From: Gammaproteobacteria bacterium
GTDB taxonomy: Bacteria > Pseudomonadota > Gammaproteobacteria > JBCCGL01
Assembly: GCA_965277715.1 (NCBI GenBank)
Contig: OZ255836.1
Coordinates: 3,456,001-3,520,000, forward strand
Length of the DNA: 64,000 bases
Reading direction: 5' to 3'
Part shown: one piece after another, positions 1 to 64,000 of the stretch
Layout: each line of letters starts with the position of its first letter
Numbering within the stretch: the stretch's first letter is position 1
Position numbers and translations under genes: made by a program
Notes under the pieces: model-generated
What the model was told of the DNA's origin: nothing
The model's input: the letters and a program-made list of their open reading frames with translations, nothing else
The model's database searches: none

Positions 1-10
1 GGCGACGAAT

Positions 11-2887
11 GTGGCGGAGACCTCGCTGACTGTGCCGGGGATTCGCTATGTAATCGATACCGGTCTGGCGCGCCTGTCCCGCTATAGTCTGCGCAGCAAG
101 GTGCAGCGCCTGCCGATAGAGAAAATATCCCGCGCCTCGGCCAATCAACGCAAGGGTCGCTGTGGCCGGGAAGCCCCAGGCATTTGTATCCGCTTGTACA
201 GTGAGGAGGATTTTAACGCCCGCCCCGAATTCACCGAGCCGGAAATTGTGCGGACTAATCTGGCCTCAGTGATTTTGCAGATGGCCGCTTTGCGGCTCGG
301 CGAGGTTGAGCGCTTTCCCTTTGTCGAGGCACCCGATGGCCGTTTGATCCGCGACGGCTATCAGTTGTTGTTTGAGCTGGGGGCCGTCAATAAACAACAG
401 GCGCTCACCCCACTTGGCCGACAGCTAGCCAAGTTGCCGCTGGAGCCGCGTTTTGCCCGTATGTTGTTTGCGGCGGGTGAGGAGGGGTGTGTGAGTGAGG
501 TGCTGACCATTGTCAGTGCCCTGTCGGTACTCGATCCACGCGACCGGCCACAGGATAAACAACAGGCTGCCGATCAATTGCATGCCGAGTTCAATCAGCA
601 GGCGGCGGGGAGTGTCAACAGTGATTTCGACGCCTGGCTAAACCTGTGGGCCTTTATCGATGTGCAGTGGCAGGCGCTGTCTCGCAGTAAATTCCGCAAG
701 ATGTGCCAGTCGCGGTTTCTCTCTTATTTACGGGTGCGCGAGTGGCAGGATGTGCGCAGGCAGTTACAGCGCCAGGTCGGTGCGCTCGGTCTGCGTGAAA
801 ACAGCGAGCCCGCCCACTATGCCGCTATCCACCGCTCCCTGCTGGGCGGCCTGCTGTCGAATGTGTGCATGAAAGATGAAAAACGCCAGTACCTGGGCAG
901 TCGCAACCGCAGGTTAAAGATATTCCCTGGGTCGGCACTGCGCAATAAAACACCGCAGTGGCTGGTGGCAGCCGATATCAGCGAAACCTCACAGTTGTTT
1001 GCACGCACGGTGGCGAAAGTCGAGGTTGAGTGGGTCGAGCGTTTGGCCGGGCATTTGTTGAAATACAGCTATTCGCAGCCACGTTGGGAAAAAAGGCGTG
1101 GGCAGGTGGGGGCGAAGCAAAAATCCACGCTGTACGGCCTGGTAATCAATCCAGGCAAGTGGATCAACTACGGGCCGGTTAATGCCGCTGAATCCCGTGA
1201 GATTTTTATCCGCGATGGCCTGGTGGCAGGCCAGTTGTCCAGCAATGCCGGTTTTTACCGGCACAACCTGGCACTGATCGATGAAGTGTTGCAGCTTGAA
1301 CACAAGTCCCGCCGCCGGGATATTCTGGTCAGCCCAGAGGAGTTGGTGCGTTTTTACGCGGGCCTGATTCCCGATGATGTGTATTCAATGCCCACCTTTG
1401 AGCGCTGGCGCAAGGCGTTTGAGGTCGAGTACCCCAGAGGTCTGTATTTTGAAAAAGCGTCGCTGATGCACACCGACGATAATGTGATCAGTGACACCGA
1501 TTTTCCCAATCACCTGGAGATTGGTAGCGCGGTGTTTCCGCTGAGCTATGCCTTTTCGCCCGGCAGCGGCAATGATGGGGTAACCATGACCATTCCAGTG
1601 GCCGTATTAAACCGGGTGGATGCGGCGGTGTGCGAATGGCTAGTACCGGGCCTGCTACTGGAGAAAGTGACCGCTTTAATCAAATCACTGGCAAAGCCCC
1701 TGCGGCGCAATTTTGTCCCCGCGCCGGATTTTGCCCGGCAGTGTATCGCCATGTGGGATGTTGCCGTGCCGCCAACCATCGGTTTGTATAGCGCCCTGGC
1801 CAGGGCGCTCTCCAGCACTGGCCGCTGCAAAATCAGCCCGCACGATTTTGAAATCCCCTTATTGGCAACGCATCTGTCAATGCGCTTTGAGATTATCGAT
1901 GCGCACGGCAAGCTACTCGCCAGTGGCCGTGACCTGGATGCATTGAGCCGACAATTTGCTACACAAACCGCCTCCAGCTTATCGAAAATTGTCGCGCCAA
2001 CGCTGGAGCGCGAAGCGATAAACGACTGGAATTTTGGCGATTTGCCCACCTCGGTGGAAGTACAGGAAGGCAGCGGGAAAAGTGCCGTAAAATTGCTTGC
2101 CTATCCCGCCTTGTGTGAGCAGGGTGAGGACATCAGCCTGCGCGTATTTCCCACCCAGGCCGCTGCCGCTGGGTCGATGCACAATGGTTTGCGCGCACTG
2201 TATCAGCGGGTGCTGAAAAATGAGCACCGCTATATTCTCAATCGACTGCCGGGTATGGATGCGCTGAGCCTGATCTACGCACCGTTTGGCAGCGGTGAAG
2301 CCCTGCGCCAGGATTTATCCCACGCCGCGTTTGTGGGTGCTTTAATGCAGGGGAAAAGCGTGCCGCGTCGGCGTGACGACTTTTACCAGGTTATCGCGCA
2401 ACATCAAAAAGACCTGTTGCCACTGGCCAATACTTTGCTGGAATTACTCGACACCAGCCTGCGCGCCTACCGACAATTGGCCAGGCGCATCGGCCAATCG
2501 AACCGCCTGAGTTGGGTGGAACCACTGGAGGACATTCACGGGCAACTGGCGCTATTGTTTGCCCCCGGGTTTATTGGCAAAGCCGGTGCCACCTGGCTAA
2601 AGCGCTATCCGGTCTACCTGAAAGCGATTGAGCGCCGACTGGACGCGATCGATAAATCACCCGAGCAAGACAGGCTTAAACGCGCCGGGTTTTTACCGCT
2701 GTGGCAACAGTTCAGGCAGCGGCTGCCAGTGTGTGGCAGCGATGCCGGGTGTGATGAGCGCCATATGCACTACCGCTGGCGGATGGAAGAGCTGCGTATA
2801 TCGTTGTTTGCACAGAGCCTGGGAACCTGTGAAAAGGTCTCATTGCAACGATTAGAGCGCGACCTGGAAGGGTTTGCTGACGTATAG
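11..2887 (+). CDS. hrpA: ATP-dependent RNA helicase HrpA, 5' part outside the window
   Basis: AETSLTVPGIRYVID and QRKGRCGR helicase motifs plus HA2/OB and DUF3418-type C-terminus (EELRISLFAQ). The frame is open to the window edge. Confidence 0.95.
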   Translation: MAETSLTVPGIRYVIDTGLARLSRYSLRSKVQRLPIEKISRASANQRKGRCGREAPGICIRLYSEEDFNARPEFTEPEIVRTNLASVILQMAALRLGEVERFPFVEAPDGRLIRDGYQLLFELGAVNKQQALTPLGRQLAKLPLEPRFARMLFAAGEEGCVSEVLTIVSALSVLDPRDRPQDKQQAADQLHAEFNQQAAGSVNSDFDAWLNLWAFIDVQWQALSRSKFRKMCQSRFLSYLRVREWQDVRRQLQRQVGALGLRENSEPAHYAAIHRSLLGGLLSNVCMKDEKRQYLGSRNRRLKIFPGSALRNKTPQWLVAADISETSQLFARTVAKVEVEWVERLAGHLLKYSYSQPRWEKRRGQVGAKQKSTLYGLVINPGKWINYGPVNAAESREIFIRDGLVAGQLSSNAGFYRHNLALIDEVLQLEHKSRRRDILVSPEELVRFYAGLIPDDVYSMPTFERWRKAFEVEYPRGLYFEKASLMHTDDNVISDTDFPNHLEIGSAVFPLSYAFSPGSGNDGVTMTIPVAVLNRVDAAVCEWLVPGLLLEKVTALIKSLAKPLRRNFVPAPDFARQCIAMWDVAVPPTIGLYSALARALSSTGRCKISPHDFEIPLLATHLSMRFEIIDAHGKLLASGRDLDALSRQFATQTASSLSKIVAPTLEREAINDWNFGDLPTSVEVQEGSGKSAVKLLAYPALCEQGEDISLRVFPTQAAAAGSMHNGLRALYQRVLKNEHRYILNRLPGMDALSLIYAPFGSGEALRQDLSHAAFVGALMQGKSVPRRRDDFYQVIAQHQKDLLPLANTLLELLDTSLRAYRQLARRIGQSNRLSWVEPLEDIHGQLALLFAPGFIGKAGATWLKRYPVYLKAIERRLDAIDKSPEQDRLKRAGFLPLWQQFRQRLPVCGSDAGCDERHMHYRWRMEELRISLFAQSLGTCEKVSLQRLERDLEGFADV

Positions 2888-2975
2888 GTTCAGGCGTTCC
2901 CCCGCTTCCAGCAGGCCACTACAGGTGGAGGGTGAAACTTCTGGTAGCATGAATGGTTTTAGTTGAGGGTGGGCG

Positions 2976-3596
2976 ATGGTGCCATTTGATGTTGCGTTGA
3001 CCTTTTTTGCCGCGTCGCTGGCGTTGGCGCTGGTGCCAGGGCCGGATAATATTTTTGTGCTTACTCAGTCAGCTTTGTCTGGCCGGGTTGCCGGGCTGTT
3101 GGTGACGCTGGGGTTATGTACCGGTCTGGTGGGGCATACGCTGGCCGTGACGTTGGGGGTGGCGGCTGTTTTTCAGGCATCTACGCTGGCTTTTACGGCC
3201 TTGAAGCTGCTTGGTGCGGCTTATCTGGTGTACTTGGCCTGGCAGGCGTTTAACGCGTCTGTCAACCGCGTCGACAATGCTGAGGGCGAATCGCTGAGCG
3301 GCTGGCAATTGTATCGGCGCGGTATTTTCATGAATATCACCAACCCAAAGGTCTCGCTGTTTTTCCTGGCGTTTCTGCCTCAGTTCGCCGATCCGGTGCG
3401 GGGTGTGCTCAGTGTGCAATTGCTGGTGTTGGGTGGTTTGTTTATCGTTGCCACGCTTGGGGTATTTGGGGCAGTGGCGATGCTGGCTGGCGGGCTGGGG
3501 CAGTGGCTGAATCGCTCACCCCGTGCGCAGCAGTTAATGAACAGGGTTGCCGCCGTGGTATTTGTTGCACTGGCGGCTAAATTAGCGGTGTCATAA
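2976..3596 (+). CDS. LysE/RhtB family amino-acid exporter
   Basis: PGPDN and NITNPKVSLFFLAFLPQF motifs; hydrophobic, 206 aa. Confidence 0.92.
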   Translation: MVPFDVALTFFAASLALALVPGPDNIFVLTQSALSGRVAGLLVTLGLCTGLVGHTLAVTLGVAAVFQASTLAFTALKLLGAAYLVYLAWQAFNASVNRVDNAEGESLSGWQLYRRGIFMNITNPKVSLFFLAFLPQFADPVRGVLSVQLLVLGGLFIVATLGVFGAVAMLAGGLGQWLNRSPRAQQLMNRVAAVVFVALAAKLAVS

Positions 3597-3712
3597 TTTT
3601 GACGACTGGCCGACGTCCCCTGTCAAATCTCAATGGGTGTTTTTGCCAAGTACCGCAAATATACGTATATAGCGTTTGACTTACGCGAGGGCTATCACGC
3701 ATAGTCAATTTT

Positions 3713-4399
3713 ATGACACCCAATAATGCTTACCTCAAACGCCTGCCACAGTGGTTTTCCACCTGTCTGCCTGTCTTATTGTTTGCCTGCCTGGTTGCCT
3801 GTGGCGGTGGTGGCACCGGTGGCGCTACTGCAAATAGCACCGCCGGTAGTGCCACGACCCCAGCCGGGCTGCGGGGCAGTGCCAGTGAAACCACTCTGGT
3901 GGTCGATTTTTTTCGCAATGGGTGTGTTAGTGAGCAGGTAGGCCTGTGTTTACAGGTGAGTGACGCGGCAGGCGGGCGCAACGTCAACTTCTACACGCCC
4001 ATCGATGGGTTTAGTTTTGAGTGGGGGTATCGCTATACCCTGCGCGTTATGGTCACCACCGTACAAAATCCACCAGTCGACAGTGCGTCGCTGGCCTATA
4101 CGCTGATCGAACAAACCAGCCGCCAGGTTGCCGCCAATGCGGGGGAGTTTCGGCTTTTTATGCCCGGTGTCGACCGGCTTATCGAGAAAAGATCACCGAC
4201 GCTTTATGCACTCAGCGACGGCAAAACCTTTCAGTGCAACGCGGTGGATTGCGCCATGCTGGATGCATTGATCACACAGCGGTTTTCGGCCTTGTTGGTA
4301 TTTGAACTGGCGGCCAATGTCGACGCCCCTTTGGTGTTGACGCGCATTGAATGCAGCGATGCGCCGGTTTCGTTTGCCGGTAGCTGCCTGCAAAACTAA
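3713..4399 (+). CDS. Lipoprotein with DUF4377-like domain
   Basis: Lipobox LVAC-GGGG; CLQV...FYTPIDGFSFEWGYRYTLRV...PPVDSASLAYTL resembles DUF4377. Confidence 0.7.
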   Translation: MTPNNAYLKRLPQWFSTCLPVLLFACLVACGGGGTGGATANSTAGSATTPAGLRGSASETTLVVDFFRNGCVSEQVGLCLQVSDAAGGRNVNFYTPIDGFSFEWGYRYTLRVMVTTVQNPPVDSASLAYTLIEQTSRQVAANAGEFRLFMPGVDRLIEKRSPTLYALSDGKTFQCNAVDCAMLDALITQRFSALLVFELAANVDAPLVLTRIECSDAPVSFAGSCLQN

Positions 4400-4458
4400 G
4401 GTTCGTTAGAAAAATAGCATCCTGATATACTGCCAGCCTTTTTTGAAGGGGTAGTGCA

Positions 4459-4623
4459 ATGCACACCTGGGCACGACTTTCTATCAGCCTGTTACTGGTG
4501 TTTTTCGCCGCGCTGGCCTCTGGCTGTGGTAACAAAGGCGATCTGTACCTGCCGGAAACGACCACCACCACGGACGATGAATCAAAACAAAAAAAACCAC
4601 AGGGAGCTGTGGAAAATCAATGA
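4459..4623 (+). CDS. lptM: Small lipoprotein LptM/YifL (54 aa, not in the ORF track)
   Basis: Translated by hand: MHTWARLSISLLLVFFAALASGCGNKGDLYLPE...; CGxKGxLYLP signature; ATGA overlap with lysA, which is its conserved position. Confidence 0.88.
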   Translation: MHTWARLSISLLLVFFAALASGCGNKGDLYLPETTTTTDDESKQKKPQGAVENQ

Positions 4624-5876
4624 GTGCATTTACCTACCAAAATGGCCAGTTACATGCAGAGGGCGTCGATTGCCAACAGTTGGCAGCCGAGTTTGGCACG
4701 CCTGTTTACGTGTATTCACGCCAGGCGTTGGAATCTGCCTGGCGGGCGTTTGACCTGGCGCTGTCTGCACGCCCTCATCTGGTGTGTTACGCGGTCAAGG
4801 CGAATTCAAATATTGCGGTGCTGAATGTATTGGCGCGGCTTGGTTCAGGCTTCGATATTGTCTCCACGGGTGAGCTGGAGCGGGTTCTGGCGGCGGGCGG
4901 TGACCCGGAGAAAACAGTGTTCTCCGGCGTGGGTAAGCGGCACGCGGAAATAGCCCACGCACTGGAAATCGGCATCCGCTGTTTTAATGTCGAATCGGTC
5001 TCTGAGTTGCAGAGGATTAACCAAATTGCCGCTGCGCACGGCGCAATCGCCGCCGTATCGCTGCGTGTCAACCCGGATGTGGATGCAAAAACCCACCCCT
5101 ATATCTCCACCGGCCTGAAAGAAAATAAATTTGGTATCCCTATGGATATAGTGGTGGATACCTACCGGCGCGCCTCGGCAATGGCGAATCTGTGCATTAC
5201 CGGTATCGATTGCCATATTGGTTCACAGCTCAGTGATATCACCCCTTATGTCGATGCCCTGGATCGGCTGCTGTGCGTAATCGATACATTGGCAGAGGAG
5301 GGTATCGCCATTGAACACCTCGATATTGGCGGTGGGCAGGGTATTCGCTACCGCGATGAAGCGCCCATCGACCTCACCACCTGGTCGGCAGAGGTCAACC
5401 GTCAGTTGGGTGACCGCCCGCTGGAAATTTTGGTGGAGCCAGGCCGCGCCATAGCCGGTAATGCCGGTGTTCTGTTGAGTAAAATTGAATACTTAAAGCA
5501 CACCGAGGCAAAGAATTTTGCTGTTATCGATGCGGCGATGAACGATTTAATTCGCCCTGCGTTGTATAGCGCCTGGCACGATATAGTGCCCGTTACACAA
5601 GCGAAAACACCGGCAACCCAGCGCTATGATGTGGTCGGCCCGGTATGTGAAAGCAGTGACTTTATCGGCAAGGACCGGCCGCTCGATGTGGTTGAAGGCG
5701 ATTTGCTGGCGGTCATGTCGGCGGGTGCTTATGCCTTTGTGATGAGTTCTAACTATAACAGCCGGGCGCGTGCCGCCGAGGTGATGGTGGACGGCGATGG
5801 TGCCTGTTTAGTGCGCGAGCGCGAATCGCTGGCCGATTTATTGGCCGGTGAATGCTGCCTGCCGGGTGGGGCATAG
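4620..5876 (+). CDS. lysA: Diaminopimelate decarboxylase
   Basis: YAVKANS, HIGSQ, EPGR, GPVCES, MSSNYN motifs. Confidence 0.97.
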   Translation: MSAFTYQNGQLHAEGVDCQQLAAEFGTPVYVYSRQALESAWRAFDLALSARPHLVCYAVKANSNIAVLNVLARLGSGFDIVSTGELERVLAAGGDPEKTVFSGVGKRHAEIAHALEIGIRCFNVESVSELQRINQIAAAHGAIAAVSLRVNPDVDAKTHPYISTGLKENKFGIPMDIVVDTYRRASAMANLCITGIDCHIGSQLSDITPYVDALDRLLCVIDTLAEEGIAIEHLDIGGGQGIRYRDEAPIDLTTWSAEVNRQLGDRPLEILVEPGRAIAGNAGVLLSKIEYLKHTEAKNFAVIDAAMNDLIRPALYSAWHDIVPVTQAKTPATQRYDVVGPVCESSDFIGKDRPLDVVEGDLLAVMSAGAYAFVMSSNYNSRARAAEVMVDGDGACLVRERESLADLLAGECCLPGGA

Positions 5877-5892
5877 CCCACGGGGTATATTG

Positions 5893-6723
5893 ATGCTGCT
5901 CAATTTCAGCAAAATGCACGGCCTCGGTAACGACTTTGTGGTTATCAACGCCATTGATACGCCGGTTTCACTGAGCGCTGAGCAAATCCGCAGGCTGGCC
6001 GACCGGCGCACGGGTGTCGGTTGCGACCAACTGTTGCTGGTGCGGCCTTCCACTCACCCGCAGGCCGATTTTGATTACTGTATTTATAACGCCGATGGCG
6101 GTGAAGTGGAGCACTGTGGCAACGGGGCGCGCTGTTTTGCGCTGTTTGTTCGCGAGCAGGGGTTGAGTGAGAAATCCCGCATTCCGGTCAATACCCGTGC
6201 CGGGTTAATTGAATTGCAGTGCGAAGACGACGGCCAGGTCACTGTGATGATGGGTGTGCCAGCGTTCGAACCTGACCGCATCCCGTTTCTGGCTAAACAG
6301 CGTGCACTGTACTACCCGCTCACTGTCGGTGAGTCATCGGTCACTATCGGTGCGGCGGCGATTGGTAACCCACACGCAGTGTGTGACGTGGATGATGTCG
6401 ACAGCGCAGATGTCAGGCATATCGGCGCGGCGCTCGAAGCGCACCCGGATTTTCCCCAGCGGGTTAATGTCGGTTTTCGCCAGTGTGTGAGCGCCAAGCA
6501 TATTCGCCTGCGTGTATTTGAGCGCGGGGTCGGTGAAACCCGCGCCTGTGGCACGGGAGCCTGTGCGGCGGTGGCGATTGGTGTGCTGCAGGGCAGGCTG
6601 GATAAGGCTGTGCGCGTATCACTGCCCGGTGGTGACTTGATGATAAACTGGCTGGGTGAAGGCCACCCTGTAATGATGACTGGCCCTGCCAGCCTGGTAT
6701 ACAACGGAACAATCGATTTATGA
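5893..6723 (+). CDS. dapF: Diaminopimelate epimerase
   Basis: FSKMHGLGNDF, CGNGARC, ERGVGETRACGTG; start moved to ATG 5893. Confidence 0.97.
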   Translation: MLLNFSKMHGLGNDFVVINAIDTPVSLSAEQIRRLADRRTGVGCDQLLLVRPSTHPQADFDYCIYNADGGEVEHCGNGARCFALFVREQGLSEKSRIPVNTRAGLIELQCEDDGQVTVMMGVPAFEPDRIPFLAKQRALYYPLTVGESSVTIGAAAIGNPHAVCDVDDVDSADVRHIGAALEAHPDFPQRVNVGFRQCVSAKHIRLRVFERGVGETRACGTGACAAVAIGVLQGRLDKAVRVSLPGGDLMINWLGEGHPVMMTGPASLVYNGTIDL

Positions 6724-7406
6724 GCAAACTGCAAAACAGGCCAGAAAGTGCCACCGAAAGCAGCCCAATACAAGCCGCTGCCGATGAGTCGCTGGTGGTA
6801 GATTATTTACTGTCCCACCCGGATTTTTTTACGCATAGGGATGACCTGCTCATCCAGCTACGCATTCCACACCAGAGTGGTGGCGCTATTTCATTGGTTG
6901 AACGCCAGGTCAGTGTACAGCGGGAAAAAAGCCAACGATTGGAAAAACAACTCAAGGAACTGTTGTCAGTGGCCCGTGAAAATGAGCATTTGGGGTTGTT
7001 ACTTCACCAGTTTGCAGTGAGTTTGATGTGCACCGACAGCGTCGATACCGTACTGACCGTTACGCGTGAGACGGCGTTGCGTGACTTTCATGCCGACCAG
7101 GTGGCGTTTCAACTGTTTGACGAAGACACCGCGATTATAGATGTGTTTGCCGATATGTCTGCAACGCACAATGTAGTGTGTGGCCAATTATCTGTCGAGC
7201 AAAGTGCGCTGTTATTTGACGACGCGGACGAGGTTGCCTCGGTCGCGTTGATCCTGTTGCACGCAGAGGGCAATAACCTTGGGGTGCTCGCGCTCAGCAG
7301 TGTTGATGAGACCCGTTTTCACCCGTCCAAAGGGGTGTTGTTTTTATCGCAGTTGGGTAGCCTGCTTAGCCATCGCCTGTCTGTTTTGCTTGATAATTCC
7401 CTGTGA
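6720..7406 (+). CDS. DUF484 family (YigA-like) protein
   Basis: YLLSHPDFF...IPH..GAISLVERQ; conserved position after dapF. Confidence 0.9.
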   Translation: MSKLQNRPESATESSPIQAAADESLVVDYLLSHPDFFTHRDDLLIQLRIPHQSGGAISLVERQVSVQREKSQRLEKQLKELLSVARENEHLGLLLHQFAVSLMCTDSVDTVLTVTRETALRDFHADQVAFQLFDEDTAIIDVFADMSATHNVVCGQLSVEQSALLFDDADEVASVALILLHAEGNNLGVLALSSVDETRFHPSKGVLFLSQLGSLLSHRLSVLLDNSL

Positions 7407-7651
7407 TAGTGGCTCGACGCGCAACTGTACGAATCACAATGCCTTTTGGTTAAAAGACAGCCTGCCGTTAGTATTTTCTGATCGGGAAGTTTCTGCCGGT
7501 GGCATCAAAGGTTTGATTATCCTATTCAGCACCTTAGACGCCCTCGCTACGATTCAACTGCGGAATTTAGGATTATCGATGACGGTAAAATCGAGTTGAT
7601 CAGTAAATGGATAAGGGGTGGTTTTCTGCGTCTGTTCTATAATAATTAACC

Positions 7652-8626
7652 ATGTATTACTATCGTATTTATGGTTTATCGGTAAGCAGCACCCATTCAC
7701 TACAAGGGGTGACAGCACAAGCGAAACGTGTAAAAAGTGACCTACAGATACACTGGCACCCTATCCCTTACGAGCTGCATTGGCAGGCGATAGACACGGC
7801 TGAACTACGCAGTCGTCGCAAAATAAATATGCACTGCGCAAAGCACGGTGAGCAGACGGTGCTACGGGTAAGTATTAACATGGAGCGTGCCAAACAACGC
7901 TTTTCTTTAACGCTCGAACCTGTAAGCGGTCAAGTATGGCTCGACTGGTCAGACACTGTACCGCTGGCCGATATTGAAGCCTACCTCTTAGGCCCGGGCT
8001 TGGGGTTTATATTACGCGCCCGTGGGGTATCGTGTTTGCACGGTGCGGTAGTAAGTACTGAAGGGCGGGCCGTTGCTCTGCTTGGCGCCAAAAAAACCGG
8101 AAAGTCCACTACCGCTGCCGTATTGGCAGATCATGGCTGGTCTGTGCTTGCAGACGATATAGTCGTACCCGAGATTTCAGGGCAAAAAGTATGGGTGCAA
8201 CCCGGTTATGCCCGAATACGGCTATGGCCTGAATCTCTGCACGCTTTACAGCACAAGCCAGACACGCTTAGCAAAGTCACCGCACATTTAGACAAGCGCT
8301 ACCTGAACGCTGATAGCGTGTTTTACCCCCGGCCTTTACCCCTGGCAGCAATCTATATTTTAGAGCAGCGTAATAATGATCATGTAAAACCGTTTATCAA
8401 CAGTATCGCTACAAAAGATAAAATAGTGAGCTTATTGAAAAACAGCCATGTAAGTTACGGCGTTATTACGCCAGCGCTACGGGCAAAAGAATTTACCGAT
8501 TTTCATGCGTTGGCGGCAAGGGTGCCGATCCGTACATTATGTCGTGCGGACAATATCACGCAGCTTCAGCAGATAAGCCAATTATTGTCAGAGGATATAA
8601 AAACCACCGATATATACAGCGGATAA
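7652..8626 (+). CDS. HPr-kinase-like P-loop kinase (type found in lasso/PqqD clusters)
   Basis: LHGAVV...LLGAKKTGKSTTAA Walker A, LADD, RIRLWPES, PLPLAAIYIL. Confidence 0.8.
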   Translation: MYYYRIYGLSVSSTHSLQGVTAQAKRVKSDLQIHWHPIPYELHWQAIDTAELRSRRKINMHCAKHGEQTVLRVSINMERAKQRFSLTLEPVSGQVWLDWSDTVPLADIEAYLLGPGLGFILRARGVSCLHGAVVSTEGRAVALLGAKKTGKSTTAAVLADHGWSVLADDIVVPEISGQKVWVQPGYARIRLWPESLHALQHKPDTLSKVTAHLDKRYLNADSVFYPRPLPLAAIYILEQRNNDHVKPFINSIATKDKIVSLLKNSHVSYGVITPALRAKEFTDFHALAARVPIRTLCRADNITQLQQISQLLSEDIKTTDIYSG

Positions 8627-8872
8627 AGACACTTATGCCTCGCGAACGAAACCCCTATAGCACCACGAATAAATACAAAGGTTAAAAGGTGAACTAACGT
8701 CTGCCCTTTTTCTATGTGGGCAGCGTAGGGTGTTATAGAACGTACACAAAATAATGTCCACTTTTACCATGTTATTTAAACAATGCGTTATGTGTTAATG
8801 GCACACTCAGCCAACTCATCTATAAGGAGTCGATACATTTGCAAACCCCGGAAGTTATTTCGTGCACGTTCC
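8613..8872. repeat. Repeat family A: ~260-bp dispersed repeat containing a 136-bp MITE-like unit (8737-8872)
   Basis: Inverted, highly similar copy at 52046-52309; terminal inverted repeats (A/G)GAACGTACACAAAATAA ... TTATTTCGTGCACGTTCC. Confidence 0.85.
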
Positions 8873-8999
8873 TTAGCCACCCCCAAAAAAAACAGGTGGC
8901 GAGAGCCTGTCCGCTTCTCAGTTTTTTTCCGTGCATTAATTGACTATTGGCAGGTGGCAGCCTAGTATAATCAAGAAAATTGTCGTTTAGAGGTCAGCT

Positions 9000-9182
9000 A
9001 TGCTGAAGTGTGCCTGTTTCATTGCGTTGGGTGTTTTTTTGATAGCCTGTGGCGGCGGTGGCGGCTCTACTTCAAACGATAATAATGGCAGCGGTCAAAT
9101 GCAGGGTCCGGTGACACCTTCACCCACGACCACCGCCGCGACTGCCGATAGATCGGTTCTTGATGGCAGTGTCTTGCAGTAG
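9000..9182 (+). CDS. Small putative lipoprotein, possibly truncated
   Basis: GAGG RBS, lipobox LIAC-GGGG, 60 aa. Confidence 0.5.
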   Translation: MLKCACFIALGVFLIACGGGGGSTSNDNNGSGQMQGPVTPSPTTTAATADRSVLDGSVLQ

Positions 9183-9203
9183 CCCTTAGGTGGAGAACGA
9201 GCA

Positions 9204-10298
9204 ATGAAGGCAAAAACCCCTCTGGTAACGATTTCAATCGTGTTGTTTATTGATGTGATGCTATTCGCCGCACAATCGCACGCTGCAACCTCTAGAGCAC
9301 CTTTCAGTATAGGTCATTCCTTTTCCTCAGGTGAGGTGCTGTCTGCGGATGTACTCAACCAGGCCTTTAGCCGTATTGAGAGAGGTATTAACCTGCCGGA
9401 TGTCAGCGATATTATCGGCACCTGGAGCTGTAGCAGCAGGCGCCTGAAAACATCCCCCACAACACCAGCCGATGGTGGTGGCTGGACCACACCGGCCAAC
9501 ACCGATAATCTCTACCAGGTTGCGAACCAAACGGTAACCTTTACCGCCAATAGCACCACCAGCTTTTCGTTTAATTCTACCTTTCCCAACTTATTTCACC
9601 CCACCGACCCCGCTAGCCCGGCGACCGGCAGGTATTCGCTGTTTGGCTCGCAGCTTTTTATCCGTAGTGACTCGGGCGATACGGTGGGTTCTGCCTCGCT
9701 GAAGATGTTGGGTTCGAATAATATCTTTCTGGTTATTGAAACCGGTAGTGAAAGGGTCTCCAGCACCTGTAATCAAACGACTCTGCCGCCCAATCGACCC
9801 ACTAATCTCACATCGAGCCTGAGTGGCTCCACGGTGAATTTAAGCTGGAGTGATAACGCCAGCAACGAGACCGGCTTTCGTGTGTATCGTCGGCAGGTAT
9901 CCACCTTCCAGGGCAGAGGGGCGAGAGCGAGAGCGCTAGTGAGCGCCGGTGGCGTGACATCTGTCACCGTAAGGCGTGGTGGTTTTGGTTATTCCACCAG
10001 TGCGCTACCCACTGTAGAGTTCATCGGTGGGGGCGGAACCGGGGCCAGTGGAACGGCACAGGTTGTCAACGGGAGAGTCACCGGTGTTACCATCACCAGT
10101 GCGGGTAGCGGCTATACACATGCACCGCGTGTATTCTTCAGGACAGCCAGTGCCTTCCAGGTGATTGCCACCACCAGCGCTAACGCCACCACGTTTACCG
10201 ACTCGCCGGGAACGGGTACTTATATCTATACAGTGACCGCCATCAATACCAGCGGGCAGTCGCCAAGCGCCAACATCGTTCTGGTCACTGTGCCTTAG
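9204..10298 (+). CDS. Secreted fibronectin type III domain protein
   Basis: Signal peptide (AQSHA-A); PTNL...LSWSDNASNETGFRVYR and YTVTAINTSGQS Fn3 motifs; GGAG RBS. Confidence 0.75.
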   Translation: MKAKTPLVTISIVLFIDVMLFAAQSHAATSRAPFSIGHSFSSGEVLSADVLNQAFSRIERGINLPDVSDIIGTWSCSSRRLKTSPTTPADGGGWTTPANTDNLYQVANQTVTFTANSTTSFSFNSTFPNLFHPTDPASPATGRYSLFGSQLFIRSDSGDTVGSASLKMLGSNNIFLVIETGSERVSSTCNQTTLPPNRPTNLTSSLSGSTVNLSWSDNASNETGFRVYRRQVSTFQGRGARARALVSAGGVTSVTVRRGGFGYSTSALPTVEFIGGGGTGASGTAQVVNGRVTGVTITSAGSGYTHAPRVFFRTASAFQVIATTSANATTFTDSPGTGTYIYTVTAINTSGQSPSANIVLVTVP

Positions 10299-10364
10299 GA
10301 TAAGGCCATTATTCTCAGGCTACCTGCATCGCAGCAGCCACAAACCGGCAAATAGCCTATGCGC

Positions 10365-10411
10365 CCAGACCCCGTGTATTGACTGTGTGCAAGTTAATAC
10401 ACGGGGTCTGG
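10365..10411. repeat. Repeat family B palindrome (REP/MITE-like)
   Basis: CCAGACCCCGTGTATTGAC...GTTAATACACGGGGTCTGG; related copies at 36.3, 37.6 and 42.1 kb. Confidence 0.85.
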
Positions 10412-10619
10412 TATTACAGCCCTGCACTCAGGCCTGTGTTTTCCGCAACGGCTGTTTGTCGCCTACCCGATGAAATAAATAATCCCGCTTGCCATTCCAG
10501 CGCATAGGCGATAAAGCGGATAGTGCTGCAATCGCTGATGTGGTGTTTATACTTGCCGCAAACCACCACCTCCAAAAAGCATACTTTGCCCAGGATGCAG
10601 TTGTTTATCGAAGCGTTGT

Positions 10620-11606
10620 TTGAATCAGAGGCATAAATTGGCAACAGTTACACAAACACGCCCTGACAGAACGGCATTTGGCGTGATACTGATTGTCATC
10701 GCCGTGTTTATGATGTCGGTTCAGGAGGCGTTGTTTAAATATTTCAGCGCTGATCTGTCGTTGTGGCAGACGTTTACATTGCGTGGCTTACTCGCACTGC
10801 CGTTGCTCTTTATTATCGCCCTGGTACAGGGCCACCAGCGCAGTATATGGGGCAGTGCACTGCAAAAATGGCCGCTGCTGCGATCACTCTTTATGACGCT
10901 AATGTTTATCGCCATGTATTCAGCGATACCTTTTCTAAGCCTATCGACCGTCGCTGCCGGGATTTACACCGCCCCGGTTTTTGTTGCGCTGTTATCGGCC
11001 TATATTATTGGCGAGCCTGTAGGTGTGCGTAGCTGGGTAGCGATTGCAATGGGCTTTGGTGGTGTGCTGGTTATTCTTCAGCCAGGTACTGATGCATTTA
11101 CATACTGGACTGTGCTGCCAGTGTTGGGTGGTTTCCTTTATGCGTTGTCGAATGTCACTACCCGCAGCAAATGCCAGGCAGTATCACCGGCAGCACTGGC
11201 GCTGTCGCTCAATGTGGTGTTGCTGCTGGCAGGGGGGATATTGAGTGTGGTTATACTGCTGTGGTCACCCGCTGATGAATTGCGCTACGCGCTTCCCTTT
11301 TTATTGGGCAACTGGTCTGCTATGGGGACGTCAGAGTGGGTCTTGATTGCGTTGCTTGCTGTGTTGCTTGTTGCTATCGGTATGGGGCTTGCTGGCGCTT
11401 ATCAATCGGCCCAGCCCTCGATTGTGGCAACGTTTGATTACAGTTATCTGCTTTTTGTCGGGCTTTGGGATTATTTGTTTTTCTCGGTTAGTCCGGGTGG
11501 TATGGCGGTTTTTGGTATGTTATTGATAATCACTGCTGGTTTGTTGGTTGTGCGGGGGTGTTCAAGCAGCAGGTTGCTTAATAAACAACAATACCCCAGT
11601 GAATGA
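10620..11606 (+). CDS. DMT/EamA family transporter
   Basis: About 10 TM helices; GFGGVLVILQPG and VATFDYSYL motifs; start uncertain. Confidence 0.88.
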   Translation: MNQRHKLATVTQTRPDRTAFGVILIVIAVFMMSVQEALFKYFSADLSLWQTFTLRGLLALPLLFIIALVQGHQRSIWGSALQKWPLLRSLFMTLMFIAMYSAIPFLSLSTVAAGIYTAPVFVALLSAYIIGEPVGVRSWVAIAMGFGGVLVILQPGTDAFTYWTVLPVLGGFLYALSNVTTRSKCQAVSPAALALSLNVVLLLAGGILSVVILLWSPADELRYALPFLLGNWSAMGTSEWVLIALLAVLLVAIGMGLAGAYQSAQPSIVATFDYSYLLFVGLWDYLFFSVSPGGMAVFGMLLIITAGLLVVRGCSSSRLLNKQQYPSE

Positions 11607-11636
11607 AATATACGCTCCCTCTGTATGTTATCAATT

Positions 11637-11999
11637 CTATTGACGATCCTTAATATAAGATCTTTTAGATTTTATCTTGCCATTTTCGAAGGTAAATAAA
11701 TCACAACCATCGATTTCAATTTTCACCCCCTCTTTTCCCGTTCCCCAAAAAGTCCACTCTGAGCAACCGTAATTTCCCTGGGAGAAGTGAATGGCATTGT
11801 CAAAATGCACATCGGGAATATCTGTCCACACCTCGATAAAGCGTTTCCGCACGGCCTCGTAACCCGTGTAGCGAGTACCGAATTTTTCACTGCCACCGCC
11901 GGTTTCAAATACACAGTCTTTAGTCATATACGCCATGATTTTATCAATATCATGTGCATTCCAGGCATCACTGTATTCCTGTAACTGTTTTGTATTCAT
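11637..11999 (-). CDS. SnoaL/NTF2-like protein
   Basis: AWNAHDIDKIM...GCDLFTFENGKIKSKRSY. Confidence 0.88.
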   Translation of the reverse strand: MNTKQLQEYSDAWNAHDIDKIMAYMTKDCVFETGGGSEKFGTRYTGYEAVRKRFIEVWTDIPDVHFDNAIHFSQGNYGCSEWTFWGTGKEGVKIEIDGCDLFTFENGKIKSKRSYIKDRQ

Positions 12000-12080
12000 A
12001 TTTACCCCATCAATAGCTGCTAAAATTAGCGTGGCGCACGCATAGCACGGTTGGCGGTTTGCGTGAATGCAGTGCTTAGG

Positions 12081-12398
12081 TTAAAACGGCATTTGCATTA
12101 ATTCCGATACTTCAAGTGAACCGTTAACATCGAGAAACGGGCAGGATTTTGCCATTTCCAGTGCCGTTTCCATAGAATCAGCTTCAACAATCGTGTAACC
12201 CGACATTGACGTTGTACTGCCAGTGGTGACCGTGCCGTCAGGGTTTACAGTATGGGTTTGCTTAAACGGATTGGCCGGGCTGACTGCGGCATCACCTAAC
12301 GAGGATAGCCACGCTTTGTATTTAGCAAAGTGTTGCTTGCCTTCTTCTGGGCTGGATGGTTGGTCGCCACCGAGATAGGCAATAATGTATTGAGCCAT
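12081..12398 (-). CDS. YciI-like protein
   Basis: SGYTIVEADSMETALEMAKSCP..GSLEVSE; start at MAQYII. Confidence 0.8.
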   Translation of the reverse strand: MAQYIIAYLGGDQPSSPEEGKQHFAKYKAWLSSLGDAAVSPANPFKQTHTVNPDGTVTTGSTTSMSGYTIVEADSMETALEMAKSCPFLDVNGSLEVSELMQMPF

Positions 12399-12477
12399 GT
12401 GTTTATTTCCGTTTTTAAAATTGGGGTCTACAGGGTGCACAATACTTATAAGGAACTGATATAGGCATGTCAACTAT

Positions 12478-12627
12478 AGCGATATGCGTACAATTCCAAG
12501 TAAGCAGGTACTCTACTCAATACCGTTTGCCGCCGCGATAGCCACATGGTAAGCGTCTGTTTCCGCTTTTTCCGGTAAGGCGCCACAGTCGATGAACGCC
12601 TTATCAAGTGTTCGAGCTTCACCTTTT
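12478..12627 (-). pseudogene. PIN-domain (VapC-like) toxin remnant
   Basis: ALPEKAETDAYHVAIAAANGIE, then in another frame EYLLTWNCTHIA; the frameshift comes from a GAGTA-GAGTA duplication; N-terminus absent. Confidence 0.75.
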
Positions 12628-15072
12628 TCAGCTACGCATACGCGATCCATTTGGGTCGTACAGTGGCGCGCCCTGCACTTCGGCGGGGTAGCGTTCACCC
12701 AGTATTTCCACGTCTACCAGGGTGCCCGGCCCGGCGTATTGGCTGGCGACATAGCCCATTGCCATCGATTTGCCCACATGGTGCGCATAGCCGCCGGATG
12801 AGATGTAACCCACGGCGTCCCCGTCTTTCAAGACGGCTTCATCCAGCGATACGTCGATAGGCGTGTCGATGGTTAAGGTGACCAGACGACGCGCAACGCC
12901 TTCTTCTTTGAACGCAAGTGTGGCCTGTTTGCCGACAAAATCTTTGTGCCAGTTGATAAAGCCATCCATGCCCGCTTCGATGGCGTTGAAGTCTGGGCGG
13001 AATTCCAAACCCCAGGCACCCCAGGCTTTCTCCAGGCGCAGGCTCATCAGTGCACGGTTACCGTACCAGCGGTAGCCGAGGTCAGCACCGGCTGTTTCAA
13101 TCGCCTCAGCGAGACAGATTAAGTATTGCGGACGGCAGTAGACTTCAAAGCCCAGCTCACCCGAGAAGCTCAGGCGGTTGAGCACGACGGGCACGCCGCC
13201 GACGTAGGTGTGGCGTGTGTCGCGAAATGAAAAGGCATCGGTAGAGACATCATCACGCGTGATACGGGAAAGCAGTTGGCGCGATTGGGGGCCGGATAAA
13301 GCGATGCCATGCCAATCGCCGGTTTGGTTCTCATAGTGCACACCTTCGGACAGGGTGCGGGCAAACCATCGGTTGTGGGCGTCTTGCATGGCGCCGGAGC
13401 CGAATAACATAAAGTGCTCTTCGTCGAAGCACGCCACGGTGAGGTCACCATAGAGACGGCCTTTTTCGGTGAGCATGGGGGTGAGTGCGATTCGACCGGG
13501 CCTGGGGATGTGTCCCGCCATGGTTTTATCGAGCCATTCGCGTGCACCTGGGCCTCTGATCACGTGTTTGGCGAAGTTGGCGATTTCGATACCCGCCACG
13601 CCTTGGCGCACGGCCTCGACTTCGCGTGCCACGTAGTCGTGCGAGCGGTTGCGCTCAAAGGTGGGGTCTTCCCAGGCGTCTTCAGGGCTGTCGGCAAACC
13701 ACAGCGCGTGCTCCAGACCAAAGACCTGGCCCATGCGCGCCCCTTTGGCAGTTAAGCGGTCATAGAGTGCGGTGGTTTGTTGGCGACGGCCTTTGGGGAG
13801 TGTTTCGTTGGGGAAGGTCATAACGAAGCGACGTTCGTAGTTCTCGGTGGATTTGACTGTGCCCCAGTCGGGCGATGCCCACTTGCCAAAACGCGCAACG
13901 TCCATCGCCCATACGTCGATTGACGGCTCGCCGTCGATCATCCACTCGGCCATCGTCAGGCCGACGCCGCCGCCCTGGCAGAAGCCGGCCATAACCCCAA
14001 CGGCGCACCAGTAGTTGTGCATACCGGGGACGGGGCCGATCATCGGGTTGCCGTCGGGGCCGAAGGTAAAGGGGCCGTTAATGGCCTGGCGGATGCCCGC
14101 GTCGGCGAGCGCCGGAATGCGTTCAAAGCCCAGTTCCAGGCGGTCGGCGATATGTTCCAGGTTGGGGTTTAACAATTCGTGGCCGAAATCCCAGGGTGTG
14201 CCTTCGACTTTCCACGGGACGCCGACCGGCTCGTAGGTGCCCAGCAATATACCGTCACGCTCCTGGCGGAAATAGAGGTTTGCCTCGTAATCAAAGCCGC
14301 AGGGCAGGCGCGAGCCAAAGTTGGCAACGGCATCAATGGTATCGGTCAGTAAGTAGTGGTGCTCCATGGGCTGTACCGGCAGCGCCATACCGGCCATATG
14401 CCCGACCTCACGCGCCCACAGACCGCCGCAGTTGACGACGTGTTCGGCGTTGATCACGCCTTTGGGGGTGGTGACATCCCAGCTACCATCGGCGCATTGG
14501 CGCGTTTTGGTCGCGGGTGTATGGGTAAAGTAGCGCCCGCCGTAGTGCCTGGCCGCCTTGGCAAATGCATAGGTGGTGCCGGATGGGTCGAGGTCGCCGT
14601 CCTGGTCGTCCCACAGGGCCGCGTGGTAGTGCTTGGGGTCGATCAGTGGGTGGCGGTCGGCGACTTCCCGGGGGGAGATGAATTCCTGGTTCAGCCCCAT
14701 GTAGCGCGCTTTTGAGCGCTCGCGCCTGAGGTAGTCGTACCAGGTTTTATTCGAGGCCAGGTAAAAACCACCGGTCAGGTGTAGGCCCACTGATTGGCCT
14801 GAGAGTGCTTCGATCTCTTTGTAGAGGTTGATGGTGTAGCTTTGCAGGCGCGAGATATTAGGGTCGGAGCTAATTGTGTGGATTTGCCCGGCAGCGTGCC
14901 AACTGGAACCGGAGGTAAGCTCATCGCGCTCCAGCAGTACGGTATCTTTCCAGCCAAATTTGGCCAGGTGGAATAAGATCGAGCAGCCCACTACACCACC
15001 GCCAATAACGACAACTTTGGCATGGCGCGGTAATGCGGCGTTGTCGGCGCCTTCTTTGGTGATTTCTGGCAT
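12628..15072 (-). CDS. GcvT-family FAD-dependent oxidoreductase (dimethylglycine dehydrogenase-like)
   Basis: GGGVVG, GSSWHAAG, INGPFTFGPDGNP and a C-terminal GcvT folate-binding domain (SLRLEK). Confidence 0.9.
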   Translation of the reverse strand: MPEITKEGADNAALPRHAKVVVIGGGVVGCSILFHLAKFGWKDTVLLERDELTSGSSWHAAGQIHTISSDPNISRLQSYTINLYKEIEALSGQSVGLHLTGGFYLASNKTWYDYLRRERSKARYMGLNQEFISPREVADRHPLIDPKHYHAALWDDQDGDLDPSGTTYAFAKAARHYGGRYFTHTPATKTRQCADGSWDVTTPKGVINAEHVVNCGGLWAREVGHMAGMALPVQPMEHHYLLTDTIDAVANFGSRLPCGFDYEANLYFRQERDGILLGTYEPVGVPWKVEGTPWDFGHELLNPNLEHIADRLELGFERIPALADAGIRQAINGPFTFGPDGNPMIGPVPGMHNYWCAVGVMAGFCQGGGVGLTMAEWMIDGEPSIDVWAMDVARFGKWASPDWGTVKSTENYERRFVMTFPNETLPKGRRQQTTALYDRLTAKGARMGQVFGLEHALWFADSPEDAWEDPTFERNRSHDYVAREVEAVRQGVAGIEIANFAKHVIRGPGAREWLDKTMAGHIPRPGRIALTPMLTEKGRLYGDLTVACFDEEHFMLFGSGAMQDAHNRWFARTLSEGVHYENQTGDWHGIALSGPQSRQLLSRITRDDVSTDAFSFRDTRHTYVGGVPVVLNRLSFSGELGFEVYCRPQYLICLAEAIETAGADLGYRWYGNRALMSLRLEKAWGAWGLEFRPDFNAIEAGMDGFINWHKDFVGKQATLAFKEEGVARRLVTLTIDTPIDVSLDEAVLKDGDAVGYISSGGYAHHVGKSMAMGYVASQYAGPGTLVDVEILGERYPAEVQGAPLYDPNGSRMRS

Positions 15073-15131
15073 GGGTGGGTACTCCTCGTGCTTAGCGGAT
15101 TCTCTGTGCAATCAATAGGGGGCGCCAGGGG

Positions 15132-16649
15132 TCAGTACCAGGCGTCCGGGATTTCTGCTTTGCGCCTGGCGACATAGGCGTCCAGCGCCTCGACGGTGGC
15201 CGCATCATTGGCGGGCGGCTGGTAGTTGGCCAGCATTTTGTTCCATTTATCAAAGGCGCGTCGGCGCATATCCTGGCTGCCTTTTTCCTCCCAGCTCTCG
15301 ACGTTTTCGCTGTCGCTGAGCTCGGCGTCGTAGAAGGCCGTTTGGTAGTGGCGCAGGGTGTGCGAAGAGCCGAGGAAATGCCCACCAGGCTCGACTTCCC
15401 GATAGGCGTCACGGGCGAACTGATCCTCGCTTATATCCAAACCCGCCATGAGTTTTTGGTAGCTGCCCAAACGGTCGGCGTCCATGATCAGCTTTTCAAA
15501 GCCGGTTGCCAAACCACCTTCAAGCCAACCGGCGGCGTGCAGGGTGTAGTTGGAACCGGCCAGCACGGTGGAGTGCATCGAATCGGCACTTTCGTAGGCC
15601 GCTTGCGCATCTTCGGTTTTGGCGGCAGTCAAAGAACCCCCACAGCGCAGGGGCAAGCCCAAGCGCCGCGCCAATTGGCCAATCACATAGTTGGATAACA
15701 CCGGCTCCGGCATACCAAAGGTGGGGGCGCCGGATTTGAGGCTCATCGATGACAGGAAGTTGCCCATCACAAACGGTGCGCCAGGGCGTACTAGTTGTGT
15801 GAAGGCACAGCAGATCATGACCTCGGCCATCGCCTGTGCGATTGCTGCGGCAGTGGACACCGGGCCCATCGCACCGGTCAGGATAAACGGGGTTACCACC
15901 ATCGCCTGGCCACGCGAGGCATACACCTGGATGGCCTCGGTGACGACGCGGTCGATCAATAGCGGTGAGTTGGTGTTGACGTTGGCCATAATCACCACGT
16001 TGTTGTCCATGGTTTCTTTGCCGTGGAGGATTTCCGCCATATCAACGCTGTCCTGTGCGCGGCTTTTCTCGGTGATGGCGCCCAGGTGCGGTTTATCGCT
16101 CAGAGTCATATGCGCGTAGACCATATCGAGGTGGCGCTTGGATACCGGCAGGTCGGTGGGTTCGGCAATCACCAGGCCGCTGTGATGCAGATTCGGGTGC
16201 ATATAAGTGAGCTTTACCAGCTTTTCAAAGTCGGCAAAGGTCGCGTAACGGCGACCACCTTCAAGGTCGCGCACAAAGGGCGCGCCGTAGATGGGGGCAA
16301 ACACCTGGTTATTGCCACCGATGGTGACCGAGCGCGCCGGGTTGCGCGCCAACTGGGTGAACGCGCTGGGTGCTTTGGCGCATTGCCCGCGTACCCACTG
16401 GGCATCGGCAAACACTTTGTCACCGACCATTTTGACGCCCGCACCTGCCCAGATACGGGTCGCTTCCGGATCGTCGCGAAAGGCAAAGCCGATATTTTCA
16501 AGCATCCAGTCGACCTGGCGCTCCATCTTGACTAGTTGCTCTTCATCCAACGGGTCAAAGAAAGGCAGTTGCCGTTTGATATAGGGGGCCGCGACAACGG
16601 TGGCTCTGGATTCAGCACCGGGGCGGGCTTTGCGGGGGCGTCGAGGCAT
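15132..16649 (-). CDS. Trimethylamine methyltransferase (MttB) family protein, non-pyrrolysine
   Basis: PIYGAPFVRD, NTNSPL, GAPTFGMPE, DAQAAYE, HAAGWLEGGL; no in-frame TAG. Confidence 0.92.
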   Translation of the reverse strand: MPRRPRKARPGAESRATVVAAPYIKRQLPFFDPLDEEQLVKMERQVDWMLENIGFAFRDDPEATRIWAGAGVKMVGDKVFADAQWVRGQCAKAPSAFTQLARNPARSVTIGGNNQVFAPIYGAPFVRDLEGGRRYATFADFEKLVKLTYMHPNLHHSGLVIAEPTDLPVSKRHLDMVYAHMTLSDKPHLGAITEKSRAQDSVDMAEILHGKETMDNNVVIMANVNTNSPLLIDRVVTEAIQVYASRGQAMVVTPFILTGAMGPVSTAAAIAQAMAEVMICCAFTQLVRPGAPFVMGNFLSSMSLKSGAPTFGMPEPVLSNYVIGQLARRLGLPLRCGGSLTAAKTEDAQAAYESADSMHSTVLAGSNYTLHAAGWLEGGLATGFEKLIMDADRLGSYQKLMAGLDISEDQFARDAYREVEPGGHFLGSSHTLRHYQTAFYDAELSDSENVESWEEKGSQDMRRRAFDKWNKMLANYQPPANDAATVEALDAYVARRKAEIPDAWY

Positions 16650-16743
16650 GGGATTACCACAGTGGCTGCGATGCCTCGATCATAGCGCCGCAAAATAGCC
16701 TTGTGACCCTTGTAAATTTTGATCAATTGCATAGACTGAAACT

Positions 16744-17643
16744 ATGCGAAATACCCTTAAACTTATCGCTTCACCGCGCAATCTCTTTGTTTTTGAAGCG
16801 GCGGCACGCCTGGGTTCTTTTACACTGGCAGCGAACGCACTGGGTATGCAGCAACCTTCGGTCAGCGCGGCGATTAAACAACTGGAAAATGCTTTGGGCG
16901 TGCGTTTGTTTGATCGTGGGCATCGTCGTATTGCGCTAACCAATGCAGGCCTGCGTTTTTACGCCGATGTTTCACAAGCGTTGCGCGGCATCGAAAGCGC
17001 GGCTGAAGCCGTCCATAATATGGGGTATTCGGAGTACGTTACGCTCAATTCCTCTTCGGCTTTTTCGTATTACTGGATGATGCCCAAGGTGCACGCACTG
17101 CGCCAAGTGCACCCCCAGATTGATTTGCGCCTGCAAAACAGCGTTCACGAGCCGGATCTGGATGTAGAGAATATCAGTATCGCGGTACGCTTAGGTGATG
17201 GGAACTGGCCCGATTGTCATGCCGCCAAGCTCGCCGATGAAGTCATTTTCCCCGTCGCCAGCCCCATTGTAATGCACTCGGCGCGCAACCTGCGGTCCAT
17301 ACCCAATTTGCTCCACGAGCGCCTGATTCACCTGGAAGAGCCTGTGCGTATGCGCCCAACCTGGAAGCAGTGGTTTGAACACCACGGGGTTGATAAAGCC
17401 GGTATATCTGAAGGTATGCGCCTCAACGATTACGCCCTGGTATTACAGGCCGCGCAAACCGGCGAGGGGTTTGCCTTTGGTTGGGAACATATCGTCCGCG
17501 ACCTGATCGACCGCAAATTGCTTGCCGCCCGTGAAGACTGGGCATGGCAAACGGGCCGGGGCATTTATCTGGTGTGGTCCAGATCACGGCCCTTGTCGAG
17601 TAATGCGGTGAAGGTGCGCGATTGGGTTTTGTCGTTTGTCTAA
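16744..17643 (+). CDS. LysR family regulator (GcvA-like), divergent from the mttB-like gene
   Basis: FEAAARLGSFTLAA...QPSVS HTH. Confidence 0.92.
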   Translation: MRNTLKLIASPRNLFVFEAAARLGSFTLAANALGMQQPSVSAAIKQLENALGVRLFDRGHRRIALTNAGLRFYADVSQALRGIESAAEAVHNMGYSEYVTLNSSSAFSYYWMMPKVHALRQVHPQIDLRLQNSVHEPDLDVENISIAVRLGDGNWPDCHAAKLADEVIFPVASPIVMHSARNLRSIPNLLHERLIHLEEPVRMRPTWKQWFEHHGVDKAGISEGMRLNDYALVLQAAQTGEGFAFGWEHIVRDLIDRKLLAAREDWAWQTGRGIYLVWSRSRPLSSNAVKVRDWVLSFV

Positions 17644-17780
17644 GCCCGACAGGCTTCTGCGGCACCGCGTGTTCGTTTCCAGGCGATAAACCGATTGGCA
17701 TACCTGCGCGTGATCGCCTAAAATAACCTGATTGGCAACAAGTCGTTGCAGTCACTTACCTTTTGCGGAGTTACACCACT

Positions 17781-18128
17781 ATGGCACGCGTTACCATTGA
17801 AGATTGCCTCGATAATGTCGATAACCGTTTTCAGTTGATACTGACGGCTGCCAAGCGGGCGCGGCAAATTAACCTGGGTGCGGAGCCACTGGTGCCACTG
17901 GAAAATGATAAACCGACGGTACTCGCTTTGCGCGAAATTTCCAACGGTATGATTACCCGCGATATTTTGAAGCAGGCACCCAAACAGGCACTGGCCGAAG
18001 ACCTAATGGATGAGCTGGTGTTCGAGCAGGACGTGGATATGCCAATAATGGGAGTACCTCAGATAGGCGTGCCGCAGGCCAATGGGCCAGATGCACAGGG
18101 TGCTGAAATAAATATAGGCACTCAGTAG
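17781..18128 (+). CDS. rpoZ: RNA polymerase omega subunit
   Basis: [15 protein letters not shown]...KRARQ...[11 protein letters not shown]. Confidence 0.97.
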
Positions 18129-18168
18129 CGCCGCCCTGGCATCTGCAATACGCTCTTCCAAGTGAATT

Positions 18169-20331
18169 GTGGAAACGGTTACTGAACCTCCGAAGCCGAC
18201 TGATTATGTCGATAAATTTACTATCGACAAGCTGTGTGATTTTCTCGATGGCCGCATCCCCAATGACGAAATTCAGGTTGTTAACCGCGCCTATCAGTTA
18301 GCGAATCGCGCCCACCAGGGCCAAACCCGCCGCTCTGGCGAACCCTATATCTTTCACCCGCTGGCGGTGGCCAAGACGGTCGCCGAGATGAACATGGACT
18401 ACCGCAGTATCGCTGCGGCTATTCTGCACGATGTCCTCGAAGATACCCCCATTAACCGTGATGAACTCGCCGTAGAGCTGGACCAGGAGATCGCTGTTCT
18501 GGTTGACGGGCTCAGCAAGATGACCCACCTCACATTTGAATCACGTGCTGAGGCGCAGGCGGCCAACTTTCGCAAAATGTTGCTGGCGATTGTCGATGAT
18601 ATTCGTGTGGTGCTGATTAAACTGGCGGATCGCCTGCACAATATGCAAACGCTGGCGGCAATGTCTCAGGAAAAACAGCGGCGCATCGCCCGCGAAACAC
18701 TGGATATCTACGCGCCCATCGCCAACCGGCTGGGCATTAAACAAATCAAAAACCAGCTTGAAGACCTCGGCTTTAAAGCCTTGTACCCGGCGCGCTACCG
18801 GGTGCTCGGTGAGGCTGTACAAAAAGCGCGGGGCAACCGCAAGGAACTGGTGCAGAAAATCGAACAGCAAATTAAATCCCACCTTGAGGCGTATGGTATC
18901 GAAGGCCAGGTTAACGGGCGTGAAAAGCATTTGTATAGCCTGTATCAGAAAATGAAGGACAAGCAGCTATCGTTTCAGGAAGTGTTTGATATGTTTGCTG
19001 TGCGTGTGGTGGTCGACAATGTCGATGCGTGCTATACCGCGCTGGGCAAGCTGCACGCGCTCTACAAACCTATTCCAGGGCACTTTAAAGATTATATTGC
19101 GATTCCCAAGGCCAACGGCTATCAGTCTTTACACACGGTGTTGTTTACGCGCCACGGCATCCCCATCGAGATACAGATTCGTTCAGATGAAATGGATCGT
19201 TTCGCTGAATCGGGTATTGCCGCGCACTGGATTTATAAAACCGGCGAGGGTAATAGTGCACAGACGCGTGCGCGCCAGTGGCTGTCGACGCTGGTCGATA
19301 TGGGGCAGTCGGCGGGTAACTCACAGGAGTTTTTGGAAAACGTCAAAGTGGATCTGTTTCCCGATGAGATCTATGTGTTTTCACCCAAGGGGGATATTTT
19401 CCAATTGCCCGCCGAGTCGACAGTGGTGGATTTTGCCTATGCGATTCACTCAGGGGTGGGCAATACCTGTGTGACTGCCAAGGTGGACCGTCGCCTGGCG
19501 TCACTGAGTACCGCGCTGCGCTCAGGTCAAACGGTGGAGATAATTACCTCACCAAAAGCCCAGCCCAGCCCGCTGTGGCTCAATTTTGTGGTCACGGCCA
19601 AGGCGCGCACGGCGATTCGCAGCAACCTGAAAAAACTCGAAAACACCGAGGCGAGCAAATTTGGCCGGCGCTTGATCAACCGCGCACTCAGCCGCTATTC
19701 GCGTACGCTCGGTGATATTGATGAGCCCAGGGTCAGCGCGCTGATAAAAGAATTTGGCTTTAACAGCCGCGAGGAATTATTTACCGATGTGGGGCTGGGC
19801 AACCGTCTGCCGAGCCTGATTGCCAAGCGTTTGACCGCCAGAGAAGGCGACGATGGCAGCGGTGAAGCCATGGCAAAAATTGACCTCGGACCACTGTCTA
19901 TCGAGGGTAACGAAGAGGCGCTGGTGTCTCTGGCGCGTTGTTGCCTGCCGATTCCCGGTGACCATATCCAGGGGTTTTTGACCTCGGGCAAGGGCGTTGT
20001 CGTGCACCGTGCGGGCTGTCGCAATGTGGGCAGCTACCGGCGGCGCCCAAGCGAGTGGGTGCCAGTGGAGTGGTCGGCTGACTACAGTGGTTTATACCCG
20101 GCCAATACCGTCATTGAAATGCGCAATAAGCCCGGCGCGTTAGCGCGGGTGACGACCACACTCGCACAAATGAACACCAATATCGACAATATGCGCTTTG
20201 AAACCACGGGCGAATCTTTAACCCGTATTGTGTTTACCCTGAATGTGCGTGATCGCAAGCACATGGCACGGGTCATTCGCCGTTTGCGCAATCTGTCCAT
20301 TGTCGAGCGGATTAAACGCGAAAGCCGTTAG
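18169..20331 (+). CDS. spoT: Bifunctional (p)ppGpp synthetase/hydrolase
   Basis: HD hydrolase motif (LHDVLED), [20 protein letters not shown] and ACT domains; follows rpoZ. Confidence 0.96.
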
Positions 20332-20420
20332 GAACCGCGCTCAACTATCTGGGTGGCACTGCTTCTCACACGCCCCCCGCTTGGTATACTCCCTTTTTTT
20401 CAGCGATGCCAGGAACCACC

Positions 20421-20807
20421 ATGTCCAGACAAATTATCTCCACCGACCAGGCACCCGATGCCATTGGCACCTACTCGCAAGCCGTGAAAAGCGGTAACAC
20501 GGTATATATCTCCGGCCAGATTCCACTCGACCCCCAGACCATGCAAGTGGTCGATGGCGATATTGAAGCGATGATCCGCCGTGTGTTTGATAGCCTCAAA
20601 GCCATCTGTGAAGCCTCGGGTGGCAGCCTGGTGCACATTGTCAAACTGACCATCTACCTCACCGACCTGGGGAATTTTCCCAAGGTGAACGAAGTGATGG
20701 CCGAATATTTTCAGCCACCCTACCCCGCCCGTGCAGCGGTGGGGGTGGCGGCATTACCTAAAGGTGTGGCGGTGGAGATGGACGCGATAATGACCCTGGG
20801 TGATTAA
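20421..20807 (+). CDS. ridA: RidA family enamine deaminase
   Basis: [23 protein letters not shown]. Confidence 0.93.
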
Positions 20808-20853
20808 GACCTGGGTGATTAAAACCAGAATGACGAAAACCTAGGTGACCGAA
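20794..20853 (+). repeat. Degenerate 15-bp tandem repeat, about 4 units
   Basis: CCTGGGTGATTAAGA CCTGGGTGATTAAAA CCAGAATGACGAAAA CCTAGGTGACCGAAT, derived from the ridA 3' end. Confidence 0.7.
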
Positions 20854-20870
20854 TCTGAGTGTAACCAAGC

Positions 20871-22976
20871 ATGCAAACCGACGATAAGGAAAGTGGTTCA
20901 CAGCCAGTAGAGTCGCTCATTGGGGTCGGGGCAAAGCTGGCTGAGAAGCTGGCGCGTATCCACGTTACAACCGTACAGGACTTACTGTTCCACCTGCCAC
21001 TGCGCTACCAGGATCGCACTACGGTTACCCCCATTGGCGCGTTGCGGGTTGGTGGCTTTGCCCTGGTGGAGGGTGAAATCGAGTTAACCGAGGTCGTGTT
21101 CCGTGGTCGCCGCTCGCTACTGTGCCGCATCGGTGATGGCAGTGGTGGCCTGTTGTTGCGCTTTTTTCATTTCAGTAGCGCCCAGCAACAGGCGTTGCGC
21201 CGGGGGGCGCGTCTGCGTTGCCATGGTGAGGTGCGACGTGGGCCAAATTCACTGGAAATGGTACACCCGGAATACACCCTAATCGGGGAATCGCCGCCGC
21301 CGCTGGACAATTGCCTGACCCCGATCTACCCCACTGTCACCGGGATTCACCAGGCCACCTGGCGCAAACTCACCGGGCAGGCACTCGATGGGTTAGATCA
21401 ACTGGCCACGCTCACCGACCTGCTGCCGCCGTCGTTAATGGCGTCCACCGGGCTTGGCGATCTACACACAGCGATACGCTTTGTGCACCGCCCGCCTGCG
21501 GGCACGGCTTTGCTGGCATTACAGGATGGGCGGCACCCGGCGGTGGGGCGGTTGGCATTTGAGGAACTGCTGGCCTACCGCCTGGCACTGCTGGGTATTC
21601 GCGATGATGTACAGCGGGTGGCTGCGCCGCAATTAACACCAGACAAAGCACAGTTTAAAACCCTGTGCGCACAATTTGGGTTTACCCTGACGGGTGCGCA
21701 ACAGCGCGTCATCCGTGAAGTTGCTAAAGACCTCAACAGTCGCGTGCCTATGCTGCGCCTGGTGCAGGGTGATGTCGGGGCCGGTAAAACGGTGGTGGCG
21801 GCGGCGGCGGCGGCTACCGCTGTCGCCAATGGTTACCAGGTGGCCTTTATGGCGCCCACAGAAATCCTCGCGGAGCAGCACCGCATCAACTTCAACCGCT
21901 GGTTTGAGCCGATGGGTATCCGCGTCGGCTGGCTTACCGGCAAGCTAAGTGGCCGTAAGCGCCGCGAGGCACTGCAGGGGCTGGCCGATGGCAGCACGCA
22001 GATCGTGCTCGGCACCCACGCCCTGGTACAGGATGCCATTGTGTTCCAGGCATTGGGCCTGAGCATTATCGACGAACAACACCGTTTTGGTGTGGATCAA
22101 CGTATGTCGCTGCGTGACAAAGGGCGTGTGGCACTGGGTCAACACAGCGAGTCGAGACCCCACCAGCTCACCCTATCGGCGACCCCGATACCGCGCACCC
22201 TGGCGATGACCGCCTACGCCGACCTCGATTGCTCCGTGCTGGATGAGCTGCCCCCTGGGCGGGTGCCCGTGACGACAGTGGCGATGCCCAATACACGTCG
22301 GGATGAAATCATTGGCCGCGTGGGTGGTGTGATTGCCCAAAACCGGCAGGTGTACTGGGTGTGTACCCTGATCGATGAATCTGAAACACTTCAGTGCCAA
22401 ACGGCGGAAGACACCGCTGAATACTTATCCAGTGCCCTGCCCGGCTGCCGGGTGGCGCTGTTGCATGGGCGCATGAAAGCGGATCAAAAAGAGGGGATTA
22501 TGCGCACCTTTAAGGCGGGTGAAATCGATCTATTGGTCGCTACCACGGTGATTGAAGTGGGAGTGGATGTCGCCAATGCCAGCTTGATGATCATCGAAAA
22601 CGCCGAGCGGTTGGGGTTGTCCCAACTTCACCAACTGCGCGGGCGCATTGGTCGGGGGAATGCAGGCGGTGCCTGCGTGTTGCTGTACCAAAAACCGCTG
22701 TCAAATAATGCCCGCGAGCGCATCGCCACCCTGCGCGAAACCACCGATGGATTTGTCATTGCCGAGCGCGATTTGGCATTGCGCGGTGCAGGGGAGGTGC
22801 TGGGCACCCAGCAGGCGGGCGAGGCACAGTTTCGCATTGCCGACCTGGCCCGCGATGACGATATGCTCGACCAGGTTAAAGTCGCTGCCGATTACCTTCA
22901 GCGCGAGACACCAGAAGTCATTGCCCGTTTGATTAAGCGCTGGCGTGGGGAATTGCCTGAATACCGGAATATTTAG
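20871..22976 (+). CDS. recG: ATP-dependent DNA helicase RecG
   Basis: QGDVGAGKT, DEQHRFGV, SATPIPRT, QLRGRIGRG. Confidence 0.97.
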   Translation: MQTDDKESGSQPVESLIGVGAKLAEKLARIHVTTVQDLLFHLPLRYQDRTTVTPIGALRVGGFALVEGEIELTEVVFRGRRSLLCRIGDGSGGLLLRFFHFSSAQQQALRRGARLRCHGEVRRGPNSLEMVHPEYTLIGESPPPLDNCLTPIYPTVTGIHQATWRKLTGQALDGLDQLATLTDLLPPSLMASTGLGDLHTAIRFVHRPPAGTALLALQDGRHPAVGRLAFEELLAYRLALLGIRDDVQRVAAPQLTPDKAQFKTLCAQFGFTLTGAQQRVIREVAKDLNSRVPMLRLVQGDVGAGKTVVAAAAAATAVANGYQVAFMAPTEILAEQHRINFNRWFEPMGIRVGWLTGKLSGRKRREALQGLADGSTQIVLGTHALVQDAIVFQALGLSIIDEQHRFGVDQRMSLRDKGRVALGQHSESRPHQLTLSATPIPRTLAMTAYADLDCSVLDELPPGRVPVTTVAMPNTRRDEIIGRVGGVIAQNRQVYWVCTLIDESETLQCQTAEDTAEYLSSALPGCRVALLHGRMKADQKEGIMRTFKAGEIDLLVATTVIEVGVDVANASLMIIENAERLGLSQLHQLRGRIGRGNAGGACVLLYQKPLSNNARERIATLRETTDGFVIAERDLALRGAGEVLGTQQAGEAQFRIADLARDDDMLDQVKVAADYLQRETPEVIARLIKRWRGELPEYRNI

Positions 22977-23124
22977 GCCAGTGTGTCAGCACCGTGATAA
23001 CGCGTGTGAATATTGACGCCACACAACTGCCTGGGCAAGCGCACAGGCGAGGCAGAGACTGACGGATTAGCCGGTGGGTAGTACGGCAACCATTGTGGTG
23101 GTGGCAAGTGCGAAATAAAACGGT

Positions 23125-23454
23125 CTAATTCATTATTGCCTCGTAATAACGACCGTCTTCGTTCTCACCGATTGGCACCATAAACAAGCCTGAGATTTTG
23201 CCGATAGCTTCGTTTTCCATATGAAACATCTGCTGTACAAATGCCATATCAGCGGGGCCGCGAAACACCATGGAAAAAGGCTCTTCACGTATATTTATAT
23301 TTGCCGTTTTGAACAAATGCCCACCCTTTGGCCTTGTCGGTAATGCGTTCACCTCCAGCAAGACAAAATCCACTGTTTTGTTTTCCTCAACCTGAATTTT
23401 AAAAGGTTGGTTAAGTTGCTGAATGAAAGCCTCTTTTTCTATTTTATCGAGCAT
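23125..23454 (-). CDS. DUF6916-like protein
   Basis: REEPFSMVFRGP...LFMVPIG...YYEAIMN pattern, typical of the small protein found beside tail-collar genes. Confidence 0.75.
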   Translation of the reverse strand: MLDKIEKEAFIQQLNQPFKIQVEENKTVDFVLLEVNALPTRPKGGHLFKTANINIREEPFSMVFRGPADMAFVQQMFHMENEAIGKISGLFMVPIGENEDGRYYEAIMN

Positions 23455-24104
23455 AATTGTTTCTCATGTTTATCCAGATTCCGGGTCGTACTGGTGTCCC
23501 GTCTACCTTATATTGACGGGCTTGGCGTCGCAATCCTGCCATAGAATCACTATACCGCGCCAGTGCGCCCTGCTTTGGTGTCACAGCGCAATACTGAATC
23601 CACCAACACAAAATAGATAGCGTCTTAGTGTAGTGTCTTATGCCTGGGTGTGAAATTACGTCACGCATCTTGTGTAATGCACATCTGTCTTTACACAAGG
23701 AATAAACGCTAATTTTTTGATGAATATATACTTTTCTTATGAGTAATTTAGTTCAGGACACTGCGCCAGAATATTTTTTCAAAATAAACCTTGATTTAAG
23801 CAAAATATGTACTAAAAGTATTCTCAATGGCTTGAACGAGCGCGCTTGTGAATCATTTTTCGCTGAGGAGTAATCGTTGTTCTATTGCGGTGGATTGCAG
23901 CGCAATCATCGTGGTGGACGTTTTAAATAATTACGGTGAAAGTATATTGAAAAAATTTAAAATTAATATGGAATTTTAAATTTAGATGGCCTATAAAATA
24001 TCAGTATAAGCTTCAAACTAAATTATAAATAAGGCAACAGGTGTTCTTTTAGGCACTATCGTCATTGCATAAACGTTTCTCATTCCTAACAAGTGGGGTG
24101 TATT

Positions 24105-24650
24105 TTGTCAGAACCATTTTTAGCCGAAATCATTATGACAGGCGCAGACTTTGCCCCGGCAGGCTGGGCATTTTGCGACGGACAAATTTTGCCTGTTGAT
24201 CAGAACCCGCGTTTATTTACTGTATTGAAGAGTACCTACGGTGGTGATGGTCGAACCACTTTCGCCTTGCCGGATTTACGGGGTAGAACACCGGTTCATG
24301 TGAATCAAACAAGTCAGGGTGCAATTTGGGCTCCTGCTGGGGTCAAAGGCGGTTATGAAAAGGTTCCAATCCATCCAGATGAGATGCCGATGCATAACCA
24401 CACTGTGGTTGCGACCGATAGTGCTTCGACCTCGGCTGACGGTACAGGTAACATTTTTTCTCAGGCAAGTGCGGCAATCGGTGGCAGCAACCCCATACCA
24501 CTTTACGGCTATCCAGGTGCACCGGTGGTGATGAATCCACAGGTAATGGGTAATGCAGGTAGTGGCGTGGCCCATGAAAATATGCAGCCTTTTCTTGTAG
24601 TGAATTTTATTATTTCACTGCAAGGCCCGATTCCTTTTCCTCCTTCTTAA
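24105..24650 (+). CDS. Tail-collar domain protein 1 (MdpB/microcystin-dependent-like)
   Basis: SEPFLAEI...FAPAGWAFCDGQ...TYGGDGRTTFALPDLRGR...HENMQPFLVVNFIISLQG; probable TTG start. Confidence 0.88.
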   Translation: MSEPFLAEIIMTGADFAPAGWAFCDGQILPVDQNPRLFTVLKSTYGGDGRTTFALPDLRGRTPVHVNQTSQGAIWAPAGVKGGYEKVPIHPDEMPMHNHTVVATDSASTSADGTGNIFSQASAAIGGSNPIPLYGYPGAPVVMNPQVMGNAGSGVAHENMQPFLVVNFIISLQGPIPFPPS

Positions 24651-24670
24651 ACTAATTGGGGATATTCCTT

Positions 24671-25198
24671 ATGTCAGAACCGTTTATCGGGGAAATTACC
24701 ATGTTTGCTGGAAACTTTGCGCCCAAAAATTGGGCCTTCTGTGACGGGCAGGTGCTGGAAATTTCACAAAACAGACCGTTATACGACTTATTTGGTTCTA
24801 ATTATGGCGGTGATGGGCGCACTACTTTCGGGTTGCCGGATATGCGTGGTCGGGTTCCTCTCGGTGCGGGTAGTGGCCCTGGGCTGTCTAACCGGACACT
24901 GGGACAAACAGGTGGTTTGGAATACGTTGTTCTTAGCGAGGAGAATTTACCTGTTCATACTCACTCGGTGAATGCCGAGGATAATCCTGGCATCGAAAAC
25001 ACACCAGAGGGGCAATTATTGGCGGAGTTAAGTATTAATGACAGGGCTGTTTCAGCCTATGCCAATACAGGTAGCCGGACAATGAATAACCAGGCTGTTA
25101 CTGCCAGTGGGGGTAATAAACCCTATAGCAGTTTGATGCCATATTCTTGCATCAACTTCATTGTAGCCTTAGCTGGTGCCTTTCCGCCAAGAAACTAA
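24671..25198 (+). CDS. Tail-collar domain protein 2
   Basis: MSEPFIGEI..FAGNFAPKNWAFCDGQ...YGGDGRTTFGLPDMRGR...FIVALAGAFPPRN. Confidence 0.9.
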   Translation: MSEPFIGEITMFAGNFAPKNWAFCDGQVLEISQNRPLYDLFGSNYGGDGRTTFGLPDMRGRVPLGAGSGPGLSNRTLGQTGGLEYVVLSEENLPVHTHSVNAEDNPGIENTPEGQLLAELSINDRAVSAYANTGSRTMNNQAVTASGGNKPYSSLMPYSCINFIVALAGAFPPRN

Positions 25199-25217
25199 CC
25201 CAACCGGGAGATTAGAT

Positions 25218-25718
25218 ATGTCAGAACCTTTTTTCGGTGAGATCAAATTGTTTGCAGGTAACTTTGCACCAGCTAACTGGGCTTTTTGCGATGGGCAATT
25301 GCTGTCAATATCACAAAATGCGACGCTGTTTCATGTTTTGGGAACGGTCTATGGCGGCGATGGCGTTTCGACTTTTGCGCTACCGGATATGCGTGGTCGG
25401 GCACCTATGCACCCCGGTACCGGTCCAGGACTTTCTCCAAGGTCTTTAGGAGAAAAAGGGGGGCAGCCGTACGTAACATTGACTATAGCGGAAATGCCAT
25501 CACATAATCACTCTCTGATAGCGGGTTCAACCAATGACAGCGAAGAGCCTCAAAACCGCTTCCCAGGCGCACGACCCATCTACGCAGATATGGCTAACAC
25601 GGTAAATATGAATGCGAGCATGGTATCTATGACCGGGGGAAACACCGGCCACATAAATGCGCACCCCTTTCTTGGCATTCCATTTATTATAGCGCTTCAG
25701 GGGATTTTTCCTTCGTAG
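25218..25718 (+). CDS. Tail-collar domain protein 3
   Basis: MSEPFFGEI..FAGNFAPANWAFCDGQ...YGGDGVSTFALPDMRGR...FIIALQGIFPS; GGAG RBS. Confidence 0.9.
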   Translation: MSEPFFGEIKLFAGNFAPANWAFCDGQLLSISQNATLFHVLGTVYGGDGVSTFALPDMRGRAPMHPGTGPGLSPRSLGEKGGQPYVTLTIAEMPSHNHSLIAGSTNDSEEPQNRFPGARPIYADMANTVNMNASMVSMTGGNTGHINAHPFLGIPFIIALQGIFPS

Positions 25719-25776
25719 CTGGAATGGTTCCACGGGCACACTAAGGTGCTGCTATTACCTTGAGGCACCTTATATA

Positions 25777-26835
25777 TTAATCAATTAAAAGTTGGGGGCG
25801 TGCCAGTAACGCGGAATAAAGTGGCCCAAGATCACCTTTTATTTGGGCTGTAAGTTTTGCTGGCGCACTTTGCTGTTTCTTCTGCCCATCGGGTAAAAAA
25901 ACTTTTTTGCCAAAGTCATGTTTTGAATATTGCTGAAACAGCGATTTAGCCGCAGCGGATTCAGCGGAGGTCAACTCAAGATTAAAAAATGTCAGAATTT
26001 CCGGCATTATATCTACCGTCAACTGGTCGTAATTTAAATAGCAGATGTCTTTTTTTTGACCAGCGGCAAGCGCCCTATTCATTAAATGGCCTATATACTC
26101 CTGTATGCGCTCAGAAACCGATAACCTGCTGACCGCATCAACGGATAATCCGGTATAGAAGGCGTGCATCTTACTATCATCGGATTTTATCCAATCGGTT
26201 TTTCCCCGTAAAAAAGATACCATTATTTCTACCGGGTCGCGATACAACAAAAGCGTGGGTATATTTGGAAAAGTGGTCAGTATGAAATCCAGAAAAACCA
26301 GGTTGAGCGAAGTAAATTTTATTATGTGGTTGCTGTAGTTGCCTGACCGGTTGCGTGCCATGCTCAAAATGAGCTGGCGATATCGGTGAATATTACGCTT
26401 TGTCGCGACTGGTGCCTGGCGCTTAGGGTAGCTCAGCAGATGGCAGATAGCATTGTGAGATGCAGCTTCACCAAATACCAGGGTTTTGCGTGAGCGGGAC
26501 AAGGCCTTGGCTAATAGGGTAGAACCACAACGCCCGATATGAAAAATAAATCCGCTGGGTTGAATCATACTACCCAAGTCCAAATGGTTGTCCAAAACGG
26601 CGATACTCGTTACAAAATATTCGACGGCAACCCCTTTGCTTTGTTGTAACCCGGTGTAAGTGCGAATGGAATTTTTGAAAAAACCTTCGTAAAAGTGATA
26701 GCGACCAAAGTCAAACCAGTACAATTGTTGCTGTTTGATGTTGATATCTACCGGGATCAATCCCGGCGATTGTTGTATTTTATGTTGGAGCTGCGCTGCA
26801 CTTAGGGGGATAACGATGGGATCGCTGGTAGGCAT
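25777..26835 (-). CDS. Sulfotransferase-fold protein
   Basis: FIFHIGRCGSTLL (5'-PSB-like loop) and LLYRDPVEIMVS (3'-PB-like) motifs. Confidence 0.7.
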   Translation of the reverse strand: MPTSDPIVIPLSAAQLQHKIQQSPGLIPVDINIKQQQLYWFDFGRYHFYEGFFKNSIRTYTGLQQSKGVAVEYFVTSIAVLDNHLDLGSMIQPSGFIFHIGRCGSTLLAKALSRSRKTLVFGEAASHNAICHLLSYPKRQAPVATKRNIHRYRQLILSMARNRSGNYSNHIIKFTSLNLVFLDFILTTFPNIPTLLLYRDPVEIMVSFLRGKTDWIKSDDSKMHAFYTGLSVDAVSRLSVSERIQEYIGHLMNRALAAGQKKDICYLNYDQLTVDIMPEILTFFNLELTSAESAAAKSLFQQYSKHDFGKKVFLPDGQKKQQSAPAKLTAQIKGDLGPLYSALLARPQLLID

Positions 26836-26841
26836 CGTGAT

Positions 26842-28023
26842 TTACTTGCTGAGGCGGTGTATCAGGCTTTTGTCCAGACGCAGAAAACCGGCTTTAACCC
26901 ACTCCTTGATCAAATCAATTTTTCCGCTTTCAGTAATCAGGCCGGTGATGTCTTTCACGGCAAAAGATTCATTACCCAATAATATCGTGAGGTTTTGCCG
27001 CAACCACAGTGGCAGGCTAAGTTGCTTTCCGTGGAATCGAATCAGCAGTTCTTTTGATGTTTCCTCCACCCGATATAGTAATGCCTTTCTTTTGACTATA
27101 CGGGTATCGGCATTAATTTCCGGTAACATCAATAGGTCTGCGAAGCGTTGCTCATTAACGGCTAATTGTTGATCGACGAAATTTTCATCCACTCTGTGTA
27201 AAAGAATTTCCGGGCCTGTTTTTTGTAGAAGTTGCGCAATGTGTTCGGAAAATGCGGTTATAAACTGAGCCTTTTCTTTGTCACTGGAATAACCATGGGG
27301 CAGGTCTTGTTGGAAAGCCGGATCGCCTGCGGCCAATGCCGCCAATTGTTCCAGTAGATGGTGCGCGCTCTTGGGCCTGAACCCCAGGGTTACGTGGATG
27401 GAGTAGTCATCCAGGGTAAACGCCTGATGTTTAAACCCTTTGGGTAAATACAGTAAATCCCCCGATTGCAATATAAGCTGTTTCGATGTACAGGTGGTTT
27501 CGGGGTTCGGTTGAAAGCGCCAGTTTTTGCTGCCATGAAGTTGCATCACAATAATGTCGTGGTCGTCGGTGTGTATCGGCAGCGCTTGTGCCTGAGGTGG
27601 GGTGATGTAAATATTTGCCTGCACCTGAAACCTGAGCTCCCGCTCTAGCGCACTGCAATAGGCGGTCAGCTTTGGTAGCGTCTTGTGTGCGGCATTGATA
27701 ACGATAGAGCCGCCACCTGCGAAGAGGCGAAACAAAGCATCGATATCAACGACGGTAATATGGCTGTAAGGGCTGAAACGCCCCTTGCGGGACCAGGTAT
27801 CCTGTGGGTATGGTGTGCCAGCGTTTCCCACTTTCAGCGCGCCGGCGGGTAGTTGCCGGTTTTGAAAATAAGCATCCAGATCGGCCAAACTGACAATACC
27901 GTCGTAAAACGCGTCAAGCCCGCGCTCTATATGCAGAGGGGTCTGTCGCCAAAATTCCTGGAAAAACCGGCCCGCTTCTACCGGGTGTAATATGTTGTTA
28001 AATTCGGCCTGCATTAGTGTCAC
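26842..28023 (-). CDS. JmjC/cupin 2-oxoglutarate oxygenase (ROX/YcfD/NO66-like)
   Basis: ANIYITP...HTDDHD..VMQLHGSKNW...GDLLYLPKGFKHQA: HxD...H iron triad. Confidence 0.88.
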   Translation of the reverse strand: MTLMQAEFNNILHPVEAGRFFQEFWRQTPLHIERGLDAFYDGIVSLADLDAYFQNRQLPAGALKVGNAGTPYPQDTWSRKGRFSPYSHITVVDIDALFRLFAGGGSIVINAAHKTLPKLTAYCSALERELRFQVQANIYITPPQAQALPIHTDDHDIIVMQLHGSKNWRFQPNPETTCTSKQLILQSGDLLYLPKGFKHQAFTLDDYSIHVTLGFRPKSAHHLLEQLAALAAGDPAFQQDLPHGYSSDKEKAQFITAFSEHIAQLLQKTGPEILLHRVDENFVDQQLAVNEQRFADLLMLPEINADTRIVKRKALLYRVEETSKELLIRFHGKQLSLPLWLRQNLTILLGNESFAVKDITGLITESGKIDLIKEWVKAGFLRLDKSLIHRLSK

Positions 28024-28029
28024 TATGGT

Positions 28030-28288
28030 TTACCGTCGACCACTAAAATTTGAGGCGAACACTTGACTGATATCAGGTGACTGCGCCAAACCGCCAGTCC
28101 GCTGCAAGGAGGTAATATCGGAGTCAGGCATATCCGTAAGCCAGGATAACCAAAGGTTGCCGGTATCTGGTGTCAATACAAAAGCAATATGCCGACTCAT
28201 ATTTTTGCTATCCAATCGAACGCGAAATGCCCTCGGTATTTGGCGGTAGAGACATTAAGTAGGCTCCGCCTTTTCAGTTCCCGCGTGG
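28030..28288 (-). pseudogene. Remnant of an HPr-kinase-like gene (paralogue of 7652-8626)
   Basis: Two frames give TRELKRRSLLNVSTAKY and FRVRLDSKNMSRHIAFVLTPDTGNLWLSWLTDMPDSDI, which align with TAELRSRRKINMHCAKH and LRVSINMERAKQRFSLTLEPVSGQVWLDWSDTVPLADI; kinase core missing. Confidence 0.7.
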
Positions 28289-30223
28289 TCACATGCTGAA
28301 TTCCGCAAACTGACGTAAAAAGTAAATTAAGTATATGCTCTGCGGAATTGTATGCAGGGCGGTAAAGTGCTTACGGTGGCCTGCTCTGTCACTGCTTATA
28401 TCATAAGACACCATCGGTATCAGCTTGTCGATATCCACGATCTCCCTGACTGGATCACGTTTCTGAATCGACGCGAGAAACTGCTGAGCCCATGGTCGCT
28501 GAGCGTTGTAGCGAAGGTGAAAATCCGGTGAAAACGGTTTTTTATCGTTGCGCCAGCGAATTTTTTCCGGTAATAAATCCCCTAGTGCGCCGCGTATAGG
28601 GTAGCGATCATAGCCTTTGTGCACCCTTAGACGATTGGGGATGGCCAGGCAAAATTCCAGAATACGTTTGTCCAGTAGCGGCGAGCATATCTCTATATTC
28701 TGGTAGCCGGGAAAACCCATGATTCTTGATTGGGTCGCGGTATGCAAAAGGTGGCGGTGGATATTGCGGGCGGAATAAGGTGATATTCGGCTGAGACGGC
28801 GGTTAATGCGATGGGCATCCGGTTTCAAACCGGCCAGTTGGTGTTTTACAAAAGTGGCTTGTAAATAGTGATTTTCCTCCACCATAGACAGTGTTGGGGA
28901 AACCCCTTGGCCGGGCAGGTTCAGAAAACTGGCCGGTAACAGCGGCTTGAGAATCAGGGTTTTGATCATACTGATACCACTGTCTCCGGTTAGTCTGTGG
29001 CGCGATTTTAATTCCTGTGTCAAGCGCTGCCAGCGCCCCTGTAACAATAGTTGGGAATAGAAACCAGTAGCGTGCGCGGTAGGTCCCAACTCCCCCCCTA
29101 TACCGTCCAGGATCAATCTAACCCCCATGCTTTGAGCCAGTTTTGCGCAGGCGCTATAGATAAAATGACGCGAACTGGCCGCCGGGCTTTCGTAACCCCA
29201 TATCAGTGCATCAAGGTGGTCAAAAGGCCCGCCGTCGATAGCGTTTAAATAAACCGTTCTAAGATTGGGAAGGTGATTAAACTGATCGATATAGTCTTTT
29301 TCATCCAGCAACGGATCTGCACCCGGTTGTGATATGGACGAGAAGGCCGTCAGTGACTGCCCCTGCTGTTGCAGGCAGGCCGCCGCGACGCCGGTCACCG
29401 CTGAAGAGTCAAGCCCGCCGCTAAACAGCGTGCCCACTGGATAGGCGCTGCGGCAGCGTGCGCCAATGACCTCAAAAATAAGGTCTCTCAGAGCGTGCAG
29501 AATATCGTCGTCCCGCTGATAGGGAAGTTTGTCGCAAGCAGCGGGTTGAGGTTGCCAATACCGCCATTTTCGCACTCCAGAGGTATTAACTACCATGGAT
29601 GTCGCTGCAGGTAGCCCGTAAATACCTTGAAAGTAGGTCATGTCCTCGTTTAATAGCGAAGACCTACCAGTCAATAGGCCCGCCAGCATTTGAGGGTTGA
29701 GGGTTTTTTTAACGCTAGAGGTGGCAGTCAGGCCTTTCACTTCGCTGGCAAAGAGGAATTGTTGGCCGACATGTGTATAAAACAGCGGTCGGCGACCCAG
29801 GTGATCGCGGCTTAAAAAAAGCTGCCGTTTCCCGGTGTCCCAGACGGCCAGTGCAAAATCACCGATCAGATATTCAGCGCAATTGACCCCCCACTTCACA
29901 TATGCACGCAAGATAAGTTCGCTGTCACTGCATCGCGGTTGCTCGGTAGGGGGAATCGATAATTGTGCAAACAACGTTTCGCGATTGGCTAACCGGGCGT
30001 CGGTGTTGATGGCGAGGCCCAGTTGTGGTTGATAATCTGGCAGGTTTTCGGTCGGTGACTCAGGGCTGATCCAGCGCATCTGATGACCCAGCGTGACCGC
30101 TTTCGCGCTCCAACGGCTGGCCCCATCCTGGCCATGGTGTGCAAGTGATCGCATCATCTGGTCAATTAAGCCAGGGCTGTGGGTGTCCCCTCTGAAATCA
30201 ACAACCCCGCATATCGCGCTCAC
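28289..30223 (-). CDS. Asparagine-synthetase-like lasso cyclase (C protein)
   Basis: RDHLGRRPLFY, SGGLDSS, DGIGGE, PLLDKRILEFCLAIP; N-terminus MSAICG lacks the Ntn Cys1; directly downstream of a lasso-like precursor. Confidence 0.82.
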   Translation of the reverse strand: MSAICGVVDFRGDTHSPGLIDQMMRSLAHHGQDGASRWSAKAVTLGHQMRWISPESPTENLPDYQPQLGLAINTDARLANRETLFAQLSIPPTEQPRCSDSELILRAYVKWGVNCAEYLIGDFALAVWDTGKRQLFLSRDHLGRRPLFYTHVGQQFLFASEVKGLTATSSVKKTLNPQMLAGLLTGRSSLLNEDMTYFQGIYGLPAATSMVVNTSGVRKWRYWQPQPAACDKLPYQRDDDILHALRDLIFEVIGARCRSAYPVGTLFSGGLDSSAVTGVAAACLQQQGQSLTAFSSISQPGADPLLDEKDYIDQFNHLPNLRTVYLNAIDGGPFDHLDALIWGYESPAASSRHFIYSACAKLAQSMGVRLILDGIGGELGPTAHATGFYSQLLLQGRWQRLTQELKSRHRLTGDSGISMIKTLILKPLLPASFLNLPGQGVSPTLSMVEENHYLQATFVKHQLAGLKPDAHRINRRLSRISPYSARNIHRHLLHTATQSRIMGFPGYQNIEICSPLLDKRILEFCLAIPNRLRVHKGYDRYPIRGALGDLLPEKIRWRNDKKPFSPDFHLRYNAQRPWAQQFLASIQKRDPVREIVDIDKLIPMVSYDISSDRAGHRKHFTALHTIPQSIYLIYFLRQFAEFSM

Positions 30224-30255
30224 TTCGCTATTTGGCCGATAGCACTCAGACCTTG

Positions 30256-30459
30256 CTAGCTAGACGTGTCCGTGTCAAAACCACCACCATCGAGGCCCGG
30301 CCCAGGCGGCATATTTTGGACTAATGCTGTAATATCGCCAAAACAGCTAAATTCGGGTTTGGTATATTTTTTCAGGCAGGCGTCTGTTCTCTCTTGCGTA
30401 TCGTGGTTATCTAATACAGAGGGAGGGTGTAACATAGCAGGATCTCCAGTTTCGGGCAT
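30256..30459 (-). CDS. Putative lasso peptide precursor (A)
   Basis: Leader KKYTKPEFSCFGDITALVQ (Y-17, P-14, G-8) then core NMPPGPGLDGGGFDTDTSS with Asp9; alternative start at 30435 has a GGAG RBS. Confidence 0.78.
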   Translation of the reverse strand: MPETGDPAMLHPPSVLDNHDTQERTDACLKKYTKPEFSCFGDITALVQNMPPGPGLDGGGFDTDTSS

Positions 30460-30645
30460 ATTAATTAACCTGGTGGAAAATACACCTAGGTTAGCGTTTA
30501 GGGGTTTATAACCGCTTCAAACGGTTTGAAATGCAGTGATGTATATCTTCGTTCATTGATTGGAATGCCATTATATTTACACTATGTGTTAGCAGATTCT
30601 GTGCCATCTGGCGTGTACCAAACCATAATGACAATGAAGTGGGAA

Positions 30646-30840
30646 AGTCATTTGCCCGGAGCCAGCCACGCCGAGATATTCTCTTCAAGGTTCGCCAATG
30701 CCCTCCAGGTATCGGTGCCGACCTGATTTAGCCTGTAATATTGTTCGTTATTTAACATTCAACAGTACCGATTTCCCGTCCGGCGTTTGAAATAAAACAC
30801 GCGTCGATAAAGCAATGTTTGAGGGTGGTAAATTAGGCTT
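30646..30840 (-). pseudogene. Frameshifted PqqD/RRE (lasso B1) remnant
   Basis: PSNIALSTRVLFQTPDGKSVLLN, a +1 base at 30756, then LNNEQYYRLNQVGTDTW; aligns with the intact gene at 34371; no ATG start and an early stop. Confidence 0.8.
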
Positions 30841-30906
30841 AAGAGCTTGCTCTATCTTCTCTTCACGCTACGAAAACGCTACACTACTGCCAACATGTTT
30901 AATTCC

Positions 30907-31386
30907 ATGAAAAATTTATCGGCACGTCTGATCAAACCGACGGATCAACCCTTTTTATTTGAACTATTTACTGATGTGCGGGGGAAAGGCCTGGAAAACA
31001 CCTTGCTTTCCGACCACCAAAAACAAGCGTTTTTGCAATCCCAGTTTGATGCCATGCATACCAGCTACGCGGAGAATTTTCCTTCTGCTCAGCATCATAT
31101 TGTCAGCCGCAGCGGTAAAGACGTGGGCCGGATTTACACCAACGTTTCACATGATGAAATTCGCATCCTCGATATGATTATCCATGCCCAGGTGCGGGGG
31201 AGTGGTATTGGTAGTGAACTAATGCGCACAATGATTTACCACAGCAACGACAGCGACAAGGTTCTTCGCTTTTATGTCTGGGCAACCAACACCGAGGCGC
31301 AACGCTTCTATCACCATCATGGATGTGAAATGGTCAGGGATGATGGCGGTTATTTTTTATTCGAGAGAATTCCCGGCAAAAAATAA
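30907..31386 (+). CDS. GNAT acetyltransferase (tail-collar/DUF6916-associated type)
   Basis: DQPFLFELF...AFLQSQFDAMH..Y...VGRIY...EIRILD...RGSGIGS; start could also be 30895. Confidence 0.85.
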   Translation: MKNLSARLIKPTDQPFLFELFTDVRGKGLENTLLSDHQKQAFLQSQFDAMHTSYAENFPSAQHHIVSRSGKDVGRIYTNVSHDEIRILDMIIHAQVRGSGIGSELMRTMIYHSNDSDKVLRFYVWATNTEAQRFYHHHGCEMVRDDGGYFLFERIPGKK

Positions 31387-31559
31387 CCGTCCCCGGTTAA
31401 AATTTTTTGGTAACAAGCAACGGTAAGCAAAGGTGCTTATAACCCATTATATTTTTATACAGTAAAAGATTACGCCCATTGAGGGTTAGTGAATTGCTCC
31501 GCTCCCTTCCCATGCCACTCGCTCTTATATGGCTTATGCGCCAGGTCAAACCAGCTAGG

Positions 31560-32441
31560 TCAAACCAGCCGGGTCAGCCAATCCACCACCGCCCGGATTT
31601 CGGGTTCGTTGATGCGCTTGTTATCTACTTCGATATAGTAGGAAAAATCCGCCTTTTTCCGGGCTTTGAGGGGCGCGATTAACTGGCCACTGGATAATAG
31701 ATCACCTATTAGAGCACTGCGCCCTAATGCCACGCCTAACCCATTAATGGCTGCGTGCATGACGCTGATTGAGTCGCGAAACTCAAATCCGGGAATGACT
31801 TCCAGGTCGATATCCCCCAACCATTGTTTCCAACCCAACCAGGGCTGGCTGCGGCGCCCATCGATATCGTGGATCAAAGTGAATTGTTTGATATCGGCGA
31901 TGGAATTGAGGCTGTCCTGATTGAGTAGTTTGGGGCTGCATACCGGAAACACCTCCTCGTCCATCAGAAACCGGCAGTAATATTTACTGCTCTTGCCGTC
32001 GAAATAACGGATTTTAAGGTCGATGTCCTCGGTAATGAATTCCAGGTTGGGGCTAGTGTGTAGCGAGAGGTGTAGGTCTGGAAACTGTGATGAAAAATTT
32101 TCCAGATTGGGAATCAACCAATGGACTGCCATCGCTGGCAGCACACCCACAGTGACACTACCTTGCAAGTGCTCGCTGCGAATCCTGCTAGTGGCGTTGG
32201 CGATTTGCTCCAGACTGCTGGACAGTTCGGGCAGAAACATACGCCCTGCACTGGTTAGTTTCAGGCCGTTGGCGAAGCGGACAAATAACTTAGTTTGCAG
32301 ATGGTTTTCCAGGAGTGACACCTGCTGGCTGATCGCCGTCGGCGTGACACACAACTCTCTTGAGGCTTTGGCATAGCTCTCGTGCCGGGCGGCTGCTTCA
32401 AATGCGCGTATCGCGGTTAGTGGGGGGAGTTTTCTGGCCAT
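31560..32441 (-). CDS. GcvA-like LysR regulator
   Basis: MARKLPPLTAIRAFEAAARHES...VTPTAISQQV. Confidence 0.92.
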   Translation of the reverse strand: MARKLPPLTAIRAFEAAARHESYAKASRELCVTPTAISQQVSLLENHLQTKLFVRFANGLKLTSAGRMFLPELSSSLEQIANATSRIRSEHLQGSVTVGVLPAMAVHWLIPNLENFSSQFPDLHLSLHTSPNLEFITEDIDLKIRYFDGKSSKYYCRFLMDEEVFPVCSPKLLNQDSLNSIADIKQFTLIHDIDGRRSQPWLGWKQWLGDIDLEVIPGFEFRDSISVMHAAINGLGVALGRSALIGDLLSSGQLIAPLKARKKADFSYYIEVDNKRINEPEIRAVVDWLTRLV

Positions 32442-32741
32442 CGGCGTAACGTTTATTCAGAATAAGTAAAATTTGCTCTTAGATAAATATTAGCCTAATA
32501 CTAAATTGGCCTCATGTTGGTTGAAACAAATCCATCAAGCATTAGTAATTATTACCCTCTAGATAATATATTCATAATTGATACTTTTCCTGGAGTTTAC
32601 GATAATTGGTTAGTAGAGTCGAAAAAAAACCCGACAAAAATAAACTGAAATAATTTAGATTAAAACAGGCACCGGGAAGAACCCCGGTTTAAAAATATTT
32701 GAATTATCACTGTCACTCACACCACTAGGGGGTACATTCTG

Positions 32742-34088
32742 ATGGATGGCATAAACAATATTATTAACCAACTAAACGCATTCGCGTGGGGGCCACCCAT
32801 GCTATTGCTGCTGGGGCTTACCGGGGTTTTCCTGACGGTGGGCACCCTGTTTGTCTCCTGGCGCAAAATTGGCTATGCATTCAAACTGTTATTCGATAAG
32901 TCGTCATCCGAGGGCGAAGGCGAGGTAAAACCGTTTAACGCCCTAATGACAGCGCTGTCGGCCACTGTGGGCACGGGCAATATTGCCGGGGTCGCAACCG
33001 CCATCGCGCTGGGTGGGCCTGGGGCAATCTTCTATATGTGGCTGATTGCGCTGTTTGGCATGGCGACAAAATATGCAGAGGCGGTCTGTGCTGTTTCCTA
33101 TCGAGAGACCGATGAGAACAACAACTACGTCGGTGGCCCGATGTACTACCTGAAAAACGGTGTCGGTGAACGATTTCCCACCTTTGGCCTGGTGCTTGGT
33201 TACGCCTTTGCCATTTTTGGTGCAGTGGCAGCGTTTGGTATCGGCAATGCAGTGCAGGTCAATTCGATGGCCGATGCGCTGAGCACTAACTTTAATTTAC
33301 CGACCTGGATTACCGGTGTTGTTGTAGCGGTATTGGTCGGCTTTGTTATCCTCGGCGGTATTCGCCGTATCGGTGATGTCGCCGGTAAACTGGTGCCGAC
33401 GATGATTGTACTTTACATCGGCGCCGGTCTATTGGTGCTGGCAATCAATATTGACAAGGTGCCAGCCGCTATCGGTTTGATTTTCCACCACGCATTCAAC
33501 CCCGTTGCTGCCAGTGGTGGGTTTGCTGGTGCGGCTGTTGCCGCCGCTATTCGCTTCGGTGTTGCACGCGGGGTATTTTCCAACGAATCCGGGTTGGGTT
33601 CTGCGGCAATCGCCCATGCGGCCGCGAAAACCAATAACCCAGTCCGACAGGGCCTGATCGCTATGCTCGGAACGCTGATTGATACCTTGATTGTTTGTAC
33701 CATCACCGCGCTCTGTATTCTCACTTCGGGCGAATGGCTTTCCGGCGTATCTGGCGCATCGTTAACGTCTAATGCATTTGGCGCGACCTTCGCCGGAGGC
33801 AACTATGTCGTCTCCATCGCCCTGGTAGTGTTTGCATTTACGACGATTCTCGGTTGGAGTTATTACGGCGAGCGCTGCTGGCAGTTCCTTTTCAAAGAGC
33901 GATCAGTAATGATTTACCGTATGTTATGGGTACTGGCTGCGGTTTTTTTCGCCAATCAAAAGGTCGATTTTGTATGGAATTTATCCGATACACTCAACGG
34001 CCTGATGGCGATACCGAATTTGATCGGGCTGTTAATCCTGTCACCGCTCATTTTCAAAATCACTAAAGAGTACTTCGCAAAACACTAA
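32742..34088 (+). CDS. Alanine/glycine:cation symporter (AgcS/AlsT)
   Basis: ATVGTGNIAGVA, GGPMYY, RGVFSNESGLGSA, WSYYGE. Confidence 0.95.
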   Translation: MDGINNIINQLNAFAWGPPMLLLLGLTGVFLTVGTLFVSWRKIGYAFKLLFDKSSSEGEGEVKPFNALMTALSATVGTGNIAGVATAIALGGPGAIFYMWLIALFGMATKYAEAVCAVSYRETDENNNYVGGPMYYLKNGVGERFPTFGLVLGYAFAIFGAVAAFGIGNAVQVNSMADALSTNFNLPTWITGVVVAVLVGFVILGGIRRIGDVAGKLVPTMIVLYIGAGLLVLAINIDKVPAAIGLIFHHAFNPVAASGGFAGAAVAAAIRFGVARGVFSNESGLGSAAIAHAAAKTNNPVRQGLIAMLGTLIDTLIVCTITALCILTSGEWLSGVSGASLTSNAFGATFAGGNYVVSIALVVFAFTTILGWSYYGERCWQFLFKERSVMIYRMLWVLAAVFFANQKVDFVWNLSDTLNGLMAIPNLIGLLILSPLIFKITKEYFAKH

Positions 34089-34126
34089 CCTGCGTATGCA
34101 AATATAGATTTAACCTCCTCCTTTAG

Positions 34127-34158
34127 CGCACCACCACTGTTGGTGGTGCGTTTTTTTT
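34127..34158 (+). terminator. Rho-independent terminator
   Basis: CGCACCACCA-ctgt-TGGTGGTGCG followed by T8. Confidence 0.88.
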
Positions 34159-34370
34159 GGATCTAACGACCCTTACCTTTTCCCCCTTCCTCATTCACCC
34201 CCTGTTAGGTGAAGTGGCTTTACTTTATTTATAGGTTGTAATTCCCTGGATTATTCCTCTCTTAAGCTCGCCAAAAAGAGTGTGAGCGACTACAATCACA
34301 CTATCGAACATAGGGGCAATATAGTGCCTATGCCTCTTGAATAGAAGACACAGCAGTTATTGGTTTACAT

Positions 34371-34649
34371 ATGAATATTTCTTTACCTTCAAAAATTGTT
34401 TTATCGCCGGACGTTTTGTTTCAGGAACTGGAGGGCGAGTCGGTATTGTTGAATCTGGCCAATGAGCAGTATTATGGATTAAACCAGGTTGGCACCGATA
34501 TCTGGGAGGTTCTGGTTGAAGAAAAAGGCGATGTGGGAACTGCCATTAAACGTTTGTTGGCTGTATATGATGTCACTGAAGATATGCTACGACAAGATAT
34601 GGACGCGCTGTTTACCCAATGGAAAAAAGCGGAAATAGTTTCTATATAA
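34371..34649 (+). CDS. PqqD-family RiPP recognition element (lasso B1-like)
   Basis: 92 aa; VLFQELEGESVLLNL..EQYYGLNQVGTDIW...YDVTEDMLRQD. Confidence 0.88.
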   Translation: MNISLPSKIVLSPDVLFQELEGESVLLNLANEQYYGLNQVGTDIWEVLVEEKGDVGTAIKRLLAVYDVTEDMLRQDMDALFTQWKKAEIVSI

Positions 34650-34689
34650 ACCTTATCGGTTTTAAGTTTAATACCATATTTTCTGTGCA

Positions 34690-34969
34690 CGATTGTGGCT
34701 CAAAATCAGCCTCGCTCTGGTAATTGAGAACGATCTTTAGTTTATCTGCGCTTAATCTGGCGCAAATGACATAAAACATGTAATTTAGGGCAAATATGCC
34801 AGAGCCCATCCACATTGCCACTCTCTGTTTTGACCGGGCTAAGCTGTTCTACATCAGTATGATTAGCCAGGAATGTGGGCTCGGTAGTGAAGAAAAAATG
34901 CGCCGGGCTTTTATTCGGCATGTTGGTGTAACCGTGAAAGAATACCGGCAAGGTTTCAAAAATATTTGA
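34690..34969 (+). pseudogene. GlxA/AraC regulator C-terminal remnant
   Basis: ISQECGLGSEEKMRRAFIRHVGVTVKEYRQGF (34859-34969), with degraded sequence upstream. Confidence 0.65.
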
Positions 34970-35109
34970 TTGTGGTGGTGTCCTGATAGATCGTATTCGT
35001 TTTTTTCTGGCTAAATTTAAAAAGCTGTCCTTGCATAGAATGGTTTTATATCAATAAAAGATCAGCATTTGATACCTCTAGAATAAATTGCATCTGGTGA
35101 TAAATTAAA

Positions 35110-36201
35110 ATGAAAATCACAACACTTAAAACCACCCTGGTCGATGTGCCATTGGCAAACCCTATCGCGACAGCTATACACGCTATGCGCAGCGTGGGCT
35201 GTGTGCTGGTGGAACTGGAGACAGACGAGGGGATTACCGGTGAGAGCTATGTTTTTACATTGAATGGTGCCCGGCTGTCTGCGTTGCACGAAATGGTACT
35301 TGGCTTTACACACCAGGTTGAAGGGCGCGATCCGCATTTTGTCGCGCAGATTGGCCAGGCGATGTGGGATGAAATGAACCCGATCGGTCACGCAGGTTTT
35401 TCCATCGCTGCGCTGTCGGCCATTGATACCGCCTGCTGGGACATTATAGGCAAAGCAGCTAATCAGCCGTTGCACAAGCTCTTTGGCGCCTGCCGCGATA
35501 AAGTCAAAACTTACGCCAGTGGTGGCTTGTGGTTGTCGCAGTCGATCGACGACTGTGTGCGCCAGGCGGGTGAGTTTATTGATGCCGGTTTTCGCTCGAT
35601 GAAAATACGCCTCGGCAGCGCAAACAGTGCCGATGATGTCGAGCGTGTCCGGGCGATTCGCGCCGCATGTGGCCCCGATATTGAGTTATTGACCGATGCC
35701 AATCAGGGTTTATCCACCAAGCGGGCGATTGGCTTGGCACGCCAACTGGAGGCGTTTGATATAGCCTGGTTGGAGGAGCCGGTTGTCTACCAAAATCTCA
35801 GTGGTCATGCCGAGGTACGCCGGGCGACGAATATCCCTATCGCCAGTGGTGAAACAGAGTACACCTATTTAGGTATGCACAAAATGTTGGAGGCGGGCGC
35901 GGCGGATGTAGTGATGCCAGACTTGCAACGCGTGGGTGGGTTGACCGGGTTGCGGCGCGCTGCCACGCTCGCGGCGGCGTATCACGTGCCGGTTTCGACA
36001 CATGTTTTTACCGAGCAAAGTATTTGTGTGGCGGCGTCAGAACCAAATTATATTTCGGTTGAGCATATGCCGTGGTTTTGTACGTTATTCAATGAACCGC
36101 TGGAGGTGGATGAGGGTTTTTTACGCGTGCCTGATCGCCCTGGCATTGGGTTTACATTCGATCAACGGGCGGTTAAGAAATTCAAGCTAACTCAGCTATA
36201 A
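35110..36201 (+). CDS. Mandelate racemase/muconate lactonizing enzyme family protein
   Basis: YASGG, KIR, DANQ, WLEEP, SGE and VSTH enolase-superfamily motifs. Confidence 0.92.
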   Translation: MKITTLKTTLVDVPLANPIATAIHAMRSVGCVLVELETDEGITGESYVFTLNGARLSALHEMVLGFTHQVEGRDPHFVAQIGQAMWDEMNPIGHAGFSIAALSAIDTACWDIIGKAANQPLHKLFGACRDKVKTYASGGLWLSQSIDDCVRQAGEFIDAGFRSMKIRLGSANSADDVERVRAIRAACGPDIELLTDANQGLSTKRAIGLARQLEAFDIAWLEEPVVYQNLSGHAEVRRATNIPIASGETEYTYLGMHKMLEAGAADVVMPDLQRVGGLTGLRRAATLAAAYHVPVSTHVFTEQSICVAASEPNYISVEHMPWFCTLFNEPLEVDEGFLRVPDRPGIGFTFDQRAVKKFKLTQL

Positions 36202-36250
36202 GGTAAATTAATACATTTACGAATCCTGGTGTTTATTTCGTGCACGTTTC
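36186..36250 (+). repeat. Partial family A repeat (3' half)
   Basis: ACTCAGCTATAAGG...TTTATTTCGTGCACGTTTC matches 8814-8872 and 62839-62900; supplies the stop codon of the upstream gene. Confidence 0.75.
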
Positions 36251-36254
36251 TGAT

Positions 36255-36365
36255 ATGTATTAACTTGCAACTAATTGTTCCAGAGCGCTTTTTTCTGGAA
36301 CAATTATTGGCTAATACGTCAGACATCTTGTATTGACTTATGGGCAAGTTAATACATGGGGTCTA
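36255..36365 (+). repeat. Family B ~110-bp MITE-like element
   Basis: Inverted copy at 42130-42241; two internal hairpins; ends ATGTATTAACTTGC ... GCAAGTTAATACAT. Confidence 0.85.
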
Positions 36366-36568
36366 ATGACGGTTGGAGTGATTTAACACAGATTCGACCA
36401 ATACCAGAAATCGATGCTGATCGACTGCATCGCTACCGTACCGAAAGGCTTAAACCGGCAATGTGTAGGCACGCTGTCGATCTGTGTGCAGTGCTCAGCT
36501 CGGTTAGTCTACGCGATACCATAAATTACCGTAACTATGCGCGGTGTTTTGTTCAACGCGCAAGGTAA
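36366..36568 (+). pseudogene. N-terminal fragment of an M24 (Xaa-Pro peptidase/DddP-like) protein
   Basis: IDADRLHRYRTERLKPAM...VSLRDTINYRNY resembles the M24B N-terminal domain; truncated. Confidence 0.5.
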
Positions 36569-36576
36569 AAAGCCGC

Positions 36577-37101
36577 CTAAGCTACCTTGGTTGTCGCTGT
36601 TGTAAATTCAAGGTTTTTCAGGGTTTTTGCGCAGGCGATAGCCGCCTCGACACCTTTGATTTTGAAGTGCTCGAAAAAGAAATTCTCATGGATTGGGGTT
36701 TCCTGAAAATGGTGGGGCGTCAATACCACGGACAATATCGGTATTTCAAGTTTAAGCTGCACTTTCATCATGGCATCCAGTACGGTGCTGGCGACAAGAT
36801 CGTGCCGGTAAATACCGCCATCGACGATAAGGCCGGCCGCTACGATAATCGCATATTGCCCGGTTTTGGCCAGCAGTTTGGATTGCAGAGGAATTTCCAG
36901 GCTGCCAGGCACAACAAAGAAATCTATTTGGGTTTCGGTGATGCCCAAATTTTTACATTCGCCGATAAAAGATAAGCGCGCCTGGTCGACGATCTCACTG
37001 TGCCAGTCGGCCTGAATAAAGGCGATGCGCTTGCCGCTTTCCAGCAGGCGAAAGCCTTCGTAGTTTTTGACGTTGATACGCGTGGTAATGGTCTGATCCA
37101 T
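36577..37101 (-). CDS. ribH: 6,7-dimethyl-8-ribityllumazine synthase, RibH2 type
   Basis: IAFIQADWHSEIV, VPGSLEIP, DGGIYRHDLVA, VLTPHHF; AGAGG RBS. Confidence 0.92.
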   Translation of the reverse strand: MDQTITTRINVKNYEGFRLLESGKRIAFIQADWHSEIVDQARLSFIGECKNLGITETQIDFFVVPGSLEIPLQSKLLAKTGQYAIIVAAGLIVDGGIYRHDLVASTVLDAMMKVQLKLEIPILSVVLTPHHFQETPIHENFFFEHFKIKGVEAAIACAKTLKNLEFTTATTKVA

Positions 37102-37229
37102 GTAACACCTCTTTGCTCGATACAGAGGGCATCGGAAACGTTGTGAACGCAGTAGTTTTCGACACCCTTTACAGGGATCAGGGCGACGGGAGCGCACTAT
37201 TGCAGCCAGGCTGAAACAGGTATTTACTG

Positions 37230-37396
<167 letters not shown>

Positions 37397-37575
37397 GTTA
37401 ATTACTATTGGATAGCAAGTAACCCGGGTAGAGTATAAATCGTAATACGCCGTTTGGTAATACTGTTATTTATTATTTTACCGTTTAATTTGAAAAGCAC
37501 TGGAATGGCGCCAAACTTGTGCTATAGCAAGTGGTGGCAAATGGTTGGTGCAGACGATTTAAGGTGAGTTAAGCC

Positions 37576-37623
37576 CTAGACCCCATGTATTGACTTGTGT
37601 GCAAGTCAATACATGGGGCCTGG
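37576..37623. repeat. Family B palindrome
   Basis: CTAGACCCCATGTATTGACTTG-TGTG-CAAGTCAATACATGGGGCCTGG. Confidence 0.85.
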
Positions 37624-37665
37624 ATCGGTGTGTTTTTCTTTGGTTATAACAATAGGGTTAATATA

Positions 37666-38241
37666 ATGATAAAAGAGTGTATATGGCAGTGTATGGATGC
37701 GTTGGGCCTGGAGCATCTGCGTTTGACGCAAAGTGCGGATAATATTATTGCAGAAAGTGTGGTTATGGGGGTTACCAGCGACACCCCATTTCATACACAC
37801 TACCGCATTTGTTGTGATTTGGCCTGGCGGGTGCTGGAGGTTGACGCAAGCCCGCTTTATCCTGGTGGTAAAGCATTCAGCTTGCGGGCCGACGGTCAAG
37901 GGCACTGGTCGAACCGCATGGGAAAACCTATTCCTGAGCTCAATGGCTGCCTGGATGTTGATATTTCGATAACACCGTTTACCAATACCCTGCCTATTCG
38001 CCGGTTGAAACTACAACCTGTTGAATATGAAGATATCACCGTTGTGCATATTGCGTTACATACACAAGCAATACGCCTGGTACGCCAACGCTATACCTGC
38101 CTGCAGAGTCCCGTTGGCGATGAGCAGGGGATGTACCAGTATCAGAACTTTAGCTATAAATATACTAGCTACCTGTCGGTGGATGCAGACGGTTTGGTCT
38201 GTGATTACCCGGAAGTGTATAAACGTGTGTGGCCGGATTGA
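37666..38241 (+). CDS. Putative glycolipid-binding domain protein
   Basis: GLEHLRL, GCLDVDISITPFTNTLPIRRL, QRYTCL, VDADGLVCDYP. Confidence 0.85.
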   Translation: MIKECIWQCMDALGLEHLRLTQSADNIIAESVVMGVTSDTPFHTHYRICCDLAWRVLEVDASPLYPGGKAFSLRADGQGHWSNRMGKPIPELNGCLDVDISITPFTNTLPIRRLKLQPVEYEDITVVHIALHTQAIRLVRQRYTCLQSPVGDEQGMYQYQNFSYKYTSYLSVDADGLVCDYPEVYKRVWPD

Positions 38242-38294
38242 TTGGCCAGATCGGTTGGCCAGAACGATTAACCAGGTCAGTTAGTTTGGCTGGT

Positions 38295-38340
38295 GTTTGT
38301 CAACTATATTTCGATATTACTAGAAATACAGTTGACAAAC
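38295..38340. promoter_or_regulatory. Probable ArsR operator 1
   Basis: Palindrome GTTTGTCAACT-ATATTTC...GAAATAC-AGTTGACAAAC upstream of arsR; core repeated at 38723. Confidence 0.65.
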
Positions 38341-38367
38341 TGATACCTGAATATTAACCTACCCAAT

Positions 38368-38700
38368 ATGACGCTTGATGTAACCAAAACTGCGGGCCTG
38401 CTACAACAGATGGGCAATAGTACCCGGCTTGAAATCGTGCGGTTGTTGGTGCGCGCTGGGCCAGCGGGTATGCCCGTCGGGGATATTCAAACACACCTGG
38501 CGATCCCTGCGTCGACCTTATCACACCACATCGCCAAGCTGTGTGGTGTGGGTCTGGTGAGACAATCGCGTGAGTCAACAACGCTTTATTGTTGCGTTGA
38601 CTACAGTGTGATCGATGGGCTCATTGCCTTTCTCTCAGATGAGTGTTGTATAGGGAATACCATCAATGCCAGTAGGGCATCGGAAAGTGTTGCCAGTTAG
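38368..38700 (+). CDS. arsR: ArsR/SmtB regulator with C-terminal Cys pair
   Basis: RLEIVRLLVRAG..G...IPASTLSHH...FLSDECC. Confidence 0.88.
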   Translation: MTLDVTKTAGLLQQMGNSTRLEIVRLLVRAGPAGMPVGDIQTHLAIPASTLSHHIAKLCGVGLVRQSRESTTLYCCVDYSVIDGLIAFLSDECCIGNTINASRASESVAS

Positions 38701-38722
38701 GGGTTGGTTTTTTTTGTTTTAT

Positions 38723-38744
38723 TATTTCGATAAATCCAGAAATA
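38723..38744. promoter_or_regulatory. Probable ArsR operator 2
   Basis: TATTTCGATAAATCCAGAAATA versus TATTTCGATATTACTAGAAATA at 38307. Confidence 0.6.
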
Positions 38745-38762
38745 TAGAATTAAAGAGGTATT

Positions 38763-39815
38763 ATGAAAAATATACATGCAGTAGAGTATGGGCCGTCGTA
38801 TTGGTATGCGGGGTTAACCGCCGTGCTGCACGACCGGGTTGTCCAGGCACTTTTAATCGGTATTGGTCTGTTGGGTGTAGTGGATACCCCACAAGTTTGG
38901 CCCAGTGTGCAGTTTACCGCGCAGGCATTTTGGGGAATGTTGCCGTTTTTTCTTATCGCATTGTCGATGGCGGCCTACACCCGCGCTGCTGGCGCCGATG
39001 AGATCATCGCCGGTCTATTTGCCGGTAAACCGGTTGTCGCGATTATTTCGGCGGCGGTATTTGGCGCGGTATCACCTTTTTGTTCTTGTGGGGTAATCCC
39101 AATAATTGCGGCGCTATTGGTTGCCCGCGTACCGCTGGCCCCTGTGATGGCATTTTGGATTGCCTCGCCTATTATGGACCCGGAAATGTTTATCCTCACT
39201 GCGGCGGGTATCGGTAGCGGGTTTGCCATCGCCAAAACACTGGCCGCAATGGCAATGGGTTTGCTGGCGGGGTTTACTGTAATGCTGTTGTCCGCAAGTG
39301 GCTTATTTGATCAACCCATGAAAGTCGCGGCGAGCGCGCACTGTGGCAGCAGTTGCCGCGCTGAAAAACCGTCGATTCGCTGGCAGTTTTGGCATGACCC
39401 TGATCGCAATGAGGTGTTTTTTAGCGAATTTATCAAAAGTGGTTTATTTCTGGGTAAATGGTTGGCGATGGCCTTTTTTATCGAAAGCATCATGCTTGCC
39501 TACCTGTCACCGGAGCAGGTGGCGTCTGTCGTCGGTGGTAATAGCTGGTTGGTGATACCGCTGGCTGCACTGATTGGTGTGCCTGCGTATTTGAATGGCT
39601 ATGCGGCGATACCTTTGGTGAGTGGTTTGATCGATCTGGGGATGTCACCGGGTGCCGCGCTGGCGTTTATTACCGCAGGCGCTGTGTCATCCATTCCCGC
39701 TGCGATGGCCGTTTACGCACTGGTGCGAACGCCCGTGTTTATTACCTACCTGCTATTGGGGTTTGTAGGGTCAATTGCAGCAGGTTCGCTCTATCAGTTG
39801 TTTGTGTTGTTTTAA
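38763..39815 (+). CDS. ArsP-type (DUF318) permease
   Basis: SPFCSCGVIP, AFWIASP, GVPAYLNG, GAVSSIPA. Confidence 0.88.
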   Translation: MKNIHAVEYGPSYWYAGLTAVLHDRVVQALLIGIGLLGVVDTPQVWPSVQFTAQAFWGMLPFFLIALSMAAYTRAAGADEIIAGLFAGKPVVAIISAAVFGAVSPFCSCGVIPIIAALLVARVPLAPVMAFWIASPIMDPEMFILTAAGIGSGFAIAKTLAAMAMGLLAGFTVMLLSASGLFDQPMKVAASAHCGSSCRAEKPSIRWQFWHDPDRNEVFFSEFIKSGLFLGKWLAMAFFIESIMLAYLSPEQVASVVGGNSWLVIPLAALIGVPAYLNGYAAIPLVSGLIDLGMSPGAALAFITAGAVSSIPAAMAVYALVRTPVFITYLLLGFVGSIAAGSLYQLFVLF

Positions 39816-40000
39816 TGCATAGCTGGCTATGCTTTGATGCATATAGAAAGCCGCCCTAAACCGCACCGTTATCCTGCCACTGGCGGTCACCGGGACGCTG
39901 ATTTAGGCGGGGATGTTTTATGTTTTCCCCGCCTTATTACTGCAATAGGAACAAGACCTCGGCGGGTCTAAAACGGCTTTGCCCAGTGCCTTTTCGATAC

Positions 40001-40164
40001 AGCAACGCAGGAGCAGTTGTCGGCGACTGTATGGATACAAGAGATAGAGCAACGCAGGAGCAGTTGCCGACGACTGTATGGATACAGGAGGTAGAGCAAC
40101 GCAGGAGCAGTTGCCGACGACTGTATGGATACAGGAGGTAGAGCAACGCAGGAGCAGTTGCCGA
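40001..40164 (+). repeat. 47-bp tandem repeat, 3 full units plus a partial
   Basis: AGCAACGCAGGAGCAGTTGCCGACGACTGTATGGATACAGGAGGTAG at 40001, 40048, 40095 and partial at 40142. Confidence 0.92.
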
Positions 40165-40191
40165 GAAGCGGTAGCTTCGCTCTGCAAAGAG

Positions 40192-40237
40192 TAAAGAAAA
40201 ACACCAAAACATCGCGAGAGAAACCCCATAACACCCC
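40192..40237. repeat. Family C repeat (possible IS end)
   Basis: AAAGAAAAACACCAAAACATCGCGAGAGAAACCCCATAACACCC is the near-exact reverse complement of 62934-62976. Confidence 0.75.
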
Positions 40238-40259
40238 AGGGCAATTGCACTACGATCCT

Positions 40260-40464
40260 TTGATTGGTGCAATGGCGATGGAACCATACTTCCCGCCTGC
40301 TTGGCCTCGGTCGGAGTCAACAATAAAGCAATATCAACATCGCTGTCTGCCGTAGTCTCGCCGGTGACCTGATAACCAAATACATCAATCGCCTGCAAAC
40401 CTAGAAGGCATTCAGAAACCAGGGAAGTTATCGTTGCAGTGCCATTGGTGCTTAGAGGATGCAT
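40260..40464 (-). pseudogene. MNT (MntA-like nucleotidyltransferase antitoxin) remnant
   Basis: LQAIDVFGYQVTGETTADSDVDIALL, a degenerate FGS..DSDxD motif; truncated at repeat C; no HEPN partner. Confidence 0.65.
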
Positions 40465-40722
40465 AACTATTCAAACAAAAAAATTTCAGGTAAAAACGCG
40501 TGGTGTTGGCGCGAAAACCGAGGCTCCCTCAGCATCCGCAACACTATAATCCGTTCAGTAAAGAGGCAACAGGGGTTTCTGGCAGGCGCTATTCGACCGC
40601 CGCTGGTAGCGGACTATAGCCACCTGGGCGTGGCTGGAACTGTGCGAAAAACATCGCTTTATCCGTTTGTTGCACACCTTAATTGTTATGATAGTGGCAG
40701 ATTTTCAGACGGTATCAGTAAC

Positions 40723-41367
40723 GTGAACGCAAAAATAACAACGCTGGATTTGCATGCACACTTTGATACAACAGATGCCAATATGCCCATTGAGACCGAT
40801 GGGCGCACCGCTTCTGTCGCGCTGATTTTTTGGTGTGATGGCGGTAATCTGCGTTTGTGTTTGGGTCGTCGTGCAATCAGTGCGCACGATCCCTGGTCTG
40901 GTGACCTTGCGTTTCCAGGCGGCAAGGCAGAGCCTGAAGACCATTCACTTCACGATGTCGCATCACGCGAGACGTTTGAGGAAGTGGGTTTAACACTGCC
41001 CACCACCGCCTTGATCGGGCGAATGGAAAAAGTCAATGCCAATGGCCGTAAGCAGCGTAAACCAACCACCGTGTGGCCACTGGTTTACCTGCTCGAATCG
41101 CAACCGCCCCCGTTTTCCCTCAGTGAAGAGATGAGCGAGGCGTATTGGGTATCGTTAGCTGATTTGTGGAACCGCAAAAACTGGATAGCATTTTCATTTC
41201 CCGCCACGCGTGCACAGTACCCCGGTATTCATATTGGTAACCATTTCCTCTGGGGGTTTTCGCTACGCGTACTAATGACGCTGGGTGACCGACTGGGCAG
41301 GTCATTGCAGCCTATCCTGGCCTTGGAGCAGATAACCCACATTGGCGATATGCCCCCTAGTCGATGA
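40723..41367 (+). CDS. Nudix hydrolase (CoA pyrophosphatase-like)
   Basis: DPWSGDLAFPGGK...ASRETFEEVG; LWGFS; start probably GTG 40723. Confidence 0.85.
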   Translation: MNAKITTLDLHAHFDTTDANMPIETDGRTASVALIFWCDGGNLRLCLGRRAISAHDPWSGDLAFPGGKAEPEDHSLHDVASRETFEEVGLTLPTTALIGRMEKVNANGRKQRKPTTVWPLVYLLESQPPPFSLSEEMSEAYWVSLADLWNRKNWIAFSFPATRAQYPGIHIGNHFLWGFSLRVLMTLGDRLGRSLQPILALEQITHIGDMPPSR

Positions 41368-42125
41368 TTTCGTTATTACAACTCGATGGAGCACTGCTAC
41401 TGACCGTGCTTTCTATTATGTTGTTTGCCGGTTTAGTGCACGGCACACTGGGCCTGGGTTTTCCAATGGTTGCAACGCCCATGCTGGCGGTTTTCTTTGA
41501 TGTGCGTGTGGCAATATTGCTGACATTGTTACCTACAGTGGCGGTGAACCTCGCCAGTATTTACGCTGCAGCCAACGCCGCCGCCACAATACGCCCGTTC
41601 TCGCCACTCGCTGGGTTTGTGCTGCTGGGTTCGCTGGCCGGAGCTTATATTCTCGCCAACACTGACCCCGAACCTTTTCGATTGGTTTTGGCCGGGTTAA
41701 TACTGTTATATATGCTAAGCCATTTTTTTGCGCGCATTCCCCGTGAGTGGCTACAGCTAAATAAGCTGTTAGCGATGGCCGTATTTGGCGTATTGGCCGG
41801 TTTATCTGCGGGCACGACAAATGTAATGGTGGCGGTGTTGATTATCTATTTTTTATCACTGGAAACGCCACGCAGTGAAATGGTGCCCGTACTCAATACG
41901 TGTTTTTTAATTGGAAAAATATCGCAAATCGCGGTACTTGCCCTGGCGGGTTTCGTCAGTTTTAGTTTGCTCTATGAAACAGCCCCGCTGGCTATTGCTG
42001 CGATTATTGCCCTACTGTTTGGCCAGCGTATTCGTGAAAAAATTGCTATCGATACATATAAAAAAATATTACAGGGATTGCTGGTGTTATTAGCGGGTAT
42101 TTTAGTTGTGCAGTTTTATTGGTAA
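41364..42125 (+). CDS. TauE/SafE (TSUP) family exporter
   Basis: AGLVHGTLGLGFPMVATP; hydrophobic. Confidence 0.88.
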   Translation: MISLLQLDGALLLTVLSIMLFAGLVHGTLGLGFPMVATPMLAVFFDVRVAILLTLLPTVAVNLASIYAAANAAATIRPFSPLAGFVLLGSLAGAYILANTDPEPFRLVLAGLILLYMLSHFFARIPREWLQLNKLLAMAVFGVLAGLSAGTTNVMVAVLIIYFLSLETPRSEMVPVLNTCFLIGKISQIAVLALAGFVSFSLLYETAPLAIAAIIALLFGQRIREKIAIDTYKKILQGLLVLLAGILVVQFYW

Positions 42126-42129
42126 TAAA

Positions 42130-42241
42130 CCTAGACCCCATGTATTAACTTGCACACAAGTCAATACATAGGGTCTGCTGCATCAGCCAATAATTGCTCC
42201 AGAAAAAAGCGTTCTGGAACAATTAATTGCAAGTGAATACA
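42130..42241 (-). repeat. Family B ~110-bp MITE-like element
   Basis: Reverse complement aligns with 36255-36365. Confidence 0.85.
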
Positions 42242-42271
42242 GGTCGGGAACCTGTCGGATTCAGGACTGCC

Positions 42272-42898
42272 CTACTGCCAAAAACCCGACAACATATCAG
42301 CATCAGGATTCCCCCCGGCAACGAGTGCCTCTCTAACACCCAGCCGATCCTGCTGGGGTTTGTTTTGGTTGGCTTTCCACTTGCCACACAGTGTCGTTAC
42401 CGCCATTTCTAGCCCGACGATGGCGGAAAGTTGTTTTTCTATAAACGCCTCCGGTGCATCAGATACCGCCCAGGGTTTTTCCTGGCTGGATTCCTGATCG
42501 TTGGTGAGTTTTTCCAAAAAGCGGTGTTTCCAGTGGGCATCGTCAATAAACTTCAGCGTACCGCTGGCATGAACAACAGCGTAATTCCAGGTAGGCACGA
42601 CCTTGCCATGCACCTGCTTTGAGGGATACCAACCGGGTGAAACATACGTATCCGGCCCCTGAAATATAGCCAGCGCCCCGCCGGTTACACGTGCTTTCCA
42701 CAAGGGATTGGCCAAGGCTATATGGCCTTGCAGCAGCCATGCATTTTCCTGCTGTGGGTTTTCGCATAGTCGCAGCGGGATGTGATTGGCAGACAACCCG
42801 GATTCTGTATTGACCACCAGCGTAGCCAACGGGTACGCCTTGATCAAACCGTGAAGAACGTGAGGGTCAGACTGCTCAAAGTGTTTTGGTATATACAT
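42272..42898 (-). CDS. FMN-binding negative transcriptional regulator (PaiB family)
   Basis: MYIPKHF, YVSPGWYPSK, VPTWNY, GKWKANQNK. Confidence 0.92.
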   Translation of the reverse strand: MYIPKHFEQSDPHVLHGLIKAYPLATLVVNTESGLSANHIPLRLCENPQQENAWLLQGHIALANPLWKARVTGGALAIFQGPDTYVSPGWYPSKQVHGKVVPTWNYAVVHASGTLKFIDDAHWKHRFLEKLTNDQESSQEKPWAVSDAPEAFIEKQLSAIVGLEMAVTTLCGKWKANQNKPQQDRLGVREALVAGGNPDADMLSGFWQ

Positions 42899-43324
42899 AT
42901 CAATTGATCTATTAATTTAAGGCATCAGCAGGAATACATCAGAGGCACAACCTCATACTGCCAGCAATTATAACCAGGCCACCCTCCACGGAACAGTTGG
43001 TGTGCATTTATCTTGATTAGCCGGGCATTCTCACGGCCTGTGCTGCACTTATCTGCGGCCCTAAAGAAGTCCAGATTAGCCAAGGTGATATACGAATCTG
43101 GTTAGATATCATTGTGCAGCGCGCATAGAAAGTGTCGATTTACGTCTGTATCGTTAGCAAGGTAGGCCGGTTGGTCTGCCCAGAAAAAACGCTTGCCCCA
43201 TATCCATATGAGAGGTTTATTCACTGAAAATATGGTGAGGATGGGTATCGATCATGGTGTATTGTGCGATACACCGCAAGAAAGTGTATTTTTCAGCTAT
43301 AGTCTAAGCAAGGCAATAACAATA

Positions 43325-43466
43325 CTCTTGTTTTGACCTTCTTTTTTCACGCTCTTTAACAATTCAATAAAATCAATAAGTTACAGATACACTGAATTTC
43401 ATTGGTATTTTTTGTTATTTGAAGTTAAGTATTTGTTGTGACTTGTTTTTTTTGCTTTATACTCGC
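43325..43466 (+). promoter_or_regulatory. Type I-F CRISPR leader with an IHF site
   Basis: AT-rich; ACCTTCTTTTTT..CTCTTTAA; IHF consensus AATCAATAAGTTA at 43371-43383. Confidence 0.8.
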
Positions 43467-46400
43467 GTTCACTGCCGCACAGGCAGCTTAGAAAAGACTT
43501 CCCCCGCCCCTGTTCACCCTCCAAGAGTTCACTGCCGCACAGGCAGCTTAGAAAGTAATAATTAAATCGGGCGTCAATATCATTGCGTTCACTGCCGCAC
43601 AGGCAGCTTAGAAATCAGCGATATGTTTATCTGCTTTATCTGCCAAGTTCACTGCCGCACAGGCAGCTTAGAAAGTCTGATGATAATTTATCTCAAGTGC
43701 TTGCTGGTTCACTGCCGCACAGGCAGCTTAGAAAGTCACTGCCGTTGGCTCGCAGCGTGGTACCATGTTCACTGCCGCACAGGCAGCTTAGAAAAGACAT
43801 ACTCTGCCAATCTTCATTATCTTTCTGTTCACTGCCGCACAGGCAGCTTAGAAATGAACTGCAAGCGATGTATCCATGCCATTTAAGTTCACTGCCGCAC
43901 AGGCAGCTTAGAAAATTTATTATATAGACTCTTCCATACGATATTCGTTCACTGCCGCACAGGCAGCTTAGAAATGATATTGCCCTGGCCAGCGCGCTGT
44001 CTCACAGTTCACTGCCGCACAGGCAGCTTAGAAAAAAGTGGGGGCACTGCCCCCAGTAACACTCGATGTTCACTGCCGCACAGGCAGCTTAGAAAAACAA
44101 ACGGAATCAGGAAAAACGGCTGATTTTTGTTCACTGCCGCACAGGCAGCTTAGAAAGTATTCGATAACGAGTGGGTCGATGGTATTGAGTTCACTGCCGC
44201 ACAGGCAGCTTAGAAATTGAGTATCTGGCAAAGGGTAACAAAATGAAGGTTCACTGCCGCACAGGCAGCTTAGAAATCTCAGTGCGGGTATTACCTGAGT
44301 GTATTTTGTGTTCACTGCCGCACAGGCAGCTTAGAAATTCTCTAGCCATCTTCCATCCATTCCATATAAGTTCACTGCCGCACAGGCAGCTTAGAAACTC
44401 TGTATGAGAAAAAACAACGTGATGAATCAGTTCACTGCCGCACAGGCAGCTTAGAAACGCAGGGTTTCGTGTCACGGCGTATACGCAAACGTTCACTGCC
44501 GCACAGGCAGCTTAGAAATATATCACCGAGTTGGGCGTAGAGCATGGTGAGTTCACTGCCGCACAGGCAGCTTAGAAATGTAGAAATGGCAACAGCGGGC
44601 GTTGCTCGGGGTTCACTGCCGCACAGGCAGCTTAGAAAGCTTTACACGGTGTGGGTCTACTCGAAGGTGAGTTCACTGCCGCACAGGCAGCTTAGAAATA
44701 GAGGTAATTATTAATTATGTCTCATATAACGTTCACTGCCGCACAGGCAGCTTAGAAAACAGGTATCCGTTTACGCTCAGAACGCCACCCGTTCACTGCC
44801 GCACAGGCAGCTTAGAAAGTTGAGTGGGTTTTTTTCGATTAAATCGTCGTGTTCACTGCCGCACAGGCAGCTTAGAAATTTGTATTATGAAGATGGAAGC
44901 TTTGAAGCGGGTTCACTGCCGCACAGGCAGCTTAGAAAGTTCACTCAACAGCAGATAGATATATTCTTGAGTTCACTGCCGCACAGGCAGCTTAGAAATT
45001 AAATCCACATCATCTAGATTAAAATCATCAGTTCACTGCCGCACAGGCAGCTTAGAAAGCTGGCTAAGCACGATGATATTGTAGACACATGTTCACTGCC
45101 GCACAGGCAGCTTAGAAAAGTGAATCTATTACATTCACTGCCAACTGTTTGTTCACTGCCGCACAGGCAGCTTAGAAAGGATACACCCCCTAGACACCCA
45201 AATTGTCGATGTTCACTGCCGCACAGGCAGCTTAGAAAATACGGCTTTACGCCGCAAACTGAACGATTACGTTCACTGCCGCACAGGCAGCTTAGAAACT
45301 GAAATCACATTGACGGCATCTGAAAATTAAGGTTCACTGCCGCACAGGCAGCTTAGAAAGCTCATACCTTAAATTTTCTCAGTTATGTATTGTTCACTGC
45401 CGCACAGGCAGCTTAGAAACTACGTTTATGTCATTGGCATTGGCCCCTGGGGTTCACTGCCGCACAGGCAGCTTAGAAATTGATTTTGTCAATCTAACCA
45501 TATCTTCCAAGGTTCACTGCCGCACAGGCAGCTTAGAAACGAACCTTGCCCATTTTCAACCGCCATTTCCTTGTTCACTGCCGCACAGGCAGCTTAGAAA
45601 GTTGTAAATCGGAACGAACTCATCACACAAATGTTCACTGCCGCACAGGCAGCTTAGAAACTCAGATTAAAGCTATGATTTGGGGGTAAATAGTTCACTG
45701 CCGCACAGGCAGCTTAGAAAATCGATAATACGACTCAAGTATTACAATTAACGTTCACTGCCGCACAGGCAGCTTAGAAAGTTTTGTCTGCTTTGCCGAT
45801 TAACTGAGACAAGTTCACTGCCGCACAGGCAGCTTAGAAACTACTGGCCTGGATCAAACAAGTTATTTTTGCGTTCACTGCCGCACAGGCAGCTTAGAAA
45901 GTATGTTTTATCTTTTTTGTTGGCCTCGCAATGTTCACTGCCGCACAGGCAGCTTAGAAAATACACGCCCCCTCGCATCACGATACCACACGGTTCACTG
46001 CCGCACAGGCAGCTTAGAAAATTAAATCTTGTGCCACCGCTGGGTTTCTTTTGTTCACTGCCGCACAGGCAGCTTAGAAACATAATCGAAGCGAACTTTG
46101 TAGTGAATGTACGTTCACTGCCGCACAGGCAGCTTAGAAAGTTTCGGCGGATAAGGACGTATTTGTCGAGAGGTTCACTGCCGCACAGGCAGCTTAGAAA
46201 TTTTAACAATCTTTTTTGTTCAACAGATTGCAGTTCACTGCCGCACAGGCAGCTTAGAAATGGTAAAAAAGGAATGAAAGCGCTAAAGGGCAGTTCACTG
46301 CCGCACAGGCAGCTTAGAAAGTTACTTATTAAATAACTCGCATATCTTTTTTGTTCACTGCCGCACAGGCAGCTTAGAAAATTAACTTTAAATATGTCAT

Positions 46401-49400
46401 CTTCTGTCATTTGTTCACTGCCGCACAGGCAGCTTAGAAATTCGAGAGCCTTGACCACGCCGCTGAATCTCTGTTCACTGCCGCACAGGCAGCTTAGAAA
46501 GATAATTTAGTCTCTCAAGTCGATGATTTTTTGTTCACTGCCGCACAGGCAGCTTAGAAAAAATTGCCCACGCCTACCCCGGCGGACGCGACGTTCACTG
46601 CCGCACAGGCAGCTTAGAAAGTAAAAAATCTTTGCATCTAGTTCATCAAAAAGTTCACTGCCGCACAGGCAGCTTAGAAAAATTTTTTCAAATAAAGCCG
46701 ACGGATTTTACAGTTCACTGCCGCACAGGCAGCTTAGAAAACATCGATCTAATAGATGTGGCACCGCTTAGTGTTCACTGCCGCACAGGCAGCTTAGAAA
46801 AGACTAGCGGCCACTTACCCCCGGGCAACTTTGTTCACTGCCGCACAGGCAGCTTAGAAAATTTGCTTAATTTTAAACATAACAACTCTCTAGTTCACTG
46901 CCGCACAGGCAGCTTAGAAATTTTGGGAAAAGACGTTTCAAAATATTGATAAGTTCACTGCCGCACAGGCAGCTTAGAAAGGTGTAATCACCGAAATTAT
47001 CATTGAATACCGGTTCACTGCCGCACAGGCAGCTTAGAAATTATATCTATTTCATCCATCAAATATTGAAGCGTTCACTGCCGCACAGGCAGCTTAGAAA
47101 ACATCCTGATACATTTCCCTGCAATCCTGATTGTTCACTGCCGCACAGGCAGCTTAGAAACATCGTCTGATAGATTTATTTCAATAGAAATAGTTCACTG
47201 CCGCACAGGCAGCTTAGAAACTGATCATCTGGAACCCCGGTGTTGATTGAAGGTTCACTGCCGCACAGGCAGCTTAGAAATGCATAGTGTCGTGCGTATC
47301 TCTAGTTCGTCCGTTCACTGCCGCACAGGCAGCTTAGAAAGTACTGTTGCCAACGCCCTTGTGTTAATTCATGTTCACTGCCGCACAGGCAGCTTAGAAA
47401 CGTTAAAGCGCTTGATGAATTAAAAGCCGCGTTGTTCACTGCCGCACAGGCAGCTTAGAAATAGGGGCGGGCGGCAATATGTACAATTCAGCTGTTCACT
47501 GCCGCACAGGCAGCTTAGAAACGGCAGAGGTGCAGGAGCGCGTTCCTCGCTTAGTTCACTGCCGCACAGGCAGCTTAGAAATTGTTCTCGATATTTGATA
47601 ACAACTTCGTTAAGTTCACTGCCGCACAGGCAGCTTAGAAAAGCCTGTACCCCCGCACTCGTGACATTTCACAGTTCACTGCCGCACAGGCAGCTTAGAA
47701 ATTATGATAAATCATCTCGAACTTCTATTGTAAGTTCACTGCCGCACAGGCAGCTTAGAAAGTTAAATAACGGAAGCAGGGGCACTAAACCGCGTTCACT
47801 GCCGCACAGGCAGCTTAGAAAAATAAATCCAAGCGATAATGTAGCCTTGTCTGGTTCACTGCCGCACAGGCAGCTTAGAAATTCTAATTGATATAATGAA
47901 CTTTTGCCGTATTGTTCACTGCCGCACAGGCAGCTTAGAAATTCTGCGTTTTCAAGTTCATCTGTCATTTGTAGTTCACTGCCGCACAGGCAGCTTAGAA
48001 ATGAAAATTCACGTGAACGTTTTATTGGAAATTGTTCACTGCCGCACAGGCAGCTTAGAAAAGAGGTTCCACGCGGTAAGTCGCTTATTTCGTGTTCACT
48101 GCCGCACAGGCAGCTTAGAAATGTGATATAAAGTGATCATTGAGCTGTTTCGTTGTTCACTGCCGCACAGGCAGCTTAGAAATTTTTGACCTGCTAGATC
48201 TTTTGCGATTTTGAGTTCACTGCCGCACAGGCAGCTTAGAAAATTCGATATACACTCTAATTTAATGAATGCTCGTTCACTGCCGCACAGGCAGCTTAGA
48301 AACGTTCATTCCACTGGTGGGATGGCGATGCCGCGTTCACTGCCGCACAGGCAGCTTAGAAATTATATGATGGCACCATGAATACGGGCAATGTGTTCAC
48401 TGCCGCACAGGCAGCTTAGAAATGATTCAAGATGAGGGATTTAATTCATATATTGTTCACTGCCGCACAGGCAGCTTAGAAATTCTGTTTGTTTATCCAC
48501 AAAAACTAGTGCATGTTCACTGCCGCACAGGCAGCTTAGAAAGCTTATGTCTTTATTCTGATCGAACTCCTTGAGTTCACTGCCGCACAGGCAGCTTAGA
48601 AATGACCTTGCCTGCAATACGGGCAATTAACATCGTTCACTGCCGCACAGGCAGCTTAGAAAAGTTATCCAAAGCAGTAAAGCGCTGAACTCATGTTCAC
48701 TGCCGCACAGGCAGCTTAGAAATGTAAATAAAAAGTGATCGGCTGTCGCCGCTTGTTCACTGCCGCACAGGCAGCTTAGAAATTTTGTATTGTTTTAACG
48801 CCCCACCACTGATTGTTCACTGCCGCACAGGCAGCTTAGAAAATTCTCGTCAAAAATATTAACGCCTTCTCTTTGTTCACTGCCGCACAGGCAGCTTAGA
48901 AACGTTGCTGAATACAGCAACGGGGTACCTCAACGTTCACTGCCGCACAGGCAGCTTAGAAAGTTCCATCACCCACGCACGGCAGTATTCATCTGTTCAC
49001 TGCCGCACAGGCAGCTTAGAAAAAATAAATTAGGTAGCGGAAGAAAGTTAGATAGTTCACTGCCGCACAGGCAGCTTAGAAACTGATCGTCAATGTCTAA
49101 AATTGGTTTAAGCGGTTCACTGCCGCACAGGCAGCTTAGAAATAAAATCCCTCACTTAAACTCTCCCCACCACAGTTCACTGCCGCACAGGCAGCTTAGA
49201 AATACTGTGTCAAGCCACGAAAAAACACCGGTCGGTTCACTGCCGCACAGGCAGCTTAGAAAAAAAATCTAAACCCAGATGCTATCCATATCATGTTCAC
49301 TGCCGCACAGGCAGCTTAGAAAGTTCTTGACGTTACTATTAATACAAACATATTGTTCACTGCCGCACAGGCAGCTTAGAAAGTTTATTACTAATGTATC

Positions 49401-52026
49401 AACATCAATGGAGAGTTCACTGCCGCACAGGCAGCTTAGAAATGATGCACTGCACGTAATGCTTCTGTTCTTGCGTTCACTGCCGCACAGGCAGCTTAGA
49501 AAAACAGGAACAGGAAAATCTATTGTCATTGCATCGTTCACTGCCGCACAGGCAGCTTAGAAAAGTAACTACTATTGCACCCGGCGCAGCTACCCGTTCA
49601 CTGCCGCACAGGCAGCTTAGAAAGTTAAATCGCTTCCATCTTGCGTGTTGGGTTTGTTCACTGCCGCACAGGCAGCTTAGAAATTTTACCCGACTCATAA
49701 TGAATACACCCCTCTGTTCACTGCCGCACAGGCAGCTTAGAAAACCAAAATCATTTAAAAATTGTTAACCCCACAGTTCACTGCCGCACAGGCAGCTTAG
49801 AAAATATCATAATCCCAGACCCATTCCTTCTAGCGGTTCACTGCCGCACAGGCAGCTTAGAAAGTACTCGAATCGTGACGTAGGCCCGCCTAAAAGTTCA
49901 CTGCCGCACAGGCAGCTTAGAAAGTTTCCCGCTGTTTGCTCAACATTCATCTCCGGTTCACTGCCGCACAGGCAGCTTAGAAATTTCTGCAAAAACTTCC
50001 AGGTCTTCTTTTACAGTTCACTGCCGCACAGGCAGCTTAGAAATTTTGCTGTTTCTTTGTATTCAACATTACCTCGTTCACTGCCGCACAGGCAGCTTAG
50101 AAATGAAAAATCCGGCACATGTTGAAGCAGATGAAGTTCACTGCCGCACAGGCAGCTTAGAAAGTTTGGCACGATGGAGTTGACGGAGGTTGGTAGTTCA
50201 CTGCCGCACAGGCAGCTTAGAAAGCTTAGCTTTAACACCACGAGAGACCACTATGGTTCACTGCCGCACAGGCAGCTTAGAAATTATCCCAAATCGCAAT
50301 ATTATGATAATAAACGTTCACTGCCGCACAGGCAGCTTAGAAAACTTAACACCTCGATTGCATTTATAATTAGCAGTTCACTGCCGCACAGGCAGCTTAG
50401 AAATAGTCTACGTGCATATAAATTTTATCGTCTATGTTCACTGCCGCACAGGCAGCTTAGAAAGTTAAATTCCGTTCTAAATATCATCGATGTTAGTTCA
50501 CTGCCGCACAGGCAGCTTAGAAAAAATTGCCTTGGTCACTCGCCAACGCTTTGGAGTTCACTGCCGCACAGGCAGCTTAGAAATTTTTTTGTTATATGTC
50601 TAACCGCTTCTAATAGTTCACTGCCGCACAGGCAGCTTAGAAAGGATTGGACGGTTGGAATGAAGGCCGGGTTGTGTTCACTGCCGCACAGGCAGCTTAG
50701 AAATGATTATTATCCCGCTTCATTACCAACCTCCGTGTTCACTGCCGCACAGGCAGCTTAGAAAACTGTTGTGTAACGGGCTTAATGAAGAGTGGCGTTC
50801 ACTGTCGCACAGGCAGCTTAGAAATTTATTGATATAGCAATCCTGCTGCATTTGATGTTCACTGCCGCACAGGCAGCTTAGAAATCTGCGCTAGGCATTT
50901 TTAAATTAATTCGTGAGTTCACTGCCGCACAGGCAGCTTAGAAAAGAATATACGGGTAATCAAACCGACAACCGTTCACTGCCGCACAGGCAGCTTAGAA
51001 ATCCCCATGAGCCGCGTATTCAAAAGCGACCATGTTCACTGCCGCACAGGCAGCTTAGAAAACATTTTGTCGAGCCGGTGCAGATTTTATTGCCGTTCAC
51101 TGCCGCACAGGCAGCTTAGAAATCTAGCGGCTATTGGTACGCCGCACATTCCCACGTTCACTGCCGCACAGGCAGCTTAGAAACGGTTCGCAAAGCCAAA
51201 CACTCAATCTCGAATGTTCACTGCCGCACAGGCAGCTTAGAAATGCAAAAAAGCCGGTGCAACTATTAGAATGCAGTTCACTGCCGCACAGGCAGCTTAG
51301 AAATCATCAGCCCGCACCCACTTGTCCCCATTCCTGTTCACTGCCGCACAGGCAGCTTAGAAACTCGAATAATAAATTTATTAATAGTGCTATCGGTTCA
51401 CTGCCGCACAGGCAGCTTAGAAATTGTGATGAGTTTGGGTGCCACCGTTTTGGACTGTTCACTGCCGCACAGGCAGCTTAGAAAATTCGTCGCCCATCGC
51501 AGTAATTGCAGTAGAAATGTTCACTGCCGCACAGGCAGCTTAGAAAATAACGACGGCTGAAACGTTTAATTTATCAAAGTTCACTGCCGCACAGGCAGCT
51601 TAGAAAACTTGGTTCGGGGCCGATTTTCGGCCAATAGAGTTCACTGCCGCACAGGCAGCTTAGAAAGGGACAAAATATTTTGTTGATGACCTGGAACGGT
51701 TCACTGCCGCACAGGCAGCTTAGAAAGTTAGCCCTTTTGGGAACTTATACCCGGGCTTGTTCACTGCCGCACAGGCAGCTTAGAAATGTAGAATCAAACA
51801 CCGCCATGTGTACCGCTAGTTCACTGCCGCACAGGCAGCTTAGAAAATTTAAAGCAGTGTATCAAACTGCAAATGACTGTTCACTGCCGCACAGGCAGCT
51901 TAGAAAGTACAGCTCCGTCACGCGTCTTTGTAGCGTGTGTTCACTGCCGCACAGGCAGCTTAGAAAGTCTGGAGTGATTAAGTGGTCTGACGCTAACTGT
52001 TCACTGCCGCACAGGCAGCTTAGAAA
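43467..52026 (+). CRISPR. Type I-F CRISPR array, 143 repeats / 142 spacers
   Basis: 28-bp repeat GTTCACTGCCGCACAGGCAGCTTAGAAA with a CTGCC/GGCAG stem; spacers mostly 32 nt, some 33, one 29 (50945-50973) and one 34 (51485-51518); one variant repeat seen (C>T at 50805). Confidence 0.99.
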
Positions 52027-52045
52027 ACTGTAAATTAGTGAATTA

Positions 52046-52309
52046 GGAACGTGCACGAAACAAATTCCGGGGTTTGCAAATGTATCGATTTACCTTATAG
52101 CTGAGTTGGCTGAGTGTTATTAACAAATAGCGCATTATCTAAATAACATGATAAAAGTGGACATTATTTTGTGTACGTTCCATAACGTCCTACGCTGCCC
52201 ACATAGAATAAAGAGTAGACGTTAGCTTACCTTTTATTAATCTTTGTATTTATTCGTGGTGCTGTAGGGGTTTCGTTCGCGAGGCGTAAGTGTCTTTCTC
52301 CACTGTATA
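52046..52309 (-). repeat. Family A repeat (136-bp MITE-like unit 52046-52181 plus flank)
   Basis: Inverted copy of 8613-8872; TIR GGAACGTGCACGAAACAA ... TTATTTTGTGTACGTTCC. Confidence 0.85.
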
Positions 52310-52580
52310 CAGCGCGAAGCTGTGGTGAGCGTTGGGGAAAAGTCAATGCAAGAACATTGGCAGGTAAGATACACGAGAGACGAGTAAACCCGAATACGTG
52401 TTGACGTGTCGAAACCAAATTGACAAGACATCAGAACCAGGGGCGGGAGGTAGAACTGGGATAAGTCTGTGCGTGAATGCCGAATGCGGCGCAGGCGGTG
52501 TCTGGCATACAGTGTACGTGACTGTGTATCAGGCTTTTTATGGGAACTGTGGGAACCAGTCGTTGTGATGCAAAGAACGC

Positions 52581-52721
52581 CTAATTATCATCCTCCAATA
52601 TCCGCTGAGCCGGTCCCTCCAAATCATCAAACTGGCCACTTTGCACAGCCCAAAAAAACACCCCCACAATAAGACCTGCGAGCAACATTGCTATCGGAAT
52701 CAACAGAAAGAGAATATCCAT
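52581..52721 (-). CDS. ccoS: cbb3 oxidase maturation protein CcoS
   Basis: MDILFLLIP...FFWAVQSGQFDDLEGPAQRILEDD. Confidence 0.93.
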   Translation of the reverse strand: MDILFLLIPIAMLLAGLIVGVFFWAVQSGQFDDLEGPAQRILEDDN

Positions 52722-52728
52722 CCCGCTG

Positions 52729-55050
52729 CTAGCCGCCCCCTCGCGCTCGTCGCAAACGCGAGGCATTTAACACAACCACCAAAGAACTTATCGACATACC
52801 GATAGCCGCCATCCACGGCGTGGTGTAACCCAAGGCGGCAAGCGGTAACGCGGTAGCATTATAGGCAATCGCCCAGACAACATTCTGTCGCACAATGGTC
52901 AGCGCCCGCTGCGCAGTGTGCAACCCGATGGCGAAGGCCGGAAGGTGATTGTTGAGCAACACCAGATCGGCGTTGGTCACTGCAATATCAGTACCCTCTG
53001 CCATCGCCACCGACACATCGGCGCGTGCCATCGCCGGGGAGTCGTTGTCGCCGTCTCCGAGCATCGCGACAACCGCGCCCGTGTCTTGCAGGCGGTGGAT
53101 GTGATCGAGCTTGTCGGCTGGGCTAAGCCGGTAGTGAAATGTGCTGATACCCGCCTGGTTGGCTATGCGCGACACGGCCATCTGGCTGTCTCCAGAGAGT
53201 ATCGATACCGCCTTACCGGCACATTTGAGCTCATCGACCAGGCGTGCCGCCTCTGGGCAAAGCTGATCGACAAAGGAAAATGCTGCCACCAGCGTGCCGC
53301 CGCGCATCAGCAGTGATTGGGTGCCGCCAGTGGTTGCATCTTCAGACACCGACCTGAAAACATCGGCAGCCACATCCAGAGCGGTAACTTCGACCAGGTA
53401 GTCGAGTGAACCGAGGTGCCAACGCTGGCCCGCTATCGTCGCGGCCATGCCCACCCCCGGCGTGATGACCACGTCGCTCACGCGCAGAGTTTCATCACCG
53501 CTCGTGTGTGTGTGGAATTGGCACAGCGCCCGCGCCACTGGGTGTTGTGCGTGGTGGCCGATGGCGGCGGCGATACGCAGTGCGGTGTGTTGATCGAGGT
53601 CGGCGAGCACGCGTGTATTGCACAATTGCAACACGCCATCGCTGAGCGTGCCGGTCTTGTCGAATACCACGTGGGTGACACGCGCCAGCGTCTCCAGTGC
53701 GCCAGCGCGGGTGGGTAACAAGCCATTCCCGGCGAGTGCTGCACTGGCGGCGCTTATCGCCGCCGGTGCGGCCAGCGACAAAGCACAGGGACAGGTGATG
53801 ATCAATACGGCGACGGTGGTCGATAGCCAGTCGGCGTCACCGGCAAGCCACCAGTACGCGGCCACCAGGGCGGCGATGGCGATCACAGCGGCGATGAAGT
53901 AACCGGCGATACGGTCGGTAAACTGCAACAGGGGTGGTCTTTCGCTCTGCGCACGCGTCAGCAGGCGCTGCAACTGGCTGGCGAAGCTGTCGTCCAGCGA
54001 TTCGGCCACGCCGATCAGTAGCTCGCCCTCAAGGTTGATCGAGCCGCCGATAACGGTGGCGCCGACGCACCTGGCGACCGGGGCACTCTCGCCAGTCAGC
54101 AGTGACTCATCGACGCAGCCACTGCCCTCCAGTACATGACCGTCGACCGGCACTGCCTGCCCTGGCAACACCCGCACCCGGTCACCGGGGCGTAGTTCAA
54201 GCGCCGCTACCCGCTCGATAGTGCCGCTCACATCGACCCGCGACGCCATTTCCGGCAGCGCCCGCTGCCAGGCGGTAGCCGCACGTGTGGCGCGAATGCG
54301 CACCAGCAGTTCAACGTGCCGCGCAGTGAGCAGTAAAAAGGTGAACATTGCCACCGAGTCGAAATAGATTTCCCCCCGCCCCTGGTAGACGGCCCCTATG
54401 CTGGCGACGAAAGCGAGGGCAATGCCCAAACTGACGGGTGCGTCCATCGTCAGCCGCCCGGTTTTTGCACCGCGCCAGGCGGCGCGGAAAAACGGCCCGG
54501 CGCTATACGCCACCACTGGCAGGCACAGCAGCAGGCTGGCCCAGCGAATCAGCGCCGCGTAACGGGGATCGATGGCACCGTCCGCCAGATACAGGGCGAC
54601 CGCCAGCATCATCACTTGCATACCGAATACGCCCGCGACCGCCAGGCGTTTGAGCGAGTGGCGGTACTCGCTGTCGAGCTGCTCGCGCTGCCGATGCGGC
54701 GCGTAGGGGCTGGCGCTGTAACCCAGGGCATCGATGGCACCGATGATGTCTGCAAGCGCTGCCGAACCCGCCTGCCACACCACACGCGCCTGGCGGGTGG
54801 CGTAGTTTATCGACACTGACTCTACGCCCGCCTGGCGCTGTAAGTGACGCTCGATTGCGCCAATACAGGCGGCGCAGCGAATCCCCGCCACCGCCAGCGT
54901 CACCTCGCACCGCTCCTGCGGCAGGTGCCTGACGAAACGATCGCGCAGTGCCGGGCGGTCATAATCATCGGCCTGGCCCGGTCGGTTACCCGGTCGGCGG
55001 CCTGGCCGGTTAAAAATAGTCGCCGCGCCAACGGTGGTATCGAATGACAC
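52729..55050 (-). CDS. ccoI: Cu-translocating P1B ATPase CcoI/FixI
   Basis: CAAC HMA domain, TGES, CPCALSLA, DKTGT; position in the cco cluster. Confidence 0.93.
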   Translation of the reverse strand: MSFDTTVGAATIFNRPGRRPGNRPGQADDYDRPALRDRFVRHLPQERCEVTLAVAGIRCAACIGAIERHLQRQAGVESVSINYATRQARVVWQAGSAALADIIGAIDALGYSASPYAPHRQREQLDSEYRHSLKRLAVAGVFGMQVMMLAVALYLADGAIDPRYAALIRWASLLLCLPVVAYSAGPFFRAAWRGAKTGRLTMDAPVSLGIALAFVASIGAVYQGRGEIYFDSVAMFTFLLLTARHVELLVRIRATRAATAWQRALPEMASRVDVSGTIERVAALELRPGDRVRVLPGQAVPVDGHVLEGSGCVDESLLTGESAPVARCVGATVIGGSINLEGELLIGVAESLDDSFASQLQRLLTRAQSERPPLLQFTDRIAGYFIAAVIAIAALVAAYWWLAGDADWLSTTVAVLIITCPCALSLAAPAAISAASAALAGNGLLPTRAGALETLARVTHVVFDKTGTLSDGVLQLCNTRVLADLDQHTALRIAAAIGHHAQHPVARALCQFHTHTSGDETLRVSDVVITPGVGMAATIAGQRWHLGSLDYLVEVTALDVAADVFRSVSEDATTGGTQSLLMRGGTLVAAFSFVDQLCPEAARLVDELKCAGKAVSILSGDSQMAVSRIANQAGISTFHYRLSPADKLDHIHRLQDTGAVVAMLGDGDNDSPAMARADVSVAMAEGTDIAVTNADLVLLNNHLPAFAIGLHTAQRALTIVRQNVVWAIAYNATALPLAALGYTTPWMAAIGMSISSLVVVLNASRLRRARGGG

Positions 55051-55052
55051 GG

Positions 55053-55235
55053 CTATTCCCCTGTGTAGTAGCGGGATACCGGTTCGCTATCGGTGACCAG
55101 GCCGTCGTCACTGACAATAGCGATCACGATGGTCACTGCGCAGGCGACCACGGTGGCGGCTGGAATGGCAATCAGTGCCCAGGGCCAGAATTGCCTATAC
55201 CAGGGTATAGGGTCGCTTTTAGCGTGTGTGTACAT
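55053..55235 (-). CDS. ccoH: Short CcoH/FixH
   Basis: PWYRQFWPWALIAIP...DDGLV FixH N-terminus; only 60 aa. Confidence 0.75.
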   Translation of the reverse strand: MYTHAKSDPIPWYRQFWPWALIAIPAATVVACAVTIVIAIVSDDGLVTDSEPVSRYYTGE

Positions 55236-55261
55236 GGCTATTCTCCTGTGTGAGGATACGC

Positions 55262-56659
55262 TTATAAATCTGGCGCCGGGCCTAGAAACCGGGCGGGTTC
55301 CCGCCGCTGCAATACCGGCTCACCGTGCGTACTGATGGAAAAGAAAATCTCGCTGCTGCGTGCCTTTAGCACGCGGGGGTCGGCGCGCAGGCTGATAACG
55401 CTGGAAAGCACCTCACCCGCCGGGGCGCTGAATGTATCTGCGCCGACCAGTTGCAAACCGGGTATTCCATCGACGCCAAGCGAGTAGTCGTGCGTGCGGG
55501 TATCCATATTGATAATGCGCAGGGTATAGGTATTTTCCACCCACCCCTCAGGGGTTTCGCGGTACAGGGTATTGCGGTCACGGATAATATCCAGCTCCAG
55601 CGGCACACGCGCATGTAACCCAAGCCCCAGCACAGCGATCAACAGCACTAACAACACAGCGTAGATCAGTGTACGTGGCCGCACGATGCGGCTGAGCCCG
55701 CCCTGCAGTGCGTTTTGGGTGGTGTAGCGAATCAACCCCTGGGGGCGCCGTACTTTGCCCATCACCGTATCGCAGACATCGATACACGCCGCGCAGCCGA
55801 TGCACTGGTACTGTAGGCCGTCGCGGATATCGATGCCGGTAGGGCAAACCTGTACGCACAGGGTGCAATCGACGCAGTCGCCAGTTGCGCCACGCGGCTC
55901 ACCGCGTGTTGGGTCGTAGGCGATAATCAGTGTGTCGCGATCAAACATGGCGCTTTGAAAGCGTGCATAGGGGCACATATAGAGGCACACCTGCTCGCGC
56001 ATCCAGCCAGCGTTACCGTAAGTGGCAAACCCGTAAAACAACAACCAGAAGAGTTCCCAGGGCCCCAGGCTGGCGTCGAGTATTTCCGCCATCAGCGTGT
56101 ATGAAGGCGTGAAGTAGGCGACAAATGTAAACCCTGTGAATAACGATAACAGCAACCAGATCGCATGCTTTAACGACTTTCTGGCGAATGTCTCGGTATT
56201 CATGGGCGCCCGGTCACGCTTGATCTGCTGGTTGCGGCTGCCCTCGACCCTGGCTTCGATCCACAGAAACAACTCGGTCCAGACGGTCTGCGGGCAGGCG
56301 TAGCCACACCATAGGCGCCCGGCCAGCGCCGTGAAAAAAAACAGCGACAGCGCGCACAGGATCAAAAAACCGGCGAGCAATAGAAAATCCTGCGGCCAGA
56401 AGACCGTGCCAAACAAATAGAATTTGCGCGCTGGCAGATCGAACAATACTGCCTGGTGAACCGCCTGATAAGCGGCCTGATGAGCTACCTGTTCGGCACC
56501 CGTCACCAGCAGAGGCCACTGCAACCAGGGCAGCGTGTAAAACAGGCCCAGCAACACCAGCACACCGGTAACCCGCAGGCGCGCATAGATACCGCTAACC
56601 GCACGCGGATAGATCTTCTCACGCTTTTGATACAGGGTGACGGGGGCGCTATCAGCCAC
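55262..56659 (-). CDS. ccoG: CcoG/FixG 4Fe-4S protein
   Basis: CGYACPQTVW, CLYMCPY, CVDCTLCVQVCPTGIDIR, CIGCAACIDVC. Confidence 0.96.
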   Translation of the reverse strand: MADSAPVTLYQKREKIYPRAVSGIYARLRVTGVLVLLGLFYTLPWLQWPLLVTGAEQVAHQAAYQAVHQAVLFDLPARKFYLFGTVFWPQDFLLLAGFLILCALSLFFFTALAGRLWCGYACPQTVWTELFLWIEARVEGSRNQQIKRDRAPMNTETFARKSLKHAIWLLLSLFTGFTFVAYFTPSYTLMAEILDASLGPWELFWLLFYGFATYGNAGWMREQVCLYMCPYARFQSAMFDRDTLIIAYDPTRGEPRGATGDCVDCTLCVQVCPTGIDIRDGLQYQCIGCAACIDVCDTVMGKVRRPQGLIRYTTQNALQGGLSRIVRPRTLIYAVLLVLLIAVLGLGLHARVPLELDIIRDRNTLYRETPEGWVENTYTLRIINMDTRTHDYSLGVDGIPGLQLVGADTFSAPAGEVLSSVISLRADPRVLKARSSEIFFSISTHGEPVLQRREPARFLGPAPDL

Positions 56660-56668
56660 GGAAAAGCG

Positions 56669-56956
56669 TCACGGCGGGGTGAATCGACTGGGGGGAAGCC
56701 CCCGCTCAGTGGGCGCGATAAATACCAGGCAGAATACGCTGGCCAAAACCGCCTGCGCCCACAGGAAGAAAAAGCTCAGCGAGTAGATGGCAATATTCGA
56801 AACGCCCAACAGCCCCGCCGCTGCGGCGATGCGCGAGGGTTCGACAATAGCGTACAGCAGCACCAGTGCCACGCCAGCGCTGACGAATGATGGCCACAAT
56901 ACCGCGATCAGCACCTGCCGCAGCACCAGTGTTTTTAGATAGTCGTAGCGGAGCAT
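56669..56956 (-). CDS. Small membrane protein of cco clusters
   Basis: IAVLWPSFVSAG...YSLSFFFLW; lies between ccoP and ccoG. Confidence 0.65.
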   Translation of the reverse strand: MLRYDYLKTLVLRQVLIAVLWPSFVSAGVALVLLYAIVEPSRIAAAAGLLGVSNIAIYSLSFFFLWAQAVLASVFCLVFIAPTERGLPPSRFTPP

Positions 56957-56980
56957 ACCAACAGCCGATAGCGCGCCGCG

Positions 56981-57886
56981 CTATTGCGACACGGCGGGGC
57001 GCACGTTGCTCAGGCTATACACATAGCCCGCCAGCAGGTGCACCTTATCGTCACCCAGTAATTCACCGTGCGCTGGCATCACCCCATGACGGCCATCGCG
57101 GATGGAGGTCTGCACGGTGGTGGGGAAACCGCTGTACAACCACTCGTTATCGGCTAGATTGGGCGCGCCCAAGGCCTGGTTGCCGCGCCCATCGGCCCCA
57201 TGACAACTCACGCAAAGCGCGAAATGCCTGGCGCCCTCGCGGCGCAGGATTTCACTGACTGGCCTGCCCGACAGGCTGAGCACATAGGCGGTGACTTCTT
57301 TTACGCCGCTTTCACCCAGCACCGCACCAAACGCGGGCATCACACCGCTACGCCCCTGCGCGATGCTCGTAGTGATCGCTTCCGGCGCGCCGCCGTACAG
57401 CCAGACATTATCGGCCAGATTCGGAAAGCCACGCGCACCCTTGGCGTCCGAGCCGTGACAGGTGGCGCAGTAGTTGAGAAATAGGCGTCGACCAATATCG
57501 ACTGCCGATGGGTCCTCTGCAAGCCCGGCTACCGGCGTGCCCGCATACTTGGCAAACAGTGGCCCATAACGCACGTCTGCCTCTGCCAGTTCGGCTTGAT
57601 AGGCGCCGTGCTGCGACCAGCCCAAGATGCCCGCAAACCGCCCCATACCGGGGTATAACAACAGGTAGCCAATGCTGAAAAATAAGGTGATGTAGAACAG
57701 CCACAGCCACCAGCGCGGCAGGGGGTTATTGTACTCACACAGATCGCCATCCCAGTAATGCCCCGTGTGATCACCTTGCGCCGCTTCGCCCTTGCGCGGT
57801 TTTTGCGTCCACCAGATCAACCAGAAGCAGGCGGCGATATTGATCGTCGTCAGTACTACAACCCAGCCATTCCAAAAACCACTCAT
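56981..57886 (-). CDS. ccoP: cbb3 oxidase subunit III
   Basis: GHYWDG..EYNNPLPRWW; two CxxCH motifs. Confidence 0.97.
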   Translation of the reverse strand: MSGFWNGWVVVLTTINIAACFWLIWWTQKPRKGEAAQGDHTGHYWDGDLCEYNNPLPRWWLWLFYITLFFSIGYLLLYPGMGRFAGILGWSQHGAYQAELAEADVRYGPLFAKYAGTPVAGLAEDPSAVDIGRRLFLNYCATCHGSDAKGARGFPNLADNVWLYGGAPEAITTSIAQGRSGVMPAFGAVLGESGVKEVTAYVLSLSGRPVSEILRREGARHFALCVSCHGADGRGNQALGAPNLADNEWLYSGFPTTVQTSIRDGRHGVMPAHGELLGDDKVHLLAGYVYSLSNVRPAVSQ

Positions 57887-58158
57887 TGCCTGTCCTCTGT
57901 CGGTAGCTTTGTCGGTGCTGTCGATTGCTTACCCGGCGGGGGCGTATCACTCAGCGTATCCTCAAACGTATTGCCAGGGTGATTACCGAGCGCTGAAGCC
58001 TGGTGTAGGCGCGTATCCTTGTCACTGAATATCTGCCGGGCGCTGTCATCGAAACGCTGGTGTTGACGGGCTGACCAGGCCCATACCCAGACGCCGATAA
58101 AGGCGCTAAAGGTGAGCAGTGTCAGAATGGCGCGAAGGGTGTTGATATCCACGATCAC
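57883..58158 (-). CDS. ccoQ: cbb3 oxidase subunit IV, with C-terminal extension
   Basis: [30 protein letters not shown]. Confidence 0.88.
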
Positions 58159-58769
58159 CTCCTGGTTTTGACGAAAATGCCGAGGTGTTGAAGGTACTCG
58201 ACCAGTGCATCGAGCTCGCTCTTGCCCATCACCGCCCCGGCAGCGGCGTCGATCTCACTGTCGCTATAGGGCTGGCCGAGGCGCTGTAGCGTGCGCATAT
58301 GCCGCTGTATTGCCTCGCCGTCGACATCGTTATCGCGCAGCCATGGGTAGGAAGGCATATTCGACTCCGGCACCACGCTGCGTGGGTCTATCAGGTGTTG
58401 GCGCTGCCAGTCATCGCTGTAGCGGCCACCGACCCGCGCCAGATCCGGCCCGGTGCGTTTGGAGCCCCATTGAAACGGGCGGTCATAGACAAACTCGCCC
58501 GCCAGCGAGTAGTGGCCGTAGCGCTCGGTCTCGGCGCGAAACGGGCGAATCATCTGTGAGTGGCAGTTGTAGCAGCCTTCGCGTATGTAGATATCCCGGC
58601 CGGCGAGCTGTAGCGCGGGGTAGGGTTTGAGACCACTGACCGGCTGGGTGGTGTCTTTTAGAAACATCAGCGGAACAATTTCTACCAGGCCCCCAAAGCT
58701 GATAACAATGACAATAAAAATAATCATCAGGCCAATGTTTTTCTCAACGAGGGCATGACTTTGACTCAT
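58155..58769 (-). CDS. ccoO: cbb3 oxidase subunit II
   Basis: [32 protein letters not shown]; GGAG RBS before MSQSH. Confidence 0.97.
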
Positions 58770-58794
58770 CTCGGTCTCCTGGTGGTACGGCCCG

Positions 58795-60276
<1,482 letters not shown>

Positions 60277-60337
60277 CCGTATTGGCTCTGGGTAACTGGC
60301 ATAAACGATACCCTGCCGCAAAAAAACCTAACGGTTA

Positions 60338-60351
60338 TTGATCTAGGTCAA
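60338..60351. promoter_or_regulatory. FNR/Anr box
   Basis: TTGATCTAGGTCAA (consensus TTGAT-N4-ATCAA) between divergent ccoN and fnr. Confidence 0.85.
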
Positions 60352-60414
60352 CTACAGTGCTGATATAGTACGTTTTAAGCGCACGCCCCCGCCGCAACCC
60401 ATTCGAGGCATAAT

Positions 60415-61140
60415 GTGAAACTCACCGACATCAACGTTTCCTGTCAGTCCTGTAGTCTGTCTGAATTATGCCTGCCGCGTGGCTTAAACAGCCGGGAAAT
60501 GGAGGAGCTGGATAGTGTGATCGATCACAAGCACAGCTGTGAGCAGCACGCCTACCTATACAGTAACGGGGAGCCGCTACGCGCCATCTATGCAGTGCAC
60601 TCGGGTTCCTTTAAAGCCACAGTGACCACGCCCGAAGGTGCCGAACAAATACTGGGGTTTTATCTTCCCGGTGAGTTGCTCGGCCTGGATGCCTTTGCCG
60701 GGCAACAACATAGCTGTAACGCCATCGCACTGGAGCAATCCACCGTGTGCGAGCTGCCATTTCCCGACTTCGATACCCTGTGTGGAGAACTGCAGGGCCT
60801 TCGCCGTCAACTAATGTGCCTTGTCGGGCGGGAGATAACCAACAGTAACCACATGTTGCTGGCGCTGGGGCAGATGACAGCCGAGGAACGCCTGGCGACA
60901 TTTTTACTCAGCCTGTCGCGCCGCTTTGCTGTGCGCGGTTTTTCCGCCACCTCCTTTAACCTGACAATGTCCAGGCAAGACCTCGCCAACTACCTGGGCA
61001 TAGCGATAGAAACAGTGAGCCGGTTATTCACCCGCATGCAGGAAAAGCATTTACTGGTGGTGGACCGGCGCAGCATCCACCTAAAAAACCTGCCGCGCCT
61101 ACAGGCGCTCGCTCACGATCACTGCACCACCGCCAACTGA
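60415..61140 (+). CDS. fnr: FNR/Anr oxygen-sensing regulator
   Basis: N-terminal CQSCSLSELC Cys cluster, VCE, ETVSR HTH. Confidence 0.95.
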   Translation: MKLTDINVSCQSCSLSELCLPRGLNSREMEELDSVIDHKHSCEQHAYLYSNGEPLRAIYAVHSGSFKATVTTPEGAEQILGFYLPGELLGLDAFAGQQHSCNAIALEQSTVCELPFPDFDTLCGELQGLRRQLMCLVGREITNSNHMLLALGQMTAEERLATFLLSLSRRFAVRGFSATSFNLTMSRQDLANYLGIAIETVSRLFTRMQEKHLLVVDRRSIHLKNLPRLQALAHDHCTTAN

Positions 61141-61215
61141 AAACGCCAAAGCCGTAATAGTCAGTGCACGTGCAAGCCTAAACCTATCTGGCAACACACT
61201 TAGACCGGTGCCTTA

Positions 61216-62109
61216 ATGCAACACACGACACTACTCGCCCCGCAGACCAACTTTCGTGGTATTGCCTCAATGTTGCTCGCTGGGTTTTTCCTGAGCAGTA
61301 ACGATGCCATAACAAAATGGCTGGTGCCGCACTACCCGGTCGGGGAGATTCTGTTTATTCAGGCCGTATTAATCGCACTGCTGGTGTACATTGGGATGCG
61401 TATACGCGGTGAGAACCTGCTGCCCATTGTTAAATGGAAGGCACATTGCCTGCGCGGCCTGTTGTACGCGACGGGGTCGTTCGCCTTTGTCCACGCGCTG
61501 CGTTTTATGCCACTGGCAGAAGTGGTGGCAATTGCCTTTGCCGGGCCACTTTTTATGACGCTGTTTGGCCGGGTATTTCTGCAGGAGCACGTCGGCCTGC
61601 ACCGTTTATTCGCCGTCATTGTGGGATTTATCGGGGTCATTATCGTGATTCGCCCCGGCGCTGCGGTAATCCACTGGGCGGTATTCCTACCGCTGATTGT
61701 GGCAGTGGCCGATGCGTTTCGAGACATCATCACGCGCACCATGACCACCGGGGAATCATCGCAGCGAATCGTATTGACCACAGCGATTATTCTGGCGCTG
61801 ACGAGTGCCACTACCAGCGTCAGCGGGTGGCACAGCATCGAACAATCGCATTGGTTGTGGTTTGCACTCGGCGCGATATGTTTTGTGGTGGCGCATTTTT
61901 TCCTGATCGAAGCGTTTCGCCATGCACAGATAGTGGTGGTCGCGCCGTTTAAATATATCCAGCTTATCTGGAGTATCCTGGCAGGTTTATTGTTCTGGGG
62001 TGAAGTGCCAGAGCCTGTCGTGTTTCTCGGCATTGGCGTGATTACCAGCTCAGGGCTTTACATCGCCTGGCGGGAGGCATTGCAGCATCGGCGCCTTCGC
62101 AATAAATGA
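61216..62109 (+). CDS. DMT/EamA family transporter
   Basis: GFIGVIIVIRPG, VVAPFKYIQLIWS. Confidence 0.9.
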   Translation: MQHTTLLAPQTNFRGIASMLLAGFFLSSNDAITKWLVPHYPVGEILFIQAVLIALLVYIGMRIRGENLLPIVKWKAHCLRGLLYATGSFAFVHALRFMPLAEVVAIAFAGPLFMTLFGRVFLQEHVGLHRLFAVIVGFIGVIIVIRPGAAVIHWAVFLPLIVAVADAFRDIITRTMTTGESSQRIVLTTAIILALTSATTSVSGWHSIEQSHWLWFALGAICFVVAHFFLIEAFRHAQIVVVAPFKYIQLIWSILAGLLFWGEVPEPVVFLGIGVITSSGLYIAWREALQHRRLRNK

Positions 62110-62164
62110 TATGCTCTGTGTTAAAGCCTAGCCTGCTGCCCGCTTCAGAAAACGAGGTATTTCA

Positions 62165-62761
62165 ATGGAAGTTAAATTAAGCAAGCAACAAAAAGTCGCT
62201 ATTTATGGATCAAACGATGTTTATTTAATAATGCGCCAGATTTTGCGCAGAGAGAATAAAATCGGCCAGGGCCAGGAACACTTCTGGATGGTTGGCCTTA
62301 ATCCGATGCACAAAATTCTCTATATTGAACTGGCTGCTTTAGGCTCATCCAATATGGCGAATATCAAAGCCAGAGAAGCGTTTCGACTGGCGATTCACAA
62401 GTTGGCGTTTGAGGTAGTTTTGGTACATAACCACCCAAGTGGTCTGGCTGAACCTTCAGTGGCCGATAAAGATTTCACTGATTACTATATTCAGGCGGGT
62501 AGGTTTCTTAAAGTCGAGGTAGCTGACCATTTAATTCTTGGCGAAGACGATTATTTCAGCTTCGCAGATTCAGGGCTTCTTGATGAACTCAAACAAAGTA
62601 GAAAATATGAATTACCCGATATGATCGAGGCGAGAGCTGCGGCAAAAGCCAAGCAGGAGAAAACCGCTGAAATAGCAAAAGCATTAAAAGATAAGGAGAT
62701 GAGTGTGGATATCATTGCCGACGTTTTAGGGCTTTCAACTCAGGAAATTGAACAACTCTAA
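62165..62761 (+). CDS. RadC-like JAB domain protein with C-terminal HTH tail
   Basis: QEHFW, HNHPSG..PSVADK, DHLI. Confidence 0.88.
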   Translation: MEVKLSKQQKVAIYGSNDVYLIMRQILRRENKIGQGQEHFWMVGLNPMHKILYIELAALGSSNMANIKAREAFRLAIHKLAFEVVLVHNHPSGLAEPSVADKDFTDYYIQAGRFLKVEVADHLILGEDDYFSFADSGLLDELKQSRKYELPDMIEARAAAKAKQEKTAEIAKALKDKEMSVDIIADVLGLSTQEIEQL

Positions 62762-62976
62762 GGAACATGCATGAAACAACTTCCGTTTTTATTATATTAT
62801 TTCAATAATGTGTCATTTTTTAATAGCACACTCACGTCGACTCAGCTATAAGGCAAATTAACACATTTATGAACCCCGGCGTTTATTTCATGCATATTCT
62901 TAACGTTTACTTTATTTCTATGCAGGTAGCGTAGGGTGTTATAGGGTTTCTCTCGCGATGTTTTGGTGTTTTCTTT
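62762..62976 (+). repeat. Mosaic: family A MITE-like unit (62762-62900), A flank segment and family C repeat
   Basis: GGAACATGCATGAAACAA...TATTTCATGCATATTCT; TTCTATGCAGGTAGCGTAGGGTGTTATAG matches 8710-8738; 62934-62976 matches 40192-40237 inverted. Confidence 0.78.
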
Positions 62977-63145
62977 GTAACTACTCAGAATGGCTCCTCA
63001 CTATTTTGTATAGATGCCATTTTTCCTCGAAAACGGCAGGGTGAACGTAGTACTAAGCAGTTACCCCAACAGGAAAATATAATTGACATATAATATTCGC
63101 CATATATGATATGTAGCGTGTAAATACGGTACGTTCATATTTGTC

Positions 63146-63406
63146 ATGCAAAAAGCACAGGTTTTTCTACGTGAAGATCAAAAAGTTCAATTGCGGTCAA
63201 TCGCCCGGTTTACTGGCAGAAAGCAAAGCGAGTTGATACGCCGTGGTGTTGATCTTGCTATTGAAGAAGCGCAAAAGGGGGAGGGTAGCTGGCAAAAAGG
63301 CTGGTCCCAGGCCTGCGGCATTTGGCGTGATCGGGATGACATTGACGTAATAATAAAAGAATATCGCGCTGATATGGATACCAGAATAGATCAACTGCAG
63401 AAATGA
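63146..63406 (+). CDS. RHH/CopG antitoxin (VapB-like)
   Basis: MQKAQVFL...KQSELIRRGVD; GIWRDR; ATGA overlap with a PIN gene. Confidence 0.82.
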   Translation: MQKAQVFLREDQKVQLRSIARFTGRKQSELIRRGVDLAIEEAQKGEGSWQKGWSQACGIWRDRDDIDVIIKEYRADMDTRIDQLQK

Positions 63407-63777
63407 CCCCTGTTCTGCTGGACACTTGTATCGTCATTGATTACCTGCGGCAAAAGGATGGCGCTATAGTGTATGTCCATAGTCTTAAATCTACTCCACG
63501 CCTTTCCAGCATGACAATAATGGAGCTCTATGCAGGCATTAAAGGAAACAAAGAAAAACGCATGATAGAATCAATTGCTGCGCACTCTATTGTGCTTGAT
63601 GTTACCCACCCTATTGCAGTTCAATCCGGTGAATACTTAAAACAATATCGCCCCAGCCACGGCATCGGCGCTGTTGATTCCGTTATCGCGGCAACGGCTC
63701 AATTTCACGAGATTGCCCTGGCTACACTTAACGTGAAACACTTTCCCATGTTCAAAAACCTGCAAAAACCGTATTGA
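63403..63777 (+). CDS. vapC: PIN-domain toxin VapC
   Basis: LLDTCIVIDYLR...ELYAG...DSVIAATA...TLNVKHF. Confidence 0.92.
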   Translation: MTPVLLDTCIVIDYLRQKDGAIVYVHSLKSTPRLSSMTIMELYAGIKGNKEKRMIESIAAHSIVLDVTHPIAVQSGEYLKQYRPSHGIGAVDSVIAATAQFHEIALATLNVKHFPMFKNLQKPY

Positions 63778-64000
63778 GTTTTGATTTTCAGGTTGCCGCA
63801 GTGACTTGCATAAAGGCAGGCGCTAATACGACGCGGGAGCGTGAGCTGTTTGAGCTTAACTGATAATAATATTGCGAATGTCCAGGGACAGGCACTTAAA
63901 AATTCCTACAAAATAGAGGGTATCTTGCAAGCCCTTTGCCTTCAGGGAGAGGGGCTTTTAAGGCACTCGCTATAGTGTGTTGTAAGGGTTGACCAACTCT

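Follow-up and report, generated by a model that had tools for sequence, protein, structure and literature searches.

The window, a stretch of 64,000 nucleotides from a gammaproteobacterial contig, carries a low-GC gene island after recG, on which a lasso-peptide module and a tail-collar module lie together. Between 23000 and 31500, the GC content is 0.38–0.55 and mostly below 0.50, compared with 0.51–0.62 in the upstream DNA, and the region 23125–31386 is probably an island gained horizontally. The gene order is DUF6916, three tail-collar paralogues, sulfotransferase, JmjC hydroxylase, kinase remnant, cyclase, precursor, RRE pseudogene and GNAT acetyltransferase, with everything from the sulfotransferase to the RRE pseudogene on the strand opposite to the collar genes. 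All of the genes named in the initial annotation are present at or near where it had placed them, as judged from Pfam matches or, for the small ones, from homology; the precursor and the kinase and RRE remnants match no Pfam family, and homology shows them to be genuine. The features of the island and two related genes outside it are as follows.

7652–8626, plus strand: intact orphan HPr-kinase-like gene, 324 aa (weak Pfam Hpr_kinase_C match)
23125–23454, minus strand: DUF6916 protein, 109 aa (Pfam PF21880, 74 bits, E = 8e-21)
23455–24104, no strand: AT-rich divergent intergenic region (GC ~0.38)
24105–24650, plus strand: tail-collar paralogue 1, 181 aa (Pfam Collar, E = 1.4e-25; ORF 24093–24650)
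24671–25198, plus strand: tail-collar paralogue 2, 175 aa (Pfam Collar, E = 2.1e-26; ORF 24656–25198)
25218–25718, plus strand: tail-collar paralogue 3, 166 aa (Pfam Collar, E = 1.1e-27; ORF 25176–25718)
25777–26835, minus strand: sulfotransferase, 352 aa, full-length ORF (Pfam Sulfotransfer_3, 29.5 bits, cut-off 27)
26842–28023, minus strand: JmjC (cupin) hydroxylase, 393 aa, full-length ORF (Pfam JmjC_2, E = 8e-21)
28084–28227, minus strand: lasso kinase remnant, an N-terminal piece with the P-loop domain missing
28289–30223, minus strand: lasso cyclase, asparagine-synthetase-like, 644 aa, full-length ORF with an SGGLDS loop (Pfam Asn_synthase and GATase)
30256–30459, minus strand: lasso precursor, 67 aa, or 59 aa from the second ATG (no Pfam match; homology to both L001 precursors)
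30650–30830, minus strand: pseudogene of the B1 leader-binding protein (PqqD/RRE), from three-frame translation and blastn
30895–31386, plus strand: GNAT N-acetyltransferase of the collar-cassette type (Pfam Acetyltransf_7, _1 and _10; ORF 30847–31386)
34371–34649, plus strand: intact orphan PqqD/RRE gene, 92 aa (Pfam PqqD, E = 2.8e-14)

Promoter-like and terminator-like counts between 23000 and 31600 show no excess over shuffled sequence. The absence of phage genes claimed in the initial annotation is upheld, as no capsid, sheath, tube or baseplate family was matched in a Pfam scan of 34 ORFs between 2976 and 42898.

The collar genes most likely start at TTG 24105, ATG 24671 and ATG 25218. 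The predicted N-terminus of collar 1, MSEPFLAE, agrees with that of the family, which is near-invariant (M-[SAT]-x-P-[FY]-[LIV]-[GA]-E). Alignments were made for paralogue 1 (A2), paralogue 2 (A3) and paralogue 3 (A4); all three paralogues share conserved HxH and HxN motifs, and collar 1 retains all 22 invariant columns of A2. The GNAT gene probably starts at ATG 30895, since residue 24 of the ORF is where its homologues begin to align. Among the NCBIfam models, it scores highest with rimI (43.8 bits, under the cut-off of 86). The DUF6916 protein is predicted to form a six-stranded β-barrel (AlphaFold2 model, pLDDT 87), and the model has no match among PDB folds at E ≤ 0.001.

Three collars, the same type of GNAT and DUF6916 form a cassette that was checked on 8 plasmid records and in 80 metagenome loci. 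DUF6916 homologues on plasmids adjoin GNAT and collar genes, and eight of nine inspected plasmid GNAT homologues adjoin collar genes; the ninth, from Antarctobacter, lies without collars in a locus that came from a cyclase query. Collar 3 and GNAT are contiguous in most complete cassettes seen, with one extra gene between them in a few, and in the Bacteroidota genomes G384 and G489, a formyltransferase takes the place of GNAT directly after collar 3. In the window, by contrast, 5.1 kb of lasso genes lie between collar 3 and GNAT, the DUF6916 gene is placed upstream in divergent orientation, and no giant ORF adjoins the collars, although one is adjacent in the usual triad cassette.

Residues 7–74 of collar 3 align with the collar region of T4 gp12 (PDB 1ocy, 1pdi and 5iv5; E = 5e-4 to 3e-3), but the window collars are three stand-alone paralogues of 166–181 aa that lack a shaft and have no phage genes around them. 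By description, they also resemble the tripartite tail of virophage DSLV2, which likewise comprises three consecutive small collar proteins, there of a collar-plus-head type. According to the available portion of PMC12724248, the DSLV2 proteins co-purify as a 1:1:1 heterotrimer that binds Synechococcus cells, with LPS as the proposed receptor. However, the DSLV2 system as described there is viral, attached to a capsid and without RiPP genes.

The lasso half of the island is a kinase-type lasso-peptide cluster that is now decayed. In an intact comparator, locus L001, the genes run B1, B2, A, A, C, K, JmjC, and a sulfotransferase gene lies near them on the other strand. The window cyclase scores 420 bits against NCBIfam NF033535 (cut-off 525) versus 192 bits against asparagine synthase, and is 35% identical to the L001 cyclase over residues 1–642. 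The JmjC protein has 27–28% identity across the full length of that of L001, which comes after the kinase in the same operon, and a similar cupin is present in two Azospirillum clusters. The sulfotransferase is 31% identical to that of L001 and 27% to a collar-linked one in locus L134.

Where L001 has a 326-aa kinase, the window has only a 265 bp gap between JmjC and cyclase, with a remnant of ~48 residues that matches residues 71–118 of the intact kinase at 7652–8626 (blastx, E = 5e-6). The B1 pseudogene has lost its start codon and has a 1-nt frameshift, in-frame stops and an unrecognisable 3' part; positions 30705–30826 share 72% DNA identity with the intact PqqD gene at 34371 (122 nt, 1 gap, blastn E = 4e-15). 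These two matches confirm the earlier reading of both genes as remnants. No B2 protease turned up in the window (no match at E ≤ 0.05). The collar module, cyclase, precursor, JmjC and sulfotransferase are still open, but with B2, B1 and the kinase lost, the window locus alone is unable to mature a lasso peptide. The orphan PqqD protein, a paralogue of the B1 remnant encoded 3 kb outside the island (lasso_PqqD_Bac, 49 bits, under the cut-off of 80), could supply B1 in trans. The orphan kinase, 20 kb from the island and 31% identical to the L001 lasso kinase over residues 3–323 (E = 9e-51), could likewise supply the kinase.

In the window precursor, the leader carries the motif YTKPEF, and counting its Tyr as −17 puts a Val at −2. 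The predicted core, NMPPGPGLDGGGFDTDTSS, is 19 aa long, with Asp at position 9 and Ser as its last residue. All of the 11 candidate precursors, from 10 loci, have the [YW]xxPx[LFVI] leader motif, and 10 have a C-terminal Ser; if the core is assumed to begin 17 residues past the aromatic one, all 11 also have Asp/Glu at core position 7–9. The leader rule and its Ile/Val(−2) variant appear in the accessible part of PMC10368454, which ascribes the variant to a subgroup from Bradymonadales, Acidobacteriaceae and Sphingomonadales; the Val at −2 is a feature that the window precursor shares with this subgroup.

As described in the available parts of PMC8498205, PMC9266682 and PMC10368454, the clusters of paeninodin (PadeK), ThcoK, SyanK (Sphingobium yanoikuyae) and BsfK (Bradymonas sediminis) share with the window the split B1/B2, the asparagine-synthetase-like cyclase, the HPr-kinase-like gene, the aromatic-xxPx-hydrophobic leader motif and the C-terminal Ser, and some kinase lasso clusters also include a sulfotransferase gene. 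The window cluster differs in that B2 is not found, both B1 and kinase are reduced to pseudogenes, the operon includes a JmjC hydroxylase and the predicted core begins with Asn instead of Gly, Ala, Ser or Cys. It is also interleaved with three tail-collar genes, GNAT and DUF6916, which those parts of the kinase-lasso texts do not mention. The canucin A cluster, in the portion of PMC8498205 that covers it, shares a dedicated oxygenase and a core whose C-terminal tail is rich in Asp. Its Fe/2OG hydroxylase, CanE, acts on the lasso precursor; the window encodes a JmjC_2-type cupin and linked loci have enzymes of AspH or 2OG-Fe(II) type, and the likeness to CanE is one of description.

The two modules are linked far above chance, in several lineages and with varied gene orders. 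Six of the 80 metagenome collar loci have a cyclase adjoining the collars, most of them also with B1, B2 and K. Among the 34 loci with at least 5 kb of flank, five hold a cyclase beside the collars, where ~0.003 would be expected by chance (P ~1e-15, and ~1e-5 even at a 100-fold higher lasso density). Further pairings, again with different gene orders, occur in two Bacteroidota genomes and on two Azospirillum plasmids. G384 has B1, B2, collars 1 to 3 and the formyltransferase on one strand, followed by cyclase and precursor, and in G489, cyclase and collars are 6 kb apart. On p1 of Azospirillum sp. TSH100 and a plasmid of A. oryzae KACC 14407, the three collars, GNAT and DUF6916 sit between lasso genes.

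The pairing is nevertheless facultative. Lasso genes are missing from 29 of the 34 long-flank collar loci and from seven of the eight plasmid cassettes reached via GNAT, and no collar, DUF6916 or GNAT gene was found within ~9 kb at any of the eight kinase-type lasso loci first examined in Bacteroidota. In linked cassettes, the lasso genes replace the giant ORF, "giant" referring to frame length alone: open frames of 1000 aa or more, which may be spurious in high-GC DNA, are present at 1/10 lasso-linked loci versus 20/31 others (Fisher p = 0.0036).

Three or more separate cyclase lineages pair lasso with collar genes, in interleaved orders that differ; mapped on the cyclase tree, the collar label needs five changes, at least three of them forced. 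Seven alphaproteobacterial-type cyclases, all collar-linked, form a single clade (support 89), and its five clean-triad members branch identically in the collar tree, which implies that the linkage has long been maintained there. The window cyclase is sister to that of L001 in the two trees that include it. L001 has its own collar array 1.65 Mb away and no collars nearby, and the nearest collar relatives of the window (L063–L068 and L078) have no lasso genes in their flanks, which are short. Linkage by descent is thus not supported by the window's own relatives, and the joining of the modules in the window looks independent of the other pairings. The co-occurrence test set beforehand supports the idea that the two modules belong together, as lasso core genes lie next to or around collar triads in many independent loci.

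These results bear on the earlier proposal that the two modules form one pathway: recurrent co-location in different orders (5/34 against ~0.003 expected) speaks for it, but the window's lasso half cannot work alone. It may be that there is no functional link at all and that both modules are mobile accessory genes prone to settle in the same variable islands of cell-surface or polysaccharide genes, the lasso block of the window having inserted between collar 3 and GNAT and now decaying. The Azospirillum and Antarctobacter loci do lie amid glycosyltransferase and O-antigen genes, the window's closest relatives of each module lack the other, and the lasso genes decay while the collars are intact, which argues that the collars are independent of them. 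Only 5/34 long collar loci are linked, and at the genome level Bacteroidota show no enrichment, with a collar gene anywhere in 1/8 of the lasso genomes versus 84/401 in the sample. We consider this account unlikely, however, given a co-localisation orders of magnitude over chance, the three or more cyclase lineages with different interleaved orders, the congruent trees of the alphaproteobacterial-type clade, the same-strand placement of the G384 collars between B2 and cyclase, and the missing giant ORF in lasso-linked cassettes.

The collars might instead be substrates of the hydroxylase, the large sulfotransferase and the acyltransferase, with the lasso pathway sharing these enzymes and hence travelling with them. 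Enzymes of the JmjC_2 type hydroxylate proteins. In L088 and L128, collars and GNAT occur together with a sulfotransferase and an AspH-type hydroxylase but without lasso core genes, as they do with an AspH in Pseudoalteromonas NC201; together with L151, L088 and L128 also substantiate the earlier suggestion that such enzymes travel with collar triads. Also in favour of this reading are the near-invariant N-termini of the collars, the position of GNAT, or of the formyltransferase in G384 and G489, directly after collar 3, and the resemblance of GNAT to the N-terminal acetyltransferase RimI, albeit under cut-off. Yet the L001 lasso operon has the same types of sulfotransferase and JmjC with no collars nearby and therefore another target, while the enzyme-linked collars have variable C-termini and no modification site conserved specifically among them, so that this explanation, too, seems improbable. 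Least probable, and in our view very doubtful, is a role of collars, GNAT and DUF6916 in producer self-protection or in lasso handling or export, for example with acetylation conferring immunity, as for microcin C and in the proposal for albusnodin, whose cluster has an essential acetyltransferase with a proposed resistance role (PMC8498205, in the part available). Only some of the linked loci (L137, L143, L147 and L150) include an ABC exporter, no signal peptide or membrane segment is evident in the conserved collar N-termini, and the cassette is found far more often with a giant ORF and without lasso genes, so lasso immunity is not its general role.

We lean towards the view that the island is one copy of a recurrent two-module neighbourhood in which a collar unit acts with a lasso peptide as its client. 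In its intact form, the first module would be a split-B, kinase-type lasso pathway: precursor A would be bound by B1, its C-terminal Ser phosphorylated by the kinase and the peptide probably also modified by the JmjC or AspH-type hydroxylase and the sulfotransferases, after which B2 would cut off the leader and the cyclase would join the residue-1 amine to the Asp/Glu at position 7–9 to form the ring. In the second module, the tail-collar triad with N-acyltransferase and DUF6916, the three T4 gp12-like collar domains would probably assemble as a mixed trimer, and GNAT may cap the collar N-termini. Trimer, acyltransferase and DUF6916 could then constitute an accessory unit that in most cases works with a giant exoprotein as its client. 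Here the client would be a polyanionic lasso peptide, and the trimer, resembling a fibre tip, may bind it or present it outside the cell. A literature search found no published description of the lasso-collar pairing. Although no function has so far been described for it, the pairing is recurrent in unrelated bacteria.

The genes spoT, recG and one encoding a RidA-like protein are core genes of the window, up to position 22976. They are followed by a low-GC stretch (23000–31500) with a GC fraction of 0.38–0.55, mostly below 0.50, compared with 0.51–0.62 upstream. Beyond the stretch lie a LysR regulator and an alanine symporter. The Pfam matches within it correspond exactly to the gene list of the initial annotation:

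Pfam matches in the low-GC stretch (23000–31500)
Low-GC stretch, minus strand: DUF6916 protein (PF21880, 74 bits)
Low-GC stretch, plus strand: three Collar-domain proteins
Low-GC stretch, minus strand: sulfotransferase, JmjC_2 cupin and asparagine-synthetase-like protein
Low-GC stretch, plus strand: GNAT

The earlier observation that phage structural genes are absent also stands: in Pfam, the 34 ORFs scanned from 2976 to 42898 gave no hit to any family of phage structural proteins. Nor do these ORFs include a capsid, sheath, tube, baseplate, terminase or integrase gene that would mark a prophage, a tailocin or a contractile injection system. Direct repeats, an integrase and tRNA-like features were looked for at the edges of the island, and none were seen. 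A promoter and terminator scan of the island gave site counts not above those in shuffled sequence. No close relative of the island was found when species-representative genomes were scanned with the cyclase; the sole locus returned was L001, an intact kinase-type lasso cluster in a Bacteroidia metagenome-assembled genome (G001), whose cyclase is 35% identical to that of the window over its full length. The metagenome collection used below does not include the window itself. Elsewhere in the window, a 364-aa protein (9204–10298, plus strand) has a signal-peptide-like N-terminus and no Pfam match.

The lasso half of the island belongs to the known kinase-type lasso clusters but is degraded. The intact operon of L001 is made up of a PqqD-like leader binder (B1), a leader peptidase with a transglutaminase-like core (B2), two 54-aa precursors, a cyclase, an HPr-kinase-like kinase and a JmjC protein, and adjoins a sulfotransferase and ORFs named CysD/CysN-like from a reading of their translations. 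This gene order is repeated on the minus strand of the window, but in damaged form. Cyclase, precursor, JmjC and sulfotransferase genes have full-length open frames. The best model for the cyclase is the NCBIfam lasso-cyclase model NF033535 at 420 bits (below the NCBI cut-off of 525), with asparagine synthase at 192 bits, and its open ORF keeps the SGGLDS loop. B1, B2 and the kinase, however, have decayed. The in-cluster B1 is a pseudogene that has lost its start codon and carries a 1-nt frameshift and stops, and its DNA is 72% identical to an intact PqqD gene 3 kb away (34371–34649). B2 was not detected in the 64-kb window by tblastn with the B2 proteins of L001 and of four other comparison loci (L085, L114, L119 and L143; E ≤ 0.05), and relaxed thresholds returned only noise in place of B2 remnants. 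The in-cluster kinase is a 48-residue remnant matching residues 71–118 of an intact kinase located 20 kb away.

That intact HPr-kinase-like gene (7652–8626, plus strand) aligns along its whole length with the L001 lasso kinase at 31% identity; it follows lysA-dapF-DUF484, and no further lasso gene is nearby. The orphan PqqD/RRE gene, a paralogue of the island pseudogene, is followed by a short ORF that by eye resembles the C-terminal helix-turn-helix of an AraC-type regulator (34371–34969 for the pair, plus strand), which suggests either general gene erosion or the remains of a second lasso locus, now dismantled. The lasso pathway of the window is most likely non-functional, barring action in trans by the two orphans (B1 and kinase) together with a B2 that was not seen. 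It is an eroding copy and should not be counted as a producer.

The window precursor, to which the L001 precursors are homologous, carries a YTKPEF motif in its leader. With the Tyr placed at −17, the predicted core is a 19-residue stretch that runs from Asn to a C-terminal Ser, and its ninth residue is Asp. The precursor fits the leader rule Tyr(−17), Pro(−14), Leu(−12) stated in passages of PMC10368454, and it has Val instead of Thr at −2, a variant that the same passages report for phosphorylated lasso clusters. With the cores placed by the same rule, all 11 precursor candidates from 10 loci have Asp or Glu at core position 7–9, and 10 of the 11 have a C-terminal Ser; with these features the candidates could credibly be phosphorylated by kinases of the C-terminal-Ser type, like PadeK and SyanK, as those enzymes are described in parts of PMC8498205 and PMC9266682. 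The first residue of the predicted core is never Gly, Ala, Ser or Cys among the 11 candidates, window included.

A GP.LDGGG-like motif is common to the cores of the window (30256–30459; PGPGLDGGGF), the Azospirillum oryzae plasmid locus L150 (9577–9753; AAGPLDGGGGL) and L001 (9398–9562; NPGVGSDGGI). The likeness of the GPGL-like part of the window core to a collar loop is probably a coincidence, as other precursors are without it. In the Bacteroidota genome G384 (locus L143), the precursor (14090–14269, plus strand) ends in TGIFPRS, and the collars of the same locus (8506–10213, plus strand) end in SGIFPTRN, TGIFPSRN and TGIFPTQN. It is the only one of the precursors with a collar-like C-terminus.

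The three adjacent collar paralogues of the window are about 170–180 aa in length and share 37–49% identity with each other. The collar region of T4 gp12 aligns with their first 70 residues, and no invariant column of the alignments with 18–19 relatives, HxH and HxN motifs included, is lost in them. The start of collar 1 is most likely TTG at 24105, which yields the family N-terminus MSEPFLAE. Across the window triad (24105–25718) and 22 others, the N-terminus is near-invariant, M-[SAT]-x-P-[FY]-[LIV]-[GA]-E; minus the Met it becomes S/A-x-P-F-x-G/A-E, a sequence that contains an xxPx[LIV] motif and has Glu as its seventh residue. Gln replaces the Glu in some lasso-linked collars. Best hits assign the three positions ambiguously. 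They reproduce the order 1-2-3 in only 2 of 21 triads; of the six closest relatives, five have a position 1 that matches window collar 1 and five a position 3 that matches collar 3. Eighteen tandem Collar-domain genes on one strand are found in G001 (contig C4:489334–500177, loci L002–L009), 1.65 Mb from L001. Tail-collar genes are also mentioned in a paper on programmed inversions (PMC9881135).

On plasmids, GNAT and DUF6916 homologues adjoin collar triads, and the usual order starts with a giant ORF and the three collars and continues, in some cases after one additional gene, with GNAT and a convergent DUF6916. The window GNAT is of this cassette type, but is found 5.1 kb downstream of collar 3, behind the lasso genes, and DUF6916 is upstream and divergent rather than convergent after GNAT. 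The gene that follows collar 3 is a GNAT in most loci; in G384 and another Bacteroidota genome, G489 (locus L145), it is a formyltransferase:

L143, 10255–11178: Fmt-like formyltransferase (PF00551 and PF02911), directly after collar 3, in the place of GNAT
L145, 17481–18395: Fmt-like formyltransferase (PF00551 and PF02911), directly after collar 3, in the place of GNAT

Further formyltransferase hits occur in L095 and L126. The replacement is a non-orthologous swap of N-acyl transferases. The best NCBIfam model for the window GNAT is RimI, below its cut-off, and this likeness, the swap and the near-invariant N-terminus suggest that an α-amino group may be capped.

DUF6916 is modeled with confidence as a six-stranded barrel (pLDDT 87), and a fold search of the model against the PDB gave no matches at E ≤ 0.001. 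Its weak top hits (TM 0.26–0.45) include tail-terminator and Hcp-like barrels and are not relied upon. A complex prediction of the three collars with the 67-aa precursor, run without controls, scored 0.00 and speaks neither for nor against binding. The large collar-linked sulfotransferase of L134 (11431–12720, minus strand) has a weak N-terminal match to the Nif11 domain (E 0.005), a type of RiPP leader; the window sulfotransferase is without this extension.

The initial annotation read the two halves of the island as one pathway, and in other genomes they do co-occur beyond chance. Six of the best 80 metagenome loci from a scan with collar 3 have a cyclase homologue beside the collars (L085, L114, L119, L123, L134 and L137). 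Five of these six are among the 34 loci with at least 5 kb of flank, and in them the linkage extends to a precursor, a second sulfotransferase and one or more of B1, B2 and the kinase. About 0.003 linked loci would be expected by chance in 456 kb of flanks (P ~1e-15), an estimate that uses the lasso-cluster density of a Bacteroidota sample; even at a 100-fold higher density, P is ~1e-5. The collar, GNAT and DUF6916 block is found inside the lasso cluster in L114, L119, L134 and L137. In G384, B1, B2, collars 1–3 and the formyltransferase follow each other on one strand, surrounded by the cyclase, precursor, kinase, sulfotransferases, an AspH hydroxylase and a PF14907 nucleotidyltransferase. 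In G489, the collars and formyltransferase are 6 kb from the cyclase. Its order is represented by 201 genomes, four of which, G489 included, have a cyclase relative; in that order, the lasso cluster of G446 is without collars, and G436 is ambiguous. Nesting is also seen in annotated records of cultured strains, on plasmid p1 of Azospirillum sp. TSH100 (NZ_CP039640.1) and on a plasmid of A. oryzae KACC 14407 (NZ_CP054615.1). The linkage is non-random and recurrent, and part of it has been maintained over a long time. Lasso clusters with or without collars on Azospirillum and Antarctobacter plasmids (L147, L148 and L150) are found amid glycosyltransferase, O-antigen ligase and WbaP genes, and these settings are cell-surface polysaccharide islands.

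The pairing is, however, facultative in both directions. Within 10 kb of L001 there is neither a collar gene nor GNAT nor DUF6916, and the genome that carries it gives no DUF6916 match. The cassette is missing at all 8 kinase-type lasso loci examined first (from 21 cyclase-like loci in 401 Bacteroidota genomes), and any collar gene is present in only 1 of those 8 lasso genomes versus 84 of the 401 overall, so there is no genome-level enrichment in Bacteroidota. Lasso genes are absent from 29 of the 34 long collar loci and from all three plasmid cassettes inspected first. In the window, lasso genes have decayed beside intact collars, which shows that collars do not need them. A sulfotransferase and a hydroxylase accompany collars alone (L088, L128 and L151) as well as lasso genes alone (L001).

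The trees point to more than one origin of the pairing. INDEPENDENCE: the window cyclase is sister to that of L001 with a support of 100 in both an IQ-TREE quick tree and a FastTree tree. One clade (support 89) unites seven alphaproteobacterial-type cyclases, every one of them collar-linked. The cyclases of G384 and G489 are placed elsewhere, and a relative without collars is nested among them. The collar label requires 5 changes on the cyclase tree, at least 3 of which are forced by well-supported branches. A tree of the concatenated collars groups the five alphaproteobacterial-type lasso loci that have a clean triad as a monophyletic set, which branches internally in the same way as their cyclases. 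The window collars group with L063–L068 and L078, in which collar 3 is followed by GNAT and the flanks, often short, contain no lasso genes. Together, the two sets of trees argue that the pairing is old and maintained in one clade and that it arose separately at least twice more, window lineage included.

Where lasso genes are present, they take the place of something else. Forty-one loci with at least 8 kb of flank were compared (29 metagenome, 2 Bacteroidota, 9 plasmid and the window). Frames open for 1000 aa or more occur in 1 of 10 lasso-linked loci versus 20 of 31 others (Fisher p = 0.0036), and frames of 1500 aa or more in 0 of 10 versus 13 of 31 (p = 0.017); three of the lasso-linked loci came through cyclase queries, and these numbers are valid for the conditional comparison, not as frequencies. 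The longest open frame of the window between 13001 and 41500 is 721 aa, so no giant surface protein is adjacent. The giant frames on plasmids are annotated in their records as Ig-like, autotransporter-associated, choice-of-anchor D or DUF4347 proteins. Giant ORF and lasso genes are mutually exclusive: the lasso genes stand where the giant exoprotein would be, and an N-acyltransferase, either GNAT or formyltransferase, is retained in the cassette.

In the family scheme, as set out in parts of PMC8498205, PMC9266682 and PMC10368454, the work is divided into leader binding (B1), phosphorylation of the linear precursor at its C-terminal Ser (kinase), cleavage (B2) and ring closure (cyclase). The three collars would form one mixed trimer, by analogy with the triad of virophage DSLV2, the only experimental analogue, likened here by description; according to passages of PMC12724248, it co-purifies 1:1:1 and binds cyanobacterial cells. 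The trimer, the acyltransferase and DUF6916 may then act together with a client, either a giant exoprotein or a polyanionic lasso peptide.

Functional coupling of the lasso and collar modules is quite probable. That the collar trimer itself binds or presents the peptide is rather doubtful. The full proposal appears rather unlikely: triad, acyltransferase and DUF6916 would be a general client-handling module with lasso peptides as one of two kinds of client, and either the heterotrimer would carry or present a phosphorylated, sulfated and hydroxylated peptide, or the RiPP machinery would also act on the collars. The latter idea draws on the collar N-terminus, which with its Glu7 and xxPx[LIV] resembles a lasso ring-forming segment and leader recognition motif, and on the likeness of the G384 precursor end, TGIFPRS, to the collar end TGIFPSRN.

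There is intensive mining for lasso peptides as natural products, and biochemical work has characterized kinase-type clusters. No paper pairing a lasso peptide with a tail collar was found in a literature search, outside which lie the cluster figures of the primary PadeK and SyanK papers and their supplements. The search returned no occurrence of DUF6916, and for COG4675/MdpB no functional study was among the matches listed. Of the two papers found that mention both lasso peptides and tail fiber proteins, neither discusses a link; one lists both gene families among halotolerance-correlated clusters. Sphingomonadales lasso clusters are shown in Supplementary Figures S2 and S19 of PMC10368454, which may bear on the collar linkage. 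In the literature searched, kinase-type lasso clusters that enclose three tail-fiber-tip-like proteins were not remarked upon.

The collar triad cassette is widespread, and its linkage to lasso genes is the first functional clue for each module. The coupling is testable in Azospirillum oryzae KACC 14407 and Azospirillum sp. TSH100, both of which are in culture and have intact clusters. If the heterotrimer carries or presents the peptide, the combination would be a weapon or signal made from a RiPP plus a receptor-binding protein.
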